From a virus (lineage: Duplodnaviria; Heunggongvirae; Uroviricota; Caudoviricetes), in IMG/VR virus record IMGVR_UViG_2531839584_000015: DNA of 20,588 bases; one strand, 5' to 3'. The position numbers and the translations under genes are program-made. The notes below the pieces were generated by a model. That model worked only from the letters and a program-made list of their open reading frames with translations, was not told the DNA's origin and did not search any database. How positions within the stretch are numbered: position 1 is the first letter of the stretch; every line of letters begins with the position of its first letter. This document shows, piece after piece, positions 1 to 20,588 of the stretch.

Positions 1-123
1 CCAGAACAATGGGCGCAGGCCGGGCGACTAATTGCATCAGGAGTTCCTCGCCAGAAGGTGGCGATCATTTATGATGTTGGCGTATCGACTTTGTATAAGA
101 AGTTTCCGGTCGGAGATAAATGA
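1..123 (+). pseudogene. 3' end of Pin/Gin/Hin-family serine DNA invertase remnant, cut by the window edge (same sequence as 19174..19296)
   Basis: Window starts inside the reading frame that ends ...KKFPVGDK with TGA at 121..123; identical to the 3' end of the ORF at 18790..19296. Confidence 0.7.
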
Positions 124-203
124 AACCGTAGCACGTCGTATGCAAGAACGTGCCACGGCTGGCTGATAAGCTTGTAAAAATATTGAACAGGGAGTGGAGC
201 ATT

Positions 204-851
204 CTATGAAGCTAATTTGTTTAATTTCATTTGTAGTGACTTTACTTCTTGGTCGATAATGTCGAATCCCTTATTGACAGCATCTCTTAGCTCTGCATCA
301 ATATTTTTTATCCCTTGAGCATAATCTACCATTACATTTATTTTTGCATCATGTAATCTTTTATACATGGTTTTATCTTTGTTATTGTCTGCCATGCCAA
401 TAAGGATTTTTTCATAATCCTCAATGAGTTTGTTGTTTCCTTTAAATGATTGTATTAATGAGCGTGAATATGTGTATATGTTAATTATTGAGTCTCTAGC
501 AGAATCATTTAGTTTTGCAATGACATTCGCATTTTGCTCATAGAATGTGAAATTATCATCCCCTACAGGGAATGTGAGAATCAACATTTGTCCCGGTTTT
601 ATATTATCAATGTGTGTTTTCATCCTTTTATTATATAAATTGATTAGGGTGAAAACTTCTCCCTTAACTCCTTTTAATACTGAAAGTTGTAATTCAAGGG
701 ATTCTCTTTCTGTCTCTACTTTAGACAGCTTAGCTTGTTGGGTGACTCCTTTTAGGGTAAACCATCCGCCAATAAGAGTACCAACTAGAGCTGTGAGGGA
801 GGAGGATAACCATCCAGGTATGCTATTTAAAAGATTACTAAATTCACTCAT
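204..851 (-). CDS. Hypothetical protein, 215 aa, with predicted N-terminal transmembrane helix and coiled-coil; AT-rich cargo gene
   Basis: Intact ORF in track. Hydrophobic stretch IPGWLSSSLTALVGTLIGGWFTL near the N-terminus, then a charged heptad-like segment. AT-rich codon usage unlike the backbone. No family recognised from memory. Confidence 0.55.
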   Translation of the reverse strand: MSEFSNLLNSIPGWLSSSLTALVGTLIGGWFTLKGVTQQAKLSKVETERESLELQLSVLKGVKGEVFTLINLYNKRMKTHIDNIKPGQMLILTFPVGDDNFTFYEQNANVIAKLNDSARDSIINIYTYSRSLIQSFKGNNKLIEDYEKILIGMADNNKDKTMYKRLHDAKINVMVDYAQGIKNIDAELRDAVNKGFDIIDQEVKSLQMKLNKLAS

Positions 852-909
852 TATAAGTACTCGCTAATATTGAACGATATATATATCAAATTATTATAAA
901 ACTCGTCAG

Positions 910-1344
910 CTACTGGAGAAGGCTACCTGAACTTCGAACTATTCCTGCATCCATATAGTTGATGGTCTTCTGGAGCTCTTCGATTAGGGCAACAGCTTTT
1001 GCTCGAGAAATGCATATTAGTTGATCCGGAAATTCTTGTAAGGGCCAGTTTGGTATACAGGCCATGTTATCAGTGAAGGATGCAGACAAGTAAACTTCAT
1101 TGGTAACCAGAGAATAGCTTACCTCAAAATTGGTGAGTTCCGGCAAACTGCTAACGTTTGACTCTTTTCTGCGCATAATATTATCCATGACTGTAATTAT
1201 GTACAGGTGATGGTCTTCAATTTCGAAGAGGGAGTCAAGGGGGAGTCTCAAATGAACCGTTATAGAAAAGGGGGGGATCTTTGTGTTGCTGAACTTATGC
1301 AAAATTTTTTTGCACCATAAATCCAACAACACATTCAATAACAC
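910..1344 (-). CDS. Hypothetical protein, up to 144 aa; start uncertain (track start is GTG at 1344; in-frame ATG at 1188 would give about 92 aa)
   Basis: ORF in track lies immediately upstream of, and on the same strand as, 204..851 (58-bp gap), so a two-gene operon is likely. The 5' part contains a C7 homopolymer (G7 on + strand, 1270..1276) and promoter-like AT-rich sequence, so the N-terminal extension may not be coding. Confidence 0.4.
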   Translation of the reverse strand: MLLNVLLDLWCKKILHKFSNTKIPPFSITVHLRLPLDSLFEIEDHHLYIITVMDNIMRRKESNVSSLPELTNFEVSYSLVTNEVYLSASFTDNMACIPNWPLQEFPDQLICISRAKAVALIEELQKTINYMDAGIVRSSGSLLQ

Positions 1345-1647
1345 ATTGCTGTATCACTATGAAAATAAATGTGTTTTTATTTGATTTCACACATATCACA
1401 ATTGATGCATTTTTTAGTGATTAGTAAAGACATTTCAATGGATTACCGTTAAATCATTTTAAAATCAGTAAGTTGTATCGAGTTTGTATGCTTTACTGTC
1501 ATTAACTTACTGTATGTTGATCCAGTGTATTTAACCTTGATAAACTCAGTCCAGCAACACAAAACCGCAACACATTGCATTTTGTCCCGTAGAAAAGACT
1601 TGTATGTGTGAGCTTGTTTTCTGCGCCTACGCAGATAAGGATTGAGA

Positions 1648-3045
1648 ATGCCGCGCACTGTAACACATAATCCGGATAGCCCCAATAATGACGATGTTTT
1701 AGCCGCATCTGAAAAATGGGACGCCTGTAAACCCCCCTATACCAGCGCACACATGAAAATCTGTGTTGCTGCCGCCAAAATCATCCTCGCTGCTTCCGGC
1801 GTGGCTCGCCGTTCCAAATACGAAAAAGAGAACTATCTCCGTATCGATTTCAGCAAAGCCGGTAAGGTTACATTTTACGCCGAGTTTCCAAAAAAGATGG
1901 GCCTCAAGGGTAAAAAGCTCGGCGAGTGGCCGGAGCTCGCTATCCAGCTGGCGCGCGAAAAAGCGCTAGGTATGGCTGACGGTGGCTTGCGGGCAGAGTC
2001 CGTACATGCAGCGCTGGAAATGTACCGGGATGACCTCAAAGCCAAAGTCGCCCGGCAGAAGCTGAGCCCGGACAGTTTCACAACCTACGGGGTGCGTATC
2101 GACCGGATTAAAGCAACGTTCGGCGAGCGTGAGGTGTTCAGCGACGTAACATACAATCGGCTGGTGGAAGTGCTGGACGAGTGGATCGCCACTCGCTCGA
2201 ACAATAACGCCCTGGAGTTGTTTGCCGAGCTCCGTCGGTTCTGGAAGTTCTGCGCACCTACTCTTTGTAACGGTCGCAATGTTGCTGCCAGTCTGCCAGA
2301 TGATTATGTTTCCTCCCGCGTACAGAAACCCACCCCCACACGGCTTTTTACCGATATTGAGTCAATCGCCCGGCTCTGGCTCAATGTTGCCGCCTGCACC
2401 TCTGTACACCAGAAGAATGCTGTTCGCTTCATGATCATCACCGGCGTTCGTCCGATTAATGTCCATAACCTGCGCTGGGACTACGTTCACGAGGAGACTG
2501 GCGAAATTGTTTATCCTGAAGGGGTTATCGGCATGCGAGGGGCTATGAAAACACAAAAGGCTTTCCCCCTGCCAATAACGCCGGAGATCCGGCGGATTAT
2601 CGACGAGCAGAAAGCATGGCGTGATTCAGTTCCTGAGTGCAACAGGGATTATGTATTTTTGCAGCCGCGTGATCCAATGCAGCCATTTTCAAAACGATCA
2701 CTGGATAAGCTAGTGAAAACATACAGCCCGGATGGGGCTGTAAAAGGAATAAAACATGATGGGACTGTTAAAGGGAAAGACGGTGCATTTAATACGATGT
2801 GCCGTAAATTCCTTAAGAGCAATGTTATTGCCTTGATGAAGGAAAGAGGCTATTCCCGATCAGACCGAAGGGAAATCAGCCTCCTTTGCCTTCACCACTC
2901 CAGCAAGTCAGATGACCCGATGGCAGAACATTACGACTTTTCTGATGAGATTTTGCAGGAAGAGATTGCGTTAAAGCGCGAAGCTTTCGAGGCTCACGAG
3001 CGGAGCATACTTGCGCAGGTGGCATTGCTACGGCGGCGAGGGTAA
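1648..3045 (+). CDS. Tyrosine-type site-specific recombinase (phage integrase)
   Basis: ORF 1642..3045; ATG at 1648 is preceded by TAAGGA (1636..1641). C-terminal region has a catalytic-domain-like layout (R...H-x-x-R...Y: GVRPINVHNLRWDYV, LLCLHHSSKSD, AEHYDF). Confidence 0.8.
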   Translation: MPRTVTHNPDSPNNDDVLAASEKWDACKPPYTSAHMKICVAAAKIILAASGVARRSKYEKENYLRIDFSKAGKVTFYAEFPKKMGLKGKKLGEWPELAIQLAREKALGMADGGLRAESVHAALEMYRDDLKAKVARQKLSPDSFTTYGVRIDRIKATFGEREVFSDVTYNRLVEVLDEWIATRSNNNALELFAELRRFWKFCAPTLCNGRNVAASLPDDYVSSRVQKPTPTRLFTDIESIARLWLNVAACTSVHQKNAVRFMIITGVRPINVHNLRWDYVHEETGEIVYPEGVIGMRGAMKTQKAFPLPITPEIRRIIDEQKAWRDSVPECNRDYVFLQPRDPMQPFSKRSLDKLVKTYSPDGAVKGIKHDGTVKGKDGAFNTMCRKFLKSNVIALMKERGYSRSDRREISLLCLHHSSKSDDPMAEHYDFSDEILQEEIALKREAFEAHERSILAQVALLRRRG

Positions 3046-3242
3046 TACCGGCTGCGACACTTTTGAATAAAAGCGTCGACATTGCGGCGCTCATAACGAA
3101 CTACTTTTGCACTGAAACGAATTGGTGCCAGGATAGCCCGATGACGATGCTTAATATTCCACTCACATAGCGTTTTCTGTGTAATACCTAACTTTTGGCA
3201 TACTTCATCCGGGGTGAGTAAATCGTCGGGTTTCTCGCTCAT
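2994..3242 (-). CDS. AlpA-family HTH protein (excisionase / prophage transcriptional regulator)
   Basis: 82-aa ORF with LLTPDEVCQKLGITQKTLCEW HTH typical of AlpA/Xis-like proteins. Its 3' end overlaps the convergent integrase 3' end by about 52 bp. Confidence 0.65.
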   Translation of the reverse strand: MSEKPDDLLTPDEVCQKLGITQKTLCEWNIKHRHRAILAPIRFSAKVVRYERRNVDAFIQKCRSRYYPRRRSNATCASMLRS

Positions 3243-4636
3243 GCTATACCTCTCTTTTTCATGGCATCGAGCAGGATGTCCTGCACTGTTCGTTTTGAGT
3301 TGCGCCGCTCCATCACCATTTCGTCCATAGTGTCGGCAGCAATAATGTGGTGAATAAATACCGGACGATTGTGTCCGGCCTGTATCTGCCTGGTGGGGCC
3401 GATACGTTCAATAATTTGCTGATATTGCTCCAGGTCCCACCAGTGTGAGAAAAATACCAGTATATTTCCGCCGTCTTGCATGTTCAGGCCGTGGCCCGCG
3501 CTGGCTGGGTGTGCAAAGAGAACAGGAATCTTTCCGGAATTCCAGTCGCGCAGTGTCTGTGGATCCTGGTCGAGGTGACGACCGCGAGGGAATGCTTTAA
3601 GCAAGCGTTCAAGATCGTGTTTCCAGTGATAAGCAACCAGCACAGGTGCGCCAGCTGCTTCGGTCAGTATGCTGTCCAGCGCCTGTAGTTTGGTGTCATG
3701 CAGTTCTGACCAACTTCCGGTGTCGTCTGTGTATACTGCGCCACTGGCGATTTGAAGACACTTCAGTGTCTTTGCCGCGGCGTTCGGTGCTTCGATGCCT
3801 TCGCCATTCAGCTCGAGGAACATTTCCTTTTCCATTTCACGATACTGCTGACGGGCCTTCGGCGGCATATCCACGCGGATTACGTTATGGATGGGGTCTT
3901 TGATATCGAACCAGTCGGCCGCATCTAGCGAGAGGGTCACATCGGCTAATGCTCGCTGTATTTCACCCTGTGAGTGAGCAAAAGGCTCCAGTTTAGTCCA
4001 GCTCTGTCCCGGAAACTGTATCGAGTTGAACCAGCGTGAGGTAAACGCACCGTAAGTGCGCCCGAGACGTTGCCCTTGGTCCACAAACCACGATTGTCCC
4101 CACAAATCTACCAGGCCGTTCGGTGCTGGCGTACCGGTGAGATTTATCCAGCGCCGGACATACTTATGCGCCACTTTGCCCAGTGCCGCCGCGCGCTTAC
4201 CACCACCTCGCAGCCGGAAGGATTTTAGCCGGGTGCTTTCATCTGGAATGACAATACCGAACGGCCATCGTTCTCCCAATTCTTCAACCAGCCAGACAAG
4301 GTTATCGTAGTTGATGGTGAACACGCTTGCGTTGCTGTTCGCCAGCGCCGTAGAGCGCGCTTTGGCATTACCAACAATCGGCTGCACCTCGATATTGCGC
4401 AAATGCCCCCACTTCACTGCTTCATCCGGCCAGGTGTTTGCTGCAACACGTAGCGGCGCGAGGACCAGTGCGGGGCGTGTTTCTGCCCCTGCCATAAAAA
4501 GATCTTCCAGCGCAGTGAGCGTTGCCACGGTTTTACCCATTCCCATACCTGCCCAGATGTTGCAGCGCATAATGTCGATTTGATGATTGATGATGAGATC
4601 TTGGTAGGGGTGAGGTGAAAATATAGCATAGTCCAT
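3239..4636 (-). CDS. SNF2-family (DEAD/DEAH-like) DNA helicase, phage replication
   Basis: Walker A GMGKT, motif II region IVIPDESTRLKS (DE..RLK as in SNF2 proteins), C-terminal helicase domain. RBS GGAGA upstream of ATG at 4636. Confidence 0.75.
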   Translation of the reverse strand: MDYAIFSPHPYQDLIINHQIDIMRCNIWAGMGMGKTVATLTALEDLFMAGAETRPALVLAPLRVAANTWPDEAVKWGHLRNIEVQPIVGNAKARSTALANSNASVFTINYDNLVWLVEELGERWPFGIVIPDESTRLKSFRLRGGGKRAAALGKVAHKYVRRWINLTGTPAPNGLVDLWGQSWFVDQGQRLGRTYGAFTSRWFNSIQFPGQSWTKLEPFAHSQGEIQRALADVTLSLDAADWFDIKDPIHNVIRVDMPPKARQQYREMEKEMFLELNGEGIEAPNAAAKTLKCLQIASGAVYTDDTGSWSELHDTKLQALDSILTEAAGAPVLVAYHWKHDLERLLKAFPRGRHLDQDPQTLRDWNSGKIPVLFAHPASAGHGLNMQDGGNILVFFSHWWDLEQYQQIIERIGPTRQIQAGHNRPVFIHHIIAADTMDEMVMERRNSKRTVQDILLDAMKKRGIA

Positions 4637-4703
4637 GGTATTGTATCTCCATGAATGAACTTATGTAGTAATAGCTTAATTATTTATTTCGAAAGGAACA
4701 GTT

Positions 4704-5582
4704 ATGACCTCAGCTTATACAGATGTCCAGCAAGAAGAAAATATTACTGATAAATTAGTTGTTAAATATGATGGTCCCGCACTAGCAGATCATAAAATAG
4801 ATTTGGATGTTTTAACTGAGTCATTGAATGGACTAAACAACTTGCTTAAAGAAGTTAATTTGGTTGTCAATGGCACTAGTGAGTGTATTAATGTTGAGGT
4901 TGAGCCTTTTAAGGAAGGCTCATTTGAGTATTTGATTGATGTTATTCAAAATCCACTTGACCATTTGAATATATTAAGCATTATTGGGCTTGGAGGTACA
5001 ACTGCACTCGCAGCAGGAAATACTCTCATTGACTTAATTCGTCAGATCAATGGTAGGCAAATAAAACGGTTGACTTTAACAGCGGAAGGAGACTGTAAAA
5101 TAGTTATGGATGATGGTGAGGAAATTATAGCCCCGTCATATTTCCGGCCTTTACTTGCCTCACCAAGCATACGCAAATCCTTATCGAAGTTAATTCATAA
5201 TCCTTTGCAAAAGGAAGGATACGAATCGCTTAAAATTTCAACTCAACAGGGGGTTGAGCTGATTAAGGTGCACGAAGATAATATTGAACCGTTCAGATAT
5301 AGGCGCGTTCCTGTAGTGCAGTCCTTGTCTGAAAGGGTGATTGAAGAGGCTCTAATCACATTTTTGACTATTCATAAGGATAAAAACACAGGCTGGCGAG
5401 TCAACTATGGCGATGACACAATCAGCGTGTCTATAGAAGATACTGAGTTCTTACAACGTGTTAGTACGGGAAGAGAACCTGGTGTTTTTAGTGATGCTTA
5501 CTGCGTTGATTTGCTCGTCCGTGAGAACTTGAATTCGCTGGACAAAACGTACATAGTTGTTAAAGTACACGGCATCTTATAG
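4704..5582 (+). CDS. Hypothetical soluble protein, 292 aa; first gene of AT-rich three-gene cassette
   Basis: Intact ORF with AAAGGAA RBS 7 nt upstream of ATG. A hand count of a 60-nt sample gave about 32% G+C, against about 58% in the neighbouring helicase gene. Opposite strand to the surrounding replication operon. No family recognised. Confidence 0.6.
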   Translation: MTSAYTDVQQEENITDKLVVKYDGPALADHKIDLDVLTESLNGLNNLLKEVNLVVNGTSECINVEVEPFKEGSFEYLIDVIQNPLDHLNILSIIGLGGTTALAAGNTLIDLIRQINGRQIKRLTLTAEGDCKIVMDDGEEIIAPSYFRPLLASPSIRKSLSKLIHNPLQKEGYESLKISTQQGVELIKVHEDNIEPFRYRRVPVVQSLSERVIEEALITFLTIHKDKNTGWRVNYGDDTISVSIEDTEFLQRVSTGREPGVFSDAYCVDLLVRENLNSLDKTYIVVKVHGIL

Positions 5583-5605
5583 TAGATTCACATGGGGAGG
5601 GGGCT

Positions 5606-5854
5606 ATGATTGCTTTTGCTTTTTGGCTGGCTTTTTTTAGCCTGCTTCCCGTACTATATTGGGTTCTTAAGATGGGGTTTGACCGGTTACGCTTTGCGCT
5701 TATGCCTAAACATCATCTTGTTCTTGAATGTGTTGACTCAGAAGGAGTTGTCCGTCGCGATGTCGTTGATGTCTCTTCTGATGATGAATTTTACAAAATT
5801 GCAATGAATGCCATTCGTGCTGGAAGATCAGTCAAAGGAGGGACGTTTGAGTAG
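5606..5854 (+). CDS. Small membrane protein, 82 aa (one N-terminal transmembrane helix plus acidic C-terminal domain)
   Basis: ORF preceded by GGGGAGGGGG RBS-like sequence. N-terminus AFAFWLAFFSLLPVLYWVL is strongly hydrophobic. Sits 24 bp downstream of the 292-aa gene. Confidence 0.5.
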   Translation: MIAFAFWLAFFSLLPVLYWVLKMGFDRLRFALMPKHHLVLECVDSEGVVRRDVVDVSSDDEFYKIAMNAIRAGRSVKGGTFE

Positions 5855-6377
5855 CGCTTCTAAACTTGATAGCTACGAAAAAGTCCCTCTGATTTCTAAT
5901 GTTGCTGCTGGTGGCATCACTGGTTTTTTAACATTACTGGTGTCCTCGTGGGACGGTTGTTTTCCGTATATTGGTTCTGATTTAAATACAATAAAGCCAT
6001 TTCTTTTATTAATGCTTCCCAGTTGCGCTATGTTTCTGGCGCATTGGATAAAGTCGATTGGGTTTAAATGGTCCTTAGGTAGCGTTAATCGACAGTTATT
6101 AAGCATTAATAAGAAGAAAGAAAAAGAACTTCGCCGTGATATTGAAAAGTACAAAAATGTTATTTCTAATGAAAAGATAGAGGACTTTAAAAGTCAACTT
6201 GAACAAGTATTACAAGATCGTCATGATATTATTTCTAATAATTACGCACAGAAACTAAGAGAAAGAAATTATACGCAAGAAAAATATCATGAGCATAAAC
6301 AAACCGCTGCAAATGATAATATTGAGCTGCAAAGCATACTGGAGAATCAGAAGTTCAATCAAAAAGGCATTGACTAA
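5808..6377 (+). CDS. Membrane protein with C-terminal coiled-coil, 176-189 aa; start uncertain (ATG 5808, or in-frame TTG 5847 preceded by AAGGAGG at 5835..5841)
   Basis: ORF overlaps the end of the 82-aa gene in another frame. Two hydrophobic segments (GGITGFLTLLVSS, PFLLLMLPSCAMFLAHWI), then a K/E-rich heptad region. Stop is only 4 bp from the stop of the convergent VRR-NUC gene. Confidence 0.5.
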   Translation: MPFVLEDQSKEGRLSSASKLDSYEKVPLISNVAAGGITGFLTLLVSSWDGCFPYIGSDLNTIKPFLLLMLPSCAMFLAHWIKSIGFKWSLGSVNRQLLSINKKKEKELRRDIEKYKNVISNEKIEDFKSQLEQVLQDRHDIISNNYAQKLRERNYTQEKYHEHKQTAANDNIELQSILENQKFNQKGID

Positions 6378-6381
6378 ATTT

Positions 6382-6651
6382 TTATAATATCCTCTCTAGG
6401 TTCTTGCTATCCAGCACCACTACGGTAAAGCCCAGTTTTCGCAGACGTTCATGTTCGCGCAATTGGTCAGGCCGTGGTGGCTTGCCGGGAGATTTACATT
6501 CAACGAAAACGATACGACCACCTGGTAGCAGGACAATGCGATCCGGTACCGAGCGGTGACCGGGAGATACAAACTTAAAGGCCACTCCGCCAGCTTTTTT
6601 CACTTCAGCGACGAGGTGCTTTTCGATAAGGCTTTCACGTTCATAGGCCAT
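6382..6651 (-). CDS. VRR-NUC domain nuclease
   Basis: Sequence MAYERESLIEKHLVAEVKKAGG...VECKSPGKPPRPDQ resembles the VRR-NUC (PD-(D/E)XK-like) family seen in phage replication modules. Start taken as ATG at 6651, 5 nt after the upstream gene's stop; the track ORF extends to 6678. Confidence 0.6.
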   Translation of the reverse strand: MAYERESLIEKHLVAEVKKAGGVAFKFVSPGHRSVPDRIVLLPGGRIVFVECKSPGKPPRPDQLREHERLRKLGFTVVVLDSKNLERIL

Positions 6652-6940
6652 CTGAATCCCACTCTTCAAAAAGCACATTCAATTCCAGTTTCTCTGCCAA
6701 CGCGTTTTCTGCACGTGCGCCAGCAGAGTACTCCCACTCTTTGAGCATATAAATCGTATCGGCACAGCGAAGCATTGCGAGGCAGATGTCCATATACTGA
6801 GCCTGTGTCAAACCATTGGGTAAAGTTGCGGGGTTAAGCACAACATATCCCTTGTCCGTTAGCCTCTTTGCTGCGGAATGAAAAGCCGGGCGGTTAAATT
6901 GCTCGTAACCGCTCATCGGCCCGGCAACGTAAACGATCAT
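6641..6940 (-). CDS. DUF4406-like protein (nucleoside 2-deoxyribosyltransferase-like fold)
   Basis: N-terminus MIVYVAGPMSG is characteristic of DUF4406 phage proteins as I recall them. ATGA start/stop overlap with the upstream 71-aa gene. Confidence 0.5.
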   Translation of the reverse strand: MIVYVAGPMSGYEQFNRPAFHSAAKRLTDKGYVVLNPATLPNGLTQAQYMDICLAMLRCADTIYMLKEWEYSAGARAENALAEKLELNVLFEEWDSDGL

Positions 6941-7152
6941 TCTTCGACCGCCTTACGCTTTTCACGCATATTCTGCATCAGGCAAAAATCAGATCTGCGT
7001 TCACTCCATTCCTGATTCAGTTCGTGATGTGATTCGCGGTTGGCTTTTGCCCAGACCTTCGCTGCCCGGTCATATTCGCCGGATTGTTCAAGTCGCAAAG
7101 CCTCCCTTGCAGCCCTGTAATAAAGTGGATTGTCCCGGTATTTAAATGACAT
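6937..7152 (-). CDS. Small phage protein, 71 aa, function unknown
   Basis: ORF packed between the polymerase and DUF4406 genes with a start/stop overlap. No confident family assignment. Confidence 0.45.
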   Translation of the reverse strand: MSFKYRDNPLYYRAAREALRLEQSGEYDRAAKVWAKANRESHHELNQEWSERRSDFCLMQNMREKRKAVEE

Positions 7153-7157
7153 AGGAG

Positions 7158-9221
7158 TTAATCCTTACGGTAGTGGTACGCCTCAAAACCGCCAGCGTTC
7201 AGTGGGATATCTGGCGCCCATTCGGGGTTAGTGGAGAGAAGCGCGGAAAGCGCTTTATCGTTGAAATCTTCTGTGTCAGGTGATTCGGTGATCACCTCGT
7301 CGTGTACCGTCAGCACAATGCTGTAACCGGCATCTTCGATAAGCGGCATGTTTCCGGCCAGAACGTCGCGGGCGGCCGCCTGGGTGACGTTCTCCACCAG
7401 CTTTCCGCCGTAGGTTTTGAGTCGTTGCCATTTACGCGAATAAGAGTTAACACCCATGTAGGTGATATTCCCTTGTTCGATAACCGGAGACGGGTAGCAT
7501 ACAGCGCGTCCGGATGGTAGCTGTATGCGCAGCCACGCGCCATCGCGGCGGATTTTAAGATAACCGCAATACAATGTTTTTTGCGGTGTGGCGATTGCTG
7601 TGCGGACGGTGCACTCCAGTTCGTACCAGAAATCACAGGTCGCGGGATGCGCCCGGCGCCAGAGACGTTTAAGTGAGTCGCAGGCGATAAATACCCGTTC
7701 AGAAAGCCCGTAGGTCGATTTACGTTTAACCGATTCGTCGTACCAGCTTTTCGCCTCGCGGATAACATCGCGGGGAATGTTTGGCAGTGCGGCGTTCGCC
7801 AGCCCGTCGAGATCGAGACCGTAAACCAGAGCAAAAGTGATGAAAGCCGATACACCTCCTCCATAACCCAGACCGAGTTCCATGACTTTACCGATCTGAC
7901 GCATGTGTTTATCAACATCATCTGGTGCAATATCGAAAGCTTTTGCATACGCCAGTTTATATAAGTCCGGACCCGTTCCGGCGTCGTACTCTCTGAATGC
8001 ATTCAGTTTCCATTCTTCTCCCGCCAGCCATGCCAGCATACGGCCTTCAATGTTCGACAAGTCACTTACCACCAGCTTTTTGCCTGTTGGCGCGATAATG
8101 CAGCCACGTAACGCTGAACTGGTTAGTTCCATGATATTGTCAAACAGCAGGTCTGCACATCCGGCTTTCAGTGCTTCGATGCCTTCGTCTATTTGTTCCT
8201 GTTTTAGTGAAGGGCGGGGAAGGTTCTGGGGCTGGAATAGCCGTCCGGCCCAACGACCGGTACGTGACGCCCCGCAGAACTGTAGCGTACCGCGTAAGCG
8301 CCCGTCGTGGCTTACGCCTTTCATCAGTGCCTTGTATTTACTGGTGCTGGTAGTACTGGCCTGCAGGCGGATAGCCAGCAGTTCTTTCACGGCAGATGGT
8401 AAATCGGGGTCGGCAATACGACGTTCCAGAGTACTGCGTTGCATGTCTGGTAGCTCCACACCGTAGGATTCAACAATGTGCTTAATCAACGCGTCTCGTT
8501 GTGTGGCTGCCTGCACTTCGCCATCAGTCATTTCCTGTGTACGCTTTGCCAGGCGCTTTTGTTCCTGGTCTACCGCGTCGATCGCAGCGCGTGCGAGTTC
8601 CACGTCCATGCAGACGCCCCGGTCATTGATCTGCTGATCACGATGCCAGAGCGCCAGTTCTGTCCCCTGATAATTCCACTTCGGCAGACGTTTATAGACT
8701 TCGCGCATTGCCTCGATATCCAGTCCGGCGTAAGCAACAAAGCGCCGCCATTCTTCCGGGTGGGTTTTGCTGGTGGCCCGGCGCAGTTTGCTGTTTTTCG
8801 GGCGTGGCTTACAGAACAGCTGGATCAGCGCTTTACCTTCTTTGTCCTTCGCTTTGTCTTGCGGGACGCCTAGTACTTCGCAGAGTTCCCCCAGAGACCC
8901 CGGGAGACCGTGCGCCAGCGCCTGCACCATCGTGTCGCGCCAACGTTCGACTGGCGGTGCCAGTCGCGGCATTGCATAACGCAGGACGGTGCGGTCGAAG
9001 TGAGAGTTATGAAAATAAAGCAGGGTTTCAGGGGCTGCGATTGCTTCGTATAAGCCGTGTGGAATACCACCACCGGCAGTGATATCCCATACGTTTACTG
9101 GCCCGTCGTTGATAGCCCATGCGAACAGCATCACTTCAACGCCTTCGGCATACGCATGGGTACCGTTCGTAATAGGGATTTCGCAATAGGTTTCCAGGTC
9201 GCCCCATAGTATATTGGACAT
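7158..9221 (-). CDS. Family A DNA polymerase with N-terminal 3'-5' exonuclease domain
   Basis: Exo I-like DLET near the N-terminus. Motif A DLSNIEGR, motif [13 protein letters not shown], motif C LTVHDE. Length 687 aa. Confidence 0.85.
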
Positions 9222-9267
9222 GTGTTTACCTTGGTTTTTATTCTATTAACTGATTAAAAGATTAATT

Positions 9268-9897
9268 ATGCATATGATCCAATACTTGATTGACCATACA
9301 GAGCATCTGGAGAAAATAGCTGGATATATTTTTTCATGTTTGATTGTTATGGGAGTCTGGATAAGAAAGATCATTTTTAATTATAAGTATAAAGAGCCTA
9401 AATATGTCAAGAAGTTAATTTTATATTTAGTTAAGTATGAACGTTATCTGGATAAGGAGGATAAGAGTGCCATAGAAAAAAGAATAAATGATAAAATTAT
9501 TCGTGATGCGCTGAAATTGCAATCTTCTTATAACCGAAGTGATGTTATTTACATTTGCAATAGATTAGAAAAAAGACAGTATATAAATCAGGTGATTAAG
9601 CTTCAGAATTATATAGAGAAAGATAACGGAGTGTTTTTCATCAATGTTAATTTTTCAGGTTTTTTATTTATTATTAGTCGTCTGTTTTCCTTTCTGTGTT
9701 TTGTGCTGTTTATCCTTTTTTCTATTATCTGCATTATTTCCATAGGGCAAAATGAAGGCCTTTTAAATTATCTTGTGTATATGGTTATGACAATAGTTTT
9801 AGAGACTGTTGGTTTTTGGATGTATGATACTTTCCCGTCTAAGAAGAAGATCTGTGAACTAAATAAAGAATTGAGGAAGATTAAGATTCCTGAGTGA
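9268..9897 (+). CDS. Hypothetical multi-pass membrane protein, 209 aa; AT-rich single-gene insertion
   Basis: Strongly hydrophobic segments (IFSCLIVMGVWI; FSGFLFIISRLFSFLCFVLFILFSIICIISIG; LVYMVMTIVLETVGFW). Lys/Ile/Tyr-rich, AT-rich codons. Opposite strand to the flanking replication genes. Confidence 0.55.
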   Translation: MHMIQYLIDHTEHLEKIAGYIFSCLIVMGVWIRKIIFNYKYKEPKYVKKLILYLVKYERYLDKEDKSAIEKRINDKIIRDALKLQSSYNRSDVIYICNRLEKRQYINQVIKLQNYIEKDNGVFFINVNFSGFLFIISRLFSFLCFVLFILFSIICIISIGQNEGLLNYLVYMVMTIVLETVGFWMYDTFPSKKKICELNKELRKIKIPE

Positions 9898-9915
9898 TTA
9901 TGCGCCTAATCAGCA

Positions 9916-9934
9916 GCCCGGTATTTAACCGGGC
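9916..9934. terminator. Hairpin between convergent genes (possible bidirectional terminator)
   Basis: GCCCGGT-ATTTA-ACCGGGC, a 7-bp stem with 5-nt loop in the 52-bp gap between 9268..9897 (+) and 9950..10498 (-). Flanking U-tracts are weak. Confidence 0.3.
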
Positions 9935-9949
9935 GTCTATGAAGTAGGG

Positions 9950-10498
9950 TTAAATCAGTGCTTCAGCATCAGCACCTTCGCTGATATCGTCGAAATCGTC
10001 AGCGCTTGCCACTCCGCCGACAGCGAATGCATCGCCGTCTCGCAGGAACTGGACTCCGCCGAGTGAGGCATTAATGCGTTTACCGAAATTATTGTCCTGT
10101 GCCCAGATATCGATAACGGCGTTTACATAGCACCCTGCATAGGGACGTCCATCAGCCTGAATAAGTGGCGAACGATCGCGATCAAGAACAGCTGGGCGCG
10201 CTTTGTTAGCAGCATTCAGGAAGAAATTGCCGGGGAAGCCTTCATACTCTGCTTTTTCATCACCATCATGCAGGCACAGATTGAGTTTTTTCTCCAGTTG
10301 GTTATAAATGGGCTCCCACTTCTCTCCCCATTTTTCCTTCGCTACCTGCTTCATAGCTTTACGGATTTCTTCCAGTTGTGGGTGTTTGGGTGACATTAAA
10401 AATACTGCGGAGAAACGTGGATCGCCTTCGCCGTTTACAGTTTTAGCTTCAAACAGAGACGGGAAGGCCAGACGAACATTGTTCAGCTTCAGTTTCAT
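9950..10498 (-). CDS. DUF2815-family phage protein (SSB-like)
   Basis: N-terminus MKLKLNNVRLAFPSLFE matches the conserved start of DUF2815 proteins, which usually sit next to DUF2800 in phage replication modules. Acidic C-terminal tail. Confidence 0.65.
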   Translation of the reverse strand: MKLKLNNVRLAFPSLFEAKTVNGEGDPRFSAVFLMSPKHPQLEEIRKAMKQVAKEKWGEKWEPIYNQLEKKLNLCLHDGDEKAEYEGFPGNFFLNAANKARPAVLDRDRSPLIQADGRPYAGCYVNAVIDIWAQDNNFGKRINASLGGVQFLRDGDAFAVGGVASADDFDDISEGADAEALI

Positions 10499-10513
10499 GG
10501 GTATTTCCTTAAA

Positions 10514-11815
10514 TCAGATGAGGTCTGCGGTTAGCGTATCGTCGGATACGTCGTCGAAATCATTTACAGGGTTGATATTGAGTGCGGGGCGTGGGTCTGA
10601 CTCGGGAACGATGGTGGGTTTACCATCAGCTCGTGTTATCAGTGCCTCGACTTTTGACCAACGGCGCGGACTGGCCTTTTTGATAAGTTTTTCGGCTTTT
10701 GTGGGGCTAATAAGTTTAAAGTCGAATACTTCTTCAGTTTTGTACCTGAACTGGTCCTTCAGAAGTGCGCGAGCTGCCTCTTCATCACTCCAGGCCCGGT
10801 TACCTTGTTTTCCTGTTACCAGTTTAAACCCCGGTACCGGATGTCCGGCATTGAGTTCATTGTGAACCCGGTCCCGTACTGCCTTTAGCCAGGACTCAAT
10901 AAAGTCGGCCTGGCTATAGATCTCCGCAAGCTGCTCAATGGTTAACAGAGGTACACGTGCGCTGGCATTGGTGATTATTTCGCTGACAGGCTTTGTCAGA
11001 TCTTCAAAGTCGCTGGCCGCTGTTTGTAAATGCTGCATTTTCTGGGCAGTGCAAATAGCTTTTGCTTTACAGAAGCGGCACTGTTTTTCTCCAGGTATGA
11101 AGTTTTCCAGCGGTAGTGTCTCAATGCCTTCGCATTCAGCAATATTGAGAACAAGGATCGCACTGGTTGCGGCCTCCTGTGCTCGTTTACCGAAAGACTG
11201 AAGTTCCTGCACGGTTAACGACCATTCTGAAACGTGGTTGAGCCTTGGCTGGTGAATAAATAATCTTACAGTCTCAAAGTCATACAGCATGCTGAATTGT
11301 TCGAGCGCACCCAGAGCATACAGTTGTAGTTGCTCATTTTGTTCTGCATCAATGCGGACGCCTTTGCCATATTTCAGGTCGTGGATTTGTAATTCGTTAC
11401 CAGCGATGATTATGCCGTCGGCAGTTCCGAAAGATTCTTCCACCCCCGTTATATGTGAGAAATCAACACGTTGTTCAACCAATAGTTCATTATTCTGTGC
11501 AAGAGTCCAGACCGTATCAACATACCGGCCAACGGCTTCGACCATTTCATCATCCACCTGTGGGCCAGATGTATCATCAGGATTTTCGCGAAGGGGGTAT
11601 GAGCCGAGAAACATAGAAACATTGCATCCGGCGTAGTGTTCCGGGTGGCTTTGCCTGTTTCGTAGAACTTTTTCAGCAAGCGCGTGCGCTGCAGTGCCCT
11701 CGATTGCAAAAGTTGTTTCTTTATCCGGTTGTGTGGCCTCCAGCGCCAGACTTCCTGGGCAGCGCATCCATCGATGCGCTGATGATGGAGAAAGTTGTGC
11801 ATGAACGTCTGGCAT
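10514..11815 (-). CDS. DUF2800-family PD-(D/E)XK nuclease (Cas4-like exonuclease)
   Basis: N-terminal [15 protein letters not shown] motif and a C-terminal cysteine cluster ([12 protein letters not shown]) are typical of DUF2800/Cas4-like nucleases. Confidence 0.65.
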
Positions 11816-11817
11816 GA

Positions 11818-12720
11818 TTAACCCTCCAGTGCTTTTTCAGCCAGGGTGATTACTTCAGCGAGATTTTCATCCGTTACTTCACCAAGTTTCCTGGCTCCCT
11901 GTTTTTCCAGAATTGCAATAGCTTCTGCCCGGTAACCCCCTTTTGCTAACTGGAGGATCAACCCTTCAGCTTGTTTGCGTAGTGCCGCGAAATCAATTGT
12001 ATGGTCATCTTTGGCGTCATTATTCTGGCTGGAATTTGCTGCGTCTCTGCGTGCAAATTCTTCCTGCAGCTGAAGGTACTCAACACGGTTGATCTCGATA
12101 TGGCCTTTTTTAAGCATCTCGTTCAACTTGCGTAAGGTGTGGAGTTCACTGGCTGCTGTGCCGGATACATTTTTGACGTAAAACGGCCCCGTGCGTTCTC
12201 CATCTTTGTTACTGGCCTTTTTCGGCTTAACTTCATCACGCCCATCTGCAGGTGCATCAAGTAGTTGCTCGGCAAAAGCACGTCGCTCGCCGATGGTTGG
12301 CAGGTCGTCCCAGAACTTAAGAATGTTACGGGACAGGTCCAGAAGAGCGGGTTTATGCAGTGCCCTGGCTCGTTTGACGCCCTGCAATGCGCTGTCGAGA
12401 GCATCAATCTGAACTACTCGTTTATCGCCTTCAGCATCACGGTAGGCAACAGCACGTTGCAGCATGTCTTCTGTGATAGGGGTGGCTACCGGGTAGAAAC
12501 CAGCCAGTGCGATAACGTCGCTGAACTCCAGATCATCCAGTGTCATTGCCGCTGACATATTTTCAGTTTCAGTTGCTGTATCCCGACATTCCTGCACTCG
12601 TGAAATCGTGTCAGGATGCATAACAATACCTGATGCCATCGTGCGGATAAGACGTTCAAGCAGCGCATTATGTTGTGCCAGAAGTTGATTATTAAGTTCG
12701 AGACTGGTTTCTAAACTCAT
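11818..12720 (-). CDS. Hypothetical phage protein, 300 aa, acidic
   Basis: ORF in track, tightly packed in the operon: 2-bp gap to DUF2800 and ATGA overlap with the upstream small ORF. No family recognised. Confidence 0.5.
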
Positions 12721-12866
12721 ACTGTGGTCCTCGCTACAAGGAGAATGAAAGTGATGATCAGACCGAGCGCAGTGGCAACGGCCAGACCGGTCATCAAATC
12801 GAAGTTTTTACGGCGATAACGGAGAACATCGCGCCCCGTCAGTCGATAGAAGTGTTCAGGTTTCAT
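12717..12866 (-). CDS. Small hydrophobic protein, 49 aa (not in ORF track)
   Basis: Hand translation of the minus strand gives [54 protein letters not shown] lies upstream of the ATG at 12866, and the stop overlaps the ATG of the 300-aa gene (ATGA). Confidence 0.4.
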   Translation of the reverse strand: MKPEHFYRLTGRDVLRYRRKNFDLMTGLAVATALGLIITFILLVARTTV

Positions 12867-12924
12867 CGGTTGTATTCCTTTTTTCATATCGGGGAGCGCG
12901 CTGTTGCGAGTGCGCTTTCAGACA

Positions 12925-12951
12925 TAAAAAAGCCCGTCACTTGCGGCGGGC
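12925..12951 (-). terminator. Putative intrinsic terminator inside the leftward early operon
   Basis: On the minus strand, GCCCG-(10 nt)-CGGGC hairpin followed by TTTTTT, between the zinc-finger gene and the downstream replication genes. Confidence 0.4.
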
Positions 12952-12982
12952 AAAGACTACACACAGCAATTACATGGATGAT

Positions 12983-13177
12983 TCAGTTGGTATTGTGCGT
13001 ACGTGGTACCACAAGGTTGAAGCGGACACGCCAGTGCGTTGCAATGGTATGCAGGAAAGCACCACATCCAGGGCAGTGCTCATAACATTCGTTGATTTGG
13101 TATCGTTTTGGCTTTGGTGTCTGAAGCTGTGTTTGGCAAGCAGGGCATTCACCTTTGAGCGGTTTATACGTTTTCAC
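12983..13177 (-). CDS. Small Cys4 zinc-finger protein, 64 aa; first gene of the leftward early operon
   Basis: CPAC...(17 aa)...CPGC arrangement. GTG start at 13177 with AGGAAA RBS upstream. Confidence 0.5.
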   Translation of the reverse strand: MKTYKPLKGECPACQTQLQTPKPKRYQINECYEHCPGCGAFLHTIATHWRVRFNLVVPRTHNTN

Positions 13178-13460
13178 GCCGTTTCCTCATTCAGTTCACT
13201 TTGGTGGTTCGGCGGCTTCGACTTGTATCAGTAGACAGTGCTTCGCCGCACCCCAAAGGGAACTTACTGACCCGTATTGCCGACATCCTGTCCCGCCACG
13301 GTCCCGACGCATGGTTTAGAGTCGCGCCGTTCGACTTGTGGCTAAAGATACAATTTGAGTTGTATTGTGTAAACCACAAATGTGGTATTTTGTGGGGTGT
13401 GAATACTACTTTATTGATATTTAAGTGAATTTAATTTGTAAGACTTTACAAATGGGGTAA

Positions 13461-13480
13461 GGGAGGCTGTTACGCCTCCC
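13461..13480 (-). terminator. GC-rich hairpin just downstream of the repressor gene
   Basis: GGGAGGC-(6 nt)-GCCTCCC, a 7-bp stem, lying 20-40 nt past the cI-like stop on the minus strand. U-tract is imperfect. Confidence 0.3.
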
Positions 13481-13499
13481 GATATTTACGGTGGGAATA

Positions 13500-14123
13500 C
13501 TAACGTTTACGGCGGTAAATACGGTGTTCGATCATTACACCTATGATCTGTAAGTTCATATCTGCACTACGAAAAATAGGGTAATCAGGATTTAGGGGGA
13601 TTAATTCAAAGTCGTCGATGCCGATTCCTAATGGACGGTATTTTTTAAATGTAGCTTCGTGACCGTCGTTTTTGGCGACAACAAACTCCCCTGGTGCAGG
13701 ACATAGATCAGGATCGATGATAACAATGTCTCCTTCTTTAAACTCTGGTTGCATGCTGTCGCCATCAATACGTAATGCGAAGCATGTTTCTGGAATGTCA
13801 GAGTCTGCCAAAATATATTCAAATTCCCCTGTCAGATCTGTTATGTCTCTTGCTTCTGTAAGCTCTCCTGCCTGAACGTAACTTAATATAGGTATGCGTC
13901 TGGTACTTATCTCCGCGAGAGGCATAATATTTTTACCGTTCAGTAGCCAGTCTGGGCTACATTTCAAGGCCTTAGCCAGATCCAGAAGATTGCGCGGCTT
14001 TCTGGTTCGTCCACTTTCGATGGATTCTATGGATTGTTGGCTAACCCCTGCAGAATTCGCTACTTCCACTTGAGTCATTCCTAATTCCAAACGACGTGCT
14101 TTAAAACGGGCTGCGAGAGACAT
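13500..14123 (-). CDS. cI-like phage repressor (XRE-type HTH + LexA-like S24 peptidase domain)
   Basis: HTH LGMTQVEVANSAGVSQQSIESIE; Ala-Gly cleavage site (VQAGEL); Ser/Lys dyad context (GDSMQPEF, VVAKNDG). Start taken at ATG 14123 (MSLAARF...) with AAGGA RBS; the track ORF extends 17 codons further upstream. Confidence 0.8.
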   Translation of the reverse strand: MSLAARFKARRLELGMTQVEVANSAGVSQQSIESIESGRTRKPRNLLDLAKALKCSPDWLLNGKNIMPLAEISTRRIPILSYVQAGELTEARDITDLTGEFEYILADSDIPETCFALRIDGDSMQPEFKEGDIVIIDPDLCPAPGEFVVAKNDGHEATFKKYRPLGIGIDDFELIPLNPDYPIFRSADMNLQIIGVMIEHRIYRRKR

Positions 14124-14243
14124 GGGATTAGTCCTTCTGGGTTGTATTAATGTGTATACCCACATTAAAAACAATTTTTGTTGTATTTGACAAACCTCGT
14201 TTGTTGTTGCTAAATACCACTAAAATTGTATGAGGTGAAAGCA
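14124..14243. promoter_or_regulatory. Divergent cI/cro promoter-operator region
   Basis: Perfect inverted repeat TTAATGTG-N6-CACATTAA at 14147..14168. TTGACA at 14187..14192, followed 18 bp later by TAAATA, faces the cro-like gene. Confidence 0.5.
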
Positions 14244-14456
14244 ATGACCTTAGCGACCCGAGTAAAAGAACGACGTAAAGAACTCAAAATGACGCAAGTT
14301 ACGTTGGCTGAGCTCACAGGAGTGAGCCAGCAGGCAATAAACAGAATTGAAAGTGGTGTTATTGCTCGGCCACGTTATCTTCTTGAAATGTCTATAGCAT
14401 TGGATTGCGACCCTAATTGGCTGTTGTATGGCTCACAAAACGATAAAAAGGCTTAA
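14244..14456 (+). CDS. Cro-like XRE-family HTH regulator
   Basis: LKMTQVTLAELTGVSQQAINRIESG HTH. ATG at 14244 has GAGGTGA 5 nt upstream. Divergent from the cI-like gene; stop lies 3 bp before the primase start. Confidence 0.75.
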   Translation: MTLATRVKERRKELKMTQVTLAELTGVSQQAINRIESGVIARPRYLLEMSIALDCDPNWLLYGSQNDKKA

Positions 14457-14459
14457 CCC

Positions 14460-16646
14460 ATGTCCGATAGCAAACCATGGGGAGCTACGCCTGATGAGTG
14501 GTTTCATTTCGACCTGGTATTGGGGAGAACTGAGCATCTTCTCCCAGTTGTATGTAACCCCGGTGCGACCATATCCCCTGATAGTAAACTGAAAGCGCTG
14601 GGCAAGACGCCAAGTCGCTATAACCGGGACCGCCAGGTCACCGGTATTGCTCAATGGACCGGGTATGTTGTTACTGAGCATGATTTTGCCCGCTGGTCGA
14701 ATGAACCGGATTATGGCATCTGCGTGCGTACAGGCCATGGCTGGCTGGCGCTGGACTGCGATAGCGAAGATGAAGACATTCAGGCAGATATTCGCAAAAC
14801 GCTTGTGCAACTTCTGGGGGAGTTGCCGCCGCGACGCTGGCGAGCAAACAGTAATAAGTGTCTGTATCTGCTGGCCGTTGATGGTGATTTCCGTAAGCGT
14901 ATCCATCGCCTGGCGGGGGATATGGGCATTATCGAGTTGCTGGCGAACGGGCAGCAGTTCGTTGCCTGTGGTACGCACAGCAGCGGCGCGCGTATTGAAT
15001 GGGACGGTGGTTTGCCGGATGAACCTCCGGCTATTACTGGTGAGCAGCTTGAAACGCTGTGGCAGCGCCTGGCTGAACAACTCCCTGTGTCGGTAACCAC
15101 CGAAGCGGGCAACACGAAGATGCGCGACCGATCAGCATTCACGCCCGGCGCGACGGATGATACAGCTGAATATCTTGATGCCAATGGCTGGACGCTGCTG
15201 GATGGCGCAAATGGTGAACGATATATCCGCTGTCCGTTTGAAGACGGCCACAGTAGCGGGGGCGATCCAACAAGCACAGCTTATTTTCCTGCGGGAACCG
15301 CGGGCTTTGAGCAGGGGCATTTTAAATGCCTGCATGCCAGTTGTGCGCATCGTGATGACGGAGATTTCCTTAATGCCATCGGGATCCGCAACGACGATTT
15401 CGAAGATCTGACCAGCACCGAAGTGGCGGAACCTTTACCGCTGCCTGCTTTCGAGCGTGATAAATGGGGGCGTATCGAGGCAACCATCAGCAACGCAGCC
15501 AAAGCAGTAGTACGCCCTGATTTTGTGGACATCGATATTCGCTTTGACCAGTTCCGCGACGAAATCATGTTTGCCCCTGCAGGATCCGGACAATGGCGAG
15601 CATTCACCGATGCGGATTATGCGCGCCTGCGCATCACGATGGAAAAGCGGGGATTTAAACCTGTTGGTCGTGAACTTATTCGCGATGTGGTGTTACTTGC
15701 AGCCGATGAACAACCATTCGATTCAGCGATCACCTGGCTGAACGGGCTGGAGTGGGATGGCGTGCCGCGCATCGAATGTTTCTACCATACGCACTTCGGT
15801 ACAGCCAACACGCCTTATACCCGTGCGGTGTCTATGTACATGTGGACCGCGTTGGCGGGGCGAGTACTGGAGCCAGGCATCAAAGCGGATATGGTGCCGA
15901 TCCTCGTTGGTCCGCAGGGCTGCGGTAAGTCTTCCGGAGTGGAGGCACTGAGCCCTGATCCTGCGTTTTTTACTGAAATCTCTTTTGCCGAAAAAGACGA
16001 TGATCTCGCTCGAAAAATGCGTGGTCGGCTGGTGGCAGAGATTGGTGAACTGCGCGGACTTAATACCAAAGAGCTGGAGTCAATCAAAGCGTTTGTGACA
16101 CGTACTCACGAAAACTGGATCCCGAAATACCGGGAGTTCGCCACCCAGTTTCCTCGTCGCCTGGTGTTCGTTGGTACCACCAATGAGGACGAATTCCTTG
16201 CGGACAAGACTGGTAACCGTCGCTGGCTCCCCGTGGAAGTGTCGAAAGTCGACGTGAAAGCGATAAAAAGAGATCTCCTTTTACTTTGGGCTGAGGCTCG
16301 TGAGGTGTTTCAGCGTCTGGGGGGTATCCAGTTCCGTGAGGCTGAACAACTGGCAGCGAGTGTCCATGAACAGTACACCATCAAGGATGCTTGGCTTGAA
16401 ACGGTAGAGAAATGGCTCGACACGCCAGACCTGATGACTAATGAACTTCCGCGAAATTGCGAATTTTTACGCGCAAGTGATGTTTTGCGTGATGCGATTG
16501 GGCTAAATCCTGACCGCATCGGAAAACGCGAAGAAATGCGAATTAGTAATGTTTTGCAAAATTGCGGGTATAAGCGTGCCCAAAGGCGAATTGGGGGGAA
16601 AAAATGCAAGGTTTGGGAACCGCTGGAACCACGCGGAACCACCTAG
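14460..16646 (+). CDS. Replication initiator: primase-polymerase (Prim-Pol) N-terminal domain + zinc-binding region + VirE/P4-type P-loop NTPase
   Basis: 728 aa. Walker A GPQGCGKSS in the C-terminal half. Cys/His cluster CPFEDGHSSGG...HFKCLHASCAH. N-terminal acidic catalytic-like segment LALDCDSEDED. Operonic with cro. Confidence 0.7.
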   Translation: MSDSKPWGATPDEWFHFDLVLGRTEHLLPVVCNPGATISPDSKLKALGKTPSRYNRDRQVTGIAQWTGYVVTEHDFARWSNEPDYGICVRTGHGWLALDCDSEDEDIQADIRKTLVQLLGELPPRRWRANSNKCLYLLAVDGDFRKRIHRLAGDMGIIELLANGQQFVACGTHSSGARIEWDGGLPDEPPAITGEQLETLWQRLAEQLPVSVTTEAGNTKMRDRSAFTPGATDDTAEYLDANGWTLLDGANGERYIRCPFEDGHSSGGDPTSTAYFPAGTAGFEQGHFKCLHASCAHRDDGDFLNAIGIRNDDFEDLTSTEVAEPLPLPAFERDKWGRIEATISNAAKAVVRPDFVDIDIRFDQFRDEIMFAPAGSGQWRAFTDADYARLRITMEKRGFKPVGRELIRDVVLLAADEQPFDSAITWLNGLEWDGVPRIECFYHTHFGTANTPYTRAVSMYMWTALAGRVLEPGIKADMVPILVGPQGCGKSSGVEALSPDPAFFTEISFAEKDDDLARKMRGRLVAEIGELRGLNTKELESIKAFVTRTHENWIPKYREFATQFPRRLVFVGTTNEDEFLADKTGNRRWLPVEVSKVDVKAIKRDLLLLWAEAREVFQRLGGIQFREAEQLAASVHEQYTIKDAWLETVEKWLDTPDLMTNELPRNCEFLRASDVLRDAIGLNPDRIGKREEMRISNVLQNCGYKRAQRRIGGKKCKVWEPLEPRGTT

Positions 16647-16805
16647 AAGAGAAGGTGGTTCCACCTTGCAGACCTTGTGGCAAGCGGGGCGGAACTACTG
16701 GAACCACTGGAACCGCCTTTCTACTAGAAACCCCATATATATATATAAGTCGATTGAGGGAAAGGTTAGGAAAAGGTGGTTCCAGGTGGGGGCAGGTGGT
16801 TCCAC
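16616..16805. repeat. Putative origin of replication: iteron arrays flanking an AT-rich (AT)7 tract
   Basis: GGAACC(A/G)C-type repeats at 16616, 16625, 16635, 16691 (GGAACT), 16700 and 16709, spaced about 9-10 bp. Inverted copies GGTGGTTCC at 16654, 16775 and 16795. AT-rich CCCCATATATATATATAAG at 16731..16749. Overlaps the 3' end of the primase gene. Confidence 0.6.
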
Positions 16806-16806
16806 T

Positions 16807-16849
16807 CCGCATTAGCAACTTTTTGCATGTTGATACATGCAATATGCGG
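16807..16849. promoter_or_regulatory. Nested palindrome upstream of the Q-like gene (candidate operator)
   Basis: TTGCATGT-TGAT-ACATGCAA (16823..16842) nested inside CCGCAT...ATGCGG (16807..16849). Confidence 0.35.
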
Positions 16850-16934
16850 ATCGGAACTGCGTTATCCACACCCACGGATATACAGACGTAGTTCTCAGAA
16901 AATTTTTTCGTAGCAAAACGTAGAGGTCAGAGCT

Positions 16935-17357
16935 ATGCGTAATATTCAACAGGTTTTAGAGCGCTGGGGTGGCTGGGCAGCGAGTGAAGGTGGTAGCGTC
17001 TACTTTCCTCCTGTTGCAGCCGGGTTTAAGAATCTGCTACCCGCGACGCAGTCTGGAAGGCTGAAATGCAGTGACAATGACGGTCTTATCATCAACTCCG
17101 CTATGAGCTGCTTGAAGAAAAAAGATCCGTATCTGTGCACGCTCCTTGAGTGGCATTACGTCCAGGCCATGCCCGTGAGGGCGATGGGTGAGAAGCTCGG
17201 CGTATCTCACACCCACGTTCTGAAGAGGCTTCAGGCGGCAGAGGGATTTATTGACGGTTGCTTAGCCATGCTGGATGTGGTGCTCGAAATGGATCAGTCG
17301 GTTCAGTCAAAGCCTCAGGCTATCAGGACTTTGCGTAGGAGCTGCTCGGCGGCATAA
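16935..17357 (+). CDS. Phage antitermination protein Q (QuuD-like, Phage_antitermQ family)
   Basis: N-terminus MRNIQQVLERWGGWAA...AAGFK and C-terminal KRLQAAEGFIDGCLAMLDVVLEMD closely resemble E. coli prophage QuuD-type Q proteins as I recall them. Confidence 0.8.
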   Translation: MRNIQQVLERWGGWAASEGGSVYFPPVAAGFKNLLPATQSGRLKCSDNDGLIINSAMSCLKKKDPYLCTLLEWHYVQAMPVRAMGEKLGVSHTHVLKRLQAAEGFIDGCLAMLDVVLEMDQSVQSKPQAIRTLRRSCSAA

Positions 17358-17388
17358 TATCCAGCAATCAATCACGTAAGGGAACCAG

Positions 17389-17730
17389 ATGGCTCTGATC
17401 AGCGTTCGCAACAGATTTGAAAGCTTCATGGAACAGAGGTACCCAGACCTGTCGTTGCAGGTCAAAGGTAATATTGGCGCATCAATGAAGGCTCAACTTG
17501 GCATCAGGATTGAACGAGAATTGTACAGTGAAGATGTTACTTACTGTGATTCAGCAGTTCAGTTGATGTGGACACTCTTTCAGGCAGGTGTTCTGGCCGA
17601 ACGAAGAGCTACCAGCGTTACGCTTCCTGCGCTGAAGGCAAAGCCGGATAGCTTCTACGATGCGGGTTATAACGAAGGTATTCAGGACTGTCGTAAACAT
17701 CTGACGGCATCAGGCATCAAGGTAAGATAA
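17389..17730 (+). CDS. Hypothetical protein, 113 aa, co-transcribed with Q
   Basis: ORF with AAGGGA RBS 31 bp after the Q stop. No family recognised. Confidence 0.5.
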   Translation: MALISVRNRFESFMEQRYPDLSLQVKGNIGASMKAQLGIRIERELYSEDVTYCDSAVQLMWTLFQAGVLAERRATSVTLPALKAKPDSFYDAGYNEGIQDCRKHLTASGIKVR

Positions 17731-17797
17731 AAAATAGTTGTGGAATTCCAAAAAGCCGATTAGCCTGATATCTGTTGAAAACAGTTCATCACGAAGA

Positions 17798-17821
17798 GGC
17801 TCCCGCAAGGGGGCCTTTTTT
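17798..17821 (+). terminator. Rho-independent terminator
   Basis: GGCTCCC-GCAA-GGGGGCC hairpin (one G-U wobble pair) followed by TTTTTT. Confidence 0.7.
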
Positions 17822-17974
17822 AATGCTCTATTCTCAGTAAAAGTTAATAAAACAGGGTTTTCGTCGCGAAAAAACGCTATGCAGTTTTTGCCCTTTTTTA
17901 TGCACCTTTTATTCACTCGAATTTCGTCATTCTGGACCACTTAAGTTGATTAAATAGGCCTTTCATCGCAAATC

Positions 17975-18794
17975 GGCACTGTTGCAAAGTTAGCGATGAG
18001 GCAGCCTTTTGTCTTATTCAAAGGCCTTACATTTCAAAAACTCTGCTTACCAGGCGCATTTCGCCCAGGGGATCACCATAATAAAATGCTGAGGCCTGGC
18101 CTTTGCGTAGTGCACGCATCACCTCAATACCTTTGATGGTGGCGTAAGCCGTCTTCATGGATTTAAATCCCAGCGTGGCGCCGATTATCCGTTTCAGTTT
18201 GCCATGATCGCATTCAATCACGTTGTTCCGGTACTTAATCTGTCGGTGTTCAACGTCAGACGGGCACCGGCCTTCGCGTTTGAGCAGAGCAAGCGCGCGA
18301 CCATAGGCGGGCGCTTTATCCGTGTTGATGAATCGCGGGATCTGCCACTTCTTCACGTTGTTGAGGATTTTACCCAGAAACCGGTATGCAGCTTTGCTGT
18401 TACGACGGGAGGAGAGATAAAAATCGACAGTGCGGCCCCGGCTGTCGACGGCCCGGTACAGATACGCCCAGCGGCCATTGACCTTCACGTAGGTTTCATC
18501 CATGTGCCACGGGCAAAGATCGGAAGGGTTACGCCAGTACCAGCGCAGCCGTTTTTCCATTTCAGGCGCATAACGCTGAACCCAGCGGTAAATCGTGGAG
18601 TGATCGACATTCACTCCGCGTTCAGCCAGCATCTCCTGCAGCTCACGGTAACTGATGCCGTATTTGCAGTACCAGCGTACGGCCCACAGAATGATGTCAC
18701 GCTGAAAATGCCGGCCTTTGAATGGGTTCATGTGCAGCTCCATCAGCAAAAGGGGATGATAAGTTTATCACCACCGACTATTTGCAACAGTGCC
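17975..18794 (-). mobile_element. IS26 (IS6 family), complete 820-bp copy
   Basis: 14-bp terminal inverted repeats GGCACTGTTGCAAA at 17975..17988 and the reverse complement at 18781..18794. Internal transposase matches Tnp26. Flanking 8-mers differ (CGCAAATC vs ACGTAATG), so there is no target-site duplication. Confidence 0.95.
18027..18731 (-). CDS. tnp26: IS26 transposase Tnp26 (DDE), 234 aa
   Basis: Protein MNPFKGRHFQRDIILWAVRWYCKYGISYRELQEMLAERGVNVDHSTIYRWVQRYAPEMEK... is the canonical IS26 transposase. The track ORF starts 6 codons upstream (MLMELH). Confidence 0.95.
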   Translation of the reverse strand: MNPFKGRHFQRDIILWAVRWYCKYGISYRELQEMLAERGVNVDHSTIYRWVQRYAPEMEKRLRWYWRNPSDLCPWHMDETYVKVNGRWAYLYRAVDSRGRTVDFYLSSRRNSKAAYRFLGKILNNVKKWQIPRFINTDKAPAYGRALALLKREGRCPSDVEHRQIKYRNNVIECDHGKLKRIIGATLGFKSMKTAYATIKGIEVMRALRKGQASAFYYGDPLGEMRLVSRVFEM

Positions 18795-19296
18795 ACGTAA
18801 TGCGCTGAACTGTGCAGGATGCGAGCTGATTTTTGAAGACAAGATAAGCGGCACAAAGTCCGAAAGGCCGGGACTGAAAAAACTGCTTAGGACATTATCG
18901 GCAGGTGACACTCTGGTTGTCTGGAAGCTGGACCGACTGGGGCGCAGTATGCGGCATCTTGTCGTGCTGGTGGAGGGGTTGCGCGAACGAGGCATTAACT
19001 TTCGTAGTCTGACGGATTCAATTGATACCAGCACACCGATGGGGCGTTTTTTCTTTCATGTGATGGGTGCCCTGGCTGAAATGGAACGAGAACTGATTGT
19101 TGAACGAACAAAAGCTGGACTGGAAGCTGCTCGCGCACAGGGACGAATTGGTGGACGTCGTCCCAAACTTACACCAGAACAATGGGCGCAGGCCGGGCGA
19201 CTAATTGCATCAGGAGTTCCTCGCCAGAAGGTGGCGATCATTTATGATGTTGGCGTATCGACTTTGTATAAGAAGTTTCCGGTCGGAGATAAATGA
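18795..19296 (+). pseudogene. Pin/Gin/Hin-family serine DNA invertase, 5'-truncated by IS26 (catalytic serine region missing)
   Basis: Translation RNALNCAGCELIFEDKISGTKSERPGLKKLL...GRFFFHVMGALAEMERELIVERTKAGL... aligns from about residue 19 of Pin/Gin. Homology starts exactly at the IS26 boundary. The N-terminal MLIGYVRVST segment with the active-site Ser is absent. Confidence 0.8.
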
Positions 19297-19376
19297 AACC
19301 GTAGCACGTCGTATGCAAGAACGTGCCACGGCTGGCTGATAAGCTTGTAAAAATATTGAACAGGGAGTGGAGCATT

Positions 19377-20024
19377 CTATGAAGCTAATTTGTTTAATTT
19401 CATTTGTAGTGACTTTACTTCTTGGTCGATAATGTCGAATCCCTTATTGACAGCATCTCTTAGCTCTGCATCAATATTTTTTATCCCTTGAGCATAATCT
19501 ACCATTACATTTATTTTTGCATCATGTAATCTTTTATACATGGTTTTATCTTTGTTATTGTCTGCCATGCCAATAAGGATTTTTTCATAATCCTCAATGA
19601 GTTTGTTGTTTCCTTTAAATGATTGTATTAATGAGCGTGAATATGTGTATATGTTAATTATTGAGTCTCTAGCAGAATCATTTAGTTTTGCAATGACATT
19701 CGCATTTTGCTCATAGAATGTGAAATTATCATCCCCTACAGGGAATGTGAGAATCAACATTTGTCCCGGTTTTATATTATCAATGTGTGTTTTCATCCTT
19801 TTATTATATAAATTGATTAGGGTGAAAACTTCTCCCTTAACTCCTTTTAATACTGAAAGTTGTAATTCAAGGGATTCTCTTTCTGTCTCTACTTTAGACA
19901 GCTTAGCTTGTTGGGTGACTCCTTTTAGGGTAAACCATCCGCCAATAAGAGTACCAACTAGAGCTGTGAGGGAGGAGGATAACCATCCAGGTATGCTATT
20001 TAAAAGATTACTAAATTCACTCAT
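19377..20024 (-). CDS. Hypothetical membrane-anchored protein, 215 aa (second copy of 204..851)
   Basis: Protein identical to 204..851 in the ORF track; part of the terminal duplication. Confidence 0.55.
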   Translation of the reverse strand: MSEFSNLLNSIPGWLSSSLTALVGTLIGGWFTLKGVTQQAKLSKVETERESLELQLSVLKGVKGEVFTLINLYNKRMKTHIDNIKPGQMLILTFPVGDDNFTFYEQNANVIAKLNDSARDSIINIYTYSRSLIQSFKGNNKLIEDYEKILIGMADNNKDKTMYKRLHDAKINVMVDYAQGIKNIDAELRDAVNKGFDIIDQEVKSLQMKLNKLAS

Positions 20025-20082
20025 TATAAGTACTCGCTAATATTGAACGATATATATATCAAATTATTATAAAACTCGTCAG

Positions 20083-20517
20083 CTACTGGAGAAGGCTACC
20101 TGAACTTCGAACTATTCCTGCATCCATATAGTTGATGGTCTTCTGGAGCTCTTCGATTAGGGCAACAGCTTTTGCTCGAGAAATGCATATTAGTTGATCC
20201 GGAAATTCTTGTAAGGGCCAGTTTGGTATACAGGCCATGTTATCAGTGAAGGATGCAGACAAGTAAACTTCATTGGTAACCAGAGAATAGCTTACCTCAA
20301 AATTGGTGAGTTCCGGCAAACTGCTAACGTTTGACTCTTTTCTGCGCATAATATTATCCATGACTGTAATTATGTACAGGTGATGGTCTTCAATTTCGAA
20401 GAGGGAGTCAAGGGGGAGTCTCAAATGAACCGTTATAGAAAAGGGGGGGATCTTTGTGTTGCTGAACTTATGCAAAATTTTTTTGCACCATAAATCCAAC
20501 AACACATTCAATAACAC
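20083..20517 (-). CDS. Hypothetical protein, up to 144 aa (second copy of 910..1344)
   Basis: Protein identical to 910..1344; same start-site uncertainty. Confidence 0.4.
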   Translation of the reverse strand: MLLNVLLDLWCKKILHKFSNTKIPPFSITVHLRLPLDSLFEIEDHHLYIITVMDNIMRRKESNVSSLPELTNFEVSYSLVTNEVYLSASFTDNMACIPNWPLQEFPDQLICISRAKAVALIEELQKTINYMDAGIVRSSGSLLQ

Positions 20518-20588
20518 ATTGCTGTATCACTATGAAAATAAATGTGTTTTTATTTGATTTCACACATATCACAATTGATGCATTTTTT

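What the first reader, a model, noticed from the sequence alone, without database searches (positions are those of the whole stretch)
204..1415. AT-rich two-gene operon downstream of the invertase remnant (duplicated at 19377..20588)
A 144-aa-maximum ORF and a 215-aa membrane-anchored coiled-coil protein form a minus-strand operon immediately after the Pin-like invertase. This mirrors the position where e14-type elements carry a restriction or exclusion gene after pin. Neither protein is recognisable. The 58-bp intergenic spacer contains a perfect palindrome GATATATATATC (876..887).
Basis: partly seen in the sequence, partly recalled or inferred. Interest (0 to 1): 0.7.

Follow-up and report, generated by a model that had tools for sequence, protein, structure and literature searches.

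The report
Unknown membrane protein in prophage cargo slot
At the far end of a defective E. coli prophage, just after the tail-fibre invertase, sits a swappable "cargo" position that here holds a gene for an uncharacterised membrane-tethered protein, possibly a phage-exclusion factor, from a large unnamed family that travels alone on many kinds of mobile elements.

Summary
The sequence features are real, but three details need correcting.

- **Duplicate.** The "duplicate" at 19377..20588 is only the wrap-around of a 19,173-bp circular sequence.
- **Upstream ORF.** The 144-aa ORF is really a conserved 88-aa gene (910..1176, minus strand; phrog_17793, function unknown).
- **Pairing.** The two genes are neighbours, probably co-transcribed, but not a conserved pair.

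The 88-aa gene is the outermost backbone gene of a prophage lineage that integrates in yfhL. What lies between it and pin varies:

- nothing in Citrobacter;
- a glycosyltransferase cluster in Salmonella;
- a 281-aa protein in other E. coli;
- the 215-aa gene here, present in 80 of 5,426 complete E. coli genomes.

The 215-aa protein matches nothing in Pfam, NCBIfam, PADLOC or PDB sequences, and has only chance-level PHROG hits. It belongs to a large family of about 200-aa proteins (664 clusters at 50% identity). Members occur singly in other prophages (directly after cI), satellites, an ICE, likely phage-plasmids and small islets, beside toxin-antitoxin genes and, in some loci, defence genes.

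The predicted protein has a glycine-zipper-like N-terminal membrane helix and a cytoplasmic helical bundle.

My best reading is a lysogen-expressed exclusion or abortive-infection factor. That function is inferred, not shown. Interest is moderate.

The parts
204..851 (-). Cargo gene encoding a 215-aa protein (RefSeq WP_001288820.1, 'hypothetical protein'). It has an N-terminal membrane helix and a predicted cytoplasmic helical bundle.
   Evidence: ORF. No Pfam, PADLOC or NCBIfam hit and only chance-level PHROG hits. Family: 216 clusters at 90% identity and 664 representatives at 50% identity. AlphaFold2 pLDDT 84, pTM 0.71. RefSeq annotation.
753..809 (-). Codons for the membrane helix (about residues 15-33). 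It carries a conserved small-residue (glycine-zipper-like) face at positions 20/21, 24/25, 28/29, 32 and 35.
   Evidence: Hydropathy and flanking charges: K+R averages 0.47 before the helix and 2.98 after it, and 50 of 58 members have more on the C-terminal side. Positions 20, 21, 24, 25, 28, 29 and 35 are 81-100% G/A/S across 58 members that share about 25% identity; position 32 is mostly T/A/S.
113..160 (-). Terminator-like hairpin after the 215-aa stop codon: 14-bp stem at 124-160, then UUUCAUUUAU. It overlaps the pin stop codon.
   Evidence: RNA fold of 105-205(-): minimum free energy -23.8 kcal/mol, z = -2.0 against shuffles. The simple terminator scan did not flag it on this strand.
852..909 (-). 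58-bp spacer between the two genes. It contains the palindrome GATATATATATC (876-887). The left limit of homology with the alternative-cargo phage lies at about 894/895.
   Evidence: Homology with phage vB_EcoM-606R2 starts at window 895. The palindrome is absent upstream of homologues in other genera.
910..1176 (-). Conserved 88-aa backbone gene (phrog_17793, function unknown). It is the outermost gene of the prophage right arm and points inward.
   Evidence: phrog_17793 E = 4.7e-43 over residues 57-143 of the long ORF. 58 clusters in E. coli, Salmonella and Citrobacter, 87-88 aa long. pN/pS 0.14-0.25, with stop codons in the upstream extension of relatives. Contexts. AlphaFold2 is low-confidence (pLDDT 64), three strands then a helix.
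1177..1385 (-). Non-coding leader between the att core and the 88-aa gene. No promoter or terminator consensus was detected.
1386..1423 (.). 38-bp attachment-site core (attP), identical to a stretch inside the 5' end of chromosomal yfhL.
   Evidence: The overlap of the two chromosomal junction matches. 100% match to K-12 2699673-2699710. yfhL is rebuilt at attL, and native yfhL' reads into the 88-aa gene at attR.
1..123 (+). 3' end of the truncated pin invertase gene (continuation of 18795..19296 around the circle).
   Evidence: Resolvase and HTH_7 domains, with the profile match starting at position 26. The first 53 nt of pinE are missing relative to ETEC-2264.
17975..18794 (-). IS26. It replaces 23,368 bp of late genes and truncates pin.
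   Evidence: Terminal inverted repeats GGCACTGTTGCAAA at 17975 and 18781. DDE_Tnp_IS240 transposase. Deletion mapped.
19174..20588 (.). Wrap-around copy of window 1..1415 (not a biological duplication).
   Evidence: 100% identity over 1,415 bases, touching both ends of the window.

Best explanation
**What it is**

The region is the right-end cargo slot of a yfhL-integrating E. coli prophage, seen here in its circular attP form and crippled by an IS26 deletion.

- The 88-aa gene belongs to the prophage backbone. It is the last gene before the attachment site and reads inward.
- The 215-aa gene is an independently mobile accessory ("moron") gene dropped between the 88-aa gene and pin.

**Expression (inferred)**
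- The two genes are probably transcribed together, because no terminator separates them and a hairpin follows the 215-aa gene.
- In a lysogen, the host yfhL promoter and the first 16 yfhL codons lie directly upstream in the same orientation. Expression may therefore come from read-through of host transcription.

**The protein (predicted)**
- A short N-terminal tail lies outside the membrane.
- One inner-membrane helix carries a conserved glycine-zipper-like face, which suggests self-association.
- A cytoplasmic helical bundle carries a conserved polar and aromatic cluster (E65, Y73, F101, N107, Y126, N139, N140, Y177).

**Most likely function (inferred, not shown)**

A single-gene factor made in the lysogen that protects the host or element against other phages. 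The bundle would sense an infection cue, and the membrane helices would then assemble to disturb the membrane (abortive infection) or block a membrane-associated step of infection.
For: **Shown: anatomy and cargo slot**
- The window is a circle, and its att core is a stretch of yfhL.
- Slot content varies while the 88-aa gene stays fixed:
  - nothing in Citrobacter;
  - 58-aa, 89-aa and GT4 glycosyltransferase genes in Salmonella;
  - a 281-aa protein in phage 606R2 and other E. coli;
  - the 215-aa gene in 80 of 5,426 E. coli genomes, against 121 with the 88-aa region.

**Shown: the 215-aa gene travels alone on unrelated mobile elements**
- In a Providencia lambdoid prophage it sits directly downstream of cI and an HSDR_N protein, the position of rexAB in lambda.
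- In Klebsiella and Erwinia satellites it sits beside the integrase.
- In Dickeya it lies in an ICE near CcdAB.
- In Enterobacter it lies in an islet beside HigBA.
- Homologues at 31% identity occur on non-mobilizable IncFIB plasmids of about 110 kb carrying phage genes.
- No 88-aa homologue is present in any of these loci.

**Shown: signs of selection and foreign origin**
- Conservation is strong within a large family.
- GC content is 35% against 47.6% for the element.

**Predicted structure and topology**
- The AlphaFold2 model is confident.
- The positive-inside rule gives an N-out, C-in topology in 50 of 58 members.
- The small-residue face of the membrane helix is conserved.

**Neighbourhood**
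- Among 105 ORFs within three genes of family members at 20 loci, there are PADLOC matches to PifA, PDC-S18, PDC-S20, a ThsB-like TIR protein (PDC-S66), PD-Lambda-2 A and B, and QatA.

**Transcription**
- No stable structure forms in the spacer, and a hairpin follows the 215-aa gene.
- yfhL' points into the genes in a lysogen.

**Analogy**
- In e14, the restriction gene mcrA occupies the same post-pin position.
Against: - There is no experimental or homology evidence for any function. Pfam, PADLOC (2023), NCBIfam and PDB sequences give nothing for the window protein, PHROGs gives it only chance-level hits (E 0.09 or worse), and 58 diverse members match no family consistently.
- The defence association is guilt by association, without a background control. 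Many neighbours are housekeeping or unknown genes.
- The PADLOC neighbour output is aggregated, so I cannot say how many loci carry a hit. At least one match (pVip) is probably a radical-SAM false positive.
- The family is absent from 50,697 deposited phage genomes.
- No promoter was identified, so expression is unproven.
- Topology and oligomerisation rest on rules of thumb.
Confidence: 0.42

Rival explanations
1. The 88-aa and 215-aa proteins form a true two-component system, for example antitoxin-toxin or sensor-effector, as the first reader's "operon" implies.
For: - The genes are tandem, on the same strand and 58 bp apart, with no terminator between them.
- A small upstream gene followed by a larger membrane protein resembles the antitoxin-toxin gene order.
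- Homologues of the 215-aa protein often sit near toxin-antitoxin pairs.
Against: - The pairing is not conserved. There is no 88-aa homologue in any of the non-E. coli loci fetched at that point that carry a 215-aa homologue (tblastn).
- The 88-aa gene occurs alone in Citrobacter, abutting the invertase, and with unrelated cargo elsewhere.
- The 88-aa family is confined to E. coli, Salmonella and Citrobacter, whereas the 215-aa family is far wider.
- The homology breakpoint at 894/895 separates the two genes.
Confidence: 0.08
2. The 215-aa protein is a cargo gene with a function other than defence. Examples are an envelope or stress-related lysogenic-conversion factor, or a factor serving the mobile element itself (maintenance, or control of membrane-associated steps).
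For: - It is membrane-tethered and has no enzymatic signature.
- Many neighbours are not defence genes, for example LysR regulators, transporters, Crl and EAL-domain proteins.
- In Enterobacter it sits in a fixed chromosomal islet shared by many genomes (700 contigs for P0017).
- The helical-bundle fold is also typical of sensory and scaffolding proteins.
Against: - Its distribution is patchy (1.5% of E. coli genomes).
- It is carried by five different kinds of mobile element, at the positions where exclusion or defence genes usually sit: after cI, beside the integrase, and at the prophage end after pin.
- It lies next to toxin-antitoxin, TIR, PifA and PD-Lambda-2 genes.
Confidence: 0.3
3. The 215-aa protein is a phage structural, tail-fibre-accessory or lysis protein (holin- or spanin-like) left at the end of the late region.
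For: - It lies next to the tail-fibre invertible segment in intact prophages.
- It has an N-terminal membrane helix followed by long helices, superficially like an inner-membrane spanin.
Against: - It is oriented against the late operon.
- It matches no tail-fibre-assembly, holin or spanin family.
- It is absent from 50,697 phage genome records.
- It is found in an ICE and in chromosomal islets with no phage genes.
- In Providencia it sits in the immunity region, not the lysis cassette.
Confidence: 0.03
4. The genes are decaying remnants with no function in this defective element.
For: - The element has lost all late genes, and pin is truncated by IS26.
- pin is also frameshifted in H10407 and O103:H2 12009.
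- PGAP usually does not call the 88-aa gene.
Against: - Both ORFs are intact here and across relatives.
- The 88-aa gene has pN/pS of 0.14-0.25.
- The 215-aa family has dozens of invariant columns across genera and keeps full length across 664 clusters.
- The gene is 95-100% identical and annotated as a complete gene in all 80 E. coli genomes that carry it.
Confidence: 0.04

Closest known systems
e14 prophage pinE-mcrA end (E. coli K-12)
   Same: An accessory, host-protective gene sits between the tail-fibre invertase and the prophage end (order stfE-pinE-mcrA-end). In the lineage studied here, the same position holds interchangeable cargo.
   Different: McrA is an HNH-type Type IV restriction enzyme on the same strand as pin. 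The cargo here is convergent with pin, has no nuclease domain, is membrane-tethered, and is preceded by a conserved 88-aa backbone gene.
Lambda rexA-rexB, and other lysogen-expressed exclusion genes downstream of cI
   Same: In the Providencia prophage, the homologue lies directly downstream of cI on the same strand, after one intervening gene. That is the classic place for lysogen-expressed exclusion genes (from my own knowledge). Like RexB, it is an inner-membrane protein, and a membrane-disturbing mode of action is plausible.
   Different: There is no sequence or fold relation to RexA or RexB. RexB has four membrane helices and needs RexA; this protein has one helix and travels alone. No function has been shown.
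HK97 gp15-type moron superinfection-exclusion proteins (small proteins with one N-terminal membrane helix, encoded at the end of the late region)
   Same: It is a single small gene inserted as a moron near the tail-gene end of a prophage. It has its own orientation and encodes a protein with one N-terminal membrane helix. The comparison is from my own knowledge and was not tested here.
   Different: There is no detectable homology. The predicted topology here puts the bulk of the protein in the cytoplasm, so blocking DNA entry from the periplasmic side is less likely.
Four-helix-bundle sensor domains (Tsr/Tar ligand-binding domain; DUF3829)
   Different: - Sequence identity is only 10-12%.
- No Pfam 4HB_MCP hit was found.
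- Chemoreceptor bundles are periplasmic and flanked by two membrane helices.
- Helical bundles match each other generically.
phrog_17793 (for the 88-aa protein)
   Same: The 88-aa protein is a clear member (E = 4.7e-43, full-length match to the 91-position profile).

Membership tests
Known or candidate anti-phage defence systems (PADLOC-DB v2.0.0, 2023) | Significant match of the protein to a defence-protein profile | tested here: not met
   No hit for either protein at E <= 1. No family was matched by more than one of 58 diverse relatives.
Known or candidate anti-phage defence systems | Genomic association with known defence genes or defence islands | tested here: inconclusive
   Some neighbours match PifA, PDC-S18, PDC-S20, ThsB-like TIR, PD-Lambda-2 and QatA. 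There is no background control, and many neighbours are unrelated genes.
Known or candidate anti-phage defence systems | Protection against phage infection when expressed | not testable with these tools
   Requires phage-challenge experiments.
e14-type post-pin restriction gene (McrA-like) | Position between the invertase and the prophage end | tested here: met
   Window 204-851 lies between pin (1-123) and the att core (1386-1423). The e14 gene order is confirmed.
e14-type post-pin restriction gene (McrA-like) | HNH or other nuclease domain | tested here: not met
   No Pfam or NCBIfam domain was found.
Toxin-antitoxin or other obligate two-gene module | Conserved co-occurrence of the two genes across genomes | tested here: not met
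   tblastn with the 88-aa protein finds nothing in the non-E. coli loci carrying 215-aa homologues. The 88-aa gene occurs alone or with other cargo.
Tail-fibre assembly or structural proteins next to invertible segments | Homology to Caudo_TAP, tail-fibre or virion protein families | tested here: not met
   No Pfam hit. PHROG hits are only at E >= 0.09. tblastn finds nothing in 50,697 phage records.
Superinfection exclusion protein B (Pfam SieB) and other Pfam exclusion or Abi families | Profile match | tested here: not met
   No Pfam family at E <= 0.1 for the window protein and none shared among 58 relatives.
4HB_MCP / chemoreceptor-type four-helix-bundle sensor domain | Four-helix-bundle fold | tested here: inconclusive
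4HB_MCP / chemoreceptor-type four-helix-bundle sensor domain | Periplasmic location between two membrane helices | tested here: not met
   There is only one hydrophobic segment, and the charge bias predicts a cytoplasmic bundle.
phrog_17793 (88-aa protein) | Full-length profile match | tested here: met
   E = 4.7e-43, profile positions 1-87 of 91.

The most novel reading that the evidence does not exclude
The 215-aa protein is the first noticed member of a large, unnamed family of single-gene immunity proteins carried by mobile elements (at least 664 clusters at 50% identity). A cytoplasmic four-helix-bundle sensor is tethered by a glycine-zipper membrane helix. On sensing infection, the helices assemble into a membrane lesion. 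In this prophage the gene is switched on by read-through from the host yfhL promoter captured at integration.
Probability: 0.3. Interest if true: 0.6.

Novelty: new variant of a known kind. Interest (0 to 1): 0.4.

Why it matters
- **A new immunity family, if the defence reading is right.** It would add a compact, single-gene, membrane-acting family that current defence catalogues miss. The family spreads across Enterobacterales on prophages, satellites, ICEs and probably phage-plasmids.
- **A place to look for more accessory genes.** The result defines a concrete cargo slot (pin, then cargo, then the 88-aa gene, then att) in a common E. coli and Salmonella prophage lineage. The slot can be mined for further accessory genes.
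- **A lesson for genome scans.** The apparent duplication, the ORF length and the "operon" all changed once related genomes were compared. Without experiments, the 215-aa protein remains one well-described hypothetical protein among many.

Tried and rejected
**Homology and fold searches for the 215-aa protein and its relatives**
- Profile libraries gave no usable match.
  - Pfam, PADLOC and NCBIfam found nothing for the window protein.
  - PHROGs gave it only chance-level hits (E 0.09 or worse).
  - Scans of 58 diverse relatives found no family matched by more than one member in Pfam or PADLOC; four matched one PHROG of unknown function.
- A profile search of PDB sequences gave no hit better than E = 0.13.
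- Foldseek against viral structures gave nothing at E <= 0.001.
- The afdb50 structure library was unavailable.

**Searches in phage records and the literature**
- tblastn of three subfamily members against 50,697 phage records found no match.
- Literature searches for the accessions and for the concept found nothing relevant.

**The 88-aa protein**
- The structure model is low-confidence. Its COMM-domain and Pur-alpha-like matches are too weak to use.

**Other checks**
- Rfam and tRNA scans of the window found nothing.
- The promoter scan found no convincing promoter for either gene.
- The palindrome as an operator or terminator was rejected. It is not conserved elsewhere, and the spacer fold is unremarkable.
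- The suspected tandem paralogue in L064 is unrelated.

Full report
**1. What the window is**

Window 1..1415 is identical, base for base, to 19174..20588. The window is therefore a 19,173-bp circle written with an overlap, and the "duplicate" at 19377..20588 is the same DNA read twice.

The element carries the following genes:
- a tyrosine integrase (1642-3045);
- an SNF2 helicase;
- a family-A DNA polymerase;
- an Enc34-type ssDNA-binding protein;
- a DUF2800 nuclease;
- cI and cro;
- a VapE-type primase/helicase;
- antiterminator Q;
- IS26, with terminal repeats at 17975 and 18781;
- a truncated Pin-type invertase (18795-19296, continuing to 1-123).

Complete E. coli genomes show the intact relative. 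It is a 41.7-kb prophage between yfhL and yfhH, for example in ETEC-2264. The two chromosomal junction matches overlap by 38 bp (window 1386-1423). That stretch is identical to a segment inside the 5' end of K-12 yfhL. The window therefore carries the attP junction of the excised form. Relative to ETEC-2264, IS26 has replaced 23,368 bp of late genes and the first 53 nt of pinE.

**2. Check of the observation**

Confirmed features:
- Both ORFs exist.
- The spacer is 58 bp.
- GATATATATATC is at 876-887, and such a match is not expected by chance.
- The region is 35% GC against 47.6% for the element.

The upstream gene is over-extended in the finding:
- phrog_17793 matches only residues 57-143 of the 144-aa ORF.
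- Homologues are 87-88 aa.
- The extension contains stop codons in relatives, while the 88-aa part has pN/pS of 0.14-0.25.
- The gene is therefore 910..1176 (-).

**3. The two genes are neighbours, not partners**

The 88-aa family is narrow: E. coli, Salmonella and Citrobacter, 58 clusters. It is always the outermost gene of the prophage right arm and points inward. What lies between it and the invertase or tail-fibre module changes:
- nothing in Citrobacter;
- a 58-aa gene, an 89-aa gene and a GT4 glycosyltransferase in Salmonella;
- a 281-aa hypothetical protein in phage vB_EcoM-606R2 and other E. coli genomes, where the insertion truncates pin;
- the 215-aa gene here.

Among 5,426 complete E. 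coli genomes, 121 hold the 88-aa region and 80 hold the 215-aa gene. Nucleotide homology with the alternative-cargo phage starts at window 895, between the two genes.

Homologues of the 215-aa protein occur singly in quite different settings:
- a Providencia lambdoid prophage, directly after cI and an HSDR_N protein;
- Klebsiella and Erwinia satellite-like elements, beside the integrase;
- a Dickeya ICE near CcdAB;
- an Enterobacter islet beside HigBA;
- IncFIB non-mobilizable plasmids of about 110 kb carrying phage genes, at 31% identity.

No 88-aa homologue is present in any of these loci.

In this arrangement the genes are probably co-transcribed. The spacer has no stable structure, and a 14-bp hairpin followed by UUUCAUUUAU follows the 215-aa stop codon.

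In a lysogen, the native yfhL promoter region and the first 16 yfhL codons lie immediately upstream in the same orientation. The phage rebuilds yfhL at the other junction. Read-through from host transcription is therefore a plausible source of expression. I did not find a consensus promoter.

**4. The 215-aa protein**

- *No informative database match.* Pfam, NCBIfam and PADLOC give nothing, and PHROGs gives only chance-level hits at E 0.09 or worse.
- *Close relatives.* Proteins at 62-75% identity are all "hypothetical" and spread across Enterobacterales.
- *Wider family.* A profile search of 1.84 billion representatives found 664 proteins at E <= 0.001 and 253 at E <= 1e-10. Nearly all are 190-230 aa and align full-length.
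- *Diverse members.* Fifty-eight members at about 25% identity match no Pfam or PADLOC family consistently and no PDB sequence; four match one PHROG of unknown function.
- *Phage records.* Three subfamily members find nothing in 50,697 deposited phage genomes.

Charge bias places the bundle in the cytoplasm. K+R averages 0.47 before the helix and 2.98 after it, and 50 of 58 members have more on the C-terminal side.

The membrane helix keeps a face of small residues at positions 20/21, 24/25, 28/29, 32 and 35. Seven of these eight positions are 81-100% G/A/S in members that otherwise share a quarter of their residues; position 32 is mostly T, A or S. From general knowledge of glycine-zipper helices, that pattern suggests helix-helix packing rather than a passive anchor.

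E65 and F101 are invariant across the diverse set. G24, Y73, N107, Y126, N139, N140 and Y177 are nearly so.

**5. Function**

Nothing here demonstrates a function. The case for a phage-exclusion or abortive-infection role is circumstantial:
- carriage by at least five kinds of mobile element, at the positions where such genes usually sit;
- patchy distribution and low GC;
- neighbours that include toxin-antitoxin pairs, a ThsB-like TIR protein, and, among 105 ORFs within three genes at 20 loci, matches to PifA, PDC-S18, PDC-S20, PD-Lambda-2 A and B, and QatA;
- the e14 precedent of mcrA after pinE.

Against this reading:
- many neighbours are ordinary genes;
- I had no background rate for comparison;
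- the PADLOC output is aggregated, so I cannot say how many loci carry a hit;
- the family is missing from deposited phage genomes.

I put the exclusion or abortive-infection reading at roughly 0.4. A non-defence accessory role is at about 0.3. The two-gene-system, structural and decay readings are each below 0.1.

**6. The 88-aa protein**

Its fixed position upstream of changing cargo is compatible with two roles: a backbone gene that simply provides the transcript into which cargo is inserted, or a regulator. I cannot distinguish between them.

**7. Verdict**

- The finding is best described as a prophage-terminal cargo slot holding an uncharacterised, widely distributed, membrane-tethered protein.
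- It is a reasonable candidate for phage-challenge testing, but not a surprising object in itself.

Noticed in passing
window 1386-1423 and 1424-1440 (minus strand): The 38-bp att core lies inside the 5' coding end of yfhL. The phage carries a replacement start (ATG at 1432, minus strand; MSLLITKKC... in place of MALLITKKC...), so an intact yfhL is rebuilt at attL on integration. In the circular form this start heads an 18-codon mini-ORF that reads towards the 88-aa gene.
   Followed up: partly
window 17975-18794: IS26 replaces 23,368 bp of late genes (lysis, head, tail and tail fibres) relative to the ETEC-2264 prophage, and removes the first 53 nt of pinE. The element cannot form virions, yet it appears as a circular attP molecule that keeps the integrase, DNA polymerase, primase/helicase, SSB, cI/cro and Q. 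Whether it replicates as a plasmid-like circle or is an excision product is unknown.
   Followed up: partly
window 4704-6377: A second AT-rich island (32-42% GC) lies in the early region. It holds a 292-aa protein matching the PADLOC candidate defence family PDC-S42 (E = 6e-40) and NCBIfam 'LAPAL motif-containing putative phage structural protein'. An 82-aa ORF (phrog_15510) and a 189-aa ORF (phrog_15878), both of unknown function, follow it.
   Followed up: no
window 9268-9897: A very AT-rich (29-35% GC) 209-aa ORF (phrog_10579, unknown function) lies on the opposite strand between the DNA polymerase and SSB genes. It has weak membrane-protein or holin-like hits and looks like another moron.
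   Followed up: no
window 910-1176; E. coli genomes: In most complete E. coli genomes listed, the RefSeq annotation (PGAP) shows no feature over the 88-aa gene ('none' under the match), although the gene is under purifying selection. Some older records annotate the 215-aa gene as a 139-aa protein starting at M77, which removes the membrane helix (P0118-P0120).
   Followed up: partly
L020 and L022 from about 6690; L021 from about 6680 (Klebsiella satellite-like elements): Immediately downstream of the 218-aa homologue are arrays of short direct repeats. L020 and L022 carry GGGGAGGGG...CCCCC units, and L021 carries GGTAAAGCTATAG units. They look like iterons or operator arrays and differ between otherwise similar elements.
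   Followed up: no
L049 and L050 region of H10407 and O103:H2 12009 (loci L028, L029: 947-1500): pinE next to the 215-aa gene is annotated as frameshifted in ETEC H10407 and O103:H2 12009. It is truncated by the 281-aa cargo in strains Nord1 and ES1, and by IS26 in this window. The invertase therefore seems to be lost repeatedly while the cargo is kept.
   Followed up: no
window 17389-17730: The 113-aa ORF after Q matches two different PHROGs in its two halves: phrog_37465 over residues 1-41, and the head-closure family phrog_15831 over residues 60-112. It ends 244 bp before IS26. It may be a fusion or a mis-joined ORF.
   Followed up: no

What the first reader, a model, noticed from the sequence alone, without database searches (positions are those of the whole stretch)
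3239..13177. Complete replisome-type module but no structural, packaging or lysis genes
The element encodes a family A polymerase, SNF2 helicase, Prim-Pol/VirE primase, DUF2800 nuclease, DUF2815, VRR-NUC and DUF4406, plus integrase, immunity switch and Q. I find no capsid, portal, terminase, tail or lysis genes in the 19.2 kb of unique sequence. That fits a defective prophage, a satellite or PICI-like element that hijacks a helper, or a phage-derived plasmid.
Basis: inference. Interest (0 to 1): 0.5.

Follow-up and report, generated by a model that had tools for sequence, protein, structure and literature searches.

The report
IS26-truncated prophage, late genes deleted
This is the early half of a common E. 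coli prophage whose 23 kb of lysis, packaging, head and tail genes were cut out and replaced by one copy of the insertion sequence IS26, so it is an ordinary defective prophage and not a satellite or a new kind of element.

Summary
The window is the whole NCBI contig APXC01000024.1 (E. coli draft GCA_000356305.2). It has 19,173 unique bases plus a 1,415-base end duplication. It encodes integrase, Xis-like HTH, SNF2 helicase, VRR-NUC, DUF4406, family A polymerase, Enc34-type SSB (DUF2815), DUF2800 nuclease, CI/Cro, Prim-Pol/VapE primase-helicase, an iteron origin and Q, but no virion, terminase or lysis gene.

The cause is simple. The E. coli ETEC-2264 chromosome carries a prophage of about 41.7 kb at yfhL that is 100% identical to window 1386-17974 and 18795-20588. 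Between those two points it holds 23,368 bp running from holin to the tail fibres and the first 53 nt of the invertase pinE. In the window an 820-bp IS26 without a target duplication sits exactly there.

The satellite/PICI reading is not supported. The plasmid reading is not excluded: the contig carries an attP-type junction and closes into a circle, yet sibling assemblies show the same deletion integrated in the chromosome. Whether the circle is an excised replicating copy, a tandem copy or an assembly cycle needs the reads. Interest is low.

The parts
1..1415 (.). Terminal duplication of the contig, identical to 19174-20588. It closes the sequence into a 19,173-bp circle.
   Evidence: 1,415 bases, 0 mismatches.
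204..851 (-). 215-aa hypothetical protein of the prophage right end (35.7% GC over 204-1344). It is conserved next to pinE in this prophage family.
   Evidence: no family; the exact protein occurs in 5,846 collection blocks; in the 10 places shown it lies beside yfhH wherever the flanking genes were called, with pinE or tail-fibre genes on its other side. GC.
910..1344 (-). Small hypothetical ORF (gene callers use 910-1176, 88 aa), the last gene before att.
   Evidence: phrog_17793, unknown function, E 4.7e-43; gene calls.
1386..1423 (.). 38-bp att core TTCACACATATCACAATTGATGCATTTTTTAGTGATTA, here in attP-type context (phage right end - core - integrase side). It overlaps the 5' end of host yfhL in lysogens.
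   Evidence: three-way alignment with attL and attR of ETEC-2264; the same junction type in IMG/VR contig UViG_3300018477_000015.
1648..3045 (+). Tyrosine integrase, 465 aa.
   Evidence: PF00589, 28.5 bits against a cutoff of 27.1. RefSeq WP_001138335.1 in ETEC-2264.
2994..3242 (-). HTH_17 (AlpA/Xis-type) small DNA-binding protein, the likely excisionase.
   Evidence: PF12728, E 2.5e-5, just under the cutoff. Its position next to int is read from the sequence; the function is inferred.
3239..4636 (-). SNF2-family helicase.
   Evidence: PF00176, E 5e-12.
4704..6377 (+). Low-GC (38%) three-gene accessory cassette (292 aa, 82 aa, 176-189 aa) on the opposite strand. It is a candidate defence system, not a virion gene.
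   Evidence: PADLOC PDC-S42, E 6e-40. NCBIfam LAPAL_fam, 193.7 bits; the only phage-record homologue is beside the integrase of a Vibrio Vinavirales prophage, together with a homologous 82-aa partner. The intact relative vB_EcoM-611R5 annotates different genes in the matching interval.
6382..6678 (-). VRR-NUC nuclease.
   Evidence: PF08774, E 1e-3, below the cutoff. RefSeq names the identical protein a VRR-NUC domain protein.
6641..6940 (-). DUF4406 protein.
   Evidence: PF14359, E 6e-34.
6937..7152 (-). 71-aa ANR / PerC-like small regulator.
   Evidence: PF06069, E 1.2e-3 (weak). RefSeq 'ANR family transcriptional regulator'.
7158..9221 (-). Family A DNA polymerase, 687 aa.
   Evidence: PF00476, E 1e-13; homologues in 1,730 phage records.
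9268..9897 (+). 209-aa predicted membrane protein, a very low GC (29.5%) moron.
   Evidence: phrog_10579, unknown function. GC. The membrane character is my reading of the translation.
9950..10498 (-). Enc34-type ssDNA-binding protein (DUF2815).
   Evidence: PF10991, E 1e-42.
10514..11815 (-). DUF2800 / PD-(D/E)XK nuclease.
   Evidence: PF10926, E 5e-110; PF12705, E 4e-10.
11818..12887 (-). Two conserved early genes of unknown function (300 aa and 56 aa).
   Evidence: phrog_6784 and phrog_11981, both of unknown function. Also present in the intact relatives.
13500..14174 (-). CI-like repressor (HTH plus S24 self-cleaving peptidase).
   Evidence: PF00717, E 2e-21; PF01381, E 1e-12.
14226..14456 (+). 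Cro-like HTH protein.
   Evidence: PF01381, E 2e-14.
14460..16646 (+). Prim-Pol plus VapE/D5-type primase-helicase, 728 aa.
   Evidence: PF05272, E 4e-60. PF09250 Prim-Pol, E 7e-10, on residues 77-188.
16616..16860 (.). Putative replication origin: ten GGAACYRC iterons in both orientations around a (TA)n tract at about 16735-16750.
   Evidence: 12 matches in the window against 1.8 expected, 10 of them in these 245 bp.. The origin function is inferred.
16935..17357 (+). Q antiterminator.
   Evidence: PF06530, E 5e-42.
17389..17730 (+). 113-aa protein of unknown function, which lies between Q and the holin in intact relatives.
   Evidence: phrog_343 full length (unknown function) and phrog_15831 partial; precomputed Pfam PF26207 Phage_phiTE_015; its position.
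17793..17820 (+). GC-rich hairpin followed by a T run, a terminator-like element upstream of the lost late operon.
   Evidence: -21.1 kcal/mol, z -4.5. The consensus scan did not flag it.
17975..18794 (-). IS26 (820 bp, terminal inverted repeats GGCACTGTTGCAAA; transposase ORF 18027-18749). It replaces 23,368 bp of the prophage.
   Evidence: 99-100% identity to IS26 in thousands of records. PF13610; flanks CGCAAATC and ACGTAATG, so no target duplication; breakpoints against the intact prophage.
18795..19296 (+). 5'-truncated DNA invertase pinE. It lacks the first 53 nt, which in the intact gene encode MLIGYVRVSTNDQNTDLQ. I take the serine in that stretch to be the catalytic one, by analogy with Hin/Gin.
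   Evidence: alignment; intact PinE translation. Resolvase profile matched only from position 26 of 145.
19174..20588 (.). Second copy of 1-1415. The contig ends 30 nt into the att core.
   Evidence: sibling contig AQDN01000036.1 ends at the very same base.

Best explanation
The window is a defective prophage made by an IS26-mediated deletion.

Its parent is a temperate, contractile-tailed phage of about 41.7 kb that integrates into the 5' end of yfhL and is widespread in E. coli. In the parent, Q is followed by a terminator-like hairpin and then by the late genes: holin, endolysin, Rz-like protein, small and large terminase, portal, head, sheath, tube, baseplate, tail fibres with an invertible segment, and the invertase pinE. 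Reading these as one Q-dependent late operon is my inference from that gene order.

In this lineage one IS26 now joins a point 202 nt upstream of the holin start to nucleotide 54 of pinE, so the whole late region is gone. The deletion could have arisen by intramolecular replicative transposition or by recombination between two IS26 copies; the sequence does not distinguish these.

Everything else is untouched and identical to the intact relative. That includes int, the Xis-like gene, the CI/Cro switch, the replication genes (Prim-Pol/VapE primase-helicase, iteron origin, family A polymerase, Enc34-type SSB, DUF2800 nuclease, SNF2 helicase, VRR-NUC) and Q.

By inference, the remnant should still respond to SOS through CI self-cleavage, excise through Int/Xis and replicate from its own origin. 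It cannot lyse the cell or make or fill particles. That would explain why the assembly of this isolate closes it into a circle through an attP-type junction. This last step is inferred, not shown.
For: Shown:
1. The window is the complete contig APXC01000024.1 of GCA_000356305.2.
2. Window 1386-17974 and 18795-20588 are each one 100.0% identical alignment to the ETEC-2264 chromosome NZ_CP023349.1 and to NZ_LR882978.1.
3. In ETEC-2264 the two segments are separated by 23,368 bp. That block holds 37 annotated CDS running from a lambda-family holin, GH24 endolysin and both terminase subunits through DUF1073 portal, head morphogenesis protein, DUF2184, DUF3383, DUF3277 and baseplate J to the tail fibre and assembly genes.
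4. Base-level alignments put the breakpoints exactly at the two ends of IS26.
5. The 8-bp flanks differ (CGCAAATC and ACGTAATG), so this is not a simple insertion.
6. pinE has lost its first 53 nt, which include the catalytic-serine region.
7. The same junctions occur in independent assemblies: the right junction in AQGH01000042.1 and AQDN01000036.1, and the left junction in IMG/VR UViG_2529292837_000017.
8. Two of those assemblies are integrated. AQGH01000042.1 reads IS26-'pinE-hyp-attR-yfhH-tadA-mltF-purL. The IMG contig reads yfhL-attL-int, with 213 of 213 host bases identical.
9. Deposited prophage records vB_EcoM-611R5, 606R2 and 689R2 share the early arm at 96.8% identity, and 611R5 (inspected in full) carries a complete late arm.
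10. The retained origin and immunity parts are intact.
Against: I could not inspect the rest of the source assembly or its reads. Absence of the late genes elsewhere in that genome is therefore inferred from the contig path through IS26 and from the sibling contigs, not shown.

IS26 is longer than a short read, so the join across it depends on the assembler.

No simple-insertion intermediate was found in IMG/VR, so the order of events is unknown.

The circular topology could be an assembly cycle. The contig ends exactly 30 nt into the 38-bp att core, at the same base as a sibling contig. That looks like a k=31 graph boundary and implies a second left-hand context (yfhL) for the core in the same read set.
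Confidence: 0.9

Rival explanations
1. It is a stable phage-derived plasmid or episome. After losing its lysis and virion genes, the remnant lives as a 19.2-kb circle that replicates from its own origin with its own polymerase and primase-helicase.
For: The contig is circularly permuted, with a 1,415-base end overlap and a precise attP-type junction. A complete replicon is retained. A relative at 83.8% identity sits in attP configuration on the circular 76.9-kb record pE76_003 of Enterobacter sp. E76, joined to a sopA/parB plasmid segment by two direct IS26 copies. An intact relative with the attP junction exists in IMG/VR.
Against: No partition, plasmid-type Rep or addiction genes were found. 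The CI repressor is intact, which should keep replication off. Sibling assemblies with the same deletion are integrated at yfhL. The contig end at a branch point inside the att core implies that yfhL-core junctions were present in the same read set. No plasmid record holds the element (0 records at 80% coverage or more).
Confidence: 0.12
2. It is a phage satellite (PICI-like or P4-like) that relies on a helper phage for capsids and packaging.
For: On the surface the layout fits: int, a repressor, a primase-helicase with an adjacent iteron origin, an AlpA-type HTH next to int, a size under 20 kb and no virion genes.
Against: The element is base-for-base the early arm of a complete prophage. Its end is an IS26 scar inside a truncated gene. 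No terS-like, capsid-size redirection, helper-interference or head genes were found. The terminase region, where a pac or cos site is expected, is deleted. It carries a full polymerase-based replication set, which, from my own knowledge of PICI and P4 gene maps, is not found in those satellite families.
Confidence: 0.03
3. It is an assembly artefact. The prophage is intact in the strain, and the contig wrongly joins Q to pinE through a collapsed IS26 repeat. Separately, the circle may be a false path through the 38-bp att repeat.
For: IS26 (820 bp) exceeds short-read length, and sibling contigs break inside it at different positions. The contig end lies 30 nt into the att core.
Against: Both IS26-phage junctions are real sequence and are seen in several independent assemblies. 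An intact prophage would have no IS26 at those two points. For the late block to survive between two IS26 copies, each copy would need its own 8-bp duplication, and no such junction was found in IMG/VR. The 38-bp core is shorter than a read, so a hyp-core-int path normally needs reads that span it.
Confidence: 0.05

Closest known systems
The intact yfhL-integrating prophage of E. coli ETEC-2264 (NZ_CP023349.1, about 2872741-2914491) and the GenBank records Escherichia phage vB_EcoM-611R5, 606R2 and 689R2 (ON470588, ON470579, ON470582)
   Same: The whole retained sequence is 100% identical to ETEC-2264 and 96.8% identical to the vB_EcoM records. It shares the att site, the gene order, the replication module, the immunity switch and Q.
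   Different: The window lacks the 23,368-bp late region and the 5' end of pinE, and carries IS26 in their place. The accessory cassette at 4704-6377 and the DUF4406 gene sit where vB_EcoM-611R5 annotates other genes, including a TIR-like protein.
IS26-mediated adjacent deletions, and the circular IS26 'translocatable units' described for resistance regions (recalled from the literature, not retrieved here)
   Same: There is a single IS26 with no target duplication, flanked by sequences that lie 23 kb apart in the parent. If the circle is real, it is formally one IS26 plus adjacent DNA.
   Different: The circle's other junction is a phage attP core, so closure would come from the phage integrase and not from Tnp26. 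There is no resistance gene.
The phage replication module DUF2800 - DUF2815 (Enc34 SSB) - family A polymerase - Prim-Pol/VapE - SNF2 - VRR-NUC. Its presence in Enterobacter phage Enc34 is from memory; the polymerase is shared with Salmonella, Escherichia, Staphylococcus, Streptococcus and Chi-type phages.
   Same: All the Pfam families are present, in one early gene cluster. The polymerase has homologues in 1,730 phage records.
   Different: Nothing of note. This is a standard copy of the module.
PICI and P4-type satellites
   Same: Small size, int, a repressor, a primase-helicase next to an iteron origin, and no virion genes.
   Different: It is not an independent lineage. It has no packaging-hijack genes, no evident packaging site, its own polymerase, and an end that is an IS26 deletion scar.
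Enterobacter sp. E76 plasmid pE76_003 (CP042502.1)
   Same: It is a relative of the same phage (83.8% identity over 49% of the window) in circular attP configuration, and it has been reshaped by IS26.
   Different: It keeps most virion and lysis genes and has gained a segment of about 33 kb with sopA/parB and metabolic genes between two IS26 copies. The window lost DNA and gained only IS26.

Membership tests
Defective prophage produced by IS-mediated deletion | A colinear intact prophage exists that contains the missing block between the two breakpoints. | tested here: met
   ETEC-2264 and NZ_LR882978.1: 100% identity on both sides, with 23,368 bp of late genes between them.
Defective prophage produced by IS-mediated deletion | The breakpoints coincide with the ends of an IS, and the IS has no target-site duplication. 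| tested here: met
   IS26 at 17975-18794, with flanks CGCAAATC and ACGTAATG. Alignments diverge exactly at the IS ends.
Defective prophage produced by IS-mediated deletion | No virion, packaging or lysis genes remain. | tested here: met
   Pfam, PHROGs and NCBIfam were run on the ORFs. Two nominal structural labels were examined and rejected.
Defective prophage produced by IS-mediated deletion | It sits in the chromosome at the parent's attachment site. | tested here: inconclusive
   This is met in sibling assemblies: attR in AQGH01000042.1 and attL in IMG UViG_2529292837_000017. The window itself shows an attP-type junction.
PICI / phage satellite | Genes that redirect helper packaging or capsid assembly (terS-like, cpm/ppi/rpp, sid/psu/delta, or its own capsid genes). 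| tested here: not met
   No such family appeared in the Pfam, PHROG, NCBIfam or PADLOC scans.
PICI / phage satellite | An independent lineage, distinct from complete phages. | tested here: not met
   It is identical to the early arm of a complete prophage.
PICI / phage satellite | A packaging site recognised by a helper terminase. | not testable with these tools
   The terminase region of the parent is deleted. No pac or cos site is known for this phage.
Phage-plasmid | Plasmid maintenance functions (partition, plasmid Rep, addiction). | tested here: not met
   None were found.
Phage-plasmid | Extrachromosomal circular state. | tested here: inconclusive
   The contig is circularly permuted with an attP junction. 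However, its end lies at a graph-type boundary inside the att core, and the siblings are integrated.
Phage-plasmid | A complete virion gene set. | tested here: not met
   The late region is deleted.
DUF2800 / DUF2815 / PolA / Prim-Pol-VapE / SNF2 / VRR-NUC phage replication module | All component families are present in one early gene cluster. | tested here: met
   Every family scored above its Pfam cutoff except VRR-NUC (19.5 bits against 23.8), and Prim-Pol scored only when the N-terminal part was scanned alone.
IS26 translocatable unit | A circular molecule made of one IS26 plus adjacent DNA, generated by Tnp26. | not testable with these tools
   The formal structure fits if the circle is real. 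But the non-IS junction is attP, which points to Int-mediated closure.

The most novel reading that the evidence does not exclude
Losing the lysis and virion genes to IS26 has turned a temperate phage into a non-lytic element that can still be induced by SOS, excise and replicate itself. In this isolate it persists, or accumulates, as a real 19.2-kb circle. That would be an observed first step from prophage to integrative plasmid, carrying a candidate defence cassette (PDC-S42).
Probability: 0.15. Interest if true: 0.4.

Novelty: already known. Interest (0 to 1): 0.15.

Why it matters
It matters little beyond good housekeeping. The case shows that 'a replication module with no structural genes' can be a fresh IS26 deletion of a normal prophage, and that such contigs should be checked against intact relatives before being called satellites or phage-plasmids. 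It is also a clean, datable example of IS26 inactivating a prophage with zero substitutions since the event. If the circle is real, it would give a simple system for asking what a lysis-less, self-replicating prophage remnant does to its host after SOS induction.

Tried and rejected
- tRNA scan and Rfam scan of the window: nothing found.
- Consensus promoter and terminator scan of 16600-18100: nothing found. Folding does show a strong hairpin with a T run at 17793-17820.
- Literature searches for the vB_EcoM record names, the WGS accession, and LAPAL / DUF7946 / PDC-S42: no papers.
- PDB sequence searches with the 292-aa protein and with the primase N-terminus: nothing useful.
- Searches for IS26 simple-insertion intermediates at either breakpoint in IMG/VR: none.
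- Search for the right IS26 junction and for the exact attP junction in IMG/VR: none.
- Search for the attP junction (with a degenerate core) and the left IS26 junction in metagenome contigs, and for the attP junction in species-representative genomes: none.
- Looking up the integrase by exact sequence returned only the source contig, so I could not see other contigs of the source assembly.
- The 'putative phage structural protein' label of NF053583 and the 'head closure' label of phrog_15831 were considered and rejected as evidence of virion genes.
- The satellite reading was rejected because of the 100% identity to a complete prophage and the IS26 scar.

Full report
**What the window is.** A look-up of the truncated invertase by exact sequence shows that the window is the complete 20,588-bp contig APXC01000024.1 of the E. 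coli draft assembly GCA_000356305.2. Bases 1-1415 are repeated without a mismatch at 19174-20588, so there are 19,173 unique bases and the sequence closes on itself. There are no tRNA genes and no Rfam matches.

**Gene content.**
- tyrosine integrase, 1648-3045
- HTH_17 Xis-like protein, 2994-3242
- SNF2 helicase, 3239-4636
- VRR-NUC, 6382-6678 (weak in Pfam, but RefSeq gives the identical protein that name)
- DUF4406, 6641-6940
- a 71-aa ANR/PerC-like regulator, 6937-7152
- family A polymerase, 7158-9221
- Enc34-type ssDNA-binding protein DUF2815, 9950-10498
- DUF2800 / PD-(D/E)XK nuclease, 10514-11815
- CI-like HTH plus S24 repressor, 13500-14174
- Cro-like HTH, 14226-14456
- a 728-aa Prim-Pol plus VapE primase-helicase, 14460-16646
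- Q, 16935-17357

I also find a likely origin just past the primase-helicase gene. Ten of the twelve GGAACYRC octamers in the window (1.8 expected by chance) lie in 16616-16860, in both orientations, around a (TA)n tract.

**Are any virion, packaging or lysis genes hidden?** No. Pfam, PHROGs and NCBIfam give no capsid, portal, terminase, tail, holin or endolysin family for any ORF. Two labels needed a closer look.
- The 113-aa protein (17389-17730) has a partial match to phrog_15831, labelled 'head closure'. Its full-length match is to a PHROG of unknown function. Intact relatives keep this gene between Q and the holin, outside the head genes.
- The 292-aa protein (4704-5582) passes NCBIfam NF053583, 'LAPAL motif-containing putative phage structural protein'. 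PADLOC matches it to defence candidate PDC-S42 (E 6e-40). It lies in a low-GC cassette on the opposite strand (38% GC), in an interval where the relative vB_EcoM-611R5 annotates different genes. Only 1 of 50,697 phage records has a homologue: a Vibrio Vinavirales prophage, where it sits beside the integrase together with a homologue of the adjacent 82-aa gene. A virion protein would not be that rare, so I treat it as an accessory gene.

**Why the late genes are missing.** Window 17975-18794 is IS26, 99-100% identical to thousands of copies. Window 1386-17974 is a single 100.0% identical alignment to the chromosomes of E. coli ETEC-2264 (NZ_CP023349.1) and NZ_LR882978.1. Window 18795-20588 is another 100.0% identical alignment to the same two chromosomes.

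In ETEC-2264 the two segments are 23,368 bp apart. That interval holds 37 annotated genes:
- lambda-family holin, GH24 endolysin and an Rz-like protein
- small and large terminase subunits
- DUF1073 portal, head morphogenesis protein, DUF2213, a cement protein and DUF2184
- neck proteins, DUF3383, DUF3277, chaperone and tape-measure-size genes
- baseplate genes and the tail fibre and assembly genes of an invertible segment

Base-level alignments show identity up to the last base before IS26 and from the first base after it. The left break is 202 nt upstream of the holin start. The right break is after nucleotide 53 of pinE, which removes the N-terminal MLIGYVRVSTNDQNTDLQ stretch that I take to contain the catalytic serine. 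The 8-bp flanks of IS26 differ (CGCAAATC and ACGTAATG), as expected for an IS26-mediated deletion and not a simple insertion.

The parent size is 19,173 - 820 + 23,368 = 41,721 bp. The deposited prophage records vB_EcoM-611R5, 606R2 and 689R2 share the early arm at 96.8% identity, and 611R5, which I inspected in full, carries a complete late arm. No complete E. coli genome in RefSeq has these IS26 junctions. The rest of the element has no substitution relative to ETEC-2264, so the deletion is recent.

**Independent support for the deletion.** The right junction (IS26-'pinE) is in two other NCBI assemblies, AQGH01000042.1 and AQDN01000036.1. The left junction (Q-side-IS26) is in IMG/VR contig UViG_2529292837_000017.

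**Topology.** A three-way alignment defines a 38-bp att core at 1386-1423, which overlaps the 5' end of yfhL in lysogens. In the window the core is flanked on the left by the phage right end (215-aa gene and a small ORF) and on the right by the integrase side. That is an attP-type junction, which exists only in an excised circle or a tandem copy.

The same junction type, with an intact pinE, occurs in a metagenome-derived IMG/VR contig of a close relative, so this phage family does circularise.

Two sibling assemblies carry the same deletion integrated in the chromosome. AQGH01000042.1 runs IS26-'pinE-hyp-attR-yfhH-tadA-mltF-purL. The IMG isolate contig runs yfhL-attL-int, with 213 of 213 host bases matching.

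The window ends exactly 30 nt into the core, and AQDN01000036.1 ends at the very same base. By chance that is very unlikely. It is what a k=31 graph node would do where two different left contexts enter the core. I infer that yfhL-core junctions (attL or attB) were also present in the source read set.

So the source culture most likely held integrated or empty sites together with attP-type molecules. Because a 38-bp core is shorter than a read, I think reads really spanned hyp-core-int, and I put a real circle or tandem copy at roughly 0.6-0.7. Only the reads can settle it.

**How it most likely works (inferred).** The remnant keeps an SOS-sensitive repressor, Cro, Int, an Xis-like protein, an origin and a self-sufficient replication set. 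Q, and a strong hairpin with a T run at 17793-17820, now face IS26 instead of the late operon. On induction it should excise and replicate, but it cannot lyse the cell or be packaged. Cells in which it fires would survive long enough to contribute many circles to a DNA preparation, which would explain the circular contig.

**Rival readings.**
- A satellite or PICI is very unlikely (0.03). The element is the unchanged arm of a full phage, it ends in an IS scar, and it has no hijack genes and no terminase region.
- A stable plasmid is possible but weak (0.12). It has no maintenance genes, the repressor is intact and the siblings are integrated. However, the Enterobacter record pE76_003 shows a relative in attP configuration joined to a sopA/parB plasmid segment by two IS26 copies.
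- A false deletion or false circle from assembly is unlikely but cannot be ruled out without the reads (0.05).

**Comparison and verdict.** The replication module is a well-known phage module; the polymerase alone has homologues in 1,730 phage records. The prophage family is common in E. coli: the right-end 215-aa protein occurs in 5,846 collection blocks, and in the ten places shown it lies between yfhH and the pinE / tail-fibre end of the prophage wherever flanking genes were called. IS26 deletions are a known process. Nothing here is new in kind. The finding is real but ordinary: a fresh IS26-truncated prophage.

Noticed in passing
window 4704-6377: A low-GC cassette on the opposite strand (292 aa, 82 aa, about 180 aa). 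PADLOC matches it to defence candidate PDC-S42, while NCBIfam calls it a 'LAPAL motif putative phage structural protein'. The first two genes recur as a pair beside the integrase of a Vibrio Vinavirales (PM2-like) prophage, PQ189332.1, which is an unrelated virus realm. The two database labels conflict, and its rarity in phage genomes argues against a virion role.
   Followed up: partly
window 16616-16860: A dense cluster of GGAACYRC iterons (10 copies, both orientations) around a (TA)n tract, overlapping the 3' end of the primase-helicase gene. This is a likely replication origin for this phage family.
   Followed up: partly
L020/L021 (CP042502.1, Enterobacter sp. E76 pE76_003, 76.9 kb): A relative of this phage sits in circular attP configuration on a 'plasmid' record. 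Its tail-fibre region is interrupted by a segment of about 33 kb bounded by two direct IS26 copies, which carries sopA/parB, a replication protein and metabolic genes. It looks like an IS26 cointegrate of an excised phage genome and a plasmid.
   Followed up: partly
window 20559-20588; L007 end: The contig ends exactly 30 nt into the 38-bp att core, and the sibling contig AQDN01000036.1 ends at the same base. This looks like a k=31 graph boundary and warns that the 'DTR' of this contig is shaped by the assembler.
   Followed up: partly
L028 2235-2272 (IMGVR_UViG_3300018477_000015): The attP core of a free or circular relative differs at 7 positions in the right-hand 20 bp of the core, but not in the left 18 bp. 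This suggests that strand exchange happens in the left part, or that the phage came from a host with another yfhL allele.
   Followed up: no
window 6937-7152: A 71-aa protein that RefSeq names as an ANR-family regulator, with a weak PerC hit. It is prophage-borne and identical in the ETEC-2264 prophage. As I recall, this protein class modulates AraC-type virulence regulators.
   Followed up: no
window 9268-9897 and 204-1344: Two further low-GC islands (29.5% and 35.7% GC) encode proteins with no known family. These are a 209-aa predicted membrane protein inside the replication cluster and a 215-aa protein at the prophage right end, and they are probably morons.
   Followed up: no
L001 (ON470588.1, vB_EcoM-611R5): This GenBank 'complete genome' starts at the helicase, lacks the integrase, and ends with the host genes yfhH, yfhb and tadA. 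It is a prophage prediction with misplaced boundaries and not a packaged genome.
   Followed up: no
L016 (GCA_964043225.1, CAXJNM010000001.1): The yfhH-hyp-pinE end of this prophage is followed directly by chromosomal genes (a hexapeptide transferase, aroE-like and topA-like genes) instead of tail fibres. This suggests another rearrangement or truncation at pinE.
   Followed up: no

What the first reader, a model, noticed from the sequence alone, without database searches (positions are those of the whole stretch)
4637..6381. AT-rich three-gene cassette inserted against the replication operon: candidate novel accessory or anti-phage system
Three co-directional genes (292-aa soluble protein; 82-aa single-pass membrane protein; 176-189-aa membrane protein with coiled-coil) sit on the + strand between the minus-strand SNF2 helicase and VRR-NUC genes. 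The cassette is markedly AT-rich: a hand count of a 60-nt sample gave about 32% G+C against about 58% in the helicase gene. It has its own RBSs, and its last stop codon is only 4 bp from the stop of the convergent VRR-NUC gene, which suggests a precise insertion. None of the three proteins matches a family I recognise. This is the layout of a moron or defence hotspot in a phage or satellite genome.
Basis: partly seen in the sequence, partly recalled or inferred. Interest (0 to 1): 0.85.

Follow-up and report, generated by a model that had tools for sequence, protein, structure and literature searches.

The report
Prophage gp29-like anti-phage gene cassette
An AT-rich three-gene insert in an E. 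coli prophage's variable cargo slot encodes a relative of a mycobacteriophage anti-phage protein (MichelleMyBell gp29) plus two new small membrane proteins, so it is most likely an untested variant of a known prophage defence system.

Summary
Three co-directional genes (292 aa; 82 aa with one TM; 176 aa with two TMs and a coiled coil) lie at 4704-6377 (+). They sit between the minus-strand SNF2 helicase and VRR-NUC genes, 4 bp from the VRR-NUC stop. G+C is 37.8% against 50-54% in the flanks.

The slot is a true cargo hotspot. Of 5426 complete E. coli genomes, 153 carry the flanks and only 17 carry this cassette. Other alleles hold BstA, a weak TIR-like match, a cytosine methyltransferase or Rha/Arc regulators.

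P1 matches PADLOC candidate PDC-S42 (E 6e-40) and NCBIfam NF053583. It is homologous over most of its length to MichelleMyBell gp29 (hhalign 97-98%), the soluble half of the validated gp29/gp30 defence. P2 and P3 are unrelated to gp30.

The trio travels as one unit, always at 37-41% G+C, through unrelated prophages and an integrative element in nine gammaproteobacterial genera. Distant P1 homologues are solitary genes beside integrases, repressors or restriction-modification genes.

Best reading: a prophage-expressed abortive-infection-type defence in which P1 senses infection and P2/P3 act at the membrane. Function is inferred, not shown. It is a new variant of a known kind, of moderate interest.

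The parts
4637..4703 (.). 67-bp AT-rich (28% G+C) spacer between the divergent helicase start and the P1 start. It presumably holds the cassette promoter and carries the P1 RBS (AGGA, 6 nt before the ATG).
   Evidence: Sequence and G+C. The consensus scan found no sigma-70 match at its threshold here, so the promoter is inferred, not located. Homology with other hotspot alleles is lost from helicase codons about 1-7 outward.
4704..5582 (+). P1, 292 aa, soluble and acidic. It is a member of the gp29 / PDC-S42 / 'LAPAL' family and the predicted sensor (possibly also effector). Predicted parts: N-terminal alpha/beta domain (about 16-80), a Gly/Ala-rich hydrophobic segment (about 88-115), a middle domain (about 117-200) and a C-terminal OB-fold-like barrel (about 205-292).
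5606..5854 (+). P2, 82 aa. One N-terminal transmembrane helix (1-23) and a roughly 55-aa C-terminal tail predicted to be cytoplasmic, since positive residues follow the TM. Strong RBS GGGGAGGGGG.
   Evidence: phrog_15510 E 2e-55. Homologues of 78-83 aa follow P1 homologues in the loci examined; in two of them (L027, L029) no gene was called at this position. No similarity to gp30.
5847..6377 (+). P3, 176 aa (TTG start; an alternative ATG at 5808 gives 189 aa). Two transmembrane helices (about 15-33 and 50-72), then a conserved juxtamembrane motif HWIKSIGFKWSLGSVNRQLLSINKKKEK and a long charged helical / coiled-coil region predicted to be cytoplasmic. It overlaps the P2 stop by 8 nt, which suggests translational coupling.
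   Evidence: phrog_15878 E 2e-118 over residues 14-189. A 4-14-nt overlap with the P2 homologue is seen in seven other loci. No similarity to gp30.
6378..6381 (.). 4-bp gap between the convergent stops of P3 and VRR-NUC. This is the right edge of the variable slot.
   Evidence: Junction comparison with four other alleles. No terminator-like hairpin lies between the genes.
3239..4636 (-). Left flank of the hotspot: SNF2-family helicase of the prophage replication module.
   Evidence: Pfam SNF2-rel_dom 5e-12. Conserved flank in 153 E. coli genomes.
6382..6651 (-). Right flank of the hotspot: VRR-NUC / PD-(D/E)XK nuclease gene. The PGAP start is at 6651; the longest ORF runs to 6678.
   Evidence: Pfam VRR_NUC E 0.001, below the gathering score. 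PGAP name. Conserved flank.

Best explanation
The cassette is a horizontally mobile, prophage-carried anti-phage system. It is a gammaproteobacterial, three-gene variant of the mycobacteriophage MichelleMyBell gp29/gp30 defence.

Proposed mechanism. The genes are transcribed from their own promoter, opposite to the repressed replication operon, so they are probably made in the lysogen. P1 is a cytoplasmic protein. Its conserved C-terminal OB-fold-like domain would recognise a product of an infecting phage, either a protein or single-stranded nucleic acid. P1 would then act on, or together with, P2 and P3. These are two inner-membrane proteins whose soluble parts are predicted to face the cytoplasm. 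The outcome would be loss of membrane integrity or potential, which aborts the infection before progeny are released.

Shown here:
- gene structure and operon-like coupling;
- purifying selection on all three genes;
- foreign base composition;
- location in a variable cargo slot that elsewhere holds BstA;
- co-inheritance of the three genes across unrelated mobile elements;
- homology of P1 to gp29 / PDC-S42.

Inferred, not shown:
- expression in the lysogen;
- any anti-phage activity;
- P1 as the sensor;
- physical contact between P1 and P2/P3;
- the membrane as the target.
For: P1 family assignment. PDC-S42 E 6e-40; NF053583 193.7 bits against a cut-off of 60. MichelleMyBell gp29 aligns to the P1 family profile over 267 columns (hhalign 98.4%, E 7e-15). 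It aligns to the profile of the trio sub-clade alone over 235 columns (96.9%). gp29 itself hits PDC-S42 at 1.6e-16.

What is known of gp29/gp30. gp30 is a 67-aa protein with two hydrophobic segments, and its gene overlaps the end of gp29. That is the same soluble-then-small-membrane order seen here. The literature describes gp29/gp30 as a prophage defence of abortive type against phage Tweety (PMC6426606, PMC8549241, PMC11856565).

Hotspot. 153 genomes carry the flanks and 17 carry the cassette. Alternative alleles include BstA (PADLOC 1.4e-115), a weak TIR-effector match (E 3e-7), a C5 methyltransferase and Rha/Arc regulators. All inserts are 34-44% G+C, and homology breaks at the gene ends.

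Co-transfer of the trio at 37-41% G+C whatever the backbone:
- beside the integrase of Klebsiella and E. coli lambdoid prophages;
- in the same helicase/nuclease slot in Salmonella;
- beside type I restriction-modification or T6SS genes on an Aeromonas element;
- inside the tail genes of a Pantoea myovirus prophage;
- inside Mu-like head genes in Pseudoalteromonas;
- beside the integrase of a PM2-like Vibrio prophage of another virus realm.

Solitary distant homologues sit in classic moron or defence positions: after a cI-like repressor next to hicAB; near type ISP restriction-modification genes and methyltransferases; between lysin and integrase in phage A2; and beside the integrase in Listeria and Bifidobacterium phages.

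Selection. pN is well below pS for all three genes.
Against: - There are no experimental data for this cassette or for any proteobacterial member. PDC-S42 is an untested candidate (bioRxiv 10.1101/2024.01.29.577857).
- P2 and P3 show no similarity to gp30, so only one of the two gp29/gp30 components is shared.
- Identity to gp29 is low (21-26% in the profile alignments), so function may have diverged.
- Most P1-family members are solitary, so P1 may not need, or may not signal to, membrane partners.
- No promoter or terminator was located.
- NCBI curators name the family 'putative phage structural protein'.
- The primary gp29/gp30 paper (Dedrick 2017, PMC5508108) could not be read here. Its content is taken from papers that cite it.
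Confidence: 0.45

Rival explanations
1. Toxin/regulator reading. P1 is itself the effector, toxic when unrestrained. It might act through its conserved Gly/Ala-rich hydrophobic segment or by binding DNA through the OB-fold domain. P2 and P3 would be lineage-specific restrainers, anchors or immunity factors rather than effectors. The module would work as a toxin-antitoxin-like abortive or addiction system.
For: P1-family genes are solitary in many lineages, so the family can function without P2 and P3. The family has a nearly fixed length of about 275-350 aa with no fused effector domains. gp29 is described as the toxic component and gp30 as a membrane protein (PMC11856565). A moderately hydrophobic, Gly-rich segment is conserved across the family. 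In one E. coli genome the P3 homologue is cut by an IS66 element while P1 and P2 stay intact.
Against: The hydrophobic segment is only borderline (maximum Kyte-Doolittle 19-mer 1.1-2.2) and is modelled with low confidence. Nothing here shows that P1 is toxic. Strict co-inheritance and translational coupling of P2 and P3 fit effectors as well as regulators.
Confidence: 0.2
2. Superinfection exclusion at the envelope. P2 and P3 in the inner membrane block DNA entry of incoming phages, as HK97 gp15, P22 SieA or T4 Imm do. P1 would be an accessory factor.
For: Two small inner-membrane proteins are made from a prophage moron. Morons that sit inside tail or head operons, as in Pantoea and Pseudoalteromonas, are a layout known for exclusion genes. 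This last point is from my own knowledge of HK97 gp15.
Against: The largest and most conserved component is a cytoplasmic protein that also occurs without any membrane partner. Its mycobacteriophage relative is reported to act after adsorption and DNA injection (PMC6426606). No similarity to known Sie families was found in Pfam, PHROGs or PADLOC.
Confidence: 0.12
3. Non-defence lysogenic-conversion cargo. The cassette could be a membrane-stress, colonisation or prophage-maintenance factor that benefits the host or the element without acting on phages.
For: There is no direct functional evidence. AT-rich morons have many roles, and the same slot also holds regulators (Rha/Arc) in other alleles.
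Against: P1 is homologous to a validated defence protein and belongs to a family picked out because its genes lie embedded in restriction-modification, BREX and DISARM loci (bioRxiv 10.1101/2024.01.29.577857). Homologues recur next to restriction-modification, TA and BstA-type genes.
Confidence: 0.1
4. Phage structural or morphogenesis protein, as the NCBIfam name 'LAPAL motif-containing putative phage structural protein' suggests; or a lysis accessory (holin/spanin-like P2 and P3).
For: The NCBIfam name. In Pantoea and Pseudoalteromonas prophages the trio lies among baseplate or head genes. P2 and P3 are small membrane proteins.
Against: The cassette is absent from 136 of the 153 related E. 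coli prophage loci. It is found in myovirus-, lambdoid-, Mu-like and PM2-like prophages and in a non-phage integrative element. It always has foreign composition. In the window it is in the early/lysogeny region on the opposite strand. The intact prophage has its own holin, endolysin and a full morphogenesis set elsewhere. The window's own element has lost all structural genes but keeps the cassette.
Confidence: 0.03

Closest known systems
MichelleMyBell gp29/gp30 (DefenseFinder 'MMB_gp29_gp30'), a cluster N mycobacteriophage prophage defence
   Same: P1 is homologous to gp29 over most of its length. In both, the soluble protein of about 300 aa is followed at once by a small membrane-protein gene. 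Both are prophage-borne, lie near the lysogeny or att end, and have lower G+C than their flanks. A Vibrio trio member is already annotated with the gp29 profile name.
   Different: There are two membrane partners (82 aa with one TM; 176 aa with two TMs and a coiled coil) in place of one 67-aa two-TM gp30, with no detectable similarity. The host is a gammaproteobacterium, whereas the system was reported as found only in Actinobacteria (bioRxiv 10.1101/2023.03.30.534874). Activity is untested.
PADLOC phage defence candidate PDC-S42 / NCBIfam NF053583 (LAPAL family) / Pfam DUF7946
   Same: P1 scores as a member. The family is large, with 4557 50%-identity clusters at E<=1e-3. Its genes lie in prophage lysogeny modules and near restriction-modification genes.
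   Different: PDC-S42 is catalogued as a single-gene candidate, whereas here and in eight other gammaproteobacterial genera it is one of three genes. The literal LAPAL motif reads LTESL in P1. The Pfam DUF7946 match is below the gathering score (22.3 against 27).
Lambda RexAB, Gordonia phage CarolAnn gp44/gp43, mycobacteriophage Sbash gp30/gp31
   Same: They share the functional layout: a prophage-expressed cytoplasmic sensor plus membrane protein(s), proposed to depolarise the membrane when a specific phage product appears (PMC6426606).
   Different: No homology was found. P1 has no DUF4747 (RexA) match, and RexA is not among the top structural matches. RexB and gp43 have four TMs. This is an analogy of mechanism only.
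BstA (prophage abortive-infection protein)
   Same: It occupies the very same helicase/VRR-NUC slot in related E. coli prophages, which marks the slot as a defence hotspot.
   Different: The protein is unrelated: a single-gene, DNA-binding system.

Membership tests
PADLOC PDC-S42 (candidate, single gene) | Match to the PDC-S42 profile HMM | tested here: met
   PDLC05015 E 6.1e-40, 135.6 bits, covering residues 17-288 of 292.
PADLOC PDC-S42 (candidate, single gene) | Stand-alone gene | tested here: not met
   Here, and in the related loci from eight other gammaproteobacterial genera, P1 is followed by P2 and P3 homologues or by at least P3. Distant members are solitary.
NCBIfam NF053583 LAPAL_fam | Score at or above the curated cut-off (60 bits) | tested here: met
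   193.7 bits, E 4.5e-57.
NCBIfam NF053583 LAPAL_fam | Literal LAPAL motif near the N-terminus | tested here: not met
   The aligned position reads D-V-L-T-E-S-L in P1, against D-L-A-P-A-L-L in distant members.
NCBIfam NF053583 LAPAL_fam | Structural role in the virion, as the name implies | not testable with these tools
   Context argues against it: a variable slot, presence in unrelated virus types and in a non-phage element, and retention in an element that lacks structural genes.
Pfam DUF7946 (PF25678) | Score at or above the gathering threshold (27 bits) | tested here: not met
   22.3 bits, residues 19-81 only. Several 77-78% identical homologues carry a precomputed PF25678 hit.
MMB gp29/gp30 defence system | gp29 homologue | tested here: met
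   hhalign 98.4% (E 6.6e-15, 267 columns) against the family profile and 96.9% (E 1.4e-10, 235 columns) against the trio sub-clade profile.
MMB gp29/gp30 defence system | Adjacent gp30 homologue (67 aa, two TMs) | tested here: not met
   P2 and P3 profiles against gp30 give hhalign probabilities of 0.4% and 0.2%. Only the position and the membrane location are analogous.
MMB gp29/gp30 defence system | Protection of the lysogen against heterotypic phage by abortive infection | not testable with these tools
   Needs plaque, survival and one-step growth assays.
RexAB-like exclusion systems | RexA-type DUF4747 sensor and a four-TM RexB-type partner | tested here: not met
   No DUF4747 hit at E<=0.1. 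P2 has one TM and P3 two. RexA is absent from the top structural matches.
Holin / spanin lysis proteins | Match to holin or spanin families and location in the lysis cassette | tested here: not met
   No Pfam, PHROG or NCBIfam lysis hit for P2 or P3. The intact prophage's holin and endolysin lie about 12 kb away.

The most novel reading that the evidence does not exclude
The gp29 / PDC-S42 family may be a very widespread phage-sensing module built around an OB-fold-like domain, found in Proteobacteria, Firmicutes and Actinobacteria. It would work alone in most lineages and has repeatedly recruited unrelated, lineage-specific membrane partners: gp30 in mycobacteriophages and P2 plus P3 in gammaproteobacteria. 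On this reading the window's trio is a previously undescribed three-component membrane-acting abortive-infection system of enterobacterial prophages. The system thought to be restricted to Actinobacteria would then be one branch of a pan-bacterial family.
Probability: 0.4. Interest if true: 0.6.

Novelty: new variant of a known kind. Interest (0 to 1): 0.5.

Why it matters
If active, the cassette would extend the gp29/gp30 defence to E. coli, Salmonella, Klebsiella and marine gammaproteobacteria. That system has so far been reported only in Actinobacteria and its mechanism is unknown. E. coli would give a genetically easy host in which to work it out.

It would also turn the single-gene bioinformatic candidate PDC-S42 into a defined three-gene unit. 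And it documents a specific cargo slot between helicase and VRR-NUC in a common family of PolA-type enterobacterial prophages. That slot already contains BstA and could be mined for further systems.

Practically, cassettes like this in clinical E. coli and Salmonella lysogens can limit the host range of therapeutic phages.

Tried and rejected
- Sequence search of the P1 family profile against PDB sequences gave only noise (E >= 0.28).
- The AF2 model of P3 is weak (pTM 0.28) and was not used for fold searching.
- The promoter/terminator scan found no convincing promoter in the upstream spacer and no terminator at the convergent junction.
- The search for related loci failed with the broad alignments and gave only 4 loci with the narrow one. 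Context was therefore built from exact-protein look-ups and phage records.
- Literature searches for PDC-S42, DUF7946, 'LAPAL motif', the three RefSeq protein accessions and phrog_3243 returned nothing.
- The primary gp29/gp30 paper (PMC5508108) is not held.
- Rejected readings: satellite element (the backbone is a truncated full prophage); lysis or structural role (see rivals); RexAB membership (no DUF4747).
- The 231-aa neighbour of a 28%-identical P1 homologue (L010) is not a P2/P3 fusion. It is proline-rich with a C-terminal winged-helix match.
Full report
1. OBSERVATION

The window carries three co-directional plus-strand ORFs: 4704-5582 (292 aa), 5606-5854 (82 aa) and 5808/5847-6377 (189 or 176 aa). 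They lie between the minus-strand helicase (3239-4636; SNF2-rel_dom 5e-12) and a VRR-NUC-type nuclease gene (6382-6651/6678).

For the third gene the TTG at 5847 is the better start:
- the PHROG profile covers residues 14-189 of the long form;
- PGAP uses this start in identical genomes;
- most homologues begin there;
- GGAGGG lies 3 nt upstream.

This start overlaps the stop of gene 2 by 8 nt.

The cassette is 37.8% G+C, against 53.5% for the helicase, 50.4% for VRR-NUC and 54.3% for PolA. GC3 is 0.30-0.35 against 0.57. The contrast is real but smaller than stated.

All three ORFs are genuine genes. Against Klebsiella and Pantoea homologues the non-synonymous difference is 0.17-0.36 while synonymous sites are saturated at about 0.74-0.79.

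P1 has no hydrophobic segment above the threshold used. P2 has one N-terminal TM (1-23). P3 has two hydrophobic helices (about 15-33 and 50-72) followed by a long, highly charged helical region. By the positive-inside rule, the P2 tail and the P3 coiled coil face the cytoplasm. This is an inference.

2. WHERE THE WINDOW COMES FROM

Window 1386-17974 is 99.99% identical to the left arm of a 41.7-kb E. coli prophage integrated between yfhL and yfhH, for example in NZ_LR882978. That prophage has, in order:
- an integrase and an HTH regulator;
- the SNF2 helicase, the cassette, VRR-NUC, DUF4406 and an ANR regulator;
- PolA, DUF2815 and DUF2800;
- a LexA-like repressor, a VapE primase and a Q antiterminator;
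- lysis and morphogenesis genes.

The host element is therefore a temperate phage, not a satellite.

3. THE SLOT IS A CARGO HOTSPOT

Of 5426 complete E. coli genomes, 153 match the flanks and only 17 contain the cassette.

Other alleles of the same gap include:
- a 310-aa BstA (PADLOC 1.4e-115);
- a 'BstA C-terminal domain' protein with a DUF7446 protein;
- a cytosine methyltransferase with two hypothetical proteins;
- a Rha regulator with two Arc-family proteins;
- a DUF6338 protein;
- a 236-aa hypothetical protein;
- in phage vB_EcoM-606R2, two small proteins, one with a weak TIR-effector match (E 3e-7).

Homology between alleles ends within the first seven or so helicase codons and the last codons of VRR-NUC. 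All five inserts examined are AT-rich, at 34-44% G+C.

A Salmonella relative of the prophage, integrated at a different site, carries the trio in the same slot (P1 89% identical).

4. WHAT THE PROTEINS ARE

P1 is not an orphan.
- It matches PADLOC PDC-S42 (E 6.1e-40).
- It matches NCBIfam NF053583, 'LAPAL motif-containing putative phage structural protein' (193.7 bits against a cut-off of 60).
- It matches phrog_3243 (1e-100).
- Below threshold, it matches the N-terminus of Pfam DUF7946.

PDC systems are untested candidates. They were chosen because their genes lie embedded in restriction-modification, BREX or DISARM loci (bioRxiv 10.1101/2024.01.29.577857).

A profile search of 1.84 billion cluster representatives found 4557 members at E<=1e-3 and 936 at E<=1e-30. 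Nearly all are 275-350 aa, so the architecture is fixed and has no fused effector domains.

P2 and P3 match only PHROGs of unknown function (phrog_15510, phrog_15878). They have no Pfam, NCBIfam or PADLOC family. Homologues of P3 were found only in Enterobacterales by the word-indexed search.

5. LINK TO A VALIDATED DEFENCE SYSTEM

A Vibrio homologue is annotated with the profile name 'MMB_gp29_gp30__gp29'. I tested this lead.
- A Bifidobacterium-phage family member hits gene 29 of mycobacteriophage MichelleMyBell by tblastn.
- gp29 (310 aa) aligns with the P1 family profile over 267 columns (hhalign 98.4%, E 6.6e-15).
- gp29 aligns with a profile built only from the trio sub-clade over 235 columns (96.9%, E 1.4e-10).
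- gp29 hits PDC-S42 at 1.6e-16.

gp30 is a 67-aa protein with two hydrophobic segments, and its gene overlaps the end of gene 29.

According to papers that cite the primary study:
- MichelleMyBell prophage defence is of the abortive type, with adsorption and injection proceeding (PMC6426606);
- it reduces Tweety plating by four to five orders of magnitude and is countered by Tweety gp54 (PMC8549241);
- DefenseFinder was reported to detect it only in Actinobacteria (bioRxiv 10.1101/2023.03.30.534874).

The primary paper (PMC5508108) is not held, so I could not check these points at source. P2 and P3 have no similarity to gp30.

6. THE THREE GENES TRAVEL TOGETHER

A P1 homologue is followed by a 78-83-aa single-TM protein and then by an overlapping 157-176-aa membrane / coiled-coil protein in:
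- Klebsiella and E. coli lambdoid prophages, directly after the integrase;
- Salmonella, in the same slot;
- an Aeromonas integrative element, next to type I restriction-modification genes in one strain and T6SS genes in another;
- Pantoea, within a myovirus baseplate cluster;
- Photobacterium;
- two Pseudoalteromonas Mu-like prophages, between gpG and gpI/gpT;
- a PM2-like (Vinavirales) Vibrio prophage, next to its integrase.

Sequence similarity of P2 and P3 fades by about 35% P1 identity, but size, topology, order and the P2/P3 overlap persist.

In two of these loci (L027, L029) no P2-sized gene was called between the P1 and P3 homologues. I did not check whether the ORF is really absent there.

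In every one of these hosts the trio is 37-41% G+C, against backbones of 43-58%.

The placements among head and tail genes probably explain NCBI's 'structural protein' name.

By contrast, homologues at 25-34% identity are solitary:
- after a cI-like repressor and beside hicAB in a Marichromatium prophage;
- near a type ISP restriction enzyme;
- among methyltransferases;
- between endolysin and integrase in Lactobacillus phage A2 (ORF19);
- beside the integrase in Listeria phage vB_LmoS_188 and Bifidobacterium phage PMBT6.

One homologue is followed by a proline-rich protein with a winged-helix match.

7. STRUCTURE

The AF2 model of P1 (pLDDT 77, pTM 0.60) shows:
- an N-terminal alpha/beta domain;
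- a low-confidence Gly/Ala-rich hydrophobic stretch (about 88-115), which is conserved in character across the family;
- a middle domain;
- a C-terminal domain.

Four columns are invariant in the 42-sequence alignment: W231, D246 and F249 in the C-terminal domain and G72 in the N-terminal domain. No enzyme-like fold or PDB sequence relative was found.

The P3 model is a TM hairpin running into long helices, but its confidence is low (pTM 0.28).

8. MECHANISM

I commit to a prophage-expressed, abortive-infection-type defence. P1 recognises an infection cue through its OB-like domain. It then acts with P2 and P3 at the inner membrane to collapse membrane function.

The shown steps are those listed in sections 1-6. 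Expression, sensing, P1-P2/P3 contact and the membrane as target are inferred. The inference rests on homology to gp29, on analogy with RexAB and CarolAnn gp44/gp43 (PMC6426606), and on topology.

The main rival (0.2) reverses the roles. Because most family members are solitary and gp29 is described as toxic, P1 may be the effector and P2/P3 its restrainers.

The other rivals are less likely: envelope-level exclusion (0.12), non-defence cargo (0.1) and a structural or lysis role (0.03).

9. VERDICT

Novelty: a new variant of a known kind. Function remains unproven. Interest is moderate, at 0.5.

Noticed in passing
window 1-1415 = 19174-20588; att core 1386-1423; IS26-like element about 17975-18794: The window is a 19,173-bp unit with an exact 1415-bp terminal repeat. 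It contains an attP-type junction: the prophage right arm (pinE fragment plus 215-aa and 144-aa ORFs), a 38-bp core TTCACACATATCACAATTGATGCATTTTTTAGTGATTA, and then the integrase. Compared with the intact 41.7-kb yfhL/yfhH prophage, an IS26-family element replaces about 23.4 kb of lysis and morphogenesis genes and cuts the 5' end of pinE. The sequence is therefore an excised-circle or tandem form of an IS26-deleted prophage. It keeps the integrase, replication module, repressor, Q and the cargo genes but has no structural genes.
   Followed up: partly
window 9268-9897 (+): This is a second AT-rich insert (29.5% G+C) on the opposite strand, between PolA and the DUF2815 gene. It encodes a 209-aa protein with several hydrophobic segments. 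It matches phrog_10579 (unknown function) and has no PADLOC, Pfam or NCBIfam family. It is probably another moron slot in the replication operon.
   Followed up: partly
window 204-851 (-) and 910-1344 (-); repeated at 19377-20024 and 20083-20517: Two AT-rich ORFs lie at the att-proximal right end of the prophage, between pinE and the att core. The 215-aa ORF has GC3 0.29 and no family hit. The 144-aa ORF matches only phrog_17793. This is a typical position for further lysogenic-conversion or defence cargo.
   Followed up: no
L004:1838-2770; L005:1888-2379 and 3109-3870; rows: Related prophages carry other cargo in or near the same slot. These include BstA (PADLOC 1.4e-115), a 'BstA C-terminal domain' protein with DUF7446, a cytosine methyltransferase and DUF6338. 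In phage vB_EcoM-606R2 there is also a TIR-domain protein matching candidate PDC-S35 (E 1e-108), placed between VRR-NUC and PolA. The replication module of this prophage family therefore has at least two or three cargo slots.
   Followed up: partly
L025:6142-6423: In one E. coli genome (CP062876) the P3 homologue is cut to 93 aa by an IS66-family insertion, while the P1 and P2 homologues stay intact. This natural P3 knock-out could be informative about toxicity.
   Followed up: no
L027:5001-6657 and L029:5001-6673: In these two loci (one E. coli, one Salmonella) gene calls list the P1 and P3 homologues but no 82-aa gene between them, although a gap of the right size is present. I did not check whether the P2 ORF is disrupted or merely uncalled.
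   Followed up: no
L006, L007, L008, L012-L015 and L019 (trio coordinates as): The trio keeps 37-41% G+C in every host examined, although the backbones range from 43 to 58%. In enterobacteria such AT-rich DNA is a likely target for H-NS silencing. That would bear on when the cassette is expressed (the H-NS point is my inference).
   Followed up: no

Follow-up and report, generated by a model that had tools for sequence, protein, structure and literature searches.

The open reading frame that lies antisense within the minus-strand replication operon of this prophage is, judging by its sequence and its distribution among relatives, an inserted accessory single-gene cassette (a moron), occupying a variable and recombination-prone slot between the genes for DUF2815 and DNA polymerase. 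It encodes a predicted inner-membrane protein of 209 amino acids, and the role that we consider most likely, at about even odds, is that this protein is expressed from the prophage and excludes other phages at the inner membrane, much as P22 SieA does. The window analysed here is the whole 20,588-nucleotide stretch of IMG/VR record IMGVR_UViG_2531839584_000015, in which the slot extends from 9222 to 9949. On its left is a family A DNA polymerase gene (polA, 7158..9221, minus strand; Pfam DNA_pol_A and RefSeq annotation), and on its right is a DUF2815 gene coding for an Enc34-type (Gp2.5-like) ssDNA-binding protein (9950..10498, minus strand; PF10991, 1.3e-42), which is convergent with the cargo gene and lies next to a DUF2800 gene (10514..11815, minus strand; Pfam match). 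A DUF2815-type protein is also annotated in BPP-1 and APSE-2, and the slot belongs to the BPP-1/APSE-type replication module of a temperate E. coli phage.

The cargo gene (9268..9897, plus strand) starts with an ATG, and its product, a member of PHROG 10579, is identical in sequence to RefSeq WP_000551021.1. It is the sole open reading frame of at least 50 codons within 9222..9949, and the minus strand of the same region has none longer than 44 codons. With stops expected at 8.5% of codons from the local composition, the probability of 209 open codons is about 9e-9, and the longest open stretch of the 728-nt region (215 codons) compares with a mean of 63 and a maximum of 133 in 2000 shuffles. 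The gene has a GC content of 0.295 (GC3 0.333) compared with 0.474 elsewhere in the window, 0.543 for polA, and 0.488 for both DUF2815 and DUF2800, and the GC profile falls to 0.28 across 9400–9800. An AT-rich membrane-protein gene of this length, antisense in a minus-strand operon, is what the earlier note had described, and the open reading frame, its composition, and the three hydrophobic segments of its product all bear this out.

The same note took the gene to be a second moron, and comparison with relatives supports that view. We surveyed the slot in 77 related IMG/VR viral loci, together with E. coli genomes, and found DUF2815 and polA directly adjacent in 12 of the 77 loci, 74–80 bp apart with no open reading frame between them. 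The remaining IMG/VR loci carry more than ten different types of cargo, including SIR2, Nmad5, BRO-N, an SPFH-like lipoprotein, a DUF4145-like protein, and a second opposite-strand membrane family; the E. coli genomes likewise show varied cargo, and a TIR gene is present in the adjacent slot of relatives. The cargo family itself is found in the slot, antisense, at 20 of the 77 loci. Homology to sister prophages ends exactly at the polA start codon on one side and at the DUF2815 stop codon or hairpin on the other. We favor the moron interpretation because of the empty-slot relatives, the breaks in homology at the slot edges, the many unrelated cargoes, and the drop in GC content to about 20 points below the flanks, both here and in the other contexts examined; the gene does not code for a replication protein conserved throughout the related phages, many of which have an empty or differently occupied slot. 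We found no description of the DUF2815–polA junction as a hotspot in the literature searched.

Insertion at a junction whose two genes are neighbors in relatives is a feature shared with classical morons and hotspots (HK97 gp15; P2 old/tin/fun, PMC9122126; PMC3594210), and the cargo gene also resembles classical morons in its low GC content, its single-gene organization, and its exchange among phages. Alternative or neighboring cargoes with defence domains (SIR2 and TIR) are a further similarity. It departs from the classical examples in that the insertion site is within a replication operon (the DUF2815–polA junction of BPP-1/APSE-type modules), and in that its candidate promoter is weak and the associated hairpin is ancestral rather than a terminator of its own.

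These last differences emerge from the two short noncoding segments of the slot. The 46-bp AT-rich spacer preceding the cargo gene (9222..9267, GC 0.22) carries the polA ribosome-binding site on its minus strand (AAGG, 8 nt ahead of the ATG at 9221), and the start signals of the cargo gene must lie on its plus strand. A weak promoter-like match (TGGACA-18-TATTCT, at 9215–9244 on the plus strand) is not evidence by itself, because such sites are no commoner than in shuffled sequences (three found, 4.3 expected). At the other end of the slot, 16 nt from the DUF2815 stop codon, is a GC-rich hairpin at 9916..9934 (GCCCGGT-ATTTA-ACCGGGC, with a 7-bp stem and a 5-nt loop), whose 58-nt context has a folding energy of −20 kcal/mol (z = −2.2), a stability that is matched by 8 of 200 shuffles. 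The hairpin is not followed by a T-run on either strand, a terminator scan did not call it and found no canonical terminator for the cargo gene, and an Rfam search of the window gave no match. We note that an equivalent GC-rich hairpin directly follows the DUF2815 stop codon in empty-slot relatives, where it is followed in turn by TTTT, that it is also present in slots with other cargo, and that some of the E. coli sequences that align with the DUF2815 flank do so from 9916. A hairpin between the cargo gene and the convergent DUF2815 gene, as reported earlier, is therefore real but not specific to the cassette, and its presence in empty slots rules it out as the moron's own terminator. It is instead an ancestral intercistronic element of the replication operon that forms the right-hand boundary of the cassette, and it may also stop or stabilize the cargo transcript.

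The window protein matches PHROG 10579 with E = 2e-109 (residues 28–209 on positions 1–182 of the 182-position profile), as do eight of the nine divergent relatives scanned, with values from 5e-90 to 0.005. The family is enterobacterial and small: a search of 1.84 billion proteins gives 33 representatives. These 33 subfamilies retain the full-length architecture and the motifs at identities as low as 16%, and the alignment has no conserved stretch of 7–10 columns. Three E. coli phages are the only ones among those searched to carry a homologue, and a plasmid search yielded none. Five divergent subfamilies (that of the window and those of loci L003, L012, L015, and L017) lie antisense in the DUF2815–polA slot, with alleles 17–25% identical to the window protein in the same position and orientation, and the flanks of the divergent-allele slots range from 60–65% identity in the most distant phage (L012) up to 99%. 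Elsewhere, single-gene homologues lie between gpS and gpV in a P2-like prophage, next to TraG_N in a region resembling an ICE, and adjoining a 1273-aa SIR2_2 protein, and one lies alone between SLT and thrS; the contexts are those of mobile elements with one exception. All nine homologues examined in other contexts are AT-rich relative to their surroundings (28–36% GC, versus 41–57% in the flanks). The recurrence of solitary genes in such different settings suggests that the family works as a single-gene unit.

The frequent location of the family between the ssDNA-binding gene and polA would be explained if the protein anchored or controlled the phage replisome at the membrane, or if the antisense unit throttled polA expression in the lysogen. 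Five divergent subfamilies, and 20 of the 77 loci, share this slot in one orientation, and because polA comes after the cargo gene in the minus-strand operon, the polA transcript must run antisense through the cargo gene. We nonetheless consider a replication-linked role very unlikely. The cargo gene is dispensable for replication, since many closely related phages lack it, their slots being empty or filled with unrelated cargo; homologues lie in a P2 tail-gene cluster, in an ICE-like region, and in a chromosomal islet; and recombination through the conserved flanks is enough to account for fidelity to the slot.

The cargo gene is retained in decayed prophages. It is intact in ETEC H10407, in which polA is frameshifted, and in the window prophage, in which the late genes have been replaced by IS26. 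It is also intact in all nine IMG/VR loci with the same allele type. Of six further copies examined outside the window, from five E. coli genomes and a phage, five are intact and one has a nonsense codon. Values of dN/dS between close alleles are 0.37–0.77, derived from few substitutions, and these together with the nonsense allele suggest modest constraint. The same relaxed values and nonsense allele, along with promoter-like sites no commoner than in shuffles, could also be accommodated by a decaying or selfish passenger of no benefit to phage or host, for example what is left of a toxin-like membrane peptide or of an addiction element. This seems extremely improbable in view of the intact copies just described, the full-length conservation of architecture and motifs down to 16% identity, and the confident structural model obtained with the family alignment.

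Hydropathy analysis identifies three hydrophobic segments in the window protein, at approximately residues 17–32, 129–159, and 165–186, and an AlphaFold2 model built from the 33-sequence alignment (pLDDT 81) has long helices at 11–40, 128–160, and 165–188; a shallow alignment of 12 sequences gave an unusable model (pLDDT 49). A positive-inside charge pattern is seen throughout the 33 family members, and the multi-pass topology proposed earlier is upheld, with three predicted transmembrane segments, by all three types of analysis. The predicted layout is N-out, with a short periplasmic N-terminus, TM1, a basic cytoplasmic helical domain of about 95 residues, and a TM2–TM3 hairpin whose periplasmic loop is predicted to be five residues long, followed by a conserved amphipathic C-terminal tail, F-x-x-F-P-x-x-K-x-I-x-x-L-N-K-E-L, that is also predicted to be cytoplasmic. 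We infer from these predictions that the protein is located in the membrane. Conservation is best in residues 55–100 and in the C-terminal tail, and the transmembrane segments are variable; by the predicted topology nearly all of the conserved residues are cytoplasmic, and about 20 residues are exposed to the periplasm. Fold searches of PDB and BFVD gave no significant match.

P22 SieA (PHROG 7745) is the closest analogue in layout, genomic behavior, and a weak C-terminal motif, although homology is not established. Both are small prophage-encoded proteins with three predicted transmembrane segments, organized as an N-terminal segment, a cytoplasmic stretch, and a transmembrane hairpin, with a conserved, predicted cytoplasmic motif containing P and N-K just past the last segment (a weak match between the two); and both are encoded by a single gene on the opposite strand to the surrounding operon that is absent from many close relatives. 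The P22 sieA types A, B, and C are less than 30% identical and occupy the same genomic slot (PMC10883804), and the cargo family similarly has several divergent types at one site. The transmembrane segments are variable in the window family, as is reported for SieA (PMC10883804). There are also clear differences. The cytoplasmic domain is about 95 residues in the window protein and about 50 in SieA; in P22-like podoviruses sieA is flanked by ejection-protein gene 16 and the gene for the tailspike, whereas the cargo gene lies between polA and DUF2815; and the exclusion function of SieA is demonstrated, whereas that of the window protein is proposed.

Direct sequence comparisons of the two are mostly negative. 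With the family HMM, P22 SieA scores −3.0 bits and HS1 SieA −2.3 bits, and there is no PHROG cross-match, with SieA matching PHROG 7745 only and the window family PHROG 10579 only. A profile alignment with hhalign pairs query residues 179–203 with SieA residues 131–156 over a 23-column motif, with a score of 19.2, an E value of 0.023, and a probability of 2%; 60 column shuffles give at most 16.2, and the reversed sequence gives 13.9. In the aligned region the SieA motif is FxRYPxEAxxFNK, and there is a spacing mismatch of two residues, the P-to-N spacing being 9 in the window protein and 7 in SieA. All of the SieA sequences in the phage collection used are of type A. Given the negative HMM scores and the 2% hhalign probability we have set aside identity as SieA, the short motif being the only part supported.

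We propose that the cargo gene would be expressed from the prophage, with its product in the inner membrane, where it would interfere with the machinery by which incoming phages deliver their DNA as that machinery engages the cytoplasmic membrane; the divergent alleles in the same slot would be specificity variants, swapped by recombination through the conserved flanks. We infer expression, an anti-phage function, and this mechanism; the case for exclusion or defence is strengthened by the SIR2 and TIR genes found in company with the family, by the SieA-like layout and genomic behavior, and by a machine-learning prediction. In this last study, DefensePredictor (Science 2026, PMC13092281), WP_000551021.1 is one of the 1,041 clusters of Table S10 and is designated a 'predicted novel defense gene', with a mean log-odds of 6.1 against a cut-off of 4; the 199-aa allele type (cluster WP_096845875.1) is also listed, with a mean log-odds of 5.9 (PMC13092281). 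The call is not independent of the cues that first drew attention to the gene, because GC content and gene orientation are among the features that DefensePredictor uses, and it is a machine-learning score only, in a paper that neither defines the family nor gives its topology, a slot analysis, or a mechanism. WP_000551021.1 is not among the cloned or tested units of DefensePredictor Tables S6–S8, and the overall validation rate was 45% (PMC13092281).

That more than half of the DefensePredictor candidates failed validation is one reason to consider a lysogenic-conversion or host-physiology gene with no role in defence, for example a modulator of a host membrane transporter, of the envelope stress response, of a colonization trait, or of conjugation, which could be carried as cargo because hotspots accept any beneficial gene. 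Such slots also hold the non-defence genes BRO-N and Nmad5, one homologue is beside conjugation genes, and we found no homology to any characterized exclusion or defence protein using Pfam, PADLOC, PDB, and a SieA HMM. Even so, we regard this explanation as unlikely, since alleles so extremely divergent at one fixed site, between nearly identical flanks, are more typical of genes in an arms race, and the family is associated with phages and their hotspots and not with pathogenicity islands, being confined with one exception to mobile elements.

The homology and structure searches called for in the earlier note did place the protein in a family, PHROG 10579, but did not link it to a characterized exclusion or defence protein or to a known fold. 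Sequence searches of Pfam, PADLOC, and PDB found no match for either the window protein or the family profile, and for the window protein this holds at E values up to 1 in PADLOC-DB v2 and up to 0.01 in Pfam; a literature search on the accession WP_000551021.1, the phage names, and PDC-S42 also found nothing. Among the 33 family members, weak partial PADLOC matches are present in two (PDC-S47, E 0.00042; CBASS 2TM effector, E 0.0015), one family member matches RTasSLATT in PADLOC (E 0.085), Pfam gives DUF4231 in two (best E 0.024) and SLATT_fungal in one (E 0.019), and a SLATT protein is at rank 6, below significance, in the BFVD fold search. We have rejected membership of the SLATT/2TM group, as these matches are weak, isolated, and mostly outside the transmembrane hairpin.

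Such scattered sub-threshold matches nevertheless point toward a protein that acts by abortive infection, with the cytoplasmic domain sensing a phage product and the transmembrane hairpins oligomerizing to depolarize or permeabilize the inner membrane, so that the cell dies before progeny are made. It would then be a single-protein counterpart of RexAB or the CBASS/DRT 2TM/SLATT effectors; those of CBASS, DRT, and AbiA-type systems, and lambda RexB, are small proteins of anti-phage settings that have a transmembrane hairpin flanked by cytoplasmic helices, as is predicted here. The conserved surface is cytoplasmic and the transmembrane segments vary, a pattern that on the predicted topology would suit an abortive-infection sensor-effector no less well than it would the exclusion of incoming DNA, and SIR2, an alternative cargo of the slot, and TIR, next door, are classical abortive-infection effectors. 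However, the matches are to single members at 16–18 bits, under curated cut-offs; the two strongest cover TM1 and the first cytoplasmic helices, outside the hairpin; the window protein itself has none in Pfam or PADLOC; and fold matches to pore-formers are not above noise. Unlike the 2TM/SLATT systems, the window locus has no associated sensor or signal-generating gene, a partner that known 2TM effectors usually need. We think abortive infection rather unlikely, if slightly less so than a host-physiology function.

Several of these elements can be joined in a single, more elaborate scheme, which we consider improbable. PHROG 10579 would be a new class of one-protein membrane immunity, not derived from SieA and co-adapted to the DUF2815–polA junction; incoming phages would be detected by its cytoplasmic domain through the products of their replication stage (such as Gp2.5-like SSB or PolA complexes, or ssDNA), its transmembrane hairpin would collapse the membrane potential, and antisense read-through from the replication operon would shut the gene off during the phage's own lytic cycle and so avoid self-targeting.

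The finding is not a surprise in kind, as membrane-protein morons of prophages are well known and this protein had already been flagged by a machine-learning screen. The survey does define a cargo hotspot in a widespread replication module, that of BPP-1, APSE, Xfas53, YeP5, and many enterobacterial prophages, and the DUF2815–polA junction could be mined in the same way as the P2 and P4 hotspots. Prophage genes of this type can alter phage susceptibility and are relevant to phage therapy of E. coli and to the typing of ETEC and STEC. If the exclusion role is correct, PHROG 10579 would add a new and sequence-unrelated family to the few understood inner-membrane exclusion proteins (SieA, Imm, and HK97 gp15), and its alleles, 17–25% identical within flanks that are up to 99% identical, would be a ready set of natural specificity variants with which to map target range.

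The gene at 9268..9897, which begins with ATG on the plus strand and encodes 209 amino acids, is a real cargo gene with clear limits, and its family is small and uncharacterised. No other substantial open reading frame lies on either strand of 9222..9949; with stops expected at 8.5% of codons in DNA of this AT-rich composition, the probability of 209 open codons is about 9e-9, and the longest open stretch (215 codons) compares with a maximum of 133 across 2000 shuffles. The gene has a GC content of 0.295, compared with 0.543 in polA and 0.488 in the DUF2815 gene. The earlier note, which had placed an AT-rich frame on the opposite strand between these two genes, was correct about both the frame and its neighbours. 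These encode a family A DNA polymerase (polA; 7158..9221, minus strand) and a DUF2815/Enc34-type ssDNA-binding protein (9950..10498, minus strand), with DUF2800 upstream of the latter.

The segment 1386..17974 matches, at 99.99% identity, the left portion of a complete prophage in E. coli ETEC-2264, which is integrated next to yfhL and carries genes for an integrase, an SNF2-like helicase, polA, DUF2815, DUF2800, a LexA-like repressor, a VapE primase/helicase and a Q-like antiterminator, with late genes of myovirus type after these. The window lacks about 23 kb of that intact prophage, comprising its lysis and late genes, and a single copy of IS26 (17975..18794, 820 bp, with GGCACTGTTGCAAA inverted repeats) stands in their place, ahead of the prophage right end. 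Because 1..1415 is an exact repeat of 19174..20588 and IS26 replaces the late genes, the window is a deleted prophage derivative in wrapped circular form, 19,173 bp in size; the right end is joined to the left end as in an excised attP form, with the junction inside the yfhL of ETEC-2264. Of 5,426 complete E. coli genomes, 67 have the cargo gene with its flanks, and 92 others have one or both flanks and lack the gene. Another AT-rich cargo cluster, at 4704-6377 on the plus (opposite) strand between the SNF2-like helicase and VRR-NUC genes, is presumably the first moron of the earlier note; its 292-aa protein (4704-5582) matches PADLOC candidate PDC-S42 (6e-40) and, weakly, DUF7946, and two small plus-strand ORFs (5606-5854 and 5808-6377) come after it. 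At the prophage right end, two AT-rich minus-strand ORFs (204-851 and 910-1344, GC 0.33 and 0.41, repeated at 19377-20024 and 20083-20517) lie next to pinE in the intact prophage and have no PADLOC match; the 215-aa product has an N-terminal hydrophobic segment and then a long coiled-coil-like region.

In sister E. coli prophages one edge of the homology falls precisely on the start codon of polA, and the other on the DUF2815 stop codon or the hairpin. Depending on the prophage, the slot between these edges holds the cargo gene, a similarly oriented 199-aa protein, a BRO-N protein, a SIR2 protein of 500 aa, or an 89-aa or 229-aa opposite-strand ORF with Nmad5. We also surveyed the 80 IMG/VR contigs with the DUF2815 closest to that of the window, 77 of which have both flanks; they are not dereplicated, and the proportions are therefore indicative only. 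DUF2815 and polA are directly adjacent, 74-80 bp apart, in 12 of the 77, and in 20 the slot contains an opposite-strand member of the cargo family (the 209-aa type in nine, the 199-aa type in ten and the 223-aa type in one). The remaining slots hold Nmad5 with or without the 229-aa ORF, SIR2, a 206-222-aa same-strand protein, a 67-aa ORF, a 275-278-aa SPFH-like lipoprotein, a DUF4145-like protein, or a second AT-rich, opposite-strand, membrane-anchored family of 166-174 aa. In more distantly related phages that share this module (BPP-1, YeP5, APSE-2 and Xfas53), one or two unrelated small genes lie at the junction. Empty slots and varied cargoes across relatives thus indicate that the gene is an insertion into a long-standing cargo hotspot rather than a replication gene conserved in all related phages, which bears out its description as a moron. 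We found no description of the DUF2815-polA hotspot in the literature searched.

Several of these alternative occupants deserve comment. The 166-174-aa family (seven loci, GC 0.30-0.38) has an N-terminal hydrophobic region and highly divergent copies, and is unrelated by HMM to the cargo family; two further loci seem to hold broken copies of it. The SIR2-family gene (493-500 aa) is found at 2942-4444 of L021, one of the related loci compared, and in four others. The lipoprotein, at four loci on the operon strand, has the lipobox LSGC and is SPFH/band-7-like, and a 227-aa opposite-strand protein at another locus has an N-terminal CxxC pair and a DUF4145-like C-terminus, both families being assigned by eye. 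Several E. coli prophages carry a TIR gene in the next slot, just downstream of polA (1684-2445 in locus L005, 3105-3866 in L006), where the window has ANR-family and DUF4406 genes instead. The number of cargo slots in this replication module is thus at least three.

The hairpin at 9916..9934, which the earlier note had placed after the inserted gene, does exist, with a GC-rich 7-bp stem and a fold z of -2.2; there is no T-run on either strand and the terminator scan makes no call there. We reject the reading that the cargo brought it in, since an equivalent hairpin is present at the same position in empty slots, where a GC-rich hairpin followed by TTTT opens the intergenic DNA directly behind the stop codon of DUF2815. 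The window hairpin belongs to the ancestral operon, and the cassette boundary now lies at it. In seven such loci, with 74-80 bp between the genes, the terminator-like hairpin is CACCCGGC-CATG-GCCGGGTG, then TTTT, and a second conserved stem-loop precedes the polA ribosome-binding site; these stem-loops could be an attenuator or processing site governing polA expression inside the operon.

A word-indexed search of 5.8 billion proteins returned only near-identical E. coli sequences. The 199-aa slot protein is 23% identical to the cargo protein and collinear with it, and we regard it as a true distant homologue; a profile of the two, used in an exhaustive search of 1.84 billion representatives, recovered 33 clusters, nearly all of 190-260 aa. 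The family corresponds to PHROG 10579 ('unknown function') and has no match in Pfam, PADLOC, PDB sequences or fold libraries. Hydropathy and an AlphaFold2 model (pLDDT 81, pTM 0.56 with the 33-sequence alignment; pLDDT only 49 with an initial shallow one) agree on a layout of TM1 (residues ~17-32), a helical domain (33-128) that includes a small beta-hairpin, TM2 (129-159), a 5-residue loop, TM3 (165-186) and a short helix (192-202). Lysine and arginine account for 0.20 per residue in the long domain, 0.18 in the tail and 0.06 in the loop, a pattern that holds in 33 of 33 members, so the N-terminus and loop are predicted to be periplasmic and the long domain and tail cytoplasmic. This three-TM architecture is family-wide, with motifs Y-x-x-Y-L-x-x-E-D-K, R-x-x-I-Y-I-x-N-R, F-F-I and P-x-x-K-x-I-x-x-x-N-x-x-L-x-K-I-D; P190 and N199 alone come close to invariance, and conservation is highest on the predicted cytoplasmic surfaces and lowest in the TM segments and loop.

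Five mutually very divergent subfamilies occupy the DUF2815-polA slot, always antisense to the operon, between flanks 60% to 99% identical, and divergent alleles have been exchanged where the flanks are nearly identical. A role linked to replication, or in antisense regulation, is improbable. Homologues elsewhere include a single inserted gene near TraG_N in an ICE-like region, one beside genes for a 1273-aa SIR2_2 protein and aGPT-Pplase/thymidylate synthase, one at the edge of a prophage remnant, and one alone between SLT and thrS. A 38%-identical homologue (6001-6630 in the related loci L010 and L011) is a single insertion in a P2-like prophage between the tail-completion gene gpS and the spike gene gpV, which we take to be the place of the AT-rich nonessential orf30 in P2. 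Each of these homologues has 28-36% GC against flanks of 41-57%; the protein therefore acts alone and moves about as cargo. Between close alleles dN/dS ranges from 0.37 to 0.77, with few substitutions behind these figures; in O55:H7 DEC5B a nonsense codon interrupts the membrane gene at residue 63 and polA is intact, and ETEC H10407 has an intact membrane gene identical to that of the window and a polA annotated as frameshifted. That the gene is a functionless passenger is the least likely of the readings considered.

The best analogue is P22 SieA, an inner-membrane protein of 162 aa for which three TMs are predicted. Its gene lies between late genes on the opposite strand, and SieA is both necessary and sufficient to keep P22-like phages from injecting their DNA; its three types, ~25% identical, share one slot, and the motif conserved best, FxRYPxEAxxFNK, is cytoplasmic and comes past the last TM (PMC10883804). 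Set beside the SieA of P22 and that of E. coli HS (type B), the cargo protein has the same layout, and hhalign pairs exactly the C-terminal motif ('...YPGEANGFNKEF' against '...FPSKKKICELNKEL') with a score of 19.2, above all 60 column-shuffled controls and the reversed control. The match spans only 23 columns at a probability of 2%, the family profile scores negatively against the SieA sequences, and there is no PHROG cross-match; the protein therefore resembles SieA in appearance and behaviour, and we do not file it as a SieA member. A link to 2TM/SLATT effectors was also set aside, the single-member matches being of 16-18 bits and partly outside the TM hairpin.

The cargo protein (WP_000551021.1) has already been flagged by a published machine-learning screen, DefensePredictor, whose Table S10 lists it as a 'predicted novel defense gene' without homologue among known systems (mean log-odds 6.1, cut-off 4), together with the 199-aa type (5.9) and the other window cargo at 4704..5582 (WP_000199789.1; 6.25). 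None of the three is in its tables of cloned units (S6-S8). Of the tested candidates 45% were validated, and the model features include GC content and gene orientation; this call supports a defence role and is neither decisive nor independent of the cues seen here.

An anti-phage role of some kind, whether SieA-like, by abortive infection or in an unspecified defence mode, is marginally favoured. A SieA-like block of DNA delivery ranks first, as a tentative reading; an abortive-infection membrane effector ranks second and is rather doubtful, and a lysogenic-conversion function other than defence is also unlikely. We propose that the gene would be transcribed from the repressed prophage, convergent with a silent replication operon, and that its product would insert in the inner membrane and hinder other phages from infecting. 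In lytic growth, transcription of polA has to cross the gene antisense, which would turn it off while the prophage replicates. The gene is a sequence-unrelated variant of a familiar element, the prophage moron encoding an inner-membrane protein, and this protein probably excludes phages.

What the first reader, a model, noticed from the sequence alone, without database searches (positions are those of the whole stretch)
13178..13499. 322-bp structured non-coding region between repressor and early operon with 10-bp direct repeats and palindromes
This region holds no convincing ORF but contains TTCGACTTGT twice (13217..13226 and 13330..13339, 113 bp apart). It also has the palindromes CCACA-AA-TGTGG (13374..13385) and TTTGTAA-GACT-TTACAAA (13435..13452), and a GC-rich hairpin (13461..13480). 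It could hold the PL-type promoter and operators, a small RNA, or recombinase or initiator binding sites.
Basis: seen in the sequence. Interest (0 to 1): 0.45.

Follow-up and report, generated by a model that had tools for sequence, protein, structure and literature searches.

The report
Early promoter with put antiterminator RNA
This stretch of an E. coli prophage holds the repressor-controlled leftward early promoter followed at once by a relative of phage HK022's put RNA, a transcript that grips RNA polymerase and makes it ignore terminators; this is a known device, here found unannotated in a different kind of phage.

Summary
The region is non-coding, and it works on the minus strand. After the stop codon of the cI/LexA-type repressor come six elements. 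(1) A conserved GC hairpin (13480..13461). (2) An AT-rich palindrome. (3) Two operators, OL2 13371-13388 and OL1 13348-13365, with the same motif as two operators at PR. (4) The PL promoter (-35 13373..13368, -10 13350..13345). (5) From about +1 (13338) to 13269, a 70-nt homologue of HK022 putL, the cis-acting antiterminator RNA. (6) A 72-nt long hairpin (13264..13193) ending just before the ribosome-binding site of an unannotated 64-aa zinc-ribbon ORF.

All 21 base pairs of the HK022 cryo-EM structure tested here are canonical in the window. Across 35 put sequences, 11 of those 21 pairs show compensatory changes. The first intrinsic terminator lies about 390 nt downstream of +1.

The other sits in the apical loop of the long hairpin. 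The pair is not conserved, and its statistical support is marginal.

Verdict: a new, unannotated member of a known kind. Interest is modest. The side observations (an RprA-like 3' end; cargo-bearing hairpins after put in related phages) are more unusual.

The parts
13500..14123 (-). cI/LexA-type repressor gene (HTH_3 + Peptidase_S24, 207 aa). Its 3' end borders the finding.
   Evidence: Pfam HTH_3 1.1e-12 and Peptidase_S24 1.8e-21; PHROG 4 transcriptional repressor 3.6e-52; annotated 'LexA family protein' in RefSeq.
13461..13480 (-). GC-rich hairpin 20 nt after the repressor stop codon. It is the probable 3' end, terminator or insulator of the immunity transcript. It has a 7-bp stem and a 6-nt loop, and no canonical U tract.
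   Evidence: -16.1 kcal/mol, z -5.05. In the 80%-identical Enterobacter plasmid-borne prophage the stem sequence differs (TGGAGGGT/ACCCTCCA) but the hairpin is kept. The terminator scan did not flag it because the U run is missing.
13435..13452 (.). AT-rich palindrome TTTGTAA-GACT-TTACAAA between the hairpin and the operators. Its role is unknown (distal operator, other protein site, or weak second RNA hairpin).
   Evidence: Read. As RNA it folds at only -4.4 kcal/mol. In the Enterobacter homologue the outer arms change, but a palindrome GTAAAATTTTAC remains at the same place.
13371..13388 (.). Operator OL2 (AAACCA-N6-TGGTAT).
   Evidence: The pattern AWACMA-N6-TKGTWT has 4 matches in the window, all in the two regulatory regions, against 0.07 expected (the pattern was derived after seeing the sites). 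The site is 100% conserved in the Enterobacter homologue, while the adjacent repressor gene is about 80% identical.
13348..13365 (.). Operator OL1 (ATACAA-TTTGAG-TTGTAT, perfect half-sites). It overlaps the PL -10 hexamer and spacer, 23 bp centre-to-centre from OL2.
   Evidence: (repeat D1, inverted repeat I3). In the Enterobacter homologue the half-sites are unchanged and only the central spacer differs.
13345..13373 (-). PL promoter: -35 TTTACA (13373..13368), 17-nt spacer, -10 TATCTT (13350..13345). The inferred start is about 13338.
   Evidence: It is the only sigma-70-like hit on the minus strand in 12700-14500. It has the same -35 hexamer, the same 17-nt spacer and the same 11-nt distance from the -10 to CGAACGG as the annotated HK022/O276 pL. 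Window-type relatives keep a TAnnnT hexamer in the same register.
13269..13338 (-). putL-like antiterminator RNA, 70 nt. Helix A is 13336..13332 with 13324..13320. Helix B is 13329..13325 with 13309..13305 (pseudoknotted with helix A). The -10-like AACCAU is at +23..+28. Stem II is 13303..13269.
   Evidence: blastn 79% identity, E 3e-10 to HK022 putL, also to features annotated putL in HK75 and O276 and 'putL-like' in HK639. Covariance model built here: 91 bits (the window sequence was in the training set). All 21 tested pairs are canonical in the window. Alignment A2: 93.2% of cells paired against 49% or less in slid registers, and 11 of 21 pairs with compensatory change. The structure follows the cryo-EM model in PMC9378689.
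13193..13264 (-). Post-put long hairpin ('hairpin III'): an imperfect duplex of about 20 bp closing a 27-nt apical loop.
   Evidence: -29.9 kcal/mol, z -3.9. RNAalifold on 16 sequences from four lineages gives 17 pairs, 8 with compensatory changes (for example AGUUC/GAACU, AGUUU/AAACU, GGAAU/AUUCC). Most put-like loci have a stable hairpin 0-6 nt after put. E. coli mosaic boundaries at about 13341 and 13183 bracket put plus this hairpin as one unit.
12983..13188 (-). Ribosome-binding site GAGGA (13188..13184), GTG start (13177) and a 64-aa CxxC...CxxC zinc-ribbon ORF. It is the first gene of the left operon and is not annotated in RefSeq.
   Evidence: ORF list and sequence. Only sub-threshold Pfam zinc-finger hits and PHROG 4875 at 0.003. 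The same ORF follows the same leader in viral contigs L135, L139, L150 and L165.
12926..12951 (-). First intrinsic terminator of the left operon (GCCCG...CGGGC + U6), about 390 nt downstream of +1. It is the obvious first target of put-modified polymerase.
   Evidence: Sequence. It aligns to the RprA terminator in the Rfam model. The scan missed it because the loop exceeds 8 nt.
14169..14231 (.). PR region with operators ORa (14169-14186) and ORb (14214-14231), flanking -35 TTGACA (14188-14193) and a -10-like TAAATA (14212-14217). These are the sister sites that identify OL1 and OL2.
   Evidence: The block 14165-14238 is almost invariant in the Enterobacter homologue.

Best explanation
The region is the left-hand control region of a temperate E. 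coli phage, and it is read on the minus strand.

The immunity transcript (repressor gene) ends at a conserved GC hairpin. This probably keeps read-through from the immunity promoter out of what follows.

Next comes PL, a sigma-70 promoter bracketed by two 18-bp operators, OL2 and OL1. These are the same kind of site as the two operators at PR. In a lysogen the S24-type repressor should therefore shut PL, and it should release PL when it is cleaved after DNA damage.

Transcription starts at about 13338. The first 70 nt fold, on the polymerase, into an HK022-type put RNA. This consists of a pseudoknotted stem I (helices A and B, with the AACCAU -10-like pause element) and a bulged stem II.

By homology with HK022, this RNA binds the zinc-binding domain of the beta' subunit at the RNA exit channel. 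It stays with the elongation complex and makes the complex resistant to pausing and to terminators. No phage protein is needed for this.

The modified polymerase then reads through the intrinsic terminator at 12951..12926 into the roughly 11-kb left operon (DUF2800 nuclease, DUF2815, DNA polymerase, VRR-NUC, SNF2 helicase).

Between put and the ribosome-binding site of the first gene lies a conserved 72-nt imperfect hairpin. I infer that it is a processing or stabilising element, most likely an RNase III-type stem that uncouples put from the mRNA or tunes translation of the first gene, as the RNase III hairpin does in the lambda N leader.

Shown here: the sequence features, the homology, the conserved base-pairing, the shared operator motif and the downstream terminator. 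Inferred: repressor binding, the exact start point, antitermination activity, and the role of the third hairpin.
For: **Homology.** blastn of 13190-13350 (-) hits HK022 putL at 79% identity (E 3e-10). It also hits features annotated 'putL antiterminator RNA' in phages HK75 and O276, and 'putL-like antiterminator RNA' in HK639.

**Position.** The -35 hexamer, the 17-nt spacer and the 11-nt gap between the -10 and CGAACGG are the same as at HK022 pL.

**Structure.** The published cryo-EM pairing scheme was mapped on 35 distinct put sequences.
- 93.2% of cells are paired, against 25-49% when partners are slid by 1-3 columns.
- 11 of 21 pairs have changes on both sides. 0 of 500 shuffles reach the observed covariation score.
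- The window forms all 21 pairs. It differs from HK022 by compensatory swaps (A5-U17 to U-A, G38-C70 to C-G, C41-G66 to U-A).

**Functional residues** named in PMC9378689 are all present: A9, G35, G12.U32, U28, the NANNAT element at +23..+28, G42.U65, G43/A64 and C44/A63.

**Operators.** AWACMA-N6-TKGTWT occurs 4 times in 20.6 kb, against 0.07 expected. Two sites lie at PL and two at PR. All four are invariant in an Enterobacter homologue whose repressor gene has drifted to about 80% identity.

**Repressor.** HTH_3 + Peptidase_S24.

**Terminator target.** Stem plus U6 at 12951..12926.

**No N-type protein.** None was found among the first three left-operon ORFs.

**Hairpin III.** z = -3.9; 8 of 17 pairs are compensatory.

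**Family size.** The put 15-mer is found in at least 120 viral contigs. A strict 24-base pattern is found in 25 species-representative genomes, all Enterobacterales or Gilliamella.
Against: - Nothing here is experimental. No transcript ends, no repressor footprint and no read-through assay exist for this phage.
- Thermodynamic folding alone does not predict put (z = +0.63). This agrees with the literature statement that active put can be produced only by synthesis with host RNA polymerase, but it means the structure rests on homology and covariation.
- Helix B and much of stem I are invariant, so they carry no covariation signal.
- The bulged base in lower stem II is G rather than HK022's U68, whose deletion abolishes antitermination. 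The apex of stem II is one pair shorter.
- The operator motif was defined after looking at the sites.
- The GC hairpin after the repressor gene lacks a U tract, so calling it a terminator is weak.
- Only one put is present. None is found in the right operon, even in the complete CB9615 prophage, although the model does detect putR in HK022-type prophages. The phage therefore does not copy the full HK022 scheme.
- The function proposed for hairpin III is an analogy only.
Confidence: 0.85

Rival explanations
1. The put-like sequence is an inactive relic carried along by mosaic recombination. PL and its operators are real, but early-left transcription does not depend on RNA-mediated antitermination.
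For: Phage control regions are mosaics. E. coli genomes show recombination joints at about 13341 and 13183. The bulge base differs from HK022's U68, the stem II apex is shorter, and there is no second put in the right operon.
Against: All 21 tested pairs and all residues known to matter are intact, and the differences from HK022 are compensatory rather than random. The element keeps its exact register to the promoter and is followed by a strong terminator. The same put variant recurs in many viral contigs with different neighbours, which indicates selection. HK639, annotated with a single putL-like RNA, shows that one put per phage is a known arrangement.
Confidence: 0.07
2. The two TTCGACTTGT copies are DNA binding sites for a protein (integrase arm sites, replication initiator iterons, or a second regulator).
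For: An exact 10-mer occurs twice, 113 bp apart, and nowhere else in the window. Phage control regions often carry such sites.
Against: The chance of any 10-mer repeat in 322 bp is about 0.04-0.06, so the signal is weak. Copy 2 is the 5' strand of put helix A, which is explained by RNA pairing. Copy 1 lies in the loop of hairpin III. It is truncated by a 12-nt deletion in L104, L139 and L165, which keep the same flanks. In the Enterobacter homologue each copy carries a different mismatch. In other lineages the two motifs diverge independently. The integrase gene is 10 kb away (1642-3045) and the primase/replication gene lies on the other side of the immunity region.
Confidence: 0.03
3. The GC-rich part (13190-13340) encodes a small protein on one or the other strand.
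For: Mechanical ORFs of 54-75 codons exist on both strands. The plus-strand translation contains a protein-like stretch (read by eye).
Against: All three start with TTG. None matches a Pfam family. None is annotated in RefSeq. Relatives carry a 1-nt indel and variable inserts inside them. The variation is paired, not codon-periodic.
Confidence: 0.02
4. The leader is processed to release a stable trans-acting small RNA (put itself, or the hairpin III insert) that regulates host or phage mRNAs. This would be in addition to, or instead of, acting in cis.
For: A long imperfect duplex directly after put is conserved. In related phages the same position holds tRNA-like and 16S-like inserts, which suggests a slot from which structured RNAs are released. 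According to PMC9378689, put action does not need tethering through the transcript.
Against: No terminator or independent promoter delimits an sRNA gene inside 13178-13340. No Rfam match. The window's insert is only 27 nt of loop with no conserved seed across lineages beyond A(A)GYCGAAG. No expression data exist.
Confidence: 0.1

Closest known systems
Phage HK022 putL (polymerase-utilisation antiterminator RNA; cryo-EM structure PDB 7XUE, PMC9378689)
   Same: The position, directly at the start of the PL transcript with identical promoter-to-put spacing. About 79% sequence identity. The same pseudoknotted stem I and bulged stem II. The same residues at A9, G35, G12.U32 and U28, and the same AACCAU -10-like element. 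The same non-canonical middle of stem II. A terminator lies downstream, and no N-type protein is present.
   Different: Three stem positions are swapped in a compensatory way. The stem II apex is one pair shorter. The bulged base is G, not U68. The host phage is not a lambda-like genome in its replication module: it carries a DNA polymerase, DUF2800, DUF2815 and a VapE-domain protein in place of lambda-type replication genes, and it has no nun gene. There is no putR partner in the right operon. HK022 has a short U-rich hairpin after put instead of the 72-nt hairpin.
Phage HK639 'putL-like antiterminator RNA' (GenBank feature NC_016158 34187..34312; King et al. 2011, J Bacteriol 193:5784, cited in PMC9378689; paper not readable here)
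   Same: It is a single put-like element, found in the left operon only. The annotated 126-nt RNA covers the two put stems plus a further hairpin that ends just before the first gene's ribosome-binding site. This is the same three-part layout as in the window.
   Different: HK639's put lies about 75 nt downstream of its putative pL rather than at +1. Its third hairpin is about 36 nt and unrelated in sequence. Lower stem II has its bulge at another position.
Lambda OL/PL-nutL-N system
   Same: The gene order is the same: repressor gene, then operators overlapping a leftward early promoter, then an antitermination signal at the start of the transcript, then a terminator that must be passed. Two adjacent operators lie about 23-24 bp apart. 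(Lambda layout from established knowledge.)
   Different: The signal here is a self-sufficient RNA that acts on polymerase directly. It is not a boxA/boxB site read by N and Nus factors. No N homologue was found. Two operators were recognised, not three.
RNase III-sensitive hairpin in the lambda N leader, and the processing stems flanking 16S rRNA behind the rrn boxA antiterminator (established knowledge)
   Same: A long imperfect duplex sits between an antitermination signal and the first translated or mature product. In related phages the duplex encloses a structured RNA cargo.
   Different: There is no sequence similarity, and cleavage has not been tested. This is an analogy of layout only.

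Membership tests
HK022-type put antiterminator RNA | Lies in the early transcript of a temperate phage, on the transcribed strand, downstream of an early promoter | tested here: met
   It lies on the minus strand immediately after the only sigma-70-like promoter between the repressor gene and the left operon, with the same promoter-to-put spacing as HK022 pL.
HK022-type put antiterminator RNA | Detectable sequence homology to putL/putR | tested here: met
   79% identity over 85 nt, E 3e-10, to HK022, HK75 and O276 putL; 84% over 61 nt to HK639 putL-like. 22 alignment columns are invariant across 35 sequences, including putR.
HK022-type put antiterminator RNA | Two-stem fold: helix A (3-7 with 15-19), helix B (10-14 with 30-34), bulged stem II (36-72), as in the cryo-EM model | tested here: met
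   All 21 tested pairs are canonical in the window. Family-wide, 93.2% of cells are paired and 11 of 21 pairs have changes on both sides; slid registers reach 49% or less. Helix B is invariant and therefore uninformative.
HK022-type put antiterminator RNA | Residues shown by mutation or structure to matter: A9, G35, G12.U32, U28, the -10-like NANNAT at +23..+28, G42.U65, G43.A64, C44.A63, and an unpaired base in lower stem II | tested here: met
   All are identical in the window, except that the unpaired base is G instead of U68. An unpaired base is kept, but its identity differs.
HK022-type put antiterminator RNA | Terminators downstream in the same operon, and no phage-encoded N-type antiterminator | tested here: met
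   An intrinsic terminator lies at 12951..12926. The first three left-operon ORFs give no N-family hit in Pfam or PHROGs. Only these ORFs were tested.
HK022-type put antiterminator RNA | Promotes terminator read-through in cis, dependent on the beta' zinc-binding domain of host RNA polymerase | not testable with these tools
   This needs reporter assays in wild-type and rpoC mutant hosts, or in vitro transcription.
HK022-type put antiterminator RNA | Paired putL and putR sites, one per early operon (the HK022 arrangement) | tested here: not met
   The covariance model finds putR at 52-55 bits in four HK022-type prophage or phage stretches. It finds only one site in the window (next best 11 bits) and only one in the 32.7-kb CB9615 prophage stretch. 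This feature defines the HK022 scheme, not the RNA family; HK639 is annotated with a single site.
Lambda-type repressor/operator control of an early promoter | Repeated palindromic operators shared between the leftward and rightward promoters and overlapping the promoter hexamers, next to a cI-type repressor gene | tested here: met
   There are four 18-bp sites with the motif AWACMA-N6-TKGTWT, two at each promoter, and none elsewhere in 20.6 kb (0.07 expected). They are invariant in a diverged homologue. The repressor has HTH_3 + S24 domains. Binding itself was not tested.
Rfam families (any) | Match at or above a curated gathering score | tested here: not met
   The window has no match at gathering thresholds. 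Inside 13178-13499 there is no match even at E up to 10. The put family is described in the literature, but no Rfam model recognises it.

The most novel reading that the evidence does not exclude
The conserved long hairpin directly after put (13264..13193) is not just a spacer. It would be a processing stem that defines a 'cargo slot' in the early leader.

In related put-bearing phages the same clamp encloses 84-114-nt inserts. These include a tRNA-Ile-like element and a 47-nt copy of 16S rRNA helix 11. In this phage the leader transcript ends, if not antiterminated, in a mimic of the 3' half of the host sRNA RprA.

On this reading the put leader is a device that both antiterminates and delivers small host-mimicking RNAs early in induction. 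The repeated ACAAGUCGAA would be a remnant or a functional part of that cargo.
Probability: 0.2. Interest if true: 0.65.

Novelty: new member of a known kind. Interest (0 to 1): 0.35.

Why it matters
Put RNAs are the classic case of an RNA that reprograms RNA polymerase without any protein. Yet they are annotated in only a handful of phage records, and no Rfam model recognises them. Regions like this one are therefore left blank in hundreds of E. coli genomes.

This instance shows three things:
- The device is used outside the classical lambda-like genome type, here with a DNA polymerase/DUF2800/VapE replication module.
- It is used singly, in the left operon only.
- The family is widespread in prophages of Enterobacterales and Gilliamella.

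The 35-sequence alignment with compensatory changes gives natural-variation support for the pseudoknotted cryo-EM fold. It could also seed a curated RNA family.

Practically, the result identifies the promoter, the operators and the first terminator that control induction of a prophage found in pathogenic E. coli (O55:H7, ETEC). The conserved post-put hairpin and the RprA-like 3' end are leads for phage-host RNA interplay.

Tried and rejected
- **Rfam.** Scans of the whole window at gathering thresholds, and of 12850-13550 at E up to 10, found nothing inside the finding.
- **tRNA/tmRNA.** ARAGORN found none in the window.
- **Thermodynamic folding of the whole leader.** Neither strand folds significantly better than shuffles (z -1.05 and -0.65), and put alone gives z +0.63. 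Energy-based prediction would therefore have missed put; homology and covariation were needed.
- **megablast against phage and plasmid collections.** This gave only flank hits or one 80% plasmid hit. The sensitive blastn mode was needed to reach HK022.
- **King et al. 2011 (HK639).** The paper could not be read: not held under the first DOI tried (which was wrong) nor under its PMC id. What is said about it rests on GenBank annotation and on its citation in PMC9378689.
- **Strict operator ATACAA-N6-TTGTAT.** With up to 2 mismatches, the number of hits (3) is no more than chance by count (11 of 100 shuffles), although all three lie in the regulatory regions. With 3 mismatches it is uninformative. 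The degenerate motif is stronger but was defined post hoc.
- **TGTG...CACA palindrome at PR (14151-14164).** This was considered as a second operator type and rejected, because it is not conserved in the Enterobacter homologue.
- **A second put (putR).** Considered and rejected.
- **Coding ORFs in the region.** Considered and rejected.
- **The mEpimmI non-lambdoid phage group.** Considered as a relative; it uses N/nut and is not relevant.
- **Literature searches.** Searches for RprA-like prophage RNAs and for processing of put RNA found nothing specific.
Full report
**What the window is.** The stretch 12900-13600 is 99-100% identical to chromosomal prophages in 36 complete E. coli genomes, among them ETEC-2264 and O55:H7 CB9615. 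In CB9615 the prophage sits next to yfhL.

The gene order there is as follows:
- integrase;
- a leftward operon: SNF2 helicase, VRR-NUC, DNA polymerase, DUF2815, DUF2800;
- a LexA-family repressor;
- a divergent HTH (cro-like) gene;
- a VapE-domain gene;
- a Q antiterminator;
- lysis and structural genes.

In window coordinates the repressor (HTH_3 + Peptidase_S24) is 13500-14123 on the minus strand. The cro-like gene is 14244-14456 on the plus strand. The finding is therefore the DNA downstream of the repressor gene and upstream of the leftward early genes. This is the place where lambda keeps OL/PL.

**Checking the observation.**
- The 10-mer TTCGACTTGT occurs only at 13217-13226 and 13330-13339. 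However, the chance that some exact 10-mer repeats within 322 bp of this composition is about 0.04-0.06, so this alone is weak.
- Palindromes with arms of at least 7 are clearly enriched: 3 observed against 0.16 expected.
- The GC hairpin is very stable: -16.1 kcal/mol, z -5.
- The absence of a real ORF is supported by the RefSeq annotation gap, TTG-only mechanical ORFs with no Pfam match, and a 1-nt indel in close relatives.

**Promoter and operators.** The only sigma-70-like site on the minus strand between 12700 and 14500 is TTTACA-17-TATCTT at 13373..13345.

A repeat search linked this area to the PR region. Segment 13350-13386 resembles 14171-14207, and 13348-13366 is an inverted copy of 14213-14231.

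The common element is an 18-bp palindrome. The strict form ATACAA-N6-TTGTAT has three hits at up to 2 mismatches, all in the two control regions. The form AWACMA-N6-TKGTWT has four hits and none elsewhere, against 0.07 expected. That motif was written after seeing the sites.

| Operator | Coordinates | Position relative to promoter |
|---|---|---|
| OL1 | 13348-13365 | covers the -10 and spacer of PL |
| ORa | 14169-14186 | flanks TTGACA (14188-14193) of PR |
| ORb | 14214-14231 | flanks the -10-like TAAATA of PR |

An Enterobacter plasmid-borne prophage has a repressor gene only about 80% identical. It keeps all four sites unchanged, apart from the central spacer of OL1. It does not keep a TGTG...CACA palindrome at 14151-14164, which I had considered as a second operator type.

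**The put RNA.** E. coli genomes show that 13265-13349 recurs at about 80% identity in many otherwise different lambdoid prophages. It is always unannotated, and it always lies between the repressor gene and the first leftward gene.

Sensitive blastn against phage records then hit HK022 at 79% identity (E 3e-10). The same place is annotated 'putL: antiterminator RNA' in O276 and HK75, and 'putL-like antiterminator RNA' in HK639.

The -35 hexamer, the 17-nt spacer and the 11 nt between the -10 and CGAACGG are identical in layout to HK022 pL. This places +1 at about 13338 and put at 13338..13269.

I took the pairing scheme from the cryo-EM paper:
- A3-G7 pairs with C15-U19.
- C10-G14 pairs with C30-G34.
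- A9.G35 and G12.U32 are non-canonical pairs.
- C26-G29 is a bulged loop.
- Stem II carries three non-canonical pairs in its middle.
- U68 is unpaired.

I mapped this scheme on 35 distinct put sequences. These came from viral contigs that share a 15-mer (at least 120 contigs) or the window's stem II variant (61 contigs), plus HK022 putR.

The result:
- 93.2% of cells are paired, against 25-49% for slid registers.
- 11 of 21 pairs have changes on both sides.
- 0 of 500 shuffles reach the observed covariation score.

The window forms every one of the 21 pairs. It differs from HK022 by compensatory swaps in helix A and in lower and upper stem II. The residues singled out in the paper are all present: A9, G35, U28, and the AACCAU -10-like element proposed to cause a sigma-dependent pause. 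The unpaired base is G rather than U.

Energy-based folding does not find this structure. This fits the paper's remark that active put can be produced only by synthesis with host RNA polymerase.

A covariance model built from the alignment finds one site in the window (91 bits; next best 11 bits) and one in the 32.7-kb CB9615 stretch. The same model detects putR at 52-55 bits in four HK022-type phage or prophage stretches. This phage therefore has a left-operon put only, as HK639 is annotated to have.

**The target.** The first gene after the leader is an unannotated 64-aa zinc-ribbon ORF: GTG at 13177, ribosome-binding site GAGGA at 13188..13184. It is followed by a stem plus U6 terminator at 12951..12926, about 390 nt downstream of the start. 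The replication genes begin beyond it. No N-type protein turned up among the first left-operon ORFs.

**The third hairpin and the repeat.** Between put and the ribosome-binding site, 13264..13193 folds into a long imperfect hairpin: -29.9 kcal/mol, z -3.9.

Sixteen sequences from four lineages support 17 pairs, 8 of them with compensatory changes. The outermost helix switches between AGUUC/GAACU, AGUUU/AAACU and GGAAU/AUUCC. A stable hairpin starts 0-6 nt after put in most put-like loci. The 126-nt HK639 annotation also includes one. Recombination joints in E. coli genomes at about 13341 and 13183 bracket put plus this hairpin as a unit.

- One copy spans the base before the inferred start plus +1 to +9 of the transcript, and includes the 5' strand of helix A.
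- The other copy is the 3' end of the 27-nt apical loop of hairpin III.

Relatives with the same flanks have lost 12 nt of that loop (L104, L139, L165), which leaves only GUCGAA of the loop copy. The Enterobacter copy pair carries two different mismatches. In other lineages the loop motif is A(A)GYCGAAG while the put 5' end varies independently. I therefore treat the repeat as a by-product of two RNA elements, not as a pair of protein sites.

The role of hairpin III is inferred by analogy with the RNase III hairpin of the lambda N leader. That analogy rests on established knowledge and was not tested here.

**The upstream part.** The GC hairpin 13480..13461 lies 20 nt after the repressor stop codon. 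It is kept through sequence change in the Enterobacter homologue. It lacks a U tract on either strand, so 'terminator of the immunity transcript' is a reasonable reading but unproven. The AT palindrome 13435-13452 is only partly conserved, although a palindrome persists at that spot. I leave its role open.

**Comparison and verdict.** The region works like, and by the tests available is a member of, the HK022 put family, coupled to a lambda-style OL/PL. It departs from HK022 in four ways:
- the genome type of the host phage;
- a single put;
- the large post-put hairpin;
- small structural details.

Put-like RNAs in other phages were already reported (King 2011, cited). So this is a new, unannotated member of a known kind.

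A strict 24-base put pattern occurs in 25 species-representative genomes. All are Enterobacterales or Gilliamella.

Noticed in passing
window 12926-12971 (- strand); Rfam match 12922-13031: The 3' UTR and terminator of the first left-operon ORF mimic the 3' half of the host sRNA RprA. A 24-nt run, AAUUGCUGUGUGUAGUCUUUGCCC, matches the Rfam RprA consensus base for base and is followed by an RprA-like terminator. The match is 82.6% over 46 nt to the annotated rprA gene in 5421 of 5426 E. coli genomes. The Rfam RprA score is 48.2 bits, below the gathering score of 70. A literature search found no report of a prophage RprA mimic.
   Followed up: partly
L039 8159-8228 (-); L034; L092 4192-4238; also L094, L115, L116, L123, L125: In HK639-type viral contigs the hairpin directly after put is a clamp (GGAAUGUUUUG... 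/ ...CAAAGCAUUUC) that encloses 84-114-nt inserts. One insert is called tRNA-Ile(GAU) by ARAGORN. Another is a 47-nt copy of 16S rRNA helix 11 (SSU model positions 237-283, 37 bits, E 1e-7). Other contigs carry unrelated inserts in the same clamp. I know of no description of this 'cargo slot'.
   Followed up: partly
window 1-1415 and 19174-20588: The two ends of the window are identical over 1415 bp. The window is therefore a 19,173-bp unit read past its own start: a circular contig or a tandem copy.
   Followed up: partly
window 17990-18810; ORF 18027-18749 (-): An IS6/IS26-type transposase (DDE_Tnp_IS240, 2.5e-48) sits where the E. coli prophages have about 22 kb of lysis and structural genes. 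In ETEC-2264 the put region and the pinE-side end lie about 28 kb apart, against 5.5 kb here. The element in the window looks like an IS-associated deletion derivative without virion genes.
   Followed up: partly
window 12983-13177 (-): This 64-aa CxxC...CxxC zinc-ribbon ORF has a good ribosome-binding site and is the first gene of the left operon. It is not annotated in RefSeq. It has only sub-threshold family matches. It recurs behind the same leader in several viral contigs.
   Followed up: partly
L002, L003, L004 (E. coli prophages and a plasmid-borne prophage), about 4001-4078 and 5217-5404: HK022-type putL and putR are present but unannotated in ordinary lambdoid prophages, including one in an O111:H8 strain and one on a 179-kb plasmid. 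Put sites appear to be systematically missing from RefSeq annotation.
   Followed up: partly

Follow-up and report, generated by a model that had tools for sequence, protein, structure and literature searches.

A candidate iteron-type replication origin next to the PrimPol-VapE primase-helicase gene of a temperate phage family

SaPI Rep proteins bind iterons through a C-terminal winged-helix domain, and SaPI origins are located directly 3' of rep, with oppositely oriented iterons on either side of an AT-rich centre (PMC9371898). Gram-negative PICIs have the same arrangement, and their pri-ori supports plasmid maintenance (PMC6092414). SaPI1 Rep1 (PDB 7PDS) is a self-loading initiator-helicase with a C-terminal winged helix, and in SaPI5 the initiator is fused to a primase (PriRep5). 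SaPI and PICI origins, including the pri-rep-ori of EcCICFT073, have at least two opposed short iterons (5-6 nt) on each side of the AT centre, and initiator and iterons pair in a lineage-specific manner.

P4 alpha is a single polypeptide in which a primase and an SF3-type helicase are joined to a C-terminal domain that binds the origin at octamer iterons; its primase domain type differs from AEP PrimPol. P4 requires a second iteron cluster (crr) several kb from ori. The four lambda iterons, each 18-19 bp long, lie in the central part of O, and O needs P to recruit host DnaB. Lambdoid phages also show initiator-iteron specificity classes. Iteron plasmids (RepA, pi, TrfA) have 17-22-bp direct repeats, and their WH1-WH2 Rep recruits host DnaA and DnaB.

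The window analysed here is a 20,588-nucleotide stretch of virus DNA (Caudoviricetes; IMG/VR record IMGVR_UViG_2531839584_000015). From comparative evidence, we consider it likely (probability about 0.8) that a cluster of short repeats at 16616-16803 is the replication origin of a temperate phage, read by the phage's own PrimPol-VapE primase-helicase within an APSE/YeP4-like early module. Its nearest counterpart is the SaPI/PICI Rep-ori rather than lambda. The putative initiator gene and its relevant parts are:

14460-16646, plus strand: putative initiator gene (primase-helicase), 728 aa, with stop codon TAG at 16644-16646
Domains of its product: N-terminal AEP PrimPol, residues ~5-318; VapE/SF3-type helicase, ~330-640; C-terminal winged helix, ~644-721
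16569-16622, plus strand: codons 704-721, predicted beta-hairpin wing of the winged-helix domain (AF2 strands 704-711 and 714-721 with a GG turn)
16602-16616, plus strand: codons 715-719 (K-C-K-V-W), wing residues covarying with the iteron word

The protein matches the Pfam VapE-like family (E 4e-60) and both PHROG 1156 (primase) and PHROG 256 (helicase), and PF09250 Prim-Pol is found in its relatives. Its Walker-A motif is GCGKS, with K490. Its closest solved relative is SaPI1 Rep (PDB 7PDS; phmmer E 4e-33), with only about 22% identity. Foldseek aligned the model with 7PDS over nearly the whole chain (E 1e-21, about 450 columns, target TM-score 0.65). A profile of the C-terminal domain searched against the PDB aligned with 7PDS only up to the start of the winged helix, which is thus invisible to sequence. 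The winged-helix assignment comes from the full-length AF2 model (overall pLDDT 70), in which the C terminus (pLDDT ~80) has the order helix-strand-helix-helix-strand-strand; the model of the isolated domain (pLDDT 53) was too poor for a fold search, so the full-length model was relied on. Helix 689-701, just before the wing in this topology, is invariant. The initiator is therefore predicted to combine a hexameric-type helicase (SF3/VapE or MCM-like) with winged-helix DNA binding at its C terminus. This is the plan of SaPI1 Rep1, with a fused primase as in PriRep5. P4 alpha is similar in joining primase, SF3-type helicase, and C-terminal origin-binding domain in a single polypeptide; its structure was absent from the sequence matches and from the top 50 Foldseek matches listed.

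The repeats and the sequence that they surround are arranged as follows:

16616-16662: auxiliary (left) iteron group, three direct copies across the primase stop codon, then an inverted copy at 16655-16662
16691-16716, plus strand: central-left iteron group, GGAACTAC, GGAACCAC, and GGAACCGC at 9-bp spacing
16731-16770: core conserved in all iteron classes, CCCC(AT)6AAGTCGATTGAGGGAAAGGTTAGG, containing the (AT)6 tract
16735-16746: (AT)6 tract, presumed melting site, with AAG directly after it
16774-16803, minus strand: right iteron group, three inverted copies at 10-bp spacing, the middle one degenerate

GGAACCRC has nine matches on the two strands of the window, and eight of them fall inside 16616-16803. 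Shuffled sequences averaged 1.08 matches and had 5 at most, so that none of 100 reached nine. Exact copies start at 16616, 16625, 16635, 16700, and 16709 on the plus strand and at 16655, 16776, and 16796 on the minus strand. A one-mismatch copy (GGAACTAC) is at 16691, and a strongly degenerate copy (GGTGGGGGCA) is at 16784-16793. The sequence-only reading had counted at least nine copies of GGAACC(A/G)C; with eight exact words in the region plus the one-mismatch copy, this is true only if a degenerate copy is counted. It had also described direct and inverted arrays with a spacing of about 9-10 or 20 bp, and the start-to-start distances (9, 10, 20, 36, 9, 9, 67, and 20 bp) bear this out. The claimed overlap with the 3' end of the primase gene is correct, since the first three copies lie within the last 31 nt of the open reading frame. 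The last copy ends 157 nt past the stop codon.

The putative origin is thus directly 3' of its initiator gene, as in SaPIs and PICIs and in about 100 relatives of the window locus, with three plus-strand and three minus-strand iterons about the AT centre. It differs from those origins in several respects. The words are 8-10 bp long rather than 5-6 nt, and the spacing is 9 bp on the left and about 10 bp on the right. A conserved 40-bp core holds the AT centre, an (AT)n run of 12-13 nt, and a third iteron group covers the stop codon. Across relatives, the 9-bp spacing of the central-left group recurs in 133 of 139 neighbouring pairs, the right-group spacing is mostly 10 or 20 bp, and the auxiliary group is also seen, in the pattern >>(>)<. 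Unlike P4 with its crr, the 19.2-kb circle has no second iteron cluster in a search for TGGAACCAC with at most one mismatch; matches outside 16616-16803 numbered five, at four scattered places.

Of all 16-mers in the 19,173-bp circle, the (AT)6 tract has the lowest stability (first of 19,158), but at windows of 30 bp or more it is unremarkable. The core columns are conserved across 12 class representatives, and 96 of 106 loci have an ATATAAG motif. An (AT)7 tract had been described, which is wrong by one unit. The proposed DNA-unwinding element is an alternating AT run of only 12-13 nt. Symmetric flanking of the tract applies to the central (16691-16716) and right (16774-16803) groups; the leftmost group, 16616-16662, is a separate cluster.

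Open reading frames overlap the region at 16549-16815 and 16604-16891 on the plus strand and 16543-16875 on the minus strand. They vary in strand, frame, and length across 12 relatives, 3 of which have none of at least 50 aa, and RefSeq annotates no CDS there in 8 genomes. This supports their earlier dismissal as spurious. Other signals were few. A perfect DnaA box is found at 16862-16870, but it is perfect in only 23 of 105 relatives, all of E. coli-type lineages, and at chance level elsewhere, which rules it out as a family-wide feature. GC skew and cumulative skew rise monotonically over the circle with no switch at 16.7 kb and are thus uninformative on the origin. An Rfam scan of 16300-17100 at a permissive E-value found nothing relevant; a sub-threshold c4-a1b1 match lies inside the next gene:

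16935-17357, plus strand: Q antiterminator gene (Pfam Phage_antitermQ, E 5e-42), outside the origin and given for context

Transcription reaching Q must traverse the putative origin.

Lambda and the iteron plasmids are less close comparisons. The analogy with lambda ori inside O, drawn in the sequence-only reading, is apt in that phage-initiator iterons beside an AT-rich tract overlap a gene, and otherwise it is loose. The lambda origin is within O, whereas here the gene shares just its final 31 nt with the repeats and the bulk of the putative origin follows it. Lambda O is not a helicase, whereas the window initiator is predicted to be both helicase and primase, and lambda words of 18-19 bp compare with words of 8-10 bp in inverted sets here. 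There is no O/P pair: an O-like or P-like protein is absent from the Pfam, PHROG, and RefSeq annotations of the window genes. Iteron plasmids share a cognate initiator acting on repeated words beside an AT-rich tract. An origin of that type was rejected because word length and orientation differ and a DnaA box is present in so few relatives.

The repeats might be a regulatory roadblock or operator, at which bound primase-helicase would gate read-through into Q and time late expression. This would suit the location of Q 290 bp downstream of the primase gene on the same strand, the overlap of one iteron group with the stop codon, and a scan of 16300-17100 that found no promoter-like or terminator-like sites. 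We consider a roadblock very unlikely as the main function. It needs neither an AT core nor opposed orientations, whereas inverted iterons around a meltable AT core match the experimentally validated SaPI/PICI origins. In YeP4, moreover, the element is conserved although the next gene carries no Q annotation. As an addition to an origin function, iteron-bound initiator may also gate read-through into Q and so couple late expression to replication.

Single-stranded DNA or RNA structure was considered as well. Folded as a single strand, 16685-16810 has z = -3.05, which none of 200 shuffles equalled, and complementarity between the two arms is kept through switches of iteron class. The unit could thus be a hairpin or cruciform, for example a single-strand initiation signal or attenuator, with the concerted changes being compensatory. 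However, each arm is a tandem array of a single word, which a stem does not need. The arms also differ in spacing (9 bp against mostly 10 bp), so they could pair only with bulges, and for the extra left group there is no arm to pair with. A stem has no match in Rfam and leaves covariation with protein residues unexplained, and we regard this explanation as highly improbable.

About 100 related loci keep the layout of auxiliary group, three direct copies, AT core, and inverted copies. They include E. coli prophages, Salmonella, Enterobacter, Pectobacterium, Xenorhabdus, Photorhabdus, Yersinia phage YeP4, Hamiltonella phage APSE-1, Orbaceae, and one Burkholderiales MAG. The iteron word is lineage-specific. 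Ten classes were scored, with the words GGAACCAC, GTACCAAC, GTTACCAC, GTAACCAC, GTATCCAC, GTCCCAAC, GTCCCCAC, AGACAACC, AGACCACC, and GTAACAAC, and further words were noted; GTACCAAC is the word of BH100N and GTTACCAC that of RIVM_C036204. A switch of word affects the central and right groups of a locus together; in some loci the left group is mixed. Outside the iterons the core is conserved across the classes.

The change of word is confined to a short segment:

16589-16858: specificity cassette of about 270 bp, diverging between otherwise near-identical phages

Identity between the window and E. coli BH100N is 100% at 15929-16588, 46-86% at 16589-16858, and 93-100% from 16859. Such sharp bounds between near-identical flanks define the cassette, which contains no further gene. 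Primase backbones that are 100% identical carry different iteron-wing pairs, and the same pair is found on backbones only 70% identical (two Photorhabdus loci, L030 and L023). We propose from these comparisons that the cassette, consisting of the last ~19 codons and the iterons, is exchanged among phages and sets origin specificity.

Wing residues 715-719 (x1-x5) jointly explain 98% of iteron-class entropy (94 loci, 10 classes), although part of this could be linkage within a recombining cassette because the wing codons are 0-100 bp from the iterons. For the last 8-10 residues, covariation is trivial because the iterons themselves encode them. No single column of DNA polymerase, DUF2800, DUF2815, cI, cro, Q, or four further proteins accounts for more than 41%. 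The best column of the DEAD-box helicase reaches 57%, but in 19 loci only. None of the phage proteins sampled besides the primase-helicase tracks the iteron word. These patterns give indirect support to a cognate, specific pairing of initiator and iterons, by covariation, like that of SaPIs and PICIs.

A different phage or host protein could still read the repeats, as an origin or another protein-bound site, with the primase tail merely linked. The wing codons adjoin the iterons, and linkage alone would give some association; sampling is also sparse for the DEAD-box/SNF2 helicase (19 loci) and the integrase (1 locus). We judge another reader to be very unlikely. The best column in any of nine other early proteins (44-78 loci per protein) accounts for at most 41% of class entropy, the wing for 98%, and the divergent cassette holds no other gene. 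The cI, cro, and Q proteins are identical between ETEC-2264 (GGAACC class) and BH100N (GTACCA class), and TerS is identical across the GGAACC and GTTACC classes. Homologous Rep proteins, finally, bind their own downstream iterons. The initiator-bound origin of the sequence-only reading thus finds support in the conserved layout, the word-wing covariation, and the homology with SaPI1 Rep.

In the sampled set, W occurs with CCAC and F or Y with CAAC in 93 of 93 cases. APSE-1 breaks this aromatic rule, with GKVCRVW and GTAACAACC. This contradicts a strict one-residue-one-base code (W-C, F/Y-A), leaving a tendency only, and recognition must be less simple than the rule. Wing residues 715-719 appear to read the variable iteron bases; the invariant ...ACC part is presumably read by helix 689-701, itself invariant. 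The reading may be that x1 is K with TGG, hydrophobic with TGT, and Q with TAGA, and that x5 is W with CCAC and F/Y with CAAC. Specificity may therefore rest on five residues of wing strand 3 and not on the invariant recognition helix, with ten or more orthogonal pairs arising by exchange of the 270-bp cassette; we advance this tentatively, at slightly below even odds.

From the layout and the predicted domains we infer iteron binding, melting, bidirectional initiation, and a role for the wing, as follows. Upon induction, the cro-primase operon would be expressed. The C-terminal winged-helix domains would bind 9-10-bp iterons, TGGAACC(A/G)C(C), three direct to the left and three inverted to the right of the conserved core. 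Two helicase rings in opposite orientation would then assemble, and the (AT)6 tract would melt. The N-terminal PrimPol domain would prime synthesis, after which the phage's family-A DNA polymerase, gp2.5-like SSB (DUF2815), and nuclease (DUF2800) would replicate the DNA. The iteron group overlapping the stop codon is probably an auxiliary loading site or enhancer.

This locates a putative origin for widespread enterobacterial prophages, Yersinia phage YeP4, and the aphid-symbiont phage APSE; within the searchable papers, the literature on these phages does not mention one. A Rep-ori of this type in complete temperate phages also bears on the source of satellite replicons. Ten or more initiator-iteron pairs on near-identical backbones are a clean system for studying how a winged helix reads an origin and a possible source of orthogonal replicons. 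If true, the five-residue wing code would be a ready-made recognition code for engineering such replicons.

SaPIs and PICIs are satellites, whereas the family described here consists of complete temperate phages. Its members include a prophage of about 45 kb (ETEC-2264), YeP4, known from virions, and APSE-1, and the family carries LexA-type repressors, its own DNA polymerase, and structural genes. PICI or phage satellite status was rejected for the window element, since its family includes complete phages and is not of the helper-dependent type. Enterobacter plasmid pE76_003 was considered as possible evidence that the module replicates autonomously, and was set aside. In it a prophage is joined to an IS26-bounded plasmid segment that encodes a "DNA replication protein" and SopA/ParB of its own, which allows no inference on the module.

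The window contains pinE, an invertase gene, and short-repeat arrays are also bound by terminase small subunits and ParB. It is nevertheless extremely unlikely that the repeats serve packaging (pac/cos), partition, or site-specific recombination. Identical TerS proteins occur in phages with different words, and no ParB is encoded in the window. The pinE gene is 2 kb from the repeats, behind IS26, and to our knowledge the iteron words are unlike hix/gix sites. The window copy has lost its structural and lysis genes through an IS26-associated deletion, and the site that we read as an origin is retained despite the loss of all packaging genes.

The sequence-only reading had described at least nine copies of GGAACC(A/G)C flanking an (AT)7 tract. 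The repeat array stands, since the window contains nine matches to GGAACCRC (shuffle mean 1.08), a number reached by none of 100 shuffles, but only eight exact copies fall within 16616-16803. Counting also GGAACTAC (16691) and a degenerate copy (16784-16793), there are ten sites in three groups.

Iteron groups in the window
16616-16662: left group, three direct copies and one inverted copy, overlapping the stop codon (16644-16646)
16691-16716: central group, three direct copies, 9-bp spacing
16774-16803: right group, three inverted copies, 10-bp spacing

Between the central and right groups sits CCCC(AT)6AAG, so the run is (AT)6. By nearest-neighbour energies, no other 16-mer of the entire circle (19,173 bp, present with a 1,415-bp wrap, 1-1415 being identical to 19174-20588) is as unstable as this tract; at 30 bp or more its stability is unexceptional. 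Open reading frames crossing the iterons, previously called spurious, have no conservation in relatives and no RefSeq annotation. Given the repeat statistics, the (AT)6 tract and these reading frames, the earlier observation is confirmed with small corrections, and its interpretation as an origin is essentially right. GC skew was uninformative on the origin site.

The stretch that separates the primase-helicase gene from the gene after it was compared among nine loci from annotated records, 22 from GTDB species genomes, 80 from IMG/VR and that of phage APSE-1. Nearly all loci share one layout. The stop codon carries an auxiliary group; direct copies come next, then an (AT)n core leading into AAGTCG..GGGAAAGGTT, and after it the inverted copies and finally TTTTTTGCA. 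Left spacing is 9 bp in 133 of 139 neighbouring pairs, and right spacing is mostly 10 bp. The word itself varies between loci, and ten classes were scored (GGAACCAC, GTACCAAC, GTTACCAC, GTAACCAC, GTATCCAC, GTCCCAAC, GTCCCCAC, AGACAACC, AGACCACC, and GTAACAAC); words beyond these ten occur as well, one example being the GTCACCAC of a Burkholderiales MAG. Each locus uses one word across its central and right groups, the left group is sometimes mixed, and the inter-copy sequence is kept across classes. Concerted short words on a fixed scaffold would be the expected look of binding sites for one sequence-specific protein.

Several local features accompany this layout. The spacer at 16663-16690 is GC-rich in the window's class (CCTTGCAGACCTTGTGGCAAGCGGGGC) and AT-rich, with an IHF-like look, in most relatives (ACATTTTAACTAATTGAATTTAAAGG; loci L002, L005, and L009 compared). 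In E. coli OkiPb01688 (about 2900-3180 of its locus, L008), a 137-bp tandem duplication covers the central iterons, AT tract and right iterons, giving two complete origin cores in one prophage. APSE-1 (NC_000935) has the same origin at 3306-3605, with iterons GTAACAACC/GTAACGACC and an extra right-hand group absent from the window; its annotated ORF P4 (3445-3666) is enclosed by the origin and is unlikely to be a true gene. In the window, a small perfect hairpin, TTGCATGT-TGAT-ACATGCAA (16823-16842), lies downstream of the right iterons after a conserved TTTTTGCA motif, with no T run behind it. Between the iterons and Q, a perfect DnaA-box consensus, TTATCCACA (16862-16870), overlaps the iteron-like word GTTATCCAC. 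Relatives with a perfect box number 23 of 105 and all belong to E. coli-type lineages; in the remaining relatives the box occurs at chance level.

Compared in 40-column blocks, the primase-helicases of the window and of E. coli BH100N (GTACCAAC) are 98-100% identical between residues 41 and ~680; with RIVM_C036204 (GTTACCAC) that level of identity spans residues 81 to ~680. The window protein departs from both in the last ~20 residues. DNA identity to BH100N is 100% at 15929-16588, 46-86% at 16589-16858 and 93-100% beyond; therefore, the variable unit is a cassette of about 270 bp comprising the last ~19 codons and the repeats. Covariation of the final 8-10 residues is meaningless because the repeats themselves encode them. 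The informative residues are the five after a conserved G-K (715-719, KCKVW in the window), whose codons lie upstream of the first copy in other classes; in the window the last of these codons, and no other, borders on that copy.

Wing residues 715-719 and iteron word
KCKVW, KSKVW, KCKLW, KCKIW: GGAACCAC
MTRIF, VTRIF, MVRIF: GTACCAAC
LMKVW: GTTACCAC
VQRVW: GTAACCAC
KMRIF: GTCCCAAC
KQRIW: GTCCCCAC
QQR(V/I)F: AGACAACC
QIRVW: AGACCACC
SQRVY: GTAACAAC

Residues 715-719 jointly account for 98% of iteron-class entropy (94 loci). Within that sample, the best column in nine other early proteins reaches at most 41% (44-78 loci each), and that of the DEAD-box helicase 57%, from only 19 loci. Identical cI, cro, Q, and TerS proteins occur in phages of different iteron classes, and the same wing-word pair is found again on backbones only 70% identical (Photorhabdus, Xenorhabdus). 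Linkage contributes to the association because wing and iterons are adjacent, and the wing VLKVW pairs with two different words. In the sample, 93 of 93 cases pair W with CCAC and either F or Y with CAAC; as a strict aromatic rule this was rejected, being broken by APSE-1, which combines GKVCRVW with GTAACAACC and also differs in its third helix. The iteron finding itself is real, and what the comparison adds is a natural specificity series across iteron classes that points to the winged-helix wing as the iteron reader. Because the iteron sets are inverted, a single strand can fold a bulged hairpin (z = -3.05), but a structural role for the arms in that form is very improbable: the tandem periodicity within each arm, the asymmetric spacing (9 vs. 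10 bp) and the covariation of the word with protein residues argue for protein sites.

PHROG and Pfam hits and relatives' annotations indicate an N-terminal AEP PrimPol domain and a VapE/SF3 helicase. The only PDB sequence match is 7PDS (E 4e-33). A Foldseek comparison of the AF2 model also ranks it first (E 1e-21, target TM-score 0.65, ~450 aligned columns), above ASFV, NrS-1, and poxvirus PrimPol-helicases. The model has winged-helix topology at 644-721 (local pLDDT ~80); its third helix (REEMRISNVLQNC) is invariant, and a beta-hairpin at 704-721 carries the covarying residues on its second strand. When the C-terminal domain was modelled by itself, the result was poor. In some Xenorhabdus, Photorhabdus, Izhakiella, and Erwinia genomes (L021-L023, L027, L028, L031), the match covers either the PrimPol part alone (residues 1-325) or the helicase and C-terminal domain alone (312-728), which suggests that the halves also exist as separate genes, like SaPI1 pri and rep.

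7PDS is SaPI1 Rep. SaPI Reps are self-loading initiator-helicases that recognise iterons through a winged-helix domain within the C-terminal domain, and their origins carry six to twelve iterons directly downstream of rep, with at least two in opposite orientation on each side of a central AT-rich region (PMC9371898). By the tested criteria the window replicon belongs to this SaPI/PICI Rep-ori type and appears to work alike. Lambda ori, the analogy first proposed, P4 ori-crr and iteron-plasmid origins each fail in at least one defining feature.

The gene set is that of the early region of a temperate phage, which includes a DEAD/SNF2 helicase, DUF2815 (gp2.5-like SSB) and DUF2800 (nuclease).

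Other features of the window
~1345-1641: attP region
1642-3045: integrase
7158-9221: family-A DNA polymerase
13500-14174, minus strand: LexA/S24-type repressor
14226-14456: cro-like HTH gene
14460-16646: VapE-domain protein (primase-helicase), 728 aa
16935-17357: Q antiterminator
17975-18794: IS26, 820 bp, junctions 17975 and 18795, terminal repeats GGCACTGTTGCAAA
18027-18749, minus strand: IS6-family transposase of IS26

Repeat statistics, conserved layout, covariation, cassette boundaries and homology are demonstrated; binding, melting and initiation by the primase-helicase at the iterons we infer. After induction, its winged-helix domains would bind the iterons, and two rings of opposite orientation would form, flanking the core. 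Melting of the (AT)6 tract would follow; priming would fall to the PrimPol domain, and replication of the genome to the polymerase, SSB, and nuclease that the phage itself encodes, with the group at the stop codon presumably auxiliary.

The window element is not a PICI; the relatives it has are full phages. YeP4 can be induced and produces podovirus particles (PMC6548840), and APSE-1, too, is an accepted phage. No mention of an origin or iterons was found in the YeP4 or APSE papers, nor, in literature searches on prophages and temperate phages, of iteron origins with VapE or primase-helicase initiators. This phage family, with a Rep-ori-type replicon in full phages, is a counter-example, and it is possibly akin to the source of satellite replicons.

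The 3.2 kb around the origin recurs at 100% identity within a complete ~45-kb prophage adjoining yfhL in E. coli ETEC-2264, and has matches in 145 of 5,426 complete E. coli genomes. IS26 stands in place of the whole segment that starts upstream of the holin gene and reaches roughly to codon 26 of pinE, an invertase gene; integration, immunity, replication and Q are kept, and all lysis and morphogenesis genes are gone. The window is thus read as a putative 19.2-kb circular, excised-form phage genome. Enterobacter plasmid pE76_003 (CP042502.1) is itself a relative of the prophage, split by IS26-bounded plasmid DNA carrying sopA/parB and a partial replication gene; the whole is an IS26-mediated phage-plasmid cointegrate.

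What the first reader, a model, noticed from the sequence alone, without database searches (positions are those of the whole stretch)
17967..18802. IS26 without target-site duplication truncates the invertase: signature of an IS26-mediated deletion
IS26 normally generates 8-bp target duplications; here the flanking 8-mers differ (CGCAAATC vs ACGTAATG). The right end abuts codon 18-19 of a Pin/Gin-type invertase, removing its catalytic serine, while the left end abuts unrelated sequence after the Q-operon terminator. The simplest reading is an IS26-driven adjacent deletion that removed the 5' end of the invertase and probably an invertible segment or the late region. IS26 also marks the element as exposed to plasmid-type resistance-gene traffic.
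Basis: partly seen in the sequence, partly recalled or inferred. Interest (0 to 1): 0.55.

Follow-up and report, generated by a model that had tools for sequence, protein, structure and literature searches.

The report
IS26 deletion gutted a prophage
A single copy of the common resistance-associated insertion sequence IS26 sits where 23.4 kb of an E. coli prophage (all lysis, head, tail and tail-fibre-switch genes plus the first 18 codons of its DNA invertase) used to be: a textbook, ordinary IS26-associated deletion.

Summary
Window 17975-18794 is an 820-bp IS26, 100% identical to canonical copies, with perfect 14-bp inverted repeats. Its 8-bp flanks differ (CGCAAATC / ACGTAATG). Its right end cuts a Pin/Gin-type invertase inside codon 18, removing the catalytic Ser9.

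An intact copy of the same prophage lies between yfhL and yfhH in E. coli L3_CS7_E2980 and ETEC-2264. Both flanks match it at 100%. Exactly 23,371 bp are missing: holin, lysozyme, terminase, head, tail, baseplate, tail fibres, the invertible segment and pin nt 1-53.

The most likely route is intramolecular replicative transposition in cis. Recombination between two direct IS26 copies cannot be excluded, because no intermediate was found. Only this one draft contig bridges the IS26, so a repeat collapse is a small residual risk.

The window is a whole draft contig (APXC01000024.1). Its ends overlap by 1415 bp and it carries attP, so it represents a 19,173-bp excised circle or a tandem copy.

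One side observation is mildly novel. Five independent IS26 junctions in diverged invertase genes fall at nt 48-54. By homology to Hin, this is the centre of the Fis-dependent recombinational enhancer.

Overall this is known biology and of low interest.

The parts
17975..18794 (-). IS26, complete 820-bp copy; the transposase reads on the minus strand
   Evidence: 100% identity over 820 bp to annotated IS26; perfect 14-bp terminal inverted repeats at 17975-17988 and 18781-18794
18027..18731 (-). tnp26, the 234-aa DDE transposase
   Evidence: Pfam DDE_Tnp_IS240 2.4e-48 and rve 1e-8; called as a 234-aa gene in the source contig
17967..17974 (.). Left flanking 8-mer CGCAAATC; the last prophage bases before the deletion
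   Evidence: In the intact prophage this 8-mer is followed by TATTGCGAGC...
18795..18802 (.). Right flanking 8-mer ACGTAATG, equal to pin nt 54-61; it does not match the left 8-mer
18795..19296 (+). 5'-truncated Pin/Gin-type DNA invertase (third base of codon 18 to the stop). An in-frame GTG at 18790 inside the IS26 end gives the annotated 168-aa ORF (WP_001388888.1)
   Evidence: 100% identical to reference pinE nt 54-555. Pfam Resolvase match begins at profile position 26, plus HTH_7. Intact PinE aligns 1-181 with Gin structures 3UJ3/4M6F. Protein name
16935..17357 (+). Antiterminator Q gene of the prophage (upstream context)
   Evidence: Pfam Phage_antitermQ 5e-42; annotated as such in the reference
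17389..17730 (+). 113-aa ORF after Q; the last intact gene before IS26
   Evidence: PF26207 Phage_phiTE_015 on record
17793..17820 (+). G+C-rich hairpin followed by a U-run, terminator-like, between ORF113 and IS26
   Evidence: RNA fold -21.1 kcal/mol, z -3.2; not flagged by the consensus scan
19377..20024 (-). 215-aa hypothetical gene between pin and attR of the prophage; a second identical copy is at 204-851
   Evidence: no Pfam match
1386..1423 (.). att core (attP form): the 38 bp shared by the alignments to attL and attR of the integrated reference prophage. Repeated at 20559-20588, where the contig end cuts it
   Evidence: blastn: window 1386-17974 equals the attL side, and window 1-1423 equals the attR side
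19174..20588 (.). Exact repeat of window 1-1415. This is the contig end overlap, implying a 19,173-bp circle or a tandem copy
   Evidence: 0 mismatches in 1415 bp
1642..3045 (+). Tyrosine integrase of the prophage, retained
   Evidence: Pfam Phage_integrase; annotated in the reference

Best explanation
An IS26 copy entered a roughly 41.8-kb myovirus-type prophage that integrates at the 5' end of yfhL. A second IS26-dependent step then removed the 23,371 bp between the region just downstream of the Q module and nt 53 of the invertase gene pin. The most likely route is intramolecular replicative transposition in cis. In that route the 3'-OH ends of a resident IS26 attack a target on the same strand of the same molecule. 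The DNA between IS and target leaves as a circle carrying one IS copy, and the retained molecule keeps one IS26 flanked by one old and one new 8-mer, hence no duplication.

Shown:
- the IS26 identity;
- the non-matching flanks;
- the exact deletion endpoints and the content of the missing segment;
- the loss of Ser9.

Inferred:
- the chemistry of the deleting step;
- which end was the original insertion site.

Consequences:
- The remnant keeps int, the CI-like repressor, the replication module (DNA polymerase A, helicase, VapE primase, DUF2800, DUF2815) and Q.
- It has lost lysis, packaging, head, tail and the tail-fibre inversion switch.
- The invertase fragment is catalytically dead.
- The contig carries attP, so the remnant apparently still excises, or is tandemly duplicated.
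For: - IS26 is complete and canonical, and its flanks differ.
- Window 16938-17974 and 18795-20588 are each 100% identical to NZ_LR882978.1, at positions 23,371 bp apart. The annotated genes between them run from holin to pinE.
- Window 1386-17974 is about 100% identical to ETEC-2264 and L3_CS7_E2980.
- The same IS26|pin junction occurs in two more draft assemblies. One of them continues through attR into yfhH-tadA-mltF-purL, so the right junction is reproducible and sits at the normal chromosomal site.
- Established knowledge: IS26 copies without target-site duplication, and deletions next to a single IS26, are the expected products of intramolecular replicative transposition in cis (He et al. 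2015, PMC4471558; Varani et al. 2021, PMC7986276).
Against: - No intermediate was found. That would be an IS26 with a matching duplication at either endpoint in an otherwise intact prophage (junction pattern absent from viral, genome and metagenome contigs). A one-step event is therefore not distinguishable from two insertions followed by recombination.
- Only the window contig bridges the IS26. The two sibling contigs stop inside it.
- The reciprocal circle cannot be observed.
Confidence: 0.62

Rival explanations
1. Two independent IS26 insertions in direct orientation, one after the Q module and one in pin, each with its own duplication. RecA-dependent homologous recombination or Tnp26-mediated conservative recombination between the two copies then removed the late region as a translocatable-unit-like circle.
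For: This route gives exactly the same end product: one IS26 with non-matching flanks. Both routes to such circles are recognised in the literature (PMC7986276). The pin 5' region appears to be a recurrent IS26 target and can receive a simple insertion, as in FORC_081 with duplication TTGCAACG.
Against: It needs two insertions in the same orientation in one prophage plus a third event. No genome with either single insertion at these exact sites was found.
Confidence: 0.27
2. Assembly artefact. The real genome has two IS26 copies flanking an intact late region, or the prophage flanks belong to different IS26 copies, and the draft assembler collapsed the 820-bp repeat and closed an 18.35-kb segment into a false circle.
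For: The window is a 2013 short-read draft contig (APXC01000024.1). The two sibling assemblies break inside IS26, at window 18021 and 18555, and do not bridge it. IS26 is usually multicopy.
Against: Both flanks lie in one prophage in the orientation expected for a deletion. The late tail-fibre protein of this prophage was not seen in any of the three assemblies among the places that could be listed, although that listing was incomplete. Sibling contigs run 240-774 bp into IS26, which argues against a highly repeated element.
Confidence: 0.08
3. Simple IS26 insertion whose 8-bp duplication or invertase 5' end was missed because of sequence error or misreading.
Against: The left flank is 100% identical for 16.6 kb to the Q-side of the prophage, not to pin. 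The 8-mers share no register. pin nt 1-53 occur nowhere in the window: the pin alignment starts at nt 54.
Confidence: 0.01

Closest known systems
IS26-mediated deletions by intramolecular replicative transposition in cis, as catalogued in clinical plasmids (He et al. 2015 mBio, PMC4471558) and reviewed for the IS6/IS26 family (Varani et al. 2021, PMC7986276)
   Same: A single canonical IS26 with no 8-bp duplication, a partial gene left at one end, and flanks that are collinear but distant in an intact relative.
   Different: The target is a chromosomal or excised prophage rather than a resistance plasmid. No resistance gene is involved. Both breakpoints can be defined to the base because intact relatives exist.
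IS26 translocatable units (Harmer, Moran and Hall 2014, PMC4196232)
   Same: The window as assembled is formally a circle of one IS26 plus 18,353 bp of adjacent DNA.
   Different: The circle contains attP, so it is best explained by Int-mediated excision of the deleted prophage, or by a tandem copy. The true reciprocal product (IS26 plus the late region) is not observed.
Pin/Gin/Cin/Hin DNA invertases with a Fis-dependent enhancer inside the 5' coding region (Gin structures 3UJ3 and 4M6F; Hin invertasome, McLean et al. 2013, PMC3798978)
   Same: The intact allele aligns end to end with Gin at E=3e-93. In the reference prophage it sits next to an invertible tail-fibre/assembly-gene segment.
   Different: Here the gene lacks codons 1-17 (Ser9, Arg7), its crossover sites, its invertible segment and the proximal half of the presumed enhancer. 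It cannot act as a recombinase.
Escherichia phages vB_EcoM-689R2, vB_EcoM-611R5 and vB_EcoM-606R2 (ON470582, ON470588, ON470579) and the yfhL-integrated prophage of ETEC-2264 and L3_CS7_E2980
   Same: The early/replication region is 97-100% identical.
   Different: Those elements are complete, at 36-43 kb; the window element is a 19.2-kb remnant.

Membership tests
IS26 (IS6/IS26 family) | 820-bp element with 14-bp perfect terminal inverted repeats GGCACTGTTGCAAA | tested here: met
   820/820 identity to annotated IS26
IS26 (IS6/IS26 family) | Single 234-aa DDE transposase Tnp26 | tested here: met
   ORF 18027-18731 on the minus strand; Pfam DDE_Tnp_IS240 2.4e-48
IS26 (IS6/IS26 family) | 8-bp target-site duplication after simple cointegrate resolution | tested here: not met
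   Flanks are CGCAAATC and ACGTAATG. This is expected to be lost after intramolecular events, so it does not bear on membership (PMC4471558)
IS26-mediated adjacent deletion (intramolecular replicative transposition in cis) | The two flanks of one IS are collinear and in the same orientation in an intact relative, and the intervening DNA is missing exactly from the IS ends | tested here: met
   Window 17974 corresponds to L007 1037 and window 18795 to L007 24409, both at 100% identity on the same strand
IS26-mediated adjacent deletion (intramolecular replicative transposition in cis) | A precursor with one IS26 carrying a duplication at one endpoint, or nested deletions sharing one anchored end | tested here: inconclusive
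   None found in 5,426 complete E. coli genomes, PLSDB, or three contig collections
IS26-mediated adjacent deletion (intramolecular replicative transposition in cis) | A reciprocal circle carrying IS26, the deleted segment and a copy of the target 8-mer | not testable with these tools
   Needs reads or an experiment
Pin/Gin/Hin/Cin serine DNA invertases | Resolvase-type catalytic domain plus a C-terminal HTH_7 domain, about 185-190 aa | tested here: met
   Pfam PF00239 and PF02796. The intact allele aligns 1-181 with Gin 3UJ3 at 3e-93
Pin/Gin/Hin/Cin serine DNA invertases | Catalytic serine (Ser9) in the N-terminal YxRVST motif | tested here: not met
   The window copy starts at codon 18 and the Pfam profile match starts at position 26. 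It is a pseudogene of the family, not a functional member
Pin/Gin/Hin/Cin serine DNA invertases | An adjacent invertible segment with tail-fibre C-termini and assembly genes, bounded by crossover sites | tested here: not met
   Present in the reference prophage by annotation (oppositely oriented tail-fibre and assembly genes upstream of pinE) but deleted in the window
Pin/Gin/Hin/Cin serine DNA invertases | A Fis-dependent recombinational enhancer in the 5' coding region | not tested
   Inferred only. Pin nt 22-36 (GTATCAACAAATGAC) and nt 71-85 fit G-N13-C cores. Pin codons 16-20 match the ATTTA...TAATG segment said to lie between the Hin Fis sites (PMC3798978). The Hin sequence alignment is from memory

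The most novel reading that the evidence does not exclude
The centre of the Fis-bound recombinational enhancer, which lies inside the 5' coding region of Pin/Gin/Cin-type invertase genes, is a preferred target for IS26 strand transfer. This makes phage tail-fibre switches, and the late regions next to them, recurrent casualties of IS26.

Evidence so far:
- Among 11 independent IS26|invertase junctions found in complete E. coli genomes, plasmids and this window, 5 fall at pin nt 48-54.
- Those five are 730V1 (nt 48), FORC_081 (nt 49, with duplication TTGCAACG), the P1-like plasmid pTHO-010-4 (nt 49), TUM12357 (nt 52) and this window (nt 54).
- Their invertase alleles are only 76-94% identical, and both IS26 orientations occur.
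- A uniform-placement simulation gives p of about 5e-5, but this test was chosen after seeing the data.
- Three more junctions share nt 135, at an A6 tract.
Probability: 0.2. Interest if true: 0.5.

Novelty: already known. Interest (0 to 1): 0.22.

Why it matters
It is a clean, base-resolved example of IS26 trimming a prophage. One event removed every gene needed to lyse the cell or build particles. It left the integrase, repressor and replication genes, producing a domesticated remnant that apparently can still excise.

It also shows that the annotated "site-specific DNA recombinase" WP_001388888.1 is a dead fragment whose start codon is supplied by the IS26 end.

None of this changes what is known about IS26. 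Only the recurrent targeting of the invertase 5' region would add something new about how a clinically important insertion sequence chooses targets, and only if it were confirmed.

Tried and rejected
1. Pseudo-IR targeting. The FORC_081 target (CACCGATTTGCAACG) resembles the IS26 end (CACCGACTATTTGCAACAGTGCC). However, this prophage's own pin reads GATCTACAACG and P1-like cin reads TTTACAAAG. In a scan of the 41.8-kb intact prophage the pin site is not among the best inverted-repeat-like sites. I rejected this as a general explanation.

2. Searches for the source or for intermediates. A junction pattern (IS26 end, 0-30 nt, AATGCRCTGAAYTG) gave 0 hits in viral, genome and metagenome contigs. 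No complete E. coli genome or PLSDB plasmid has either exact junction.

3. Testing whether the late region survives elsewhere in the source assembly. Look-ups through cluster members listed only 10 of at least 24 contigs, and none was from the three assemblies. This is inconclusive.

4. A hybrid promoter from the IS26 outward -35 driving the pin remnant. No acceptable -10 lies at 16-18 bp (read from the sequence; one search lists none).

5. The circle as an IS26 translocatable unit. I rejected this because the circle contains attP, which needs Int-mediated excision or a tandem prophage.

6. A literature search for the Hin enhancer sequence gave only a textual description, not the sequence.

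Full report
**Check of the observation.** Window 17975-18794 is an 820-bp element. It starts with GGCACTGTTGCAAA and ends with the exact reverse complement. It is 820/820 identical to IS26 as annotated in at least 5000 plasmid records. It encodes a 234-aa transposase on the minus strand (18027-18731) that matches Pfam DDE_Tnp_IS240 at 2e-48. The eight bases on either side are CGCAAATC and ACGTAATG, so there is no 8-bp target-site duplication.

**The invertase.** The ORF to the right (18790/18795-19296) carries the Pfam Resolvase and HTH_7 domains, but the Resolvase match begins only at profile position 26 of 145. The intact allele from a reference prophage is 184 aa and begins MLIGYVRVSTNDQNTDLQRNAL. 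It aligns residue 1-181 with the Gin invertase structures 3UJ3 and 4M6F at E=3e-93. The window copy is 100% identical to that allele from nt 54, the third base of codon 18. Residues 1-17, including Ser9 of the YVRVST motif, are therefore missing. A GTG inside the IS26 end (18790) is in frame. This explains why the fragment is annotated in GenBank/RefSeq as a 168-aa "site-specific DNA recombinase", WP_001388888.1.

**What was there before.**
- Window 1386-17974 is about 100% identical to a prophage in E. coli ETEC-2264 (NZ_CP023349.1) and L3_CS7_E2980 (NZ_LR882978.1).
- In the latter the prophage lies between yfhL and yfhH. Its gene order is int, helicase, DNA polymerase A, DUF2815, DUF2800, LexA/CI-like repressor, VapE primase, Q, a 113-aa ORF, holin, lysozyme, terminase, portal, head, tail, baseplate, tail fibre, oppositely oriented tail-fibre and assembly genes (the invertible segment), pinE, a 215-aa ORF, then attR.
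- blastn places window 16938-17974 on L007 1-1037 and window 18795-20588 on L007 24409-26202. Both matches are 100% identical and on the same strand.
- Exactly 23,371 bp are therefore replaced by the IS26: L007 1038-24408, running from 201 bp upstream of the holin start to pin nt 53.
- The left breakpoint lies in the intergenic stretch after Q and ORF113, about 150 bp past a strong hairpin plus U-run at 17793-17820 (-21 kcal/mol). The consensus terminator scanner did not list this hairpin.

**Origin and topology of the window.**
- The truncated invertase protein is encoded on three NCBI draft contigs.
- One of them, APXC01000024.1 of GCA_000356305.2, is 20,588 bp long and is the window itself.
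- Its first 1415 bp are repeated exactly at its end.
- Window 1-1423 aligns to the attR side of the integrated prophage and 1386 onward to the attL side. The contig therefore carries attP with a 38-bp core.
- The contig is thus a 19,173-bp circle, or a tandem copy, of the deleted prophage.
- In GCA_000356085.2 the same junction continues through attR into yfhH, tadA, mltF and purL, which is the integrated state.
- In GCA_000355015.2 a 2.6-kb contig ends at the same base in the att core as the window does, as expected if attP and attR forms coexist.
- The remnant therefore probably still excises. This is an inference.

**Mechanism.** IS26 moves by replicative cointegrate formation. When the target is in the same molecule and on the same strand, the DNA between the IS and the target is lost as a circle, and the remaining IS has non-matching flanks (PMC4471558; PMC7986276). 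The structure here fits that description exactly, and I take it as the most likely route (0.62).

The same product would arise from two direct IS26 insertions followed by recombination between them (0.27). Only an intermediate could separate the two routes. None was found in 5,426 complete E. coli genomes, in PLSDB, or in the viral, genome and metagenome contig collections.

A residual concern (0.08) is that only this one short-read contig bridges the 820-bp repeat. The sibling contigs stop inside IS26 at window 18021 and 18555. I could not show that the late genes are absent from the source assembly. Sequence error hiding a duplication is excluded.

**Side observation: recurrent junctions in invertase genes.**

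I searched with IS26 joined to pin in either orientation. This recovered every complete E. coli genome or plasmid in which IS26 abuts a pin-family gene. I read each junction directly. The first retained pin nucleotide in each case is:

| Pin nt | Record | Notes |
|---|---|---|
| 48 | 730V1 | IS26 in the opposite orientation |
| 49 | FORC_081 | simple insertion, duplication TTGCAACG |
| 49 | pTHO-010-4 | P1-like plasmid; invertible segment gone |
| 52 | TUM12357 | large chromosomal deletion |
| 54 | this window | |
| 135 | I4, T16R, PC6 | both IS26 orientations; two different invertase alleles |
| 19 | pCREC1123 | plasmid |
| 103 | LF3-1 | |
| 307 | E06 and CS18F | |

- The five alleles in the nt 48-54 cluster are only 76-94% identical to one another, and their offsets differ, so the events are independent.
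- Under uniform placement, five of eleven events in a 7-nt window has p of about 5e-5. The test was chosen after seeing the data, and the search favoured junctions that retain the pin 3' part.
- A resemblance of one target to the IS26 inverted repeat does not hold for the other alleles.
- McLean et al. (PMC3798978) state that the segment joining the two Fis sites of the Hin enhancer contains ATTTA and TAATG.
- From my memory of the hin sequence, this segment is homologous to pin codons 16-20 (GAT CTA CAA CGT AAT G), which is where the cluster lies.
- G-N13-C cores occur at pin nt 22-36 and 71-85, which puts the midpoint near nt 53.
- That IS26 prefers the centre of the Fis-bent enhancer is therefore a hypothesis worth testing, not a result.

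**Verdict.** The event is a well-understood kind of IS26-associated deletion, made by a canonical IS26, in a public draft genome. Interest is low, and the kind is already known. The only mildly novel element is the apparent IS26 hot spot in the 5' region of invertase genes.

Noticed in passing
window 1-1415 and 19174-20588; att core 1386-1423: The window is an entire draft contig (APXC01000024.1) with identical 1415-bp ends and an attP junction. It is a 19,173-bp circular or tandem form of the deleted prophage. A sibling contig ends at the same base in the att core. This suggests that excised and integrated forms coexist and that the remnant, which keeps int and a full replication module but has no lysis genes, still excises.
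   Followed up: partly
pin nt 48-54 (window 18795 is nt 54); L002, L005, L006, L020: Five independent IS26 junctions, in invertase alleles 76-94% identical, cluster within 7 nt. By homology to Hin this is the middle of the Fis-dependent recombinational enhancer. Simulation gives p of about 5e-5, chosen after seeing the data.
   Followed up: partly
pin nt 135; L008 (I4), L018 (T16R), L021 (PC6): A second recurrent junction, IS26|GAAAAAACTGCTCAGG, at an A6 tract. It occurs in both IS26 orientations and in two invertase alleles (94% and 78% identical to this pin). The first 26 nt after the junction are identical in all three, so spread by recombination is not excluded.
   Followed up: partly
window 18790-19296: The terminal GTGCC of IS26 supplies an in-frame GTG start, so the dead invertase fragment is annotated as a complete 168-aa 'site-specific DNA recombinase' (WP_001388888.1). 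At junctions nt 49 and 52, ORFs start 39 nt inside IS26 (MISLSPPTICNSA...) and are likewise annotated as pinE or as a recombinase.
   Followed up: partly
L026 and L032 (AQDM01000096.1, AQDB01000092.1), locus positions 1-21: Sibling draft assemblies from the same sequencing project carry this prophage's late region but diverge from the reference inside the baseplate-J gene, about 1 kb upstream of the tail-fibre gene and near a contig end. The joined sequence (CGGTTCAGGCTGTACGCTTAC) is not an IS26 end and is absent from the window. This is another rearrangement of the same prophage.
   Followed up: partly
L015 positions 1-20 (Salmonella Montevideo, ABJJEO010000100.1): A Salmonella contig begins at ATCTACAACGTAATG, which is pin nt 45 by my count and 9 nt upstream of the window's junction. 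The 'partial' invertase occurs in three assemblies. This is consistent with a repeat or IS boundary in the same hot region, but the element is unknown.
   Followed up: no
L020 1460-2330 (E. coli 730V1): Here IS26 lies between two serine-recombinase genes that face away from each other, both truncated at their 5' ends. The left one starts at ...YARVSTSHQ. This hints at an IS26-mediated inversion or fusion between two recombinase loci.
   Followed up: no
L016 3320-3345 and hits H223-H240: In many resistance plasmids IS26 ends 4 nt upstream of the ATG of a resolvase-family gene (WP_000583524.1; IS26|CAAAATGATAATCGGCTATGCGCG). This is probably one widely spread ancestral junction.
   Followed up: no
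window 1386-1433: The prophage att core overlaps the 5' end of yfhL (4Fe-4S ferredoxin). In lysogens the yfhL start codon and upstream region are supplied by phage DNA.
   Followed up: no
L006 4562-4655 (pTHO-010-4): The P1-like plasmid carries a second, inverted 94-nt fragment homologous to the invertase 5' end, downstream of the IS26-truncated cin-like gene. It overlaps the retained part, so it comes from another copy.
   Followed up: no

What the first reader, a model, noticed from the sequence alone, without database searches (positions are those of the whole stretch)
19174..20588. Exact 1,415-bp duplication of the window start at the window end
Positions 1..1415 and 19174..20588 are identical where I checked (both ends, and the two encoded proteins). 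Either the source molecule is circular with about 19,173 bp of unique sequence and the window wraps around, or this is a genuine tandem direct repeat or an assembly overlap. The interpretation changes the biology: an episomal or excised circular element versus an integrated one.
Basis: seen in the sequence. Interest (0 to 1): 0.5.

Follow-up and report, generated by a model that had tools for sequence, protein, structure and literature searches.

The report
Wrap-around contig of a truncated prophage
The repeated ends show that the assembler walked once around a 19,173-bp loop, the joined-ends form of an IS26-truncated E. coli prophage that the same assembly also records integrated; this is an ordinary signature with a few odd details.

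Summary
Confirmed: window 1-1415 and 19174-20588 are identical at every base, giving a period of 19,173 bp.

The window is a whole draft contig, APXC01000024.1, from ETEC strain 180200 (Illumina 100-bp reads, Celera Assembler).

The unit is the yfhL-integrating prophage of ETEC-2264/E2980. IS26 replaces 23,368 bp (holin through tail fibres, plus the first 18 codons of pinE). The arithmetic is 41,721 - 23,368 + 820 = 19,173.

The first repeat copy runs through the 38-bp att core (1386-1423) into int. That is the prophage right arm, the core, then the left-end sequence, so it is an exact attP junction. The repeat is therefore neither a random overlap nor an IS26 circle.

Another contig of the same assembly (APXC01000219.1) starts at the same base and runs through the same 1,423 bp into yfhH, which is attR. 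Integrated and joined-ends forms were both assembled.

Best reading: a defective prophage that still excises into a circle. Tandem duplication and an assembler misjoin are not excluded, because only the reads (SRR446715) can separate them.

Extra: the only two differences from relatives are Int R307P and loss of the excisionase-like gene's stop codon.

The parts
1..1415 (.). Copy 1 of the terminal repeat (unit R). It holds the last 40 codons of the pin remnant, the 215-aa and 88-aa ORFs, the phage-side att arm and the first 30 nt of the att core. This copy continues into int.
   Evidence: It is identical to 19174-20588 and 100% identical to the right end of the ETEC-2264 prophage.
19174..20588 (.). 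Copy 2 of unit R. It follows the pin remnant and stops 30 nt into the att core at the contig end.
   Evidence: The sibling contig AQDN01000036.1 ends at the same base. Contig APXC01000219.1 of the same assembly starts at the same base as R.
1386..1423 (.). 38-bp att core, TTCACACATATCACAATTGATGCATTTTTTAGTGATTA. It is the reverse complement of yfhL codons 4-16.
   Evidence: This is the overlap between the match to attR (window 1-1423) and the match to attL (window 1386 onward) in STEC383, E2980 and ETEC-2264.
1282..1668 (.). attP region with candidate arm-type integrase sites (AACACA/AACACAT) at 1328 and 1340 in the P arm and at 1556, 1569 and 1662 in the P' arm. Inverted copies lie at 1282 and 1370.
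   Evidence: Five of the 7 AACACA copies in the 19,173-bp unit lie in these 335 bp. The P-arm pair is conserved in pE76_003.
1648..3045 (+). Tyrosine integrase, 465 aa, carrying R307P (G>C at 2567).
   Evidence: Pfam PF00589 scores 28.5 bits against a cut-off of 27.1. Column 307 is R or K in 63 of 84 homologues and never P. This exact protein is on record only on this contig.
2994..3242 (-). Excisionase-like HTH gene. T>G at 3042 turns its TAA stop into TAC, extending the protein from 66 to 82 aa.
   Evidence: Pfam HTH_17 scores 24.9 bits, below the cut-off of 27. PHROG matches are DNA-binding and excisionase families.
3239..12866 (-). Leftward early operon. It holds an SNF2/DEAD-box helicase (3239-4636), VRR-NUC, DUF4406 and ANR genes, a family A DNA polymerase (7158-9221), a DUF2815/Enc34 ssDNA-binding protein (9950-10498) and a DUF2800/PD-(D/E)XK nuclease (10514-11815). 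Accessory genes on the + strand lie at 4704-6377 and 9268-9897.
   Evidence: Called genes and Pfam families are.
13500..14123 (-). CI-like repressor (HTH plus S24 peptidase, LexA family).
   Evidence: See (Pfam HTH_3, Peptidase_S24).
14244..17357 (+). Rightward operon: Cro-like HTH (14244-14456), VapE-type primase/replication protein (14460-16646) and antiterminator Q (16935-17357).
17975..18794 (-). IS26, 820 bp, with transposase at 18027-18731 on the - strand. The flanking 8-mers differ (CGCAAATC and ACGTAATG), so there is no target-site duplication. It replaces 23,368 bp of the intact prophage.
   Evidence: It is 100% identical to IS26 in public records.
18795..19296 (+). Remnant of the pinE invertase. 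The first 18 codons, including the catalytic Ser of VRVST, are missing. It is read as a 168-aa fusion starting at a GTG inside IS26 (18790).
   Evidence: This fusion protein is on record in only three assemblies: strains 180200, 2735000 and 2851500.
19377..20349 (-). Low-GC two-gene cassette between pin and att: a 215-aa ORF (19377-20024) with a hydrophobic N-terminal stretch, and an 88-aa ORF (20083-20349). The first copy lies at 204-851 and 910-1176.
   Evidence: There are no Pfam or PADLOC hits, and the 88-aa ORF matches phrog_17793 of unknown function. The cassette is absent from the related pE76_003. GC is 0.36.

Best explanation
The terminal duplication is how the assembler wrote a cyclic path. 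One 1,415-bp assembly unit (R) was placed at both ends of contig APXC01000024.1 because the path returned to where it began.

The cycle is a 19,173-bp element. It is the yfhL-integrating temperate phage of the CS7 ETEC lineage, with IS26 replacing everything from the holin gene to the first 18 codons of pinE. It keeps int, an excisionase-like gene, the CI/Cro switch, antiterminator Q and a complete replication module. It has lost all lysis, packaging, head and tail genes.

The cycle closes at an exact attP site. Integrase-mediated attL x attR recombination makes this junction when the prophage excises. The same assembly also holds the integrated attR junction. The DNA that was sequenced therefore most likely contained chromosomes with the defective prophage in place plus excised circles of it. 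Such circles can form, and perhaps replicate, but cannot lyse the cell or be packaged.

Shown: the exact repeat, the unit arithmetic, the attP anatomy, the IS26 deletion, and attR in the same assembly.

Inferred: that reads really span attP, that the molecules are circles rather than a tandem array, and that the two int/xis mutations matter.
For: - The repeat is exact and the period is 19,173.
- The window is the whole contig of ETEC 180200, from Illumina 100-bp reads assembled with the Celera Assembler.
- Window 1386-17974 matches ETEC-2264 and E2980 at 99.988%, and 18795-20588 plus 1-1423 match at 100%. The intact prophage of 41,721 bp, minus 23,368 bp, plus the 820-bp IS26, equals 19,173.
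- The junction is the attR arm, the 38-bp core, then the attL arm.
- Candidate arm-type sites cluster on both arms, with 5 of 7 AACACA copies in 335 bp.
- Contig APXC01000219.1 of the same assembly begins at the same base and runs through R, the core and then yfhH.
- Sibling isolates carry the same IS26 deletion integrated. attR lies on a 168-kb contig, and attL with yfhL lies on an IMG/VR provirus.
- Sibling contig AQDN01000036.1 stops at the same base inside the core, which marks a systematic fork there.
- The 38-bp core is shorter than the Celera Assembler's usual 40-bp minimum overlap (my recollection of its default). A purely overlap-driven false join is therefore unlikely.
- A related phage exists in attP configuration as a circular 76.9-kb record with IS26 in its tail-fibre region, pE76_003.
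Against: - No read-level data were available, so the attP junction rests on a single draft contig.
- No attB (empty site) contig could be looked for, so the reciprocal product of excision is unproven.
- None of 5,426 complete E. coli genomes contains this attP junction, and no phage record, IMG/VR contig, JGI metagenome contig or GTDB representative genome does either. There is no independent sighting.
- If Int R307P disables the integrase, excision would be impaired. That would favour a tandem array made by homologous exchange.
- The left boundary of R (19174) has no explanation in this model.
Confidence: 0.55

Rival explanations
1. The truncated prophage is tandemly duplicated in the chromosome, as yfhL-attL-unit-attP-unit-attR-yfhH. 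This could arise by unequal sister-chromatid exchange at the 38-bp cores or by integration of a second copy. The assembler collapsed the two copies into a loop.
For: This gives the same attP junction and the same assembly graph as circles plus an integrated copy. attR is present in the same assembly. It does not need an active integrase, which suits the R307P change. The element stands alone as a contig without chromosomal flanks, as expected if its depth is above single copy.
Against: No tandem copy of this prophage family appears in 5,426 complete E. coli genomes, because no place covers the attP query. A 19-kb direct repeat is unstable in recA+ cells. Sibling isolate 2851500 shows the same fork at the core, which would need the same rare duplication twice.
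Confidence: 0.25
2. Assembly artefact. Only the integrated single copy exists, and the assembler joined the right-end unit R to int through the shared 38-bp core, then reported R again at the true right end.
For: The contig's right end lies exactly 30 nt into the core. A k=31 graph unit would end there, where the yfhL-side and phage-side paths merge, and a k=31 graph cannot resolve a 38-bp repeat on its own. R was placed three times in this assembly, which is how repeat units are handled. The two unique SNPs could also be consensus errors.
Against: 100-bp reads span a 38-bp core easily. In sibling 2735000 the same pipeline resolved attR correctly into a 168-kb contig. Without attP reads or read pairs, nothing links R to int. 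The core overlap (30-38 nt) is below the usual 40-nt minimum overlap of the Celera Assembler, which I recall from its defaults and did not test.
Confidence: 0.12
3. The circle is a stably maintained plasmid, a natural lambda-dv-like replicon, and is no longer an excision intermediate. The int/xis mutations bias it toward, or lock it in, the excised state.
For: The element keeps the immunity region and a full replication module and has lost every lysis and structural gene. Its only two differences from three relatives both hit the recombination module: Int R307P and the xis-like stop-loss. pE76_003 shows a related phage recorded as a circular plasmid with an IS26-associated insertion.
Against: attR in the same assembly shows an integrated copy is still there. 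No partition or plasmid-maintenance genes were seen. The replication genes sit in operons that the CI-like repressor would be expected to shut off. Copy number and stability cannot be tested here.
Confidence: 0.08

Closest known systems
Direct terminal repeat of a circular template in a draft assembly (untrimmed 'circular contig')
   Same: The two contig ends are identical, the unit has no internal copy, and the period equals the length of a biologically sensible unit.
   Different: The overlap is exactly one assembly unit, bounded on the right by the att core. The same unit also heads a chromosomal contig, so the graph is a loop attached to the chromosome and not a free ring.
Excised circular form (attP) of a lambda-type temperate phage
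   Same: The junction equals the attR arm, the core and the attL arm. A tyrosine integrase and an excisionase-like gene lie next to att. There is a CI/Cro/Q regulatory layout, and repeated candidate arm sites lie on both sides of the core.
   Different: The element lacks all lysis, packaging and virion genes, so the circle is a dead end for phage production. The integrase is a divergent 465-aa type with no solved relative detectable by sequence.
Lambda dv plasmids (deletion derivatives of lambda that replicate as plasmids; from my own knowledge of the literature)
   Same: It is a deletion derivative that retains the immunity and replication region and has lost the late genes.
   Different: Here the deletion was made by IS26, int/xis/att are retained, an integrated copy coexists, and autonomous stable maintenance is not shown.
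IS26 translocatable unit
   Same: It is a circle containing exactly one IS26 and adjacent DNA. It could in principle be captured next to another IS26.
   Different: A translocatable unit closes at IS26 and carries DNA that is contiguous in the donor. This circle closes at attP, which joins two ends that lie 19 kb apart in the chromosome, so IS26 did not make the circle.
pE76_003 of Enterobacter sp. E76 (CP042502.1)
   Same: It is a related phage, 70-88% identical across int to Q. It is recorded as a circular molecule in attP configuration with pin next to int, and it has IS26 in the tail-fibre region.
   Different: It is 76.9 kb, keeps the structural genes, and carries metabolic cargo. It lacks the 215-aa/88-aa cassette. 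Its core sequence differs.

Membership tests
Wrap-around (circular-path) contig | The two contig termini are identical and the identity reaches both ends. | tested here: met
   1,415 of 1,415 bases are identical at offset 19,173 only.
Wrap-around (circular-path) contig | Reads or read pairs close the circle. | not testable with these tools
   Reads SRR446715 were identified but cannot be accessed here.
Excised temperate-phage circle (attP) | The junction equals the right-end arm, the core and the left-end arm of the integrated prophage. | tested here: met
   Window 1-1423 equals attR and 1386 onward equals attL in three chromosomes, with a 38-bp overlap.
Excised temperate-phage circle (attP) | An integrase lies adjacent to att. 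| tested here: met
   PF00589 scores 28.5 bits against a cut-off of 27.1, PHROG integrase E = 5e-26, and the gene lies 225 bp from the core.
Excised temperate-phage circle (attP) | A recombination directionality factor (excisionase) is present. | tested here: inconclusive
   HTH_17 scores 24.9 bits, below the cut-off of 27. PHROG excisionase families match at E = 5e-7 and 1e-4, but the best PHROG is 'DNA binding protein'.
Excised temperate-phage circle (attP) | The reciprocal empty site (attB) occurs in the same sample. | not testable with these tools
   Other contigs of APXC01 cannot be listed. Only contig 219 (attR) was reachable, through an exact-protein look-up.
Tandem prophage array | attL and attR are both present together with the attP-type internal junction. 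| tested here: inconclusive
   attP (window) and attR are in the assembly. attL of strain 180200 was not found, although the siblings have it.
Tandem prophage array | Element depth is about twice chromosomal depth and there is no attB. | not testable with these tools
   This needs the reads.
IS26 translocatable unit | The circle closes at IS26 and carries DNA contiguous with IS26 in the donor. | tested here: not met
   The circle contains the attP junction, which joins non-adjacent chromosomal ends. IS26 sits 1.8 kb away, with both flanks collinear with the prophage deletion endpoints.
Virion terminal redundancy (phage DTR) | A packaging machinery generates redundant ends. | tested here: not met
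   The terminase, portal, head and tail genes all lie in the 23,368 bp that IS26 replaced.
Lambda-dv-like phage-derived plasmid | It retains immunity and replication genes and lacks late genes. | tested here: met
   CI-like and Cro-like genes, VapE, PolA, helicase, ssDNA-binding protein and nuclease are present. The region from the holin gene to the tail fibres is absent.
Lambda-dv-like phage-derived plasmid | It is maintained stably and autonomously without an integrated copy. | tested here: not met
   The integrated attR junction is present in the same assembly. Stability itself is not testable here.

The most novel reading that the evidence does not exclude
In strain 180200 the IS26-truncated prophage has become a self-replicating, non-lytic 19.2-kb episome, a natural lambda-dv-like plasmid. 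Its two private mutations, Int R307P next to the presumed catalytic lysine hairpin and a stop-loss that lengthens the excisionase-like protein by 16 residues, shift the integration/excision balance toward the free circle. This would be a caught-in-the-act step from prophage to plasmid, and the circle's IS26 would make it capturable by other IS26-bearing replicons.
Probability: 0.1. Interest if true: 0.6.

Novelty: new member of a known kind. Interest (0 to 1): 0.3.

Why it matters
For annotation, the contig should be read as one 19,173-bp unit and not as 20,588 bp with duplicated genes. It should be linked to the yfhL/yfhH locus on contig 219 and not called a plasmid.

For biology, it is a clean natural example of an IS26 deletion that removes every late gene of a temperate phage. 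The recombination, immunity and replication modules stay intact, and the junction shows that the remnant's ends still get joined.

If reads confirm abundant circles, the element would be a tractable case for asking how defective prophages persist or turn into plasmids. It would also test whether the two int/xis mutations change directionality.

As it stands it is an ordinary assembly signature on an ordinary kind of element.

Tried and rejected
1. IS26 translocatable unit as the origin of the circle. Rejected because the circle closes at attP and not at IS26.

2. Virion terminal redundancy. Rejected because all packaging genes are deleted.

3. A second pin paralogue causing the left boundary of the repeat at 19174. 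The closest complete genome (ETEC-2264) has only one place matching 19140-19240, even at E <= 10. The unit has no internal repeat of 20 nt or more. The boundary remains unexplained. A polymorphic base at 19173 in the read set would also produce it.

4. Looking for the attP junction elsewhere. There were zero hits in complete E. coli genomes, phage records, IMG/VR, JGI metagenomes (exact and degenerate patterns) and GTDB representatives. One search used a mistyped pattern with one T missing and is void.

5. Solved-structure relatives of the integrase, to place R307. None were found by sequence, so its position relative to the catalytic lysine rests only on the family alignment.

6. Function of the two ORFs in the repeat. 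There were no Pfam or PADLOC hits. The 88-aa ORF matches phrog_17793 of unknown function, and the 215-aa ORF had no PHROG hit.

7. Finding Logan assemblies of SRR446715 through exact-protein look-ups. Only NCBI contigs were returned.

8. Searching papers for the accession. It is absent from main texts but present in Table S1 of PMC5469772.

Full report
OBSERVATION. Window 1-1415 and 19174-20588 are identical at all 1,415 positions. Offset 19,173 gives 100% identity, and neighbouring offsets give 25-30%. One 19,173-bp unit has no other repeat of 20 nt or more on either strand.

SOURCE. An exact-protein look-up shows that the window is the complete contig APXC01000024.1 (20,588 bp) of assembly GCA_000356305.2. 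Table S1 of Sahl et al. 2017 (PMC5469772) assigns APXC00000000 to ETEC isolate 180200: CS7, Bangladesh, symptomatic, reads SRR446715. The methods state Illumina HiSeq 100-bp reads assembled with the Celera Assembler. The repeat is therefore a property of a short-read draft contig and not of a finished replicon.

WHAT THE UNIT IS. Window 1386-17974 is 99.988% identical (2 mismatches in 16,589) to the left part of a prophage in ETEC-2264 (NZ_CP023349.1) and in E2980 (NZ_LR882978.1). Window 18795-20588, and also 1-1423, are 100% identical to the right end of the same prophage.
- That prophage lies between yfhL and yfhH. yfhL is a known phage integration site (PMC3603311, PMC12029490).
- The intact prophage is 41,721 bp. 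It runs int, an excisionase-like HTH gene, helicase, accessory genes, PolA, an ssDNA-binding protein, a PD-(D/E)XK nuclease, a CI-like repressor, a Cro-like gene, VapE primase and Q. These are followed by holin, endolysin, terminase, head, tail, baseplate, tail fibres, pinE, two small ORFs and attR.
- In the window, an 820-bp IS26 (17975-18794) replaces 23,368 bp, from just upstream of the holin gene to codon 18 of pinE. The flanking 8-mers differ (CGCAAATC and ACGTAATG), as expected for an IS26-mediated deletion and not a simple insertion.
- The pin remnant lacks the catalytic serine.
- The arithmetic 41,721 - 23,368 + 820 = 19,173 equals the repeat period exactly.

THE JUNCTION. The match to the prophage right end (window 1-1423) and the match to its left end (1386 onward) overlap by 38 bp: TTCACACATATCACAATTGATGCATTTTTTAGTGATTA.
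- This is the att core. It is the reverse complement of yfhL codons 4-16. The phage supplies a replacement start (MSL instead of MAL), so yfhL is rebuilt at attL (and direct reading).
- The first repeat copy therefore contains right arm, core and left arm, which is an exact attP site.
- The motif AACACA(T) occurs 7 times in the unit. Five of these lie within 335 bp around the core, as pairs on each arm, which is the layout of arm-type integrase sites. The P-arm pair is conserved in a distant relative.
- A junction this exact excludes a chance overlap, an arbitrary tandem duplication and an IS26 translocatable unit.

THE SAME ASSEMBLY ALSO HOLDS THE INTEGRATED FORM. I looked up the 40-aa partial product at the contig start. 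This found contig APXC01000219.1 (109,739 bp) of the same assembly. It begins at exactly the same base, is 100% identical through window 1-1423, and then continues into the chromosomal side (ACAACGCCATAAGG..., yfhH, yfhB). That is attR.
- The 1,415-bp unit was therefore placed three times: before int, after the pin remnant, and before yfhH.
- The contig's right end is 30 nt into the 38-nt core.
- The 2,568-bp contig AQDN01000036.1 of sibling isolate 2851500 ends at the very same base. This is a systematic fork, and the position is what a k=31 graph unit would give. The k value is my inference, since the paper names only the Celera Assembler.
- In sibling 2735000 the same region was resolved straight into a 168-kb chromosomal contig.
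- An IMG/VR provirus from an isolate genome shows yfhL-attL-int...Q-IS26.
- The IS26-deleted prophage is thus a lineage marker of some CS7 ETEC isolates and is normally integrated.

INTERPRETATION. The repeat is a wrap-around of a cyclic path, and I hold this with high confidence. Whether the cycle is real depends on reads spanning attP.
- 100-bp reads cross a 38-bp core easily.
- The core is shorter than the usual 40-bp overlap minimum.
- The same pipeline resolved attR correctly in a sibling.
For these reasons I think attP-spanning reads exist (about 0.85). Given attP, the choices are excised circles coexisting with the integrated copy, or a tandem array. I favour circles for two reasons. 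The element keeps int, the excisionase-like gene and both att arms. No tandem copy is seen in 5,426 complete genomes. The sequence cannot decide between them, however. Because the pipeline may collapse read depth, even low-level spontaneous excision might suffice, so a high-copy episome is not required.

PRIVATE MUTATIONS. The window differs from ETEC-2264, E2980 and the integrated sibling copy at only two bases, and both lie in the recombination module.
- G2567C gives Int R307P. In 84 homologues this column is R (58) or K (5) and never P. It lies between the invariant F306 and P309, six residues after the invariant K301.
- T3042G is silent in int. It converts the TAA stop of the overlapping excisionase-like gene to TAC, extending the protein from 66 to 82 aa.
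- Both exact proteins are on record only on this contig.
- The int/xis module is 8.7% of the phage DNA, so two random changes would both fall there with a probability of about 0.8%. This is a post hoc figure.
- The changes may be consensus errors, neutral changes, or a shift in the excision/integration balance. I could not test which.

PRECEDENT. pE76_003 of Enterobacter sp. E76 (76.9 kb, circular) is a related phage in attP configuration, with pin next to int. It has IS26 and non-phage cargo in its tail-fibre region.

COMPARISON AND VERDICT. This is a known kind of thing: an untrimmed circular-path contig representing the joined-ends form of a defective prophage. The particular element, an IS26-truncated yfhL phage with attP and private int/xis changes, does not appear to have been described. 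The source paper's main text never uses the word prophage. Interest is modest at 0.3.

The most novel reading that remains open is a lambda-dv-like episome favoured by the two mutations, with probability about 0.1. Mapping SRR446715 to the four att junctions would settle the matter.

Noticed in passing
window 2567 and 3042: These are the only two differences from three near-identical relatives, and both hit the recombination module. One gives Int R307P, at a column that is never P in 84 homologues. The other is a stop-loss that lengthens the overlapping excisionase-like protein from 66 to 82 aa. Both exact proteins are on record only on this contig.
   Followed up: partly
window 1 / 19174; loci L025, L027, L028, L029: Contigs from four unrelated assemblies also end at exactly this base or one base earlier. 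They are an NCBI isolate, a JGI metagenome and two ENA MEGAHIT metagenomes. Truncated 'HTH-only' pin remnants in other yfhL prophages begin within 3-6 nt of it (STEC383 at 19168; others at 19171). ETEC-2264 has no second copy of this stretch. The reason for this common breakpoint at the catalytic-domain/HTH boundary of pin is unexplained.
   Followed up: partly
window 1386-1440 (att core and P' arm): The phage integrates into codons 4-16 of yfhL and supplies a new start (MSL... instead of MAL...) and upstream region. yfhL is therefore rebuilt rather than disrupted at attL. An earlier survey listed yfhL among genes disrupted by phage integration.
   Followed up: partly
window 4704-5582 (+): This 292-aa accessory gene in the variable region between the helicase and VRR-NUC matches the PADLOC candidate defence family PDC-S42 (E = 6e-40). 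At the same position, relatives carry TIR-domain or DUF6338 genes, which suggests a defence-gene hotspot.
   Followed up: no
window 124-1280 and 19297-20453: A low-GC (0.36) two-gene cassette lies between pin and the att arm: a 215-aa ORF with a hydrophobic N-terminal stretch, and an 88-aa ORF. It has no family assignment and is absent from the related pE76_003, where pin abuts the arm. The 215-aa protein is very widespread at the yfhH side of E. coli prophages (index lists it in 5,846 blocks).
   Followed up: partly
L013 (CP042502.1, pE76_003) 12,000-36,000: A 76.9-kb circular 'plasmid' of Enterobacter sp. E76 is largely a related phage genome in attP configuration. It is possibly a phage maintained as an episome.
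   Followed up: partly
L011 start (window 18021), L010 start (18555), L005 end (18605): Sibling contigs stop at different points inside IS26 and not at its ends. This suggests several slightly different IS26 copies in these genomes. The window's contig crosses IS26 completely.
   Followed up: no
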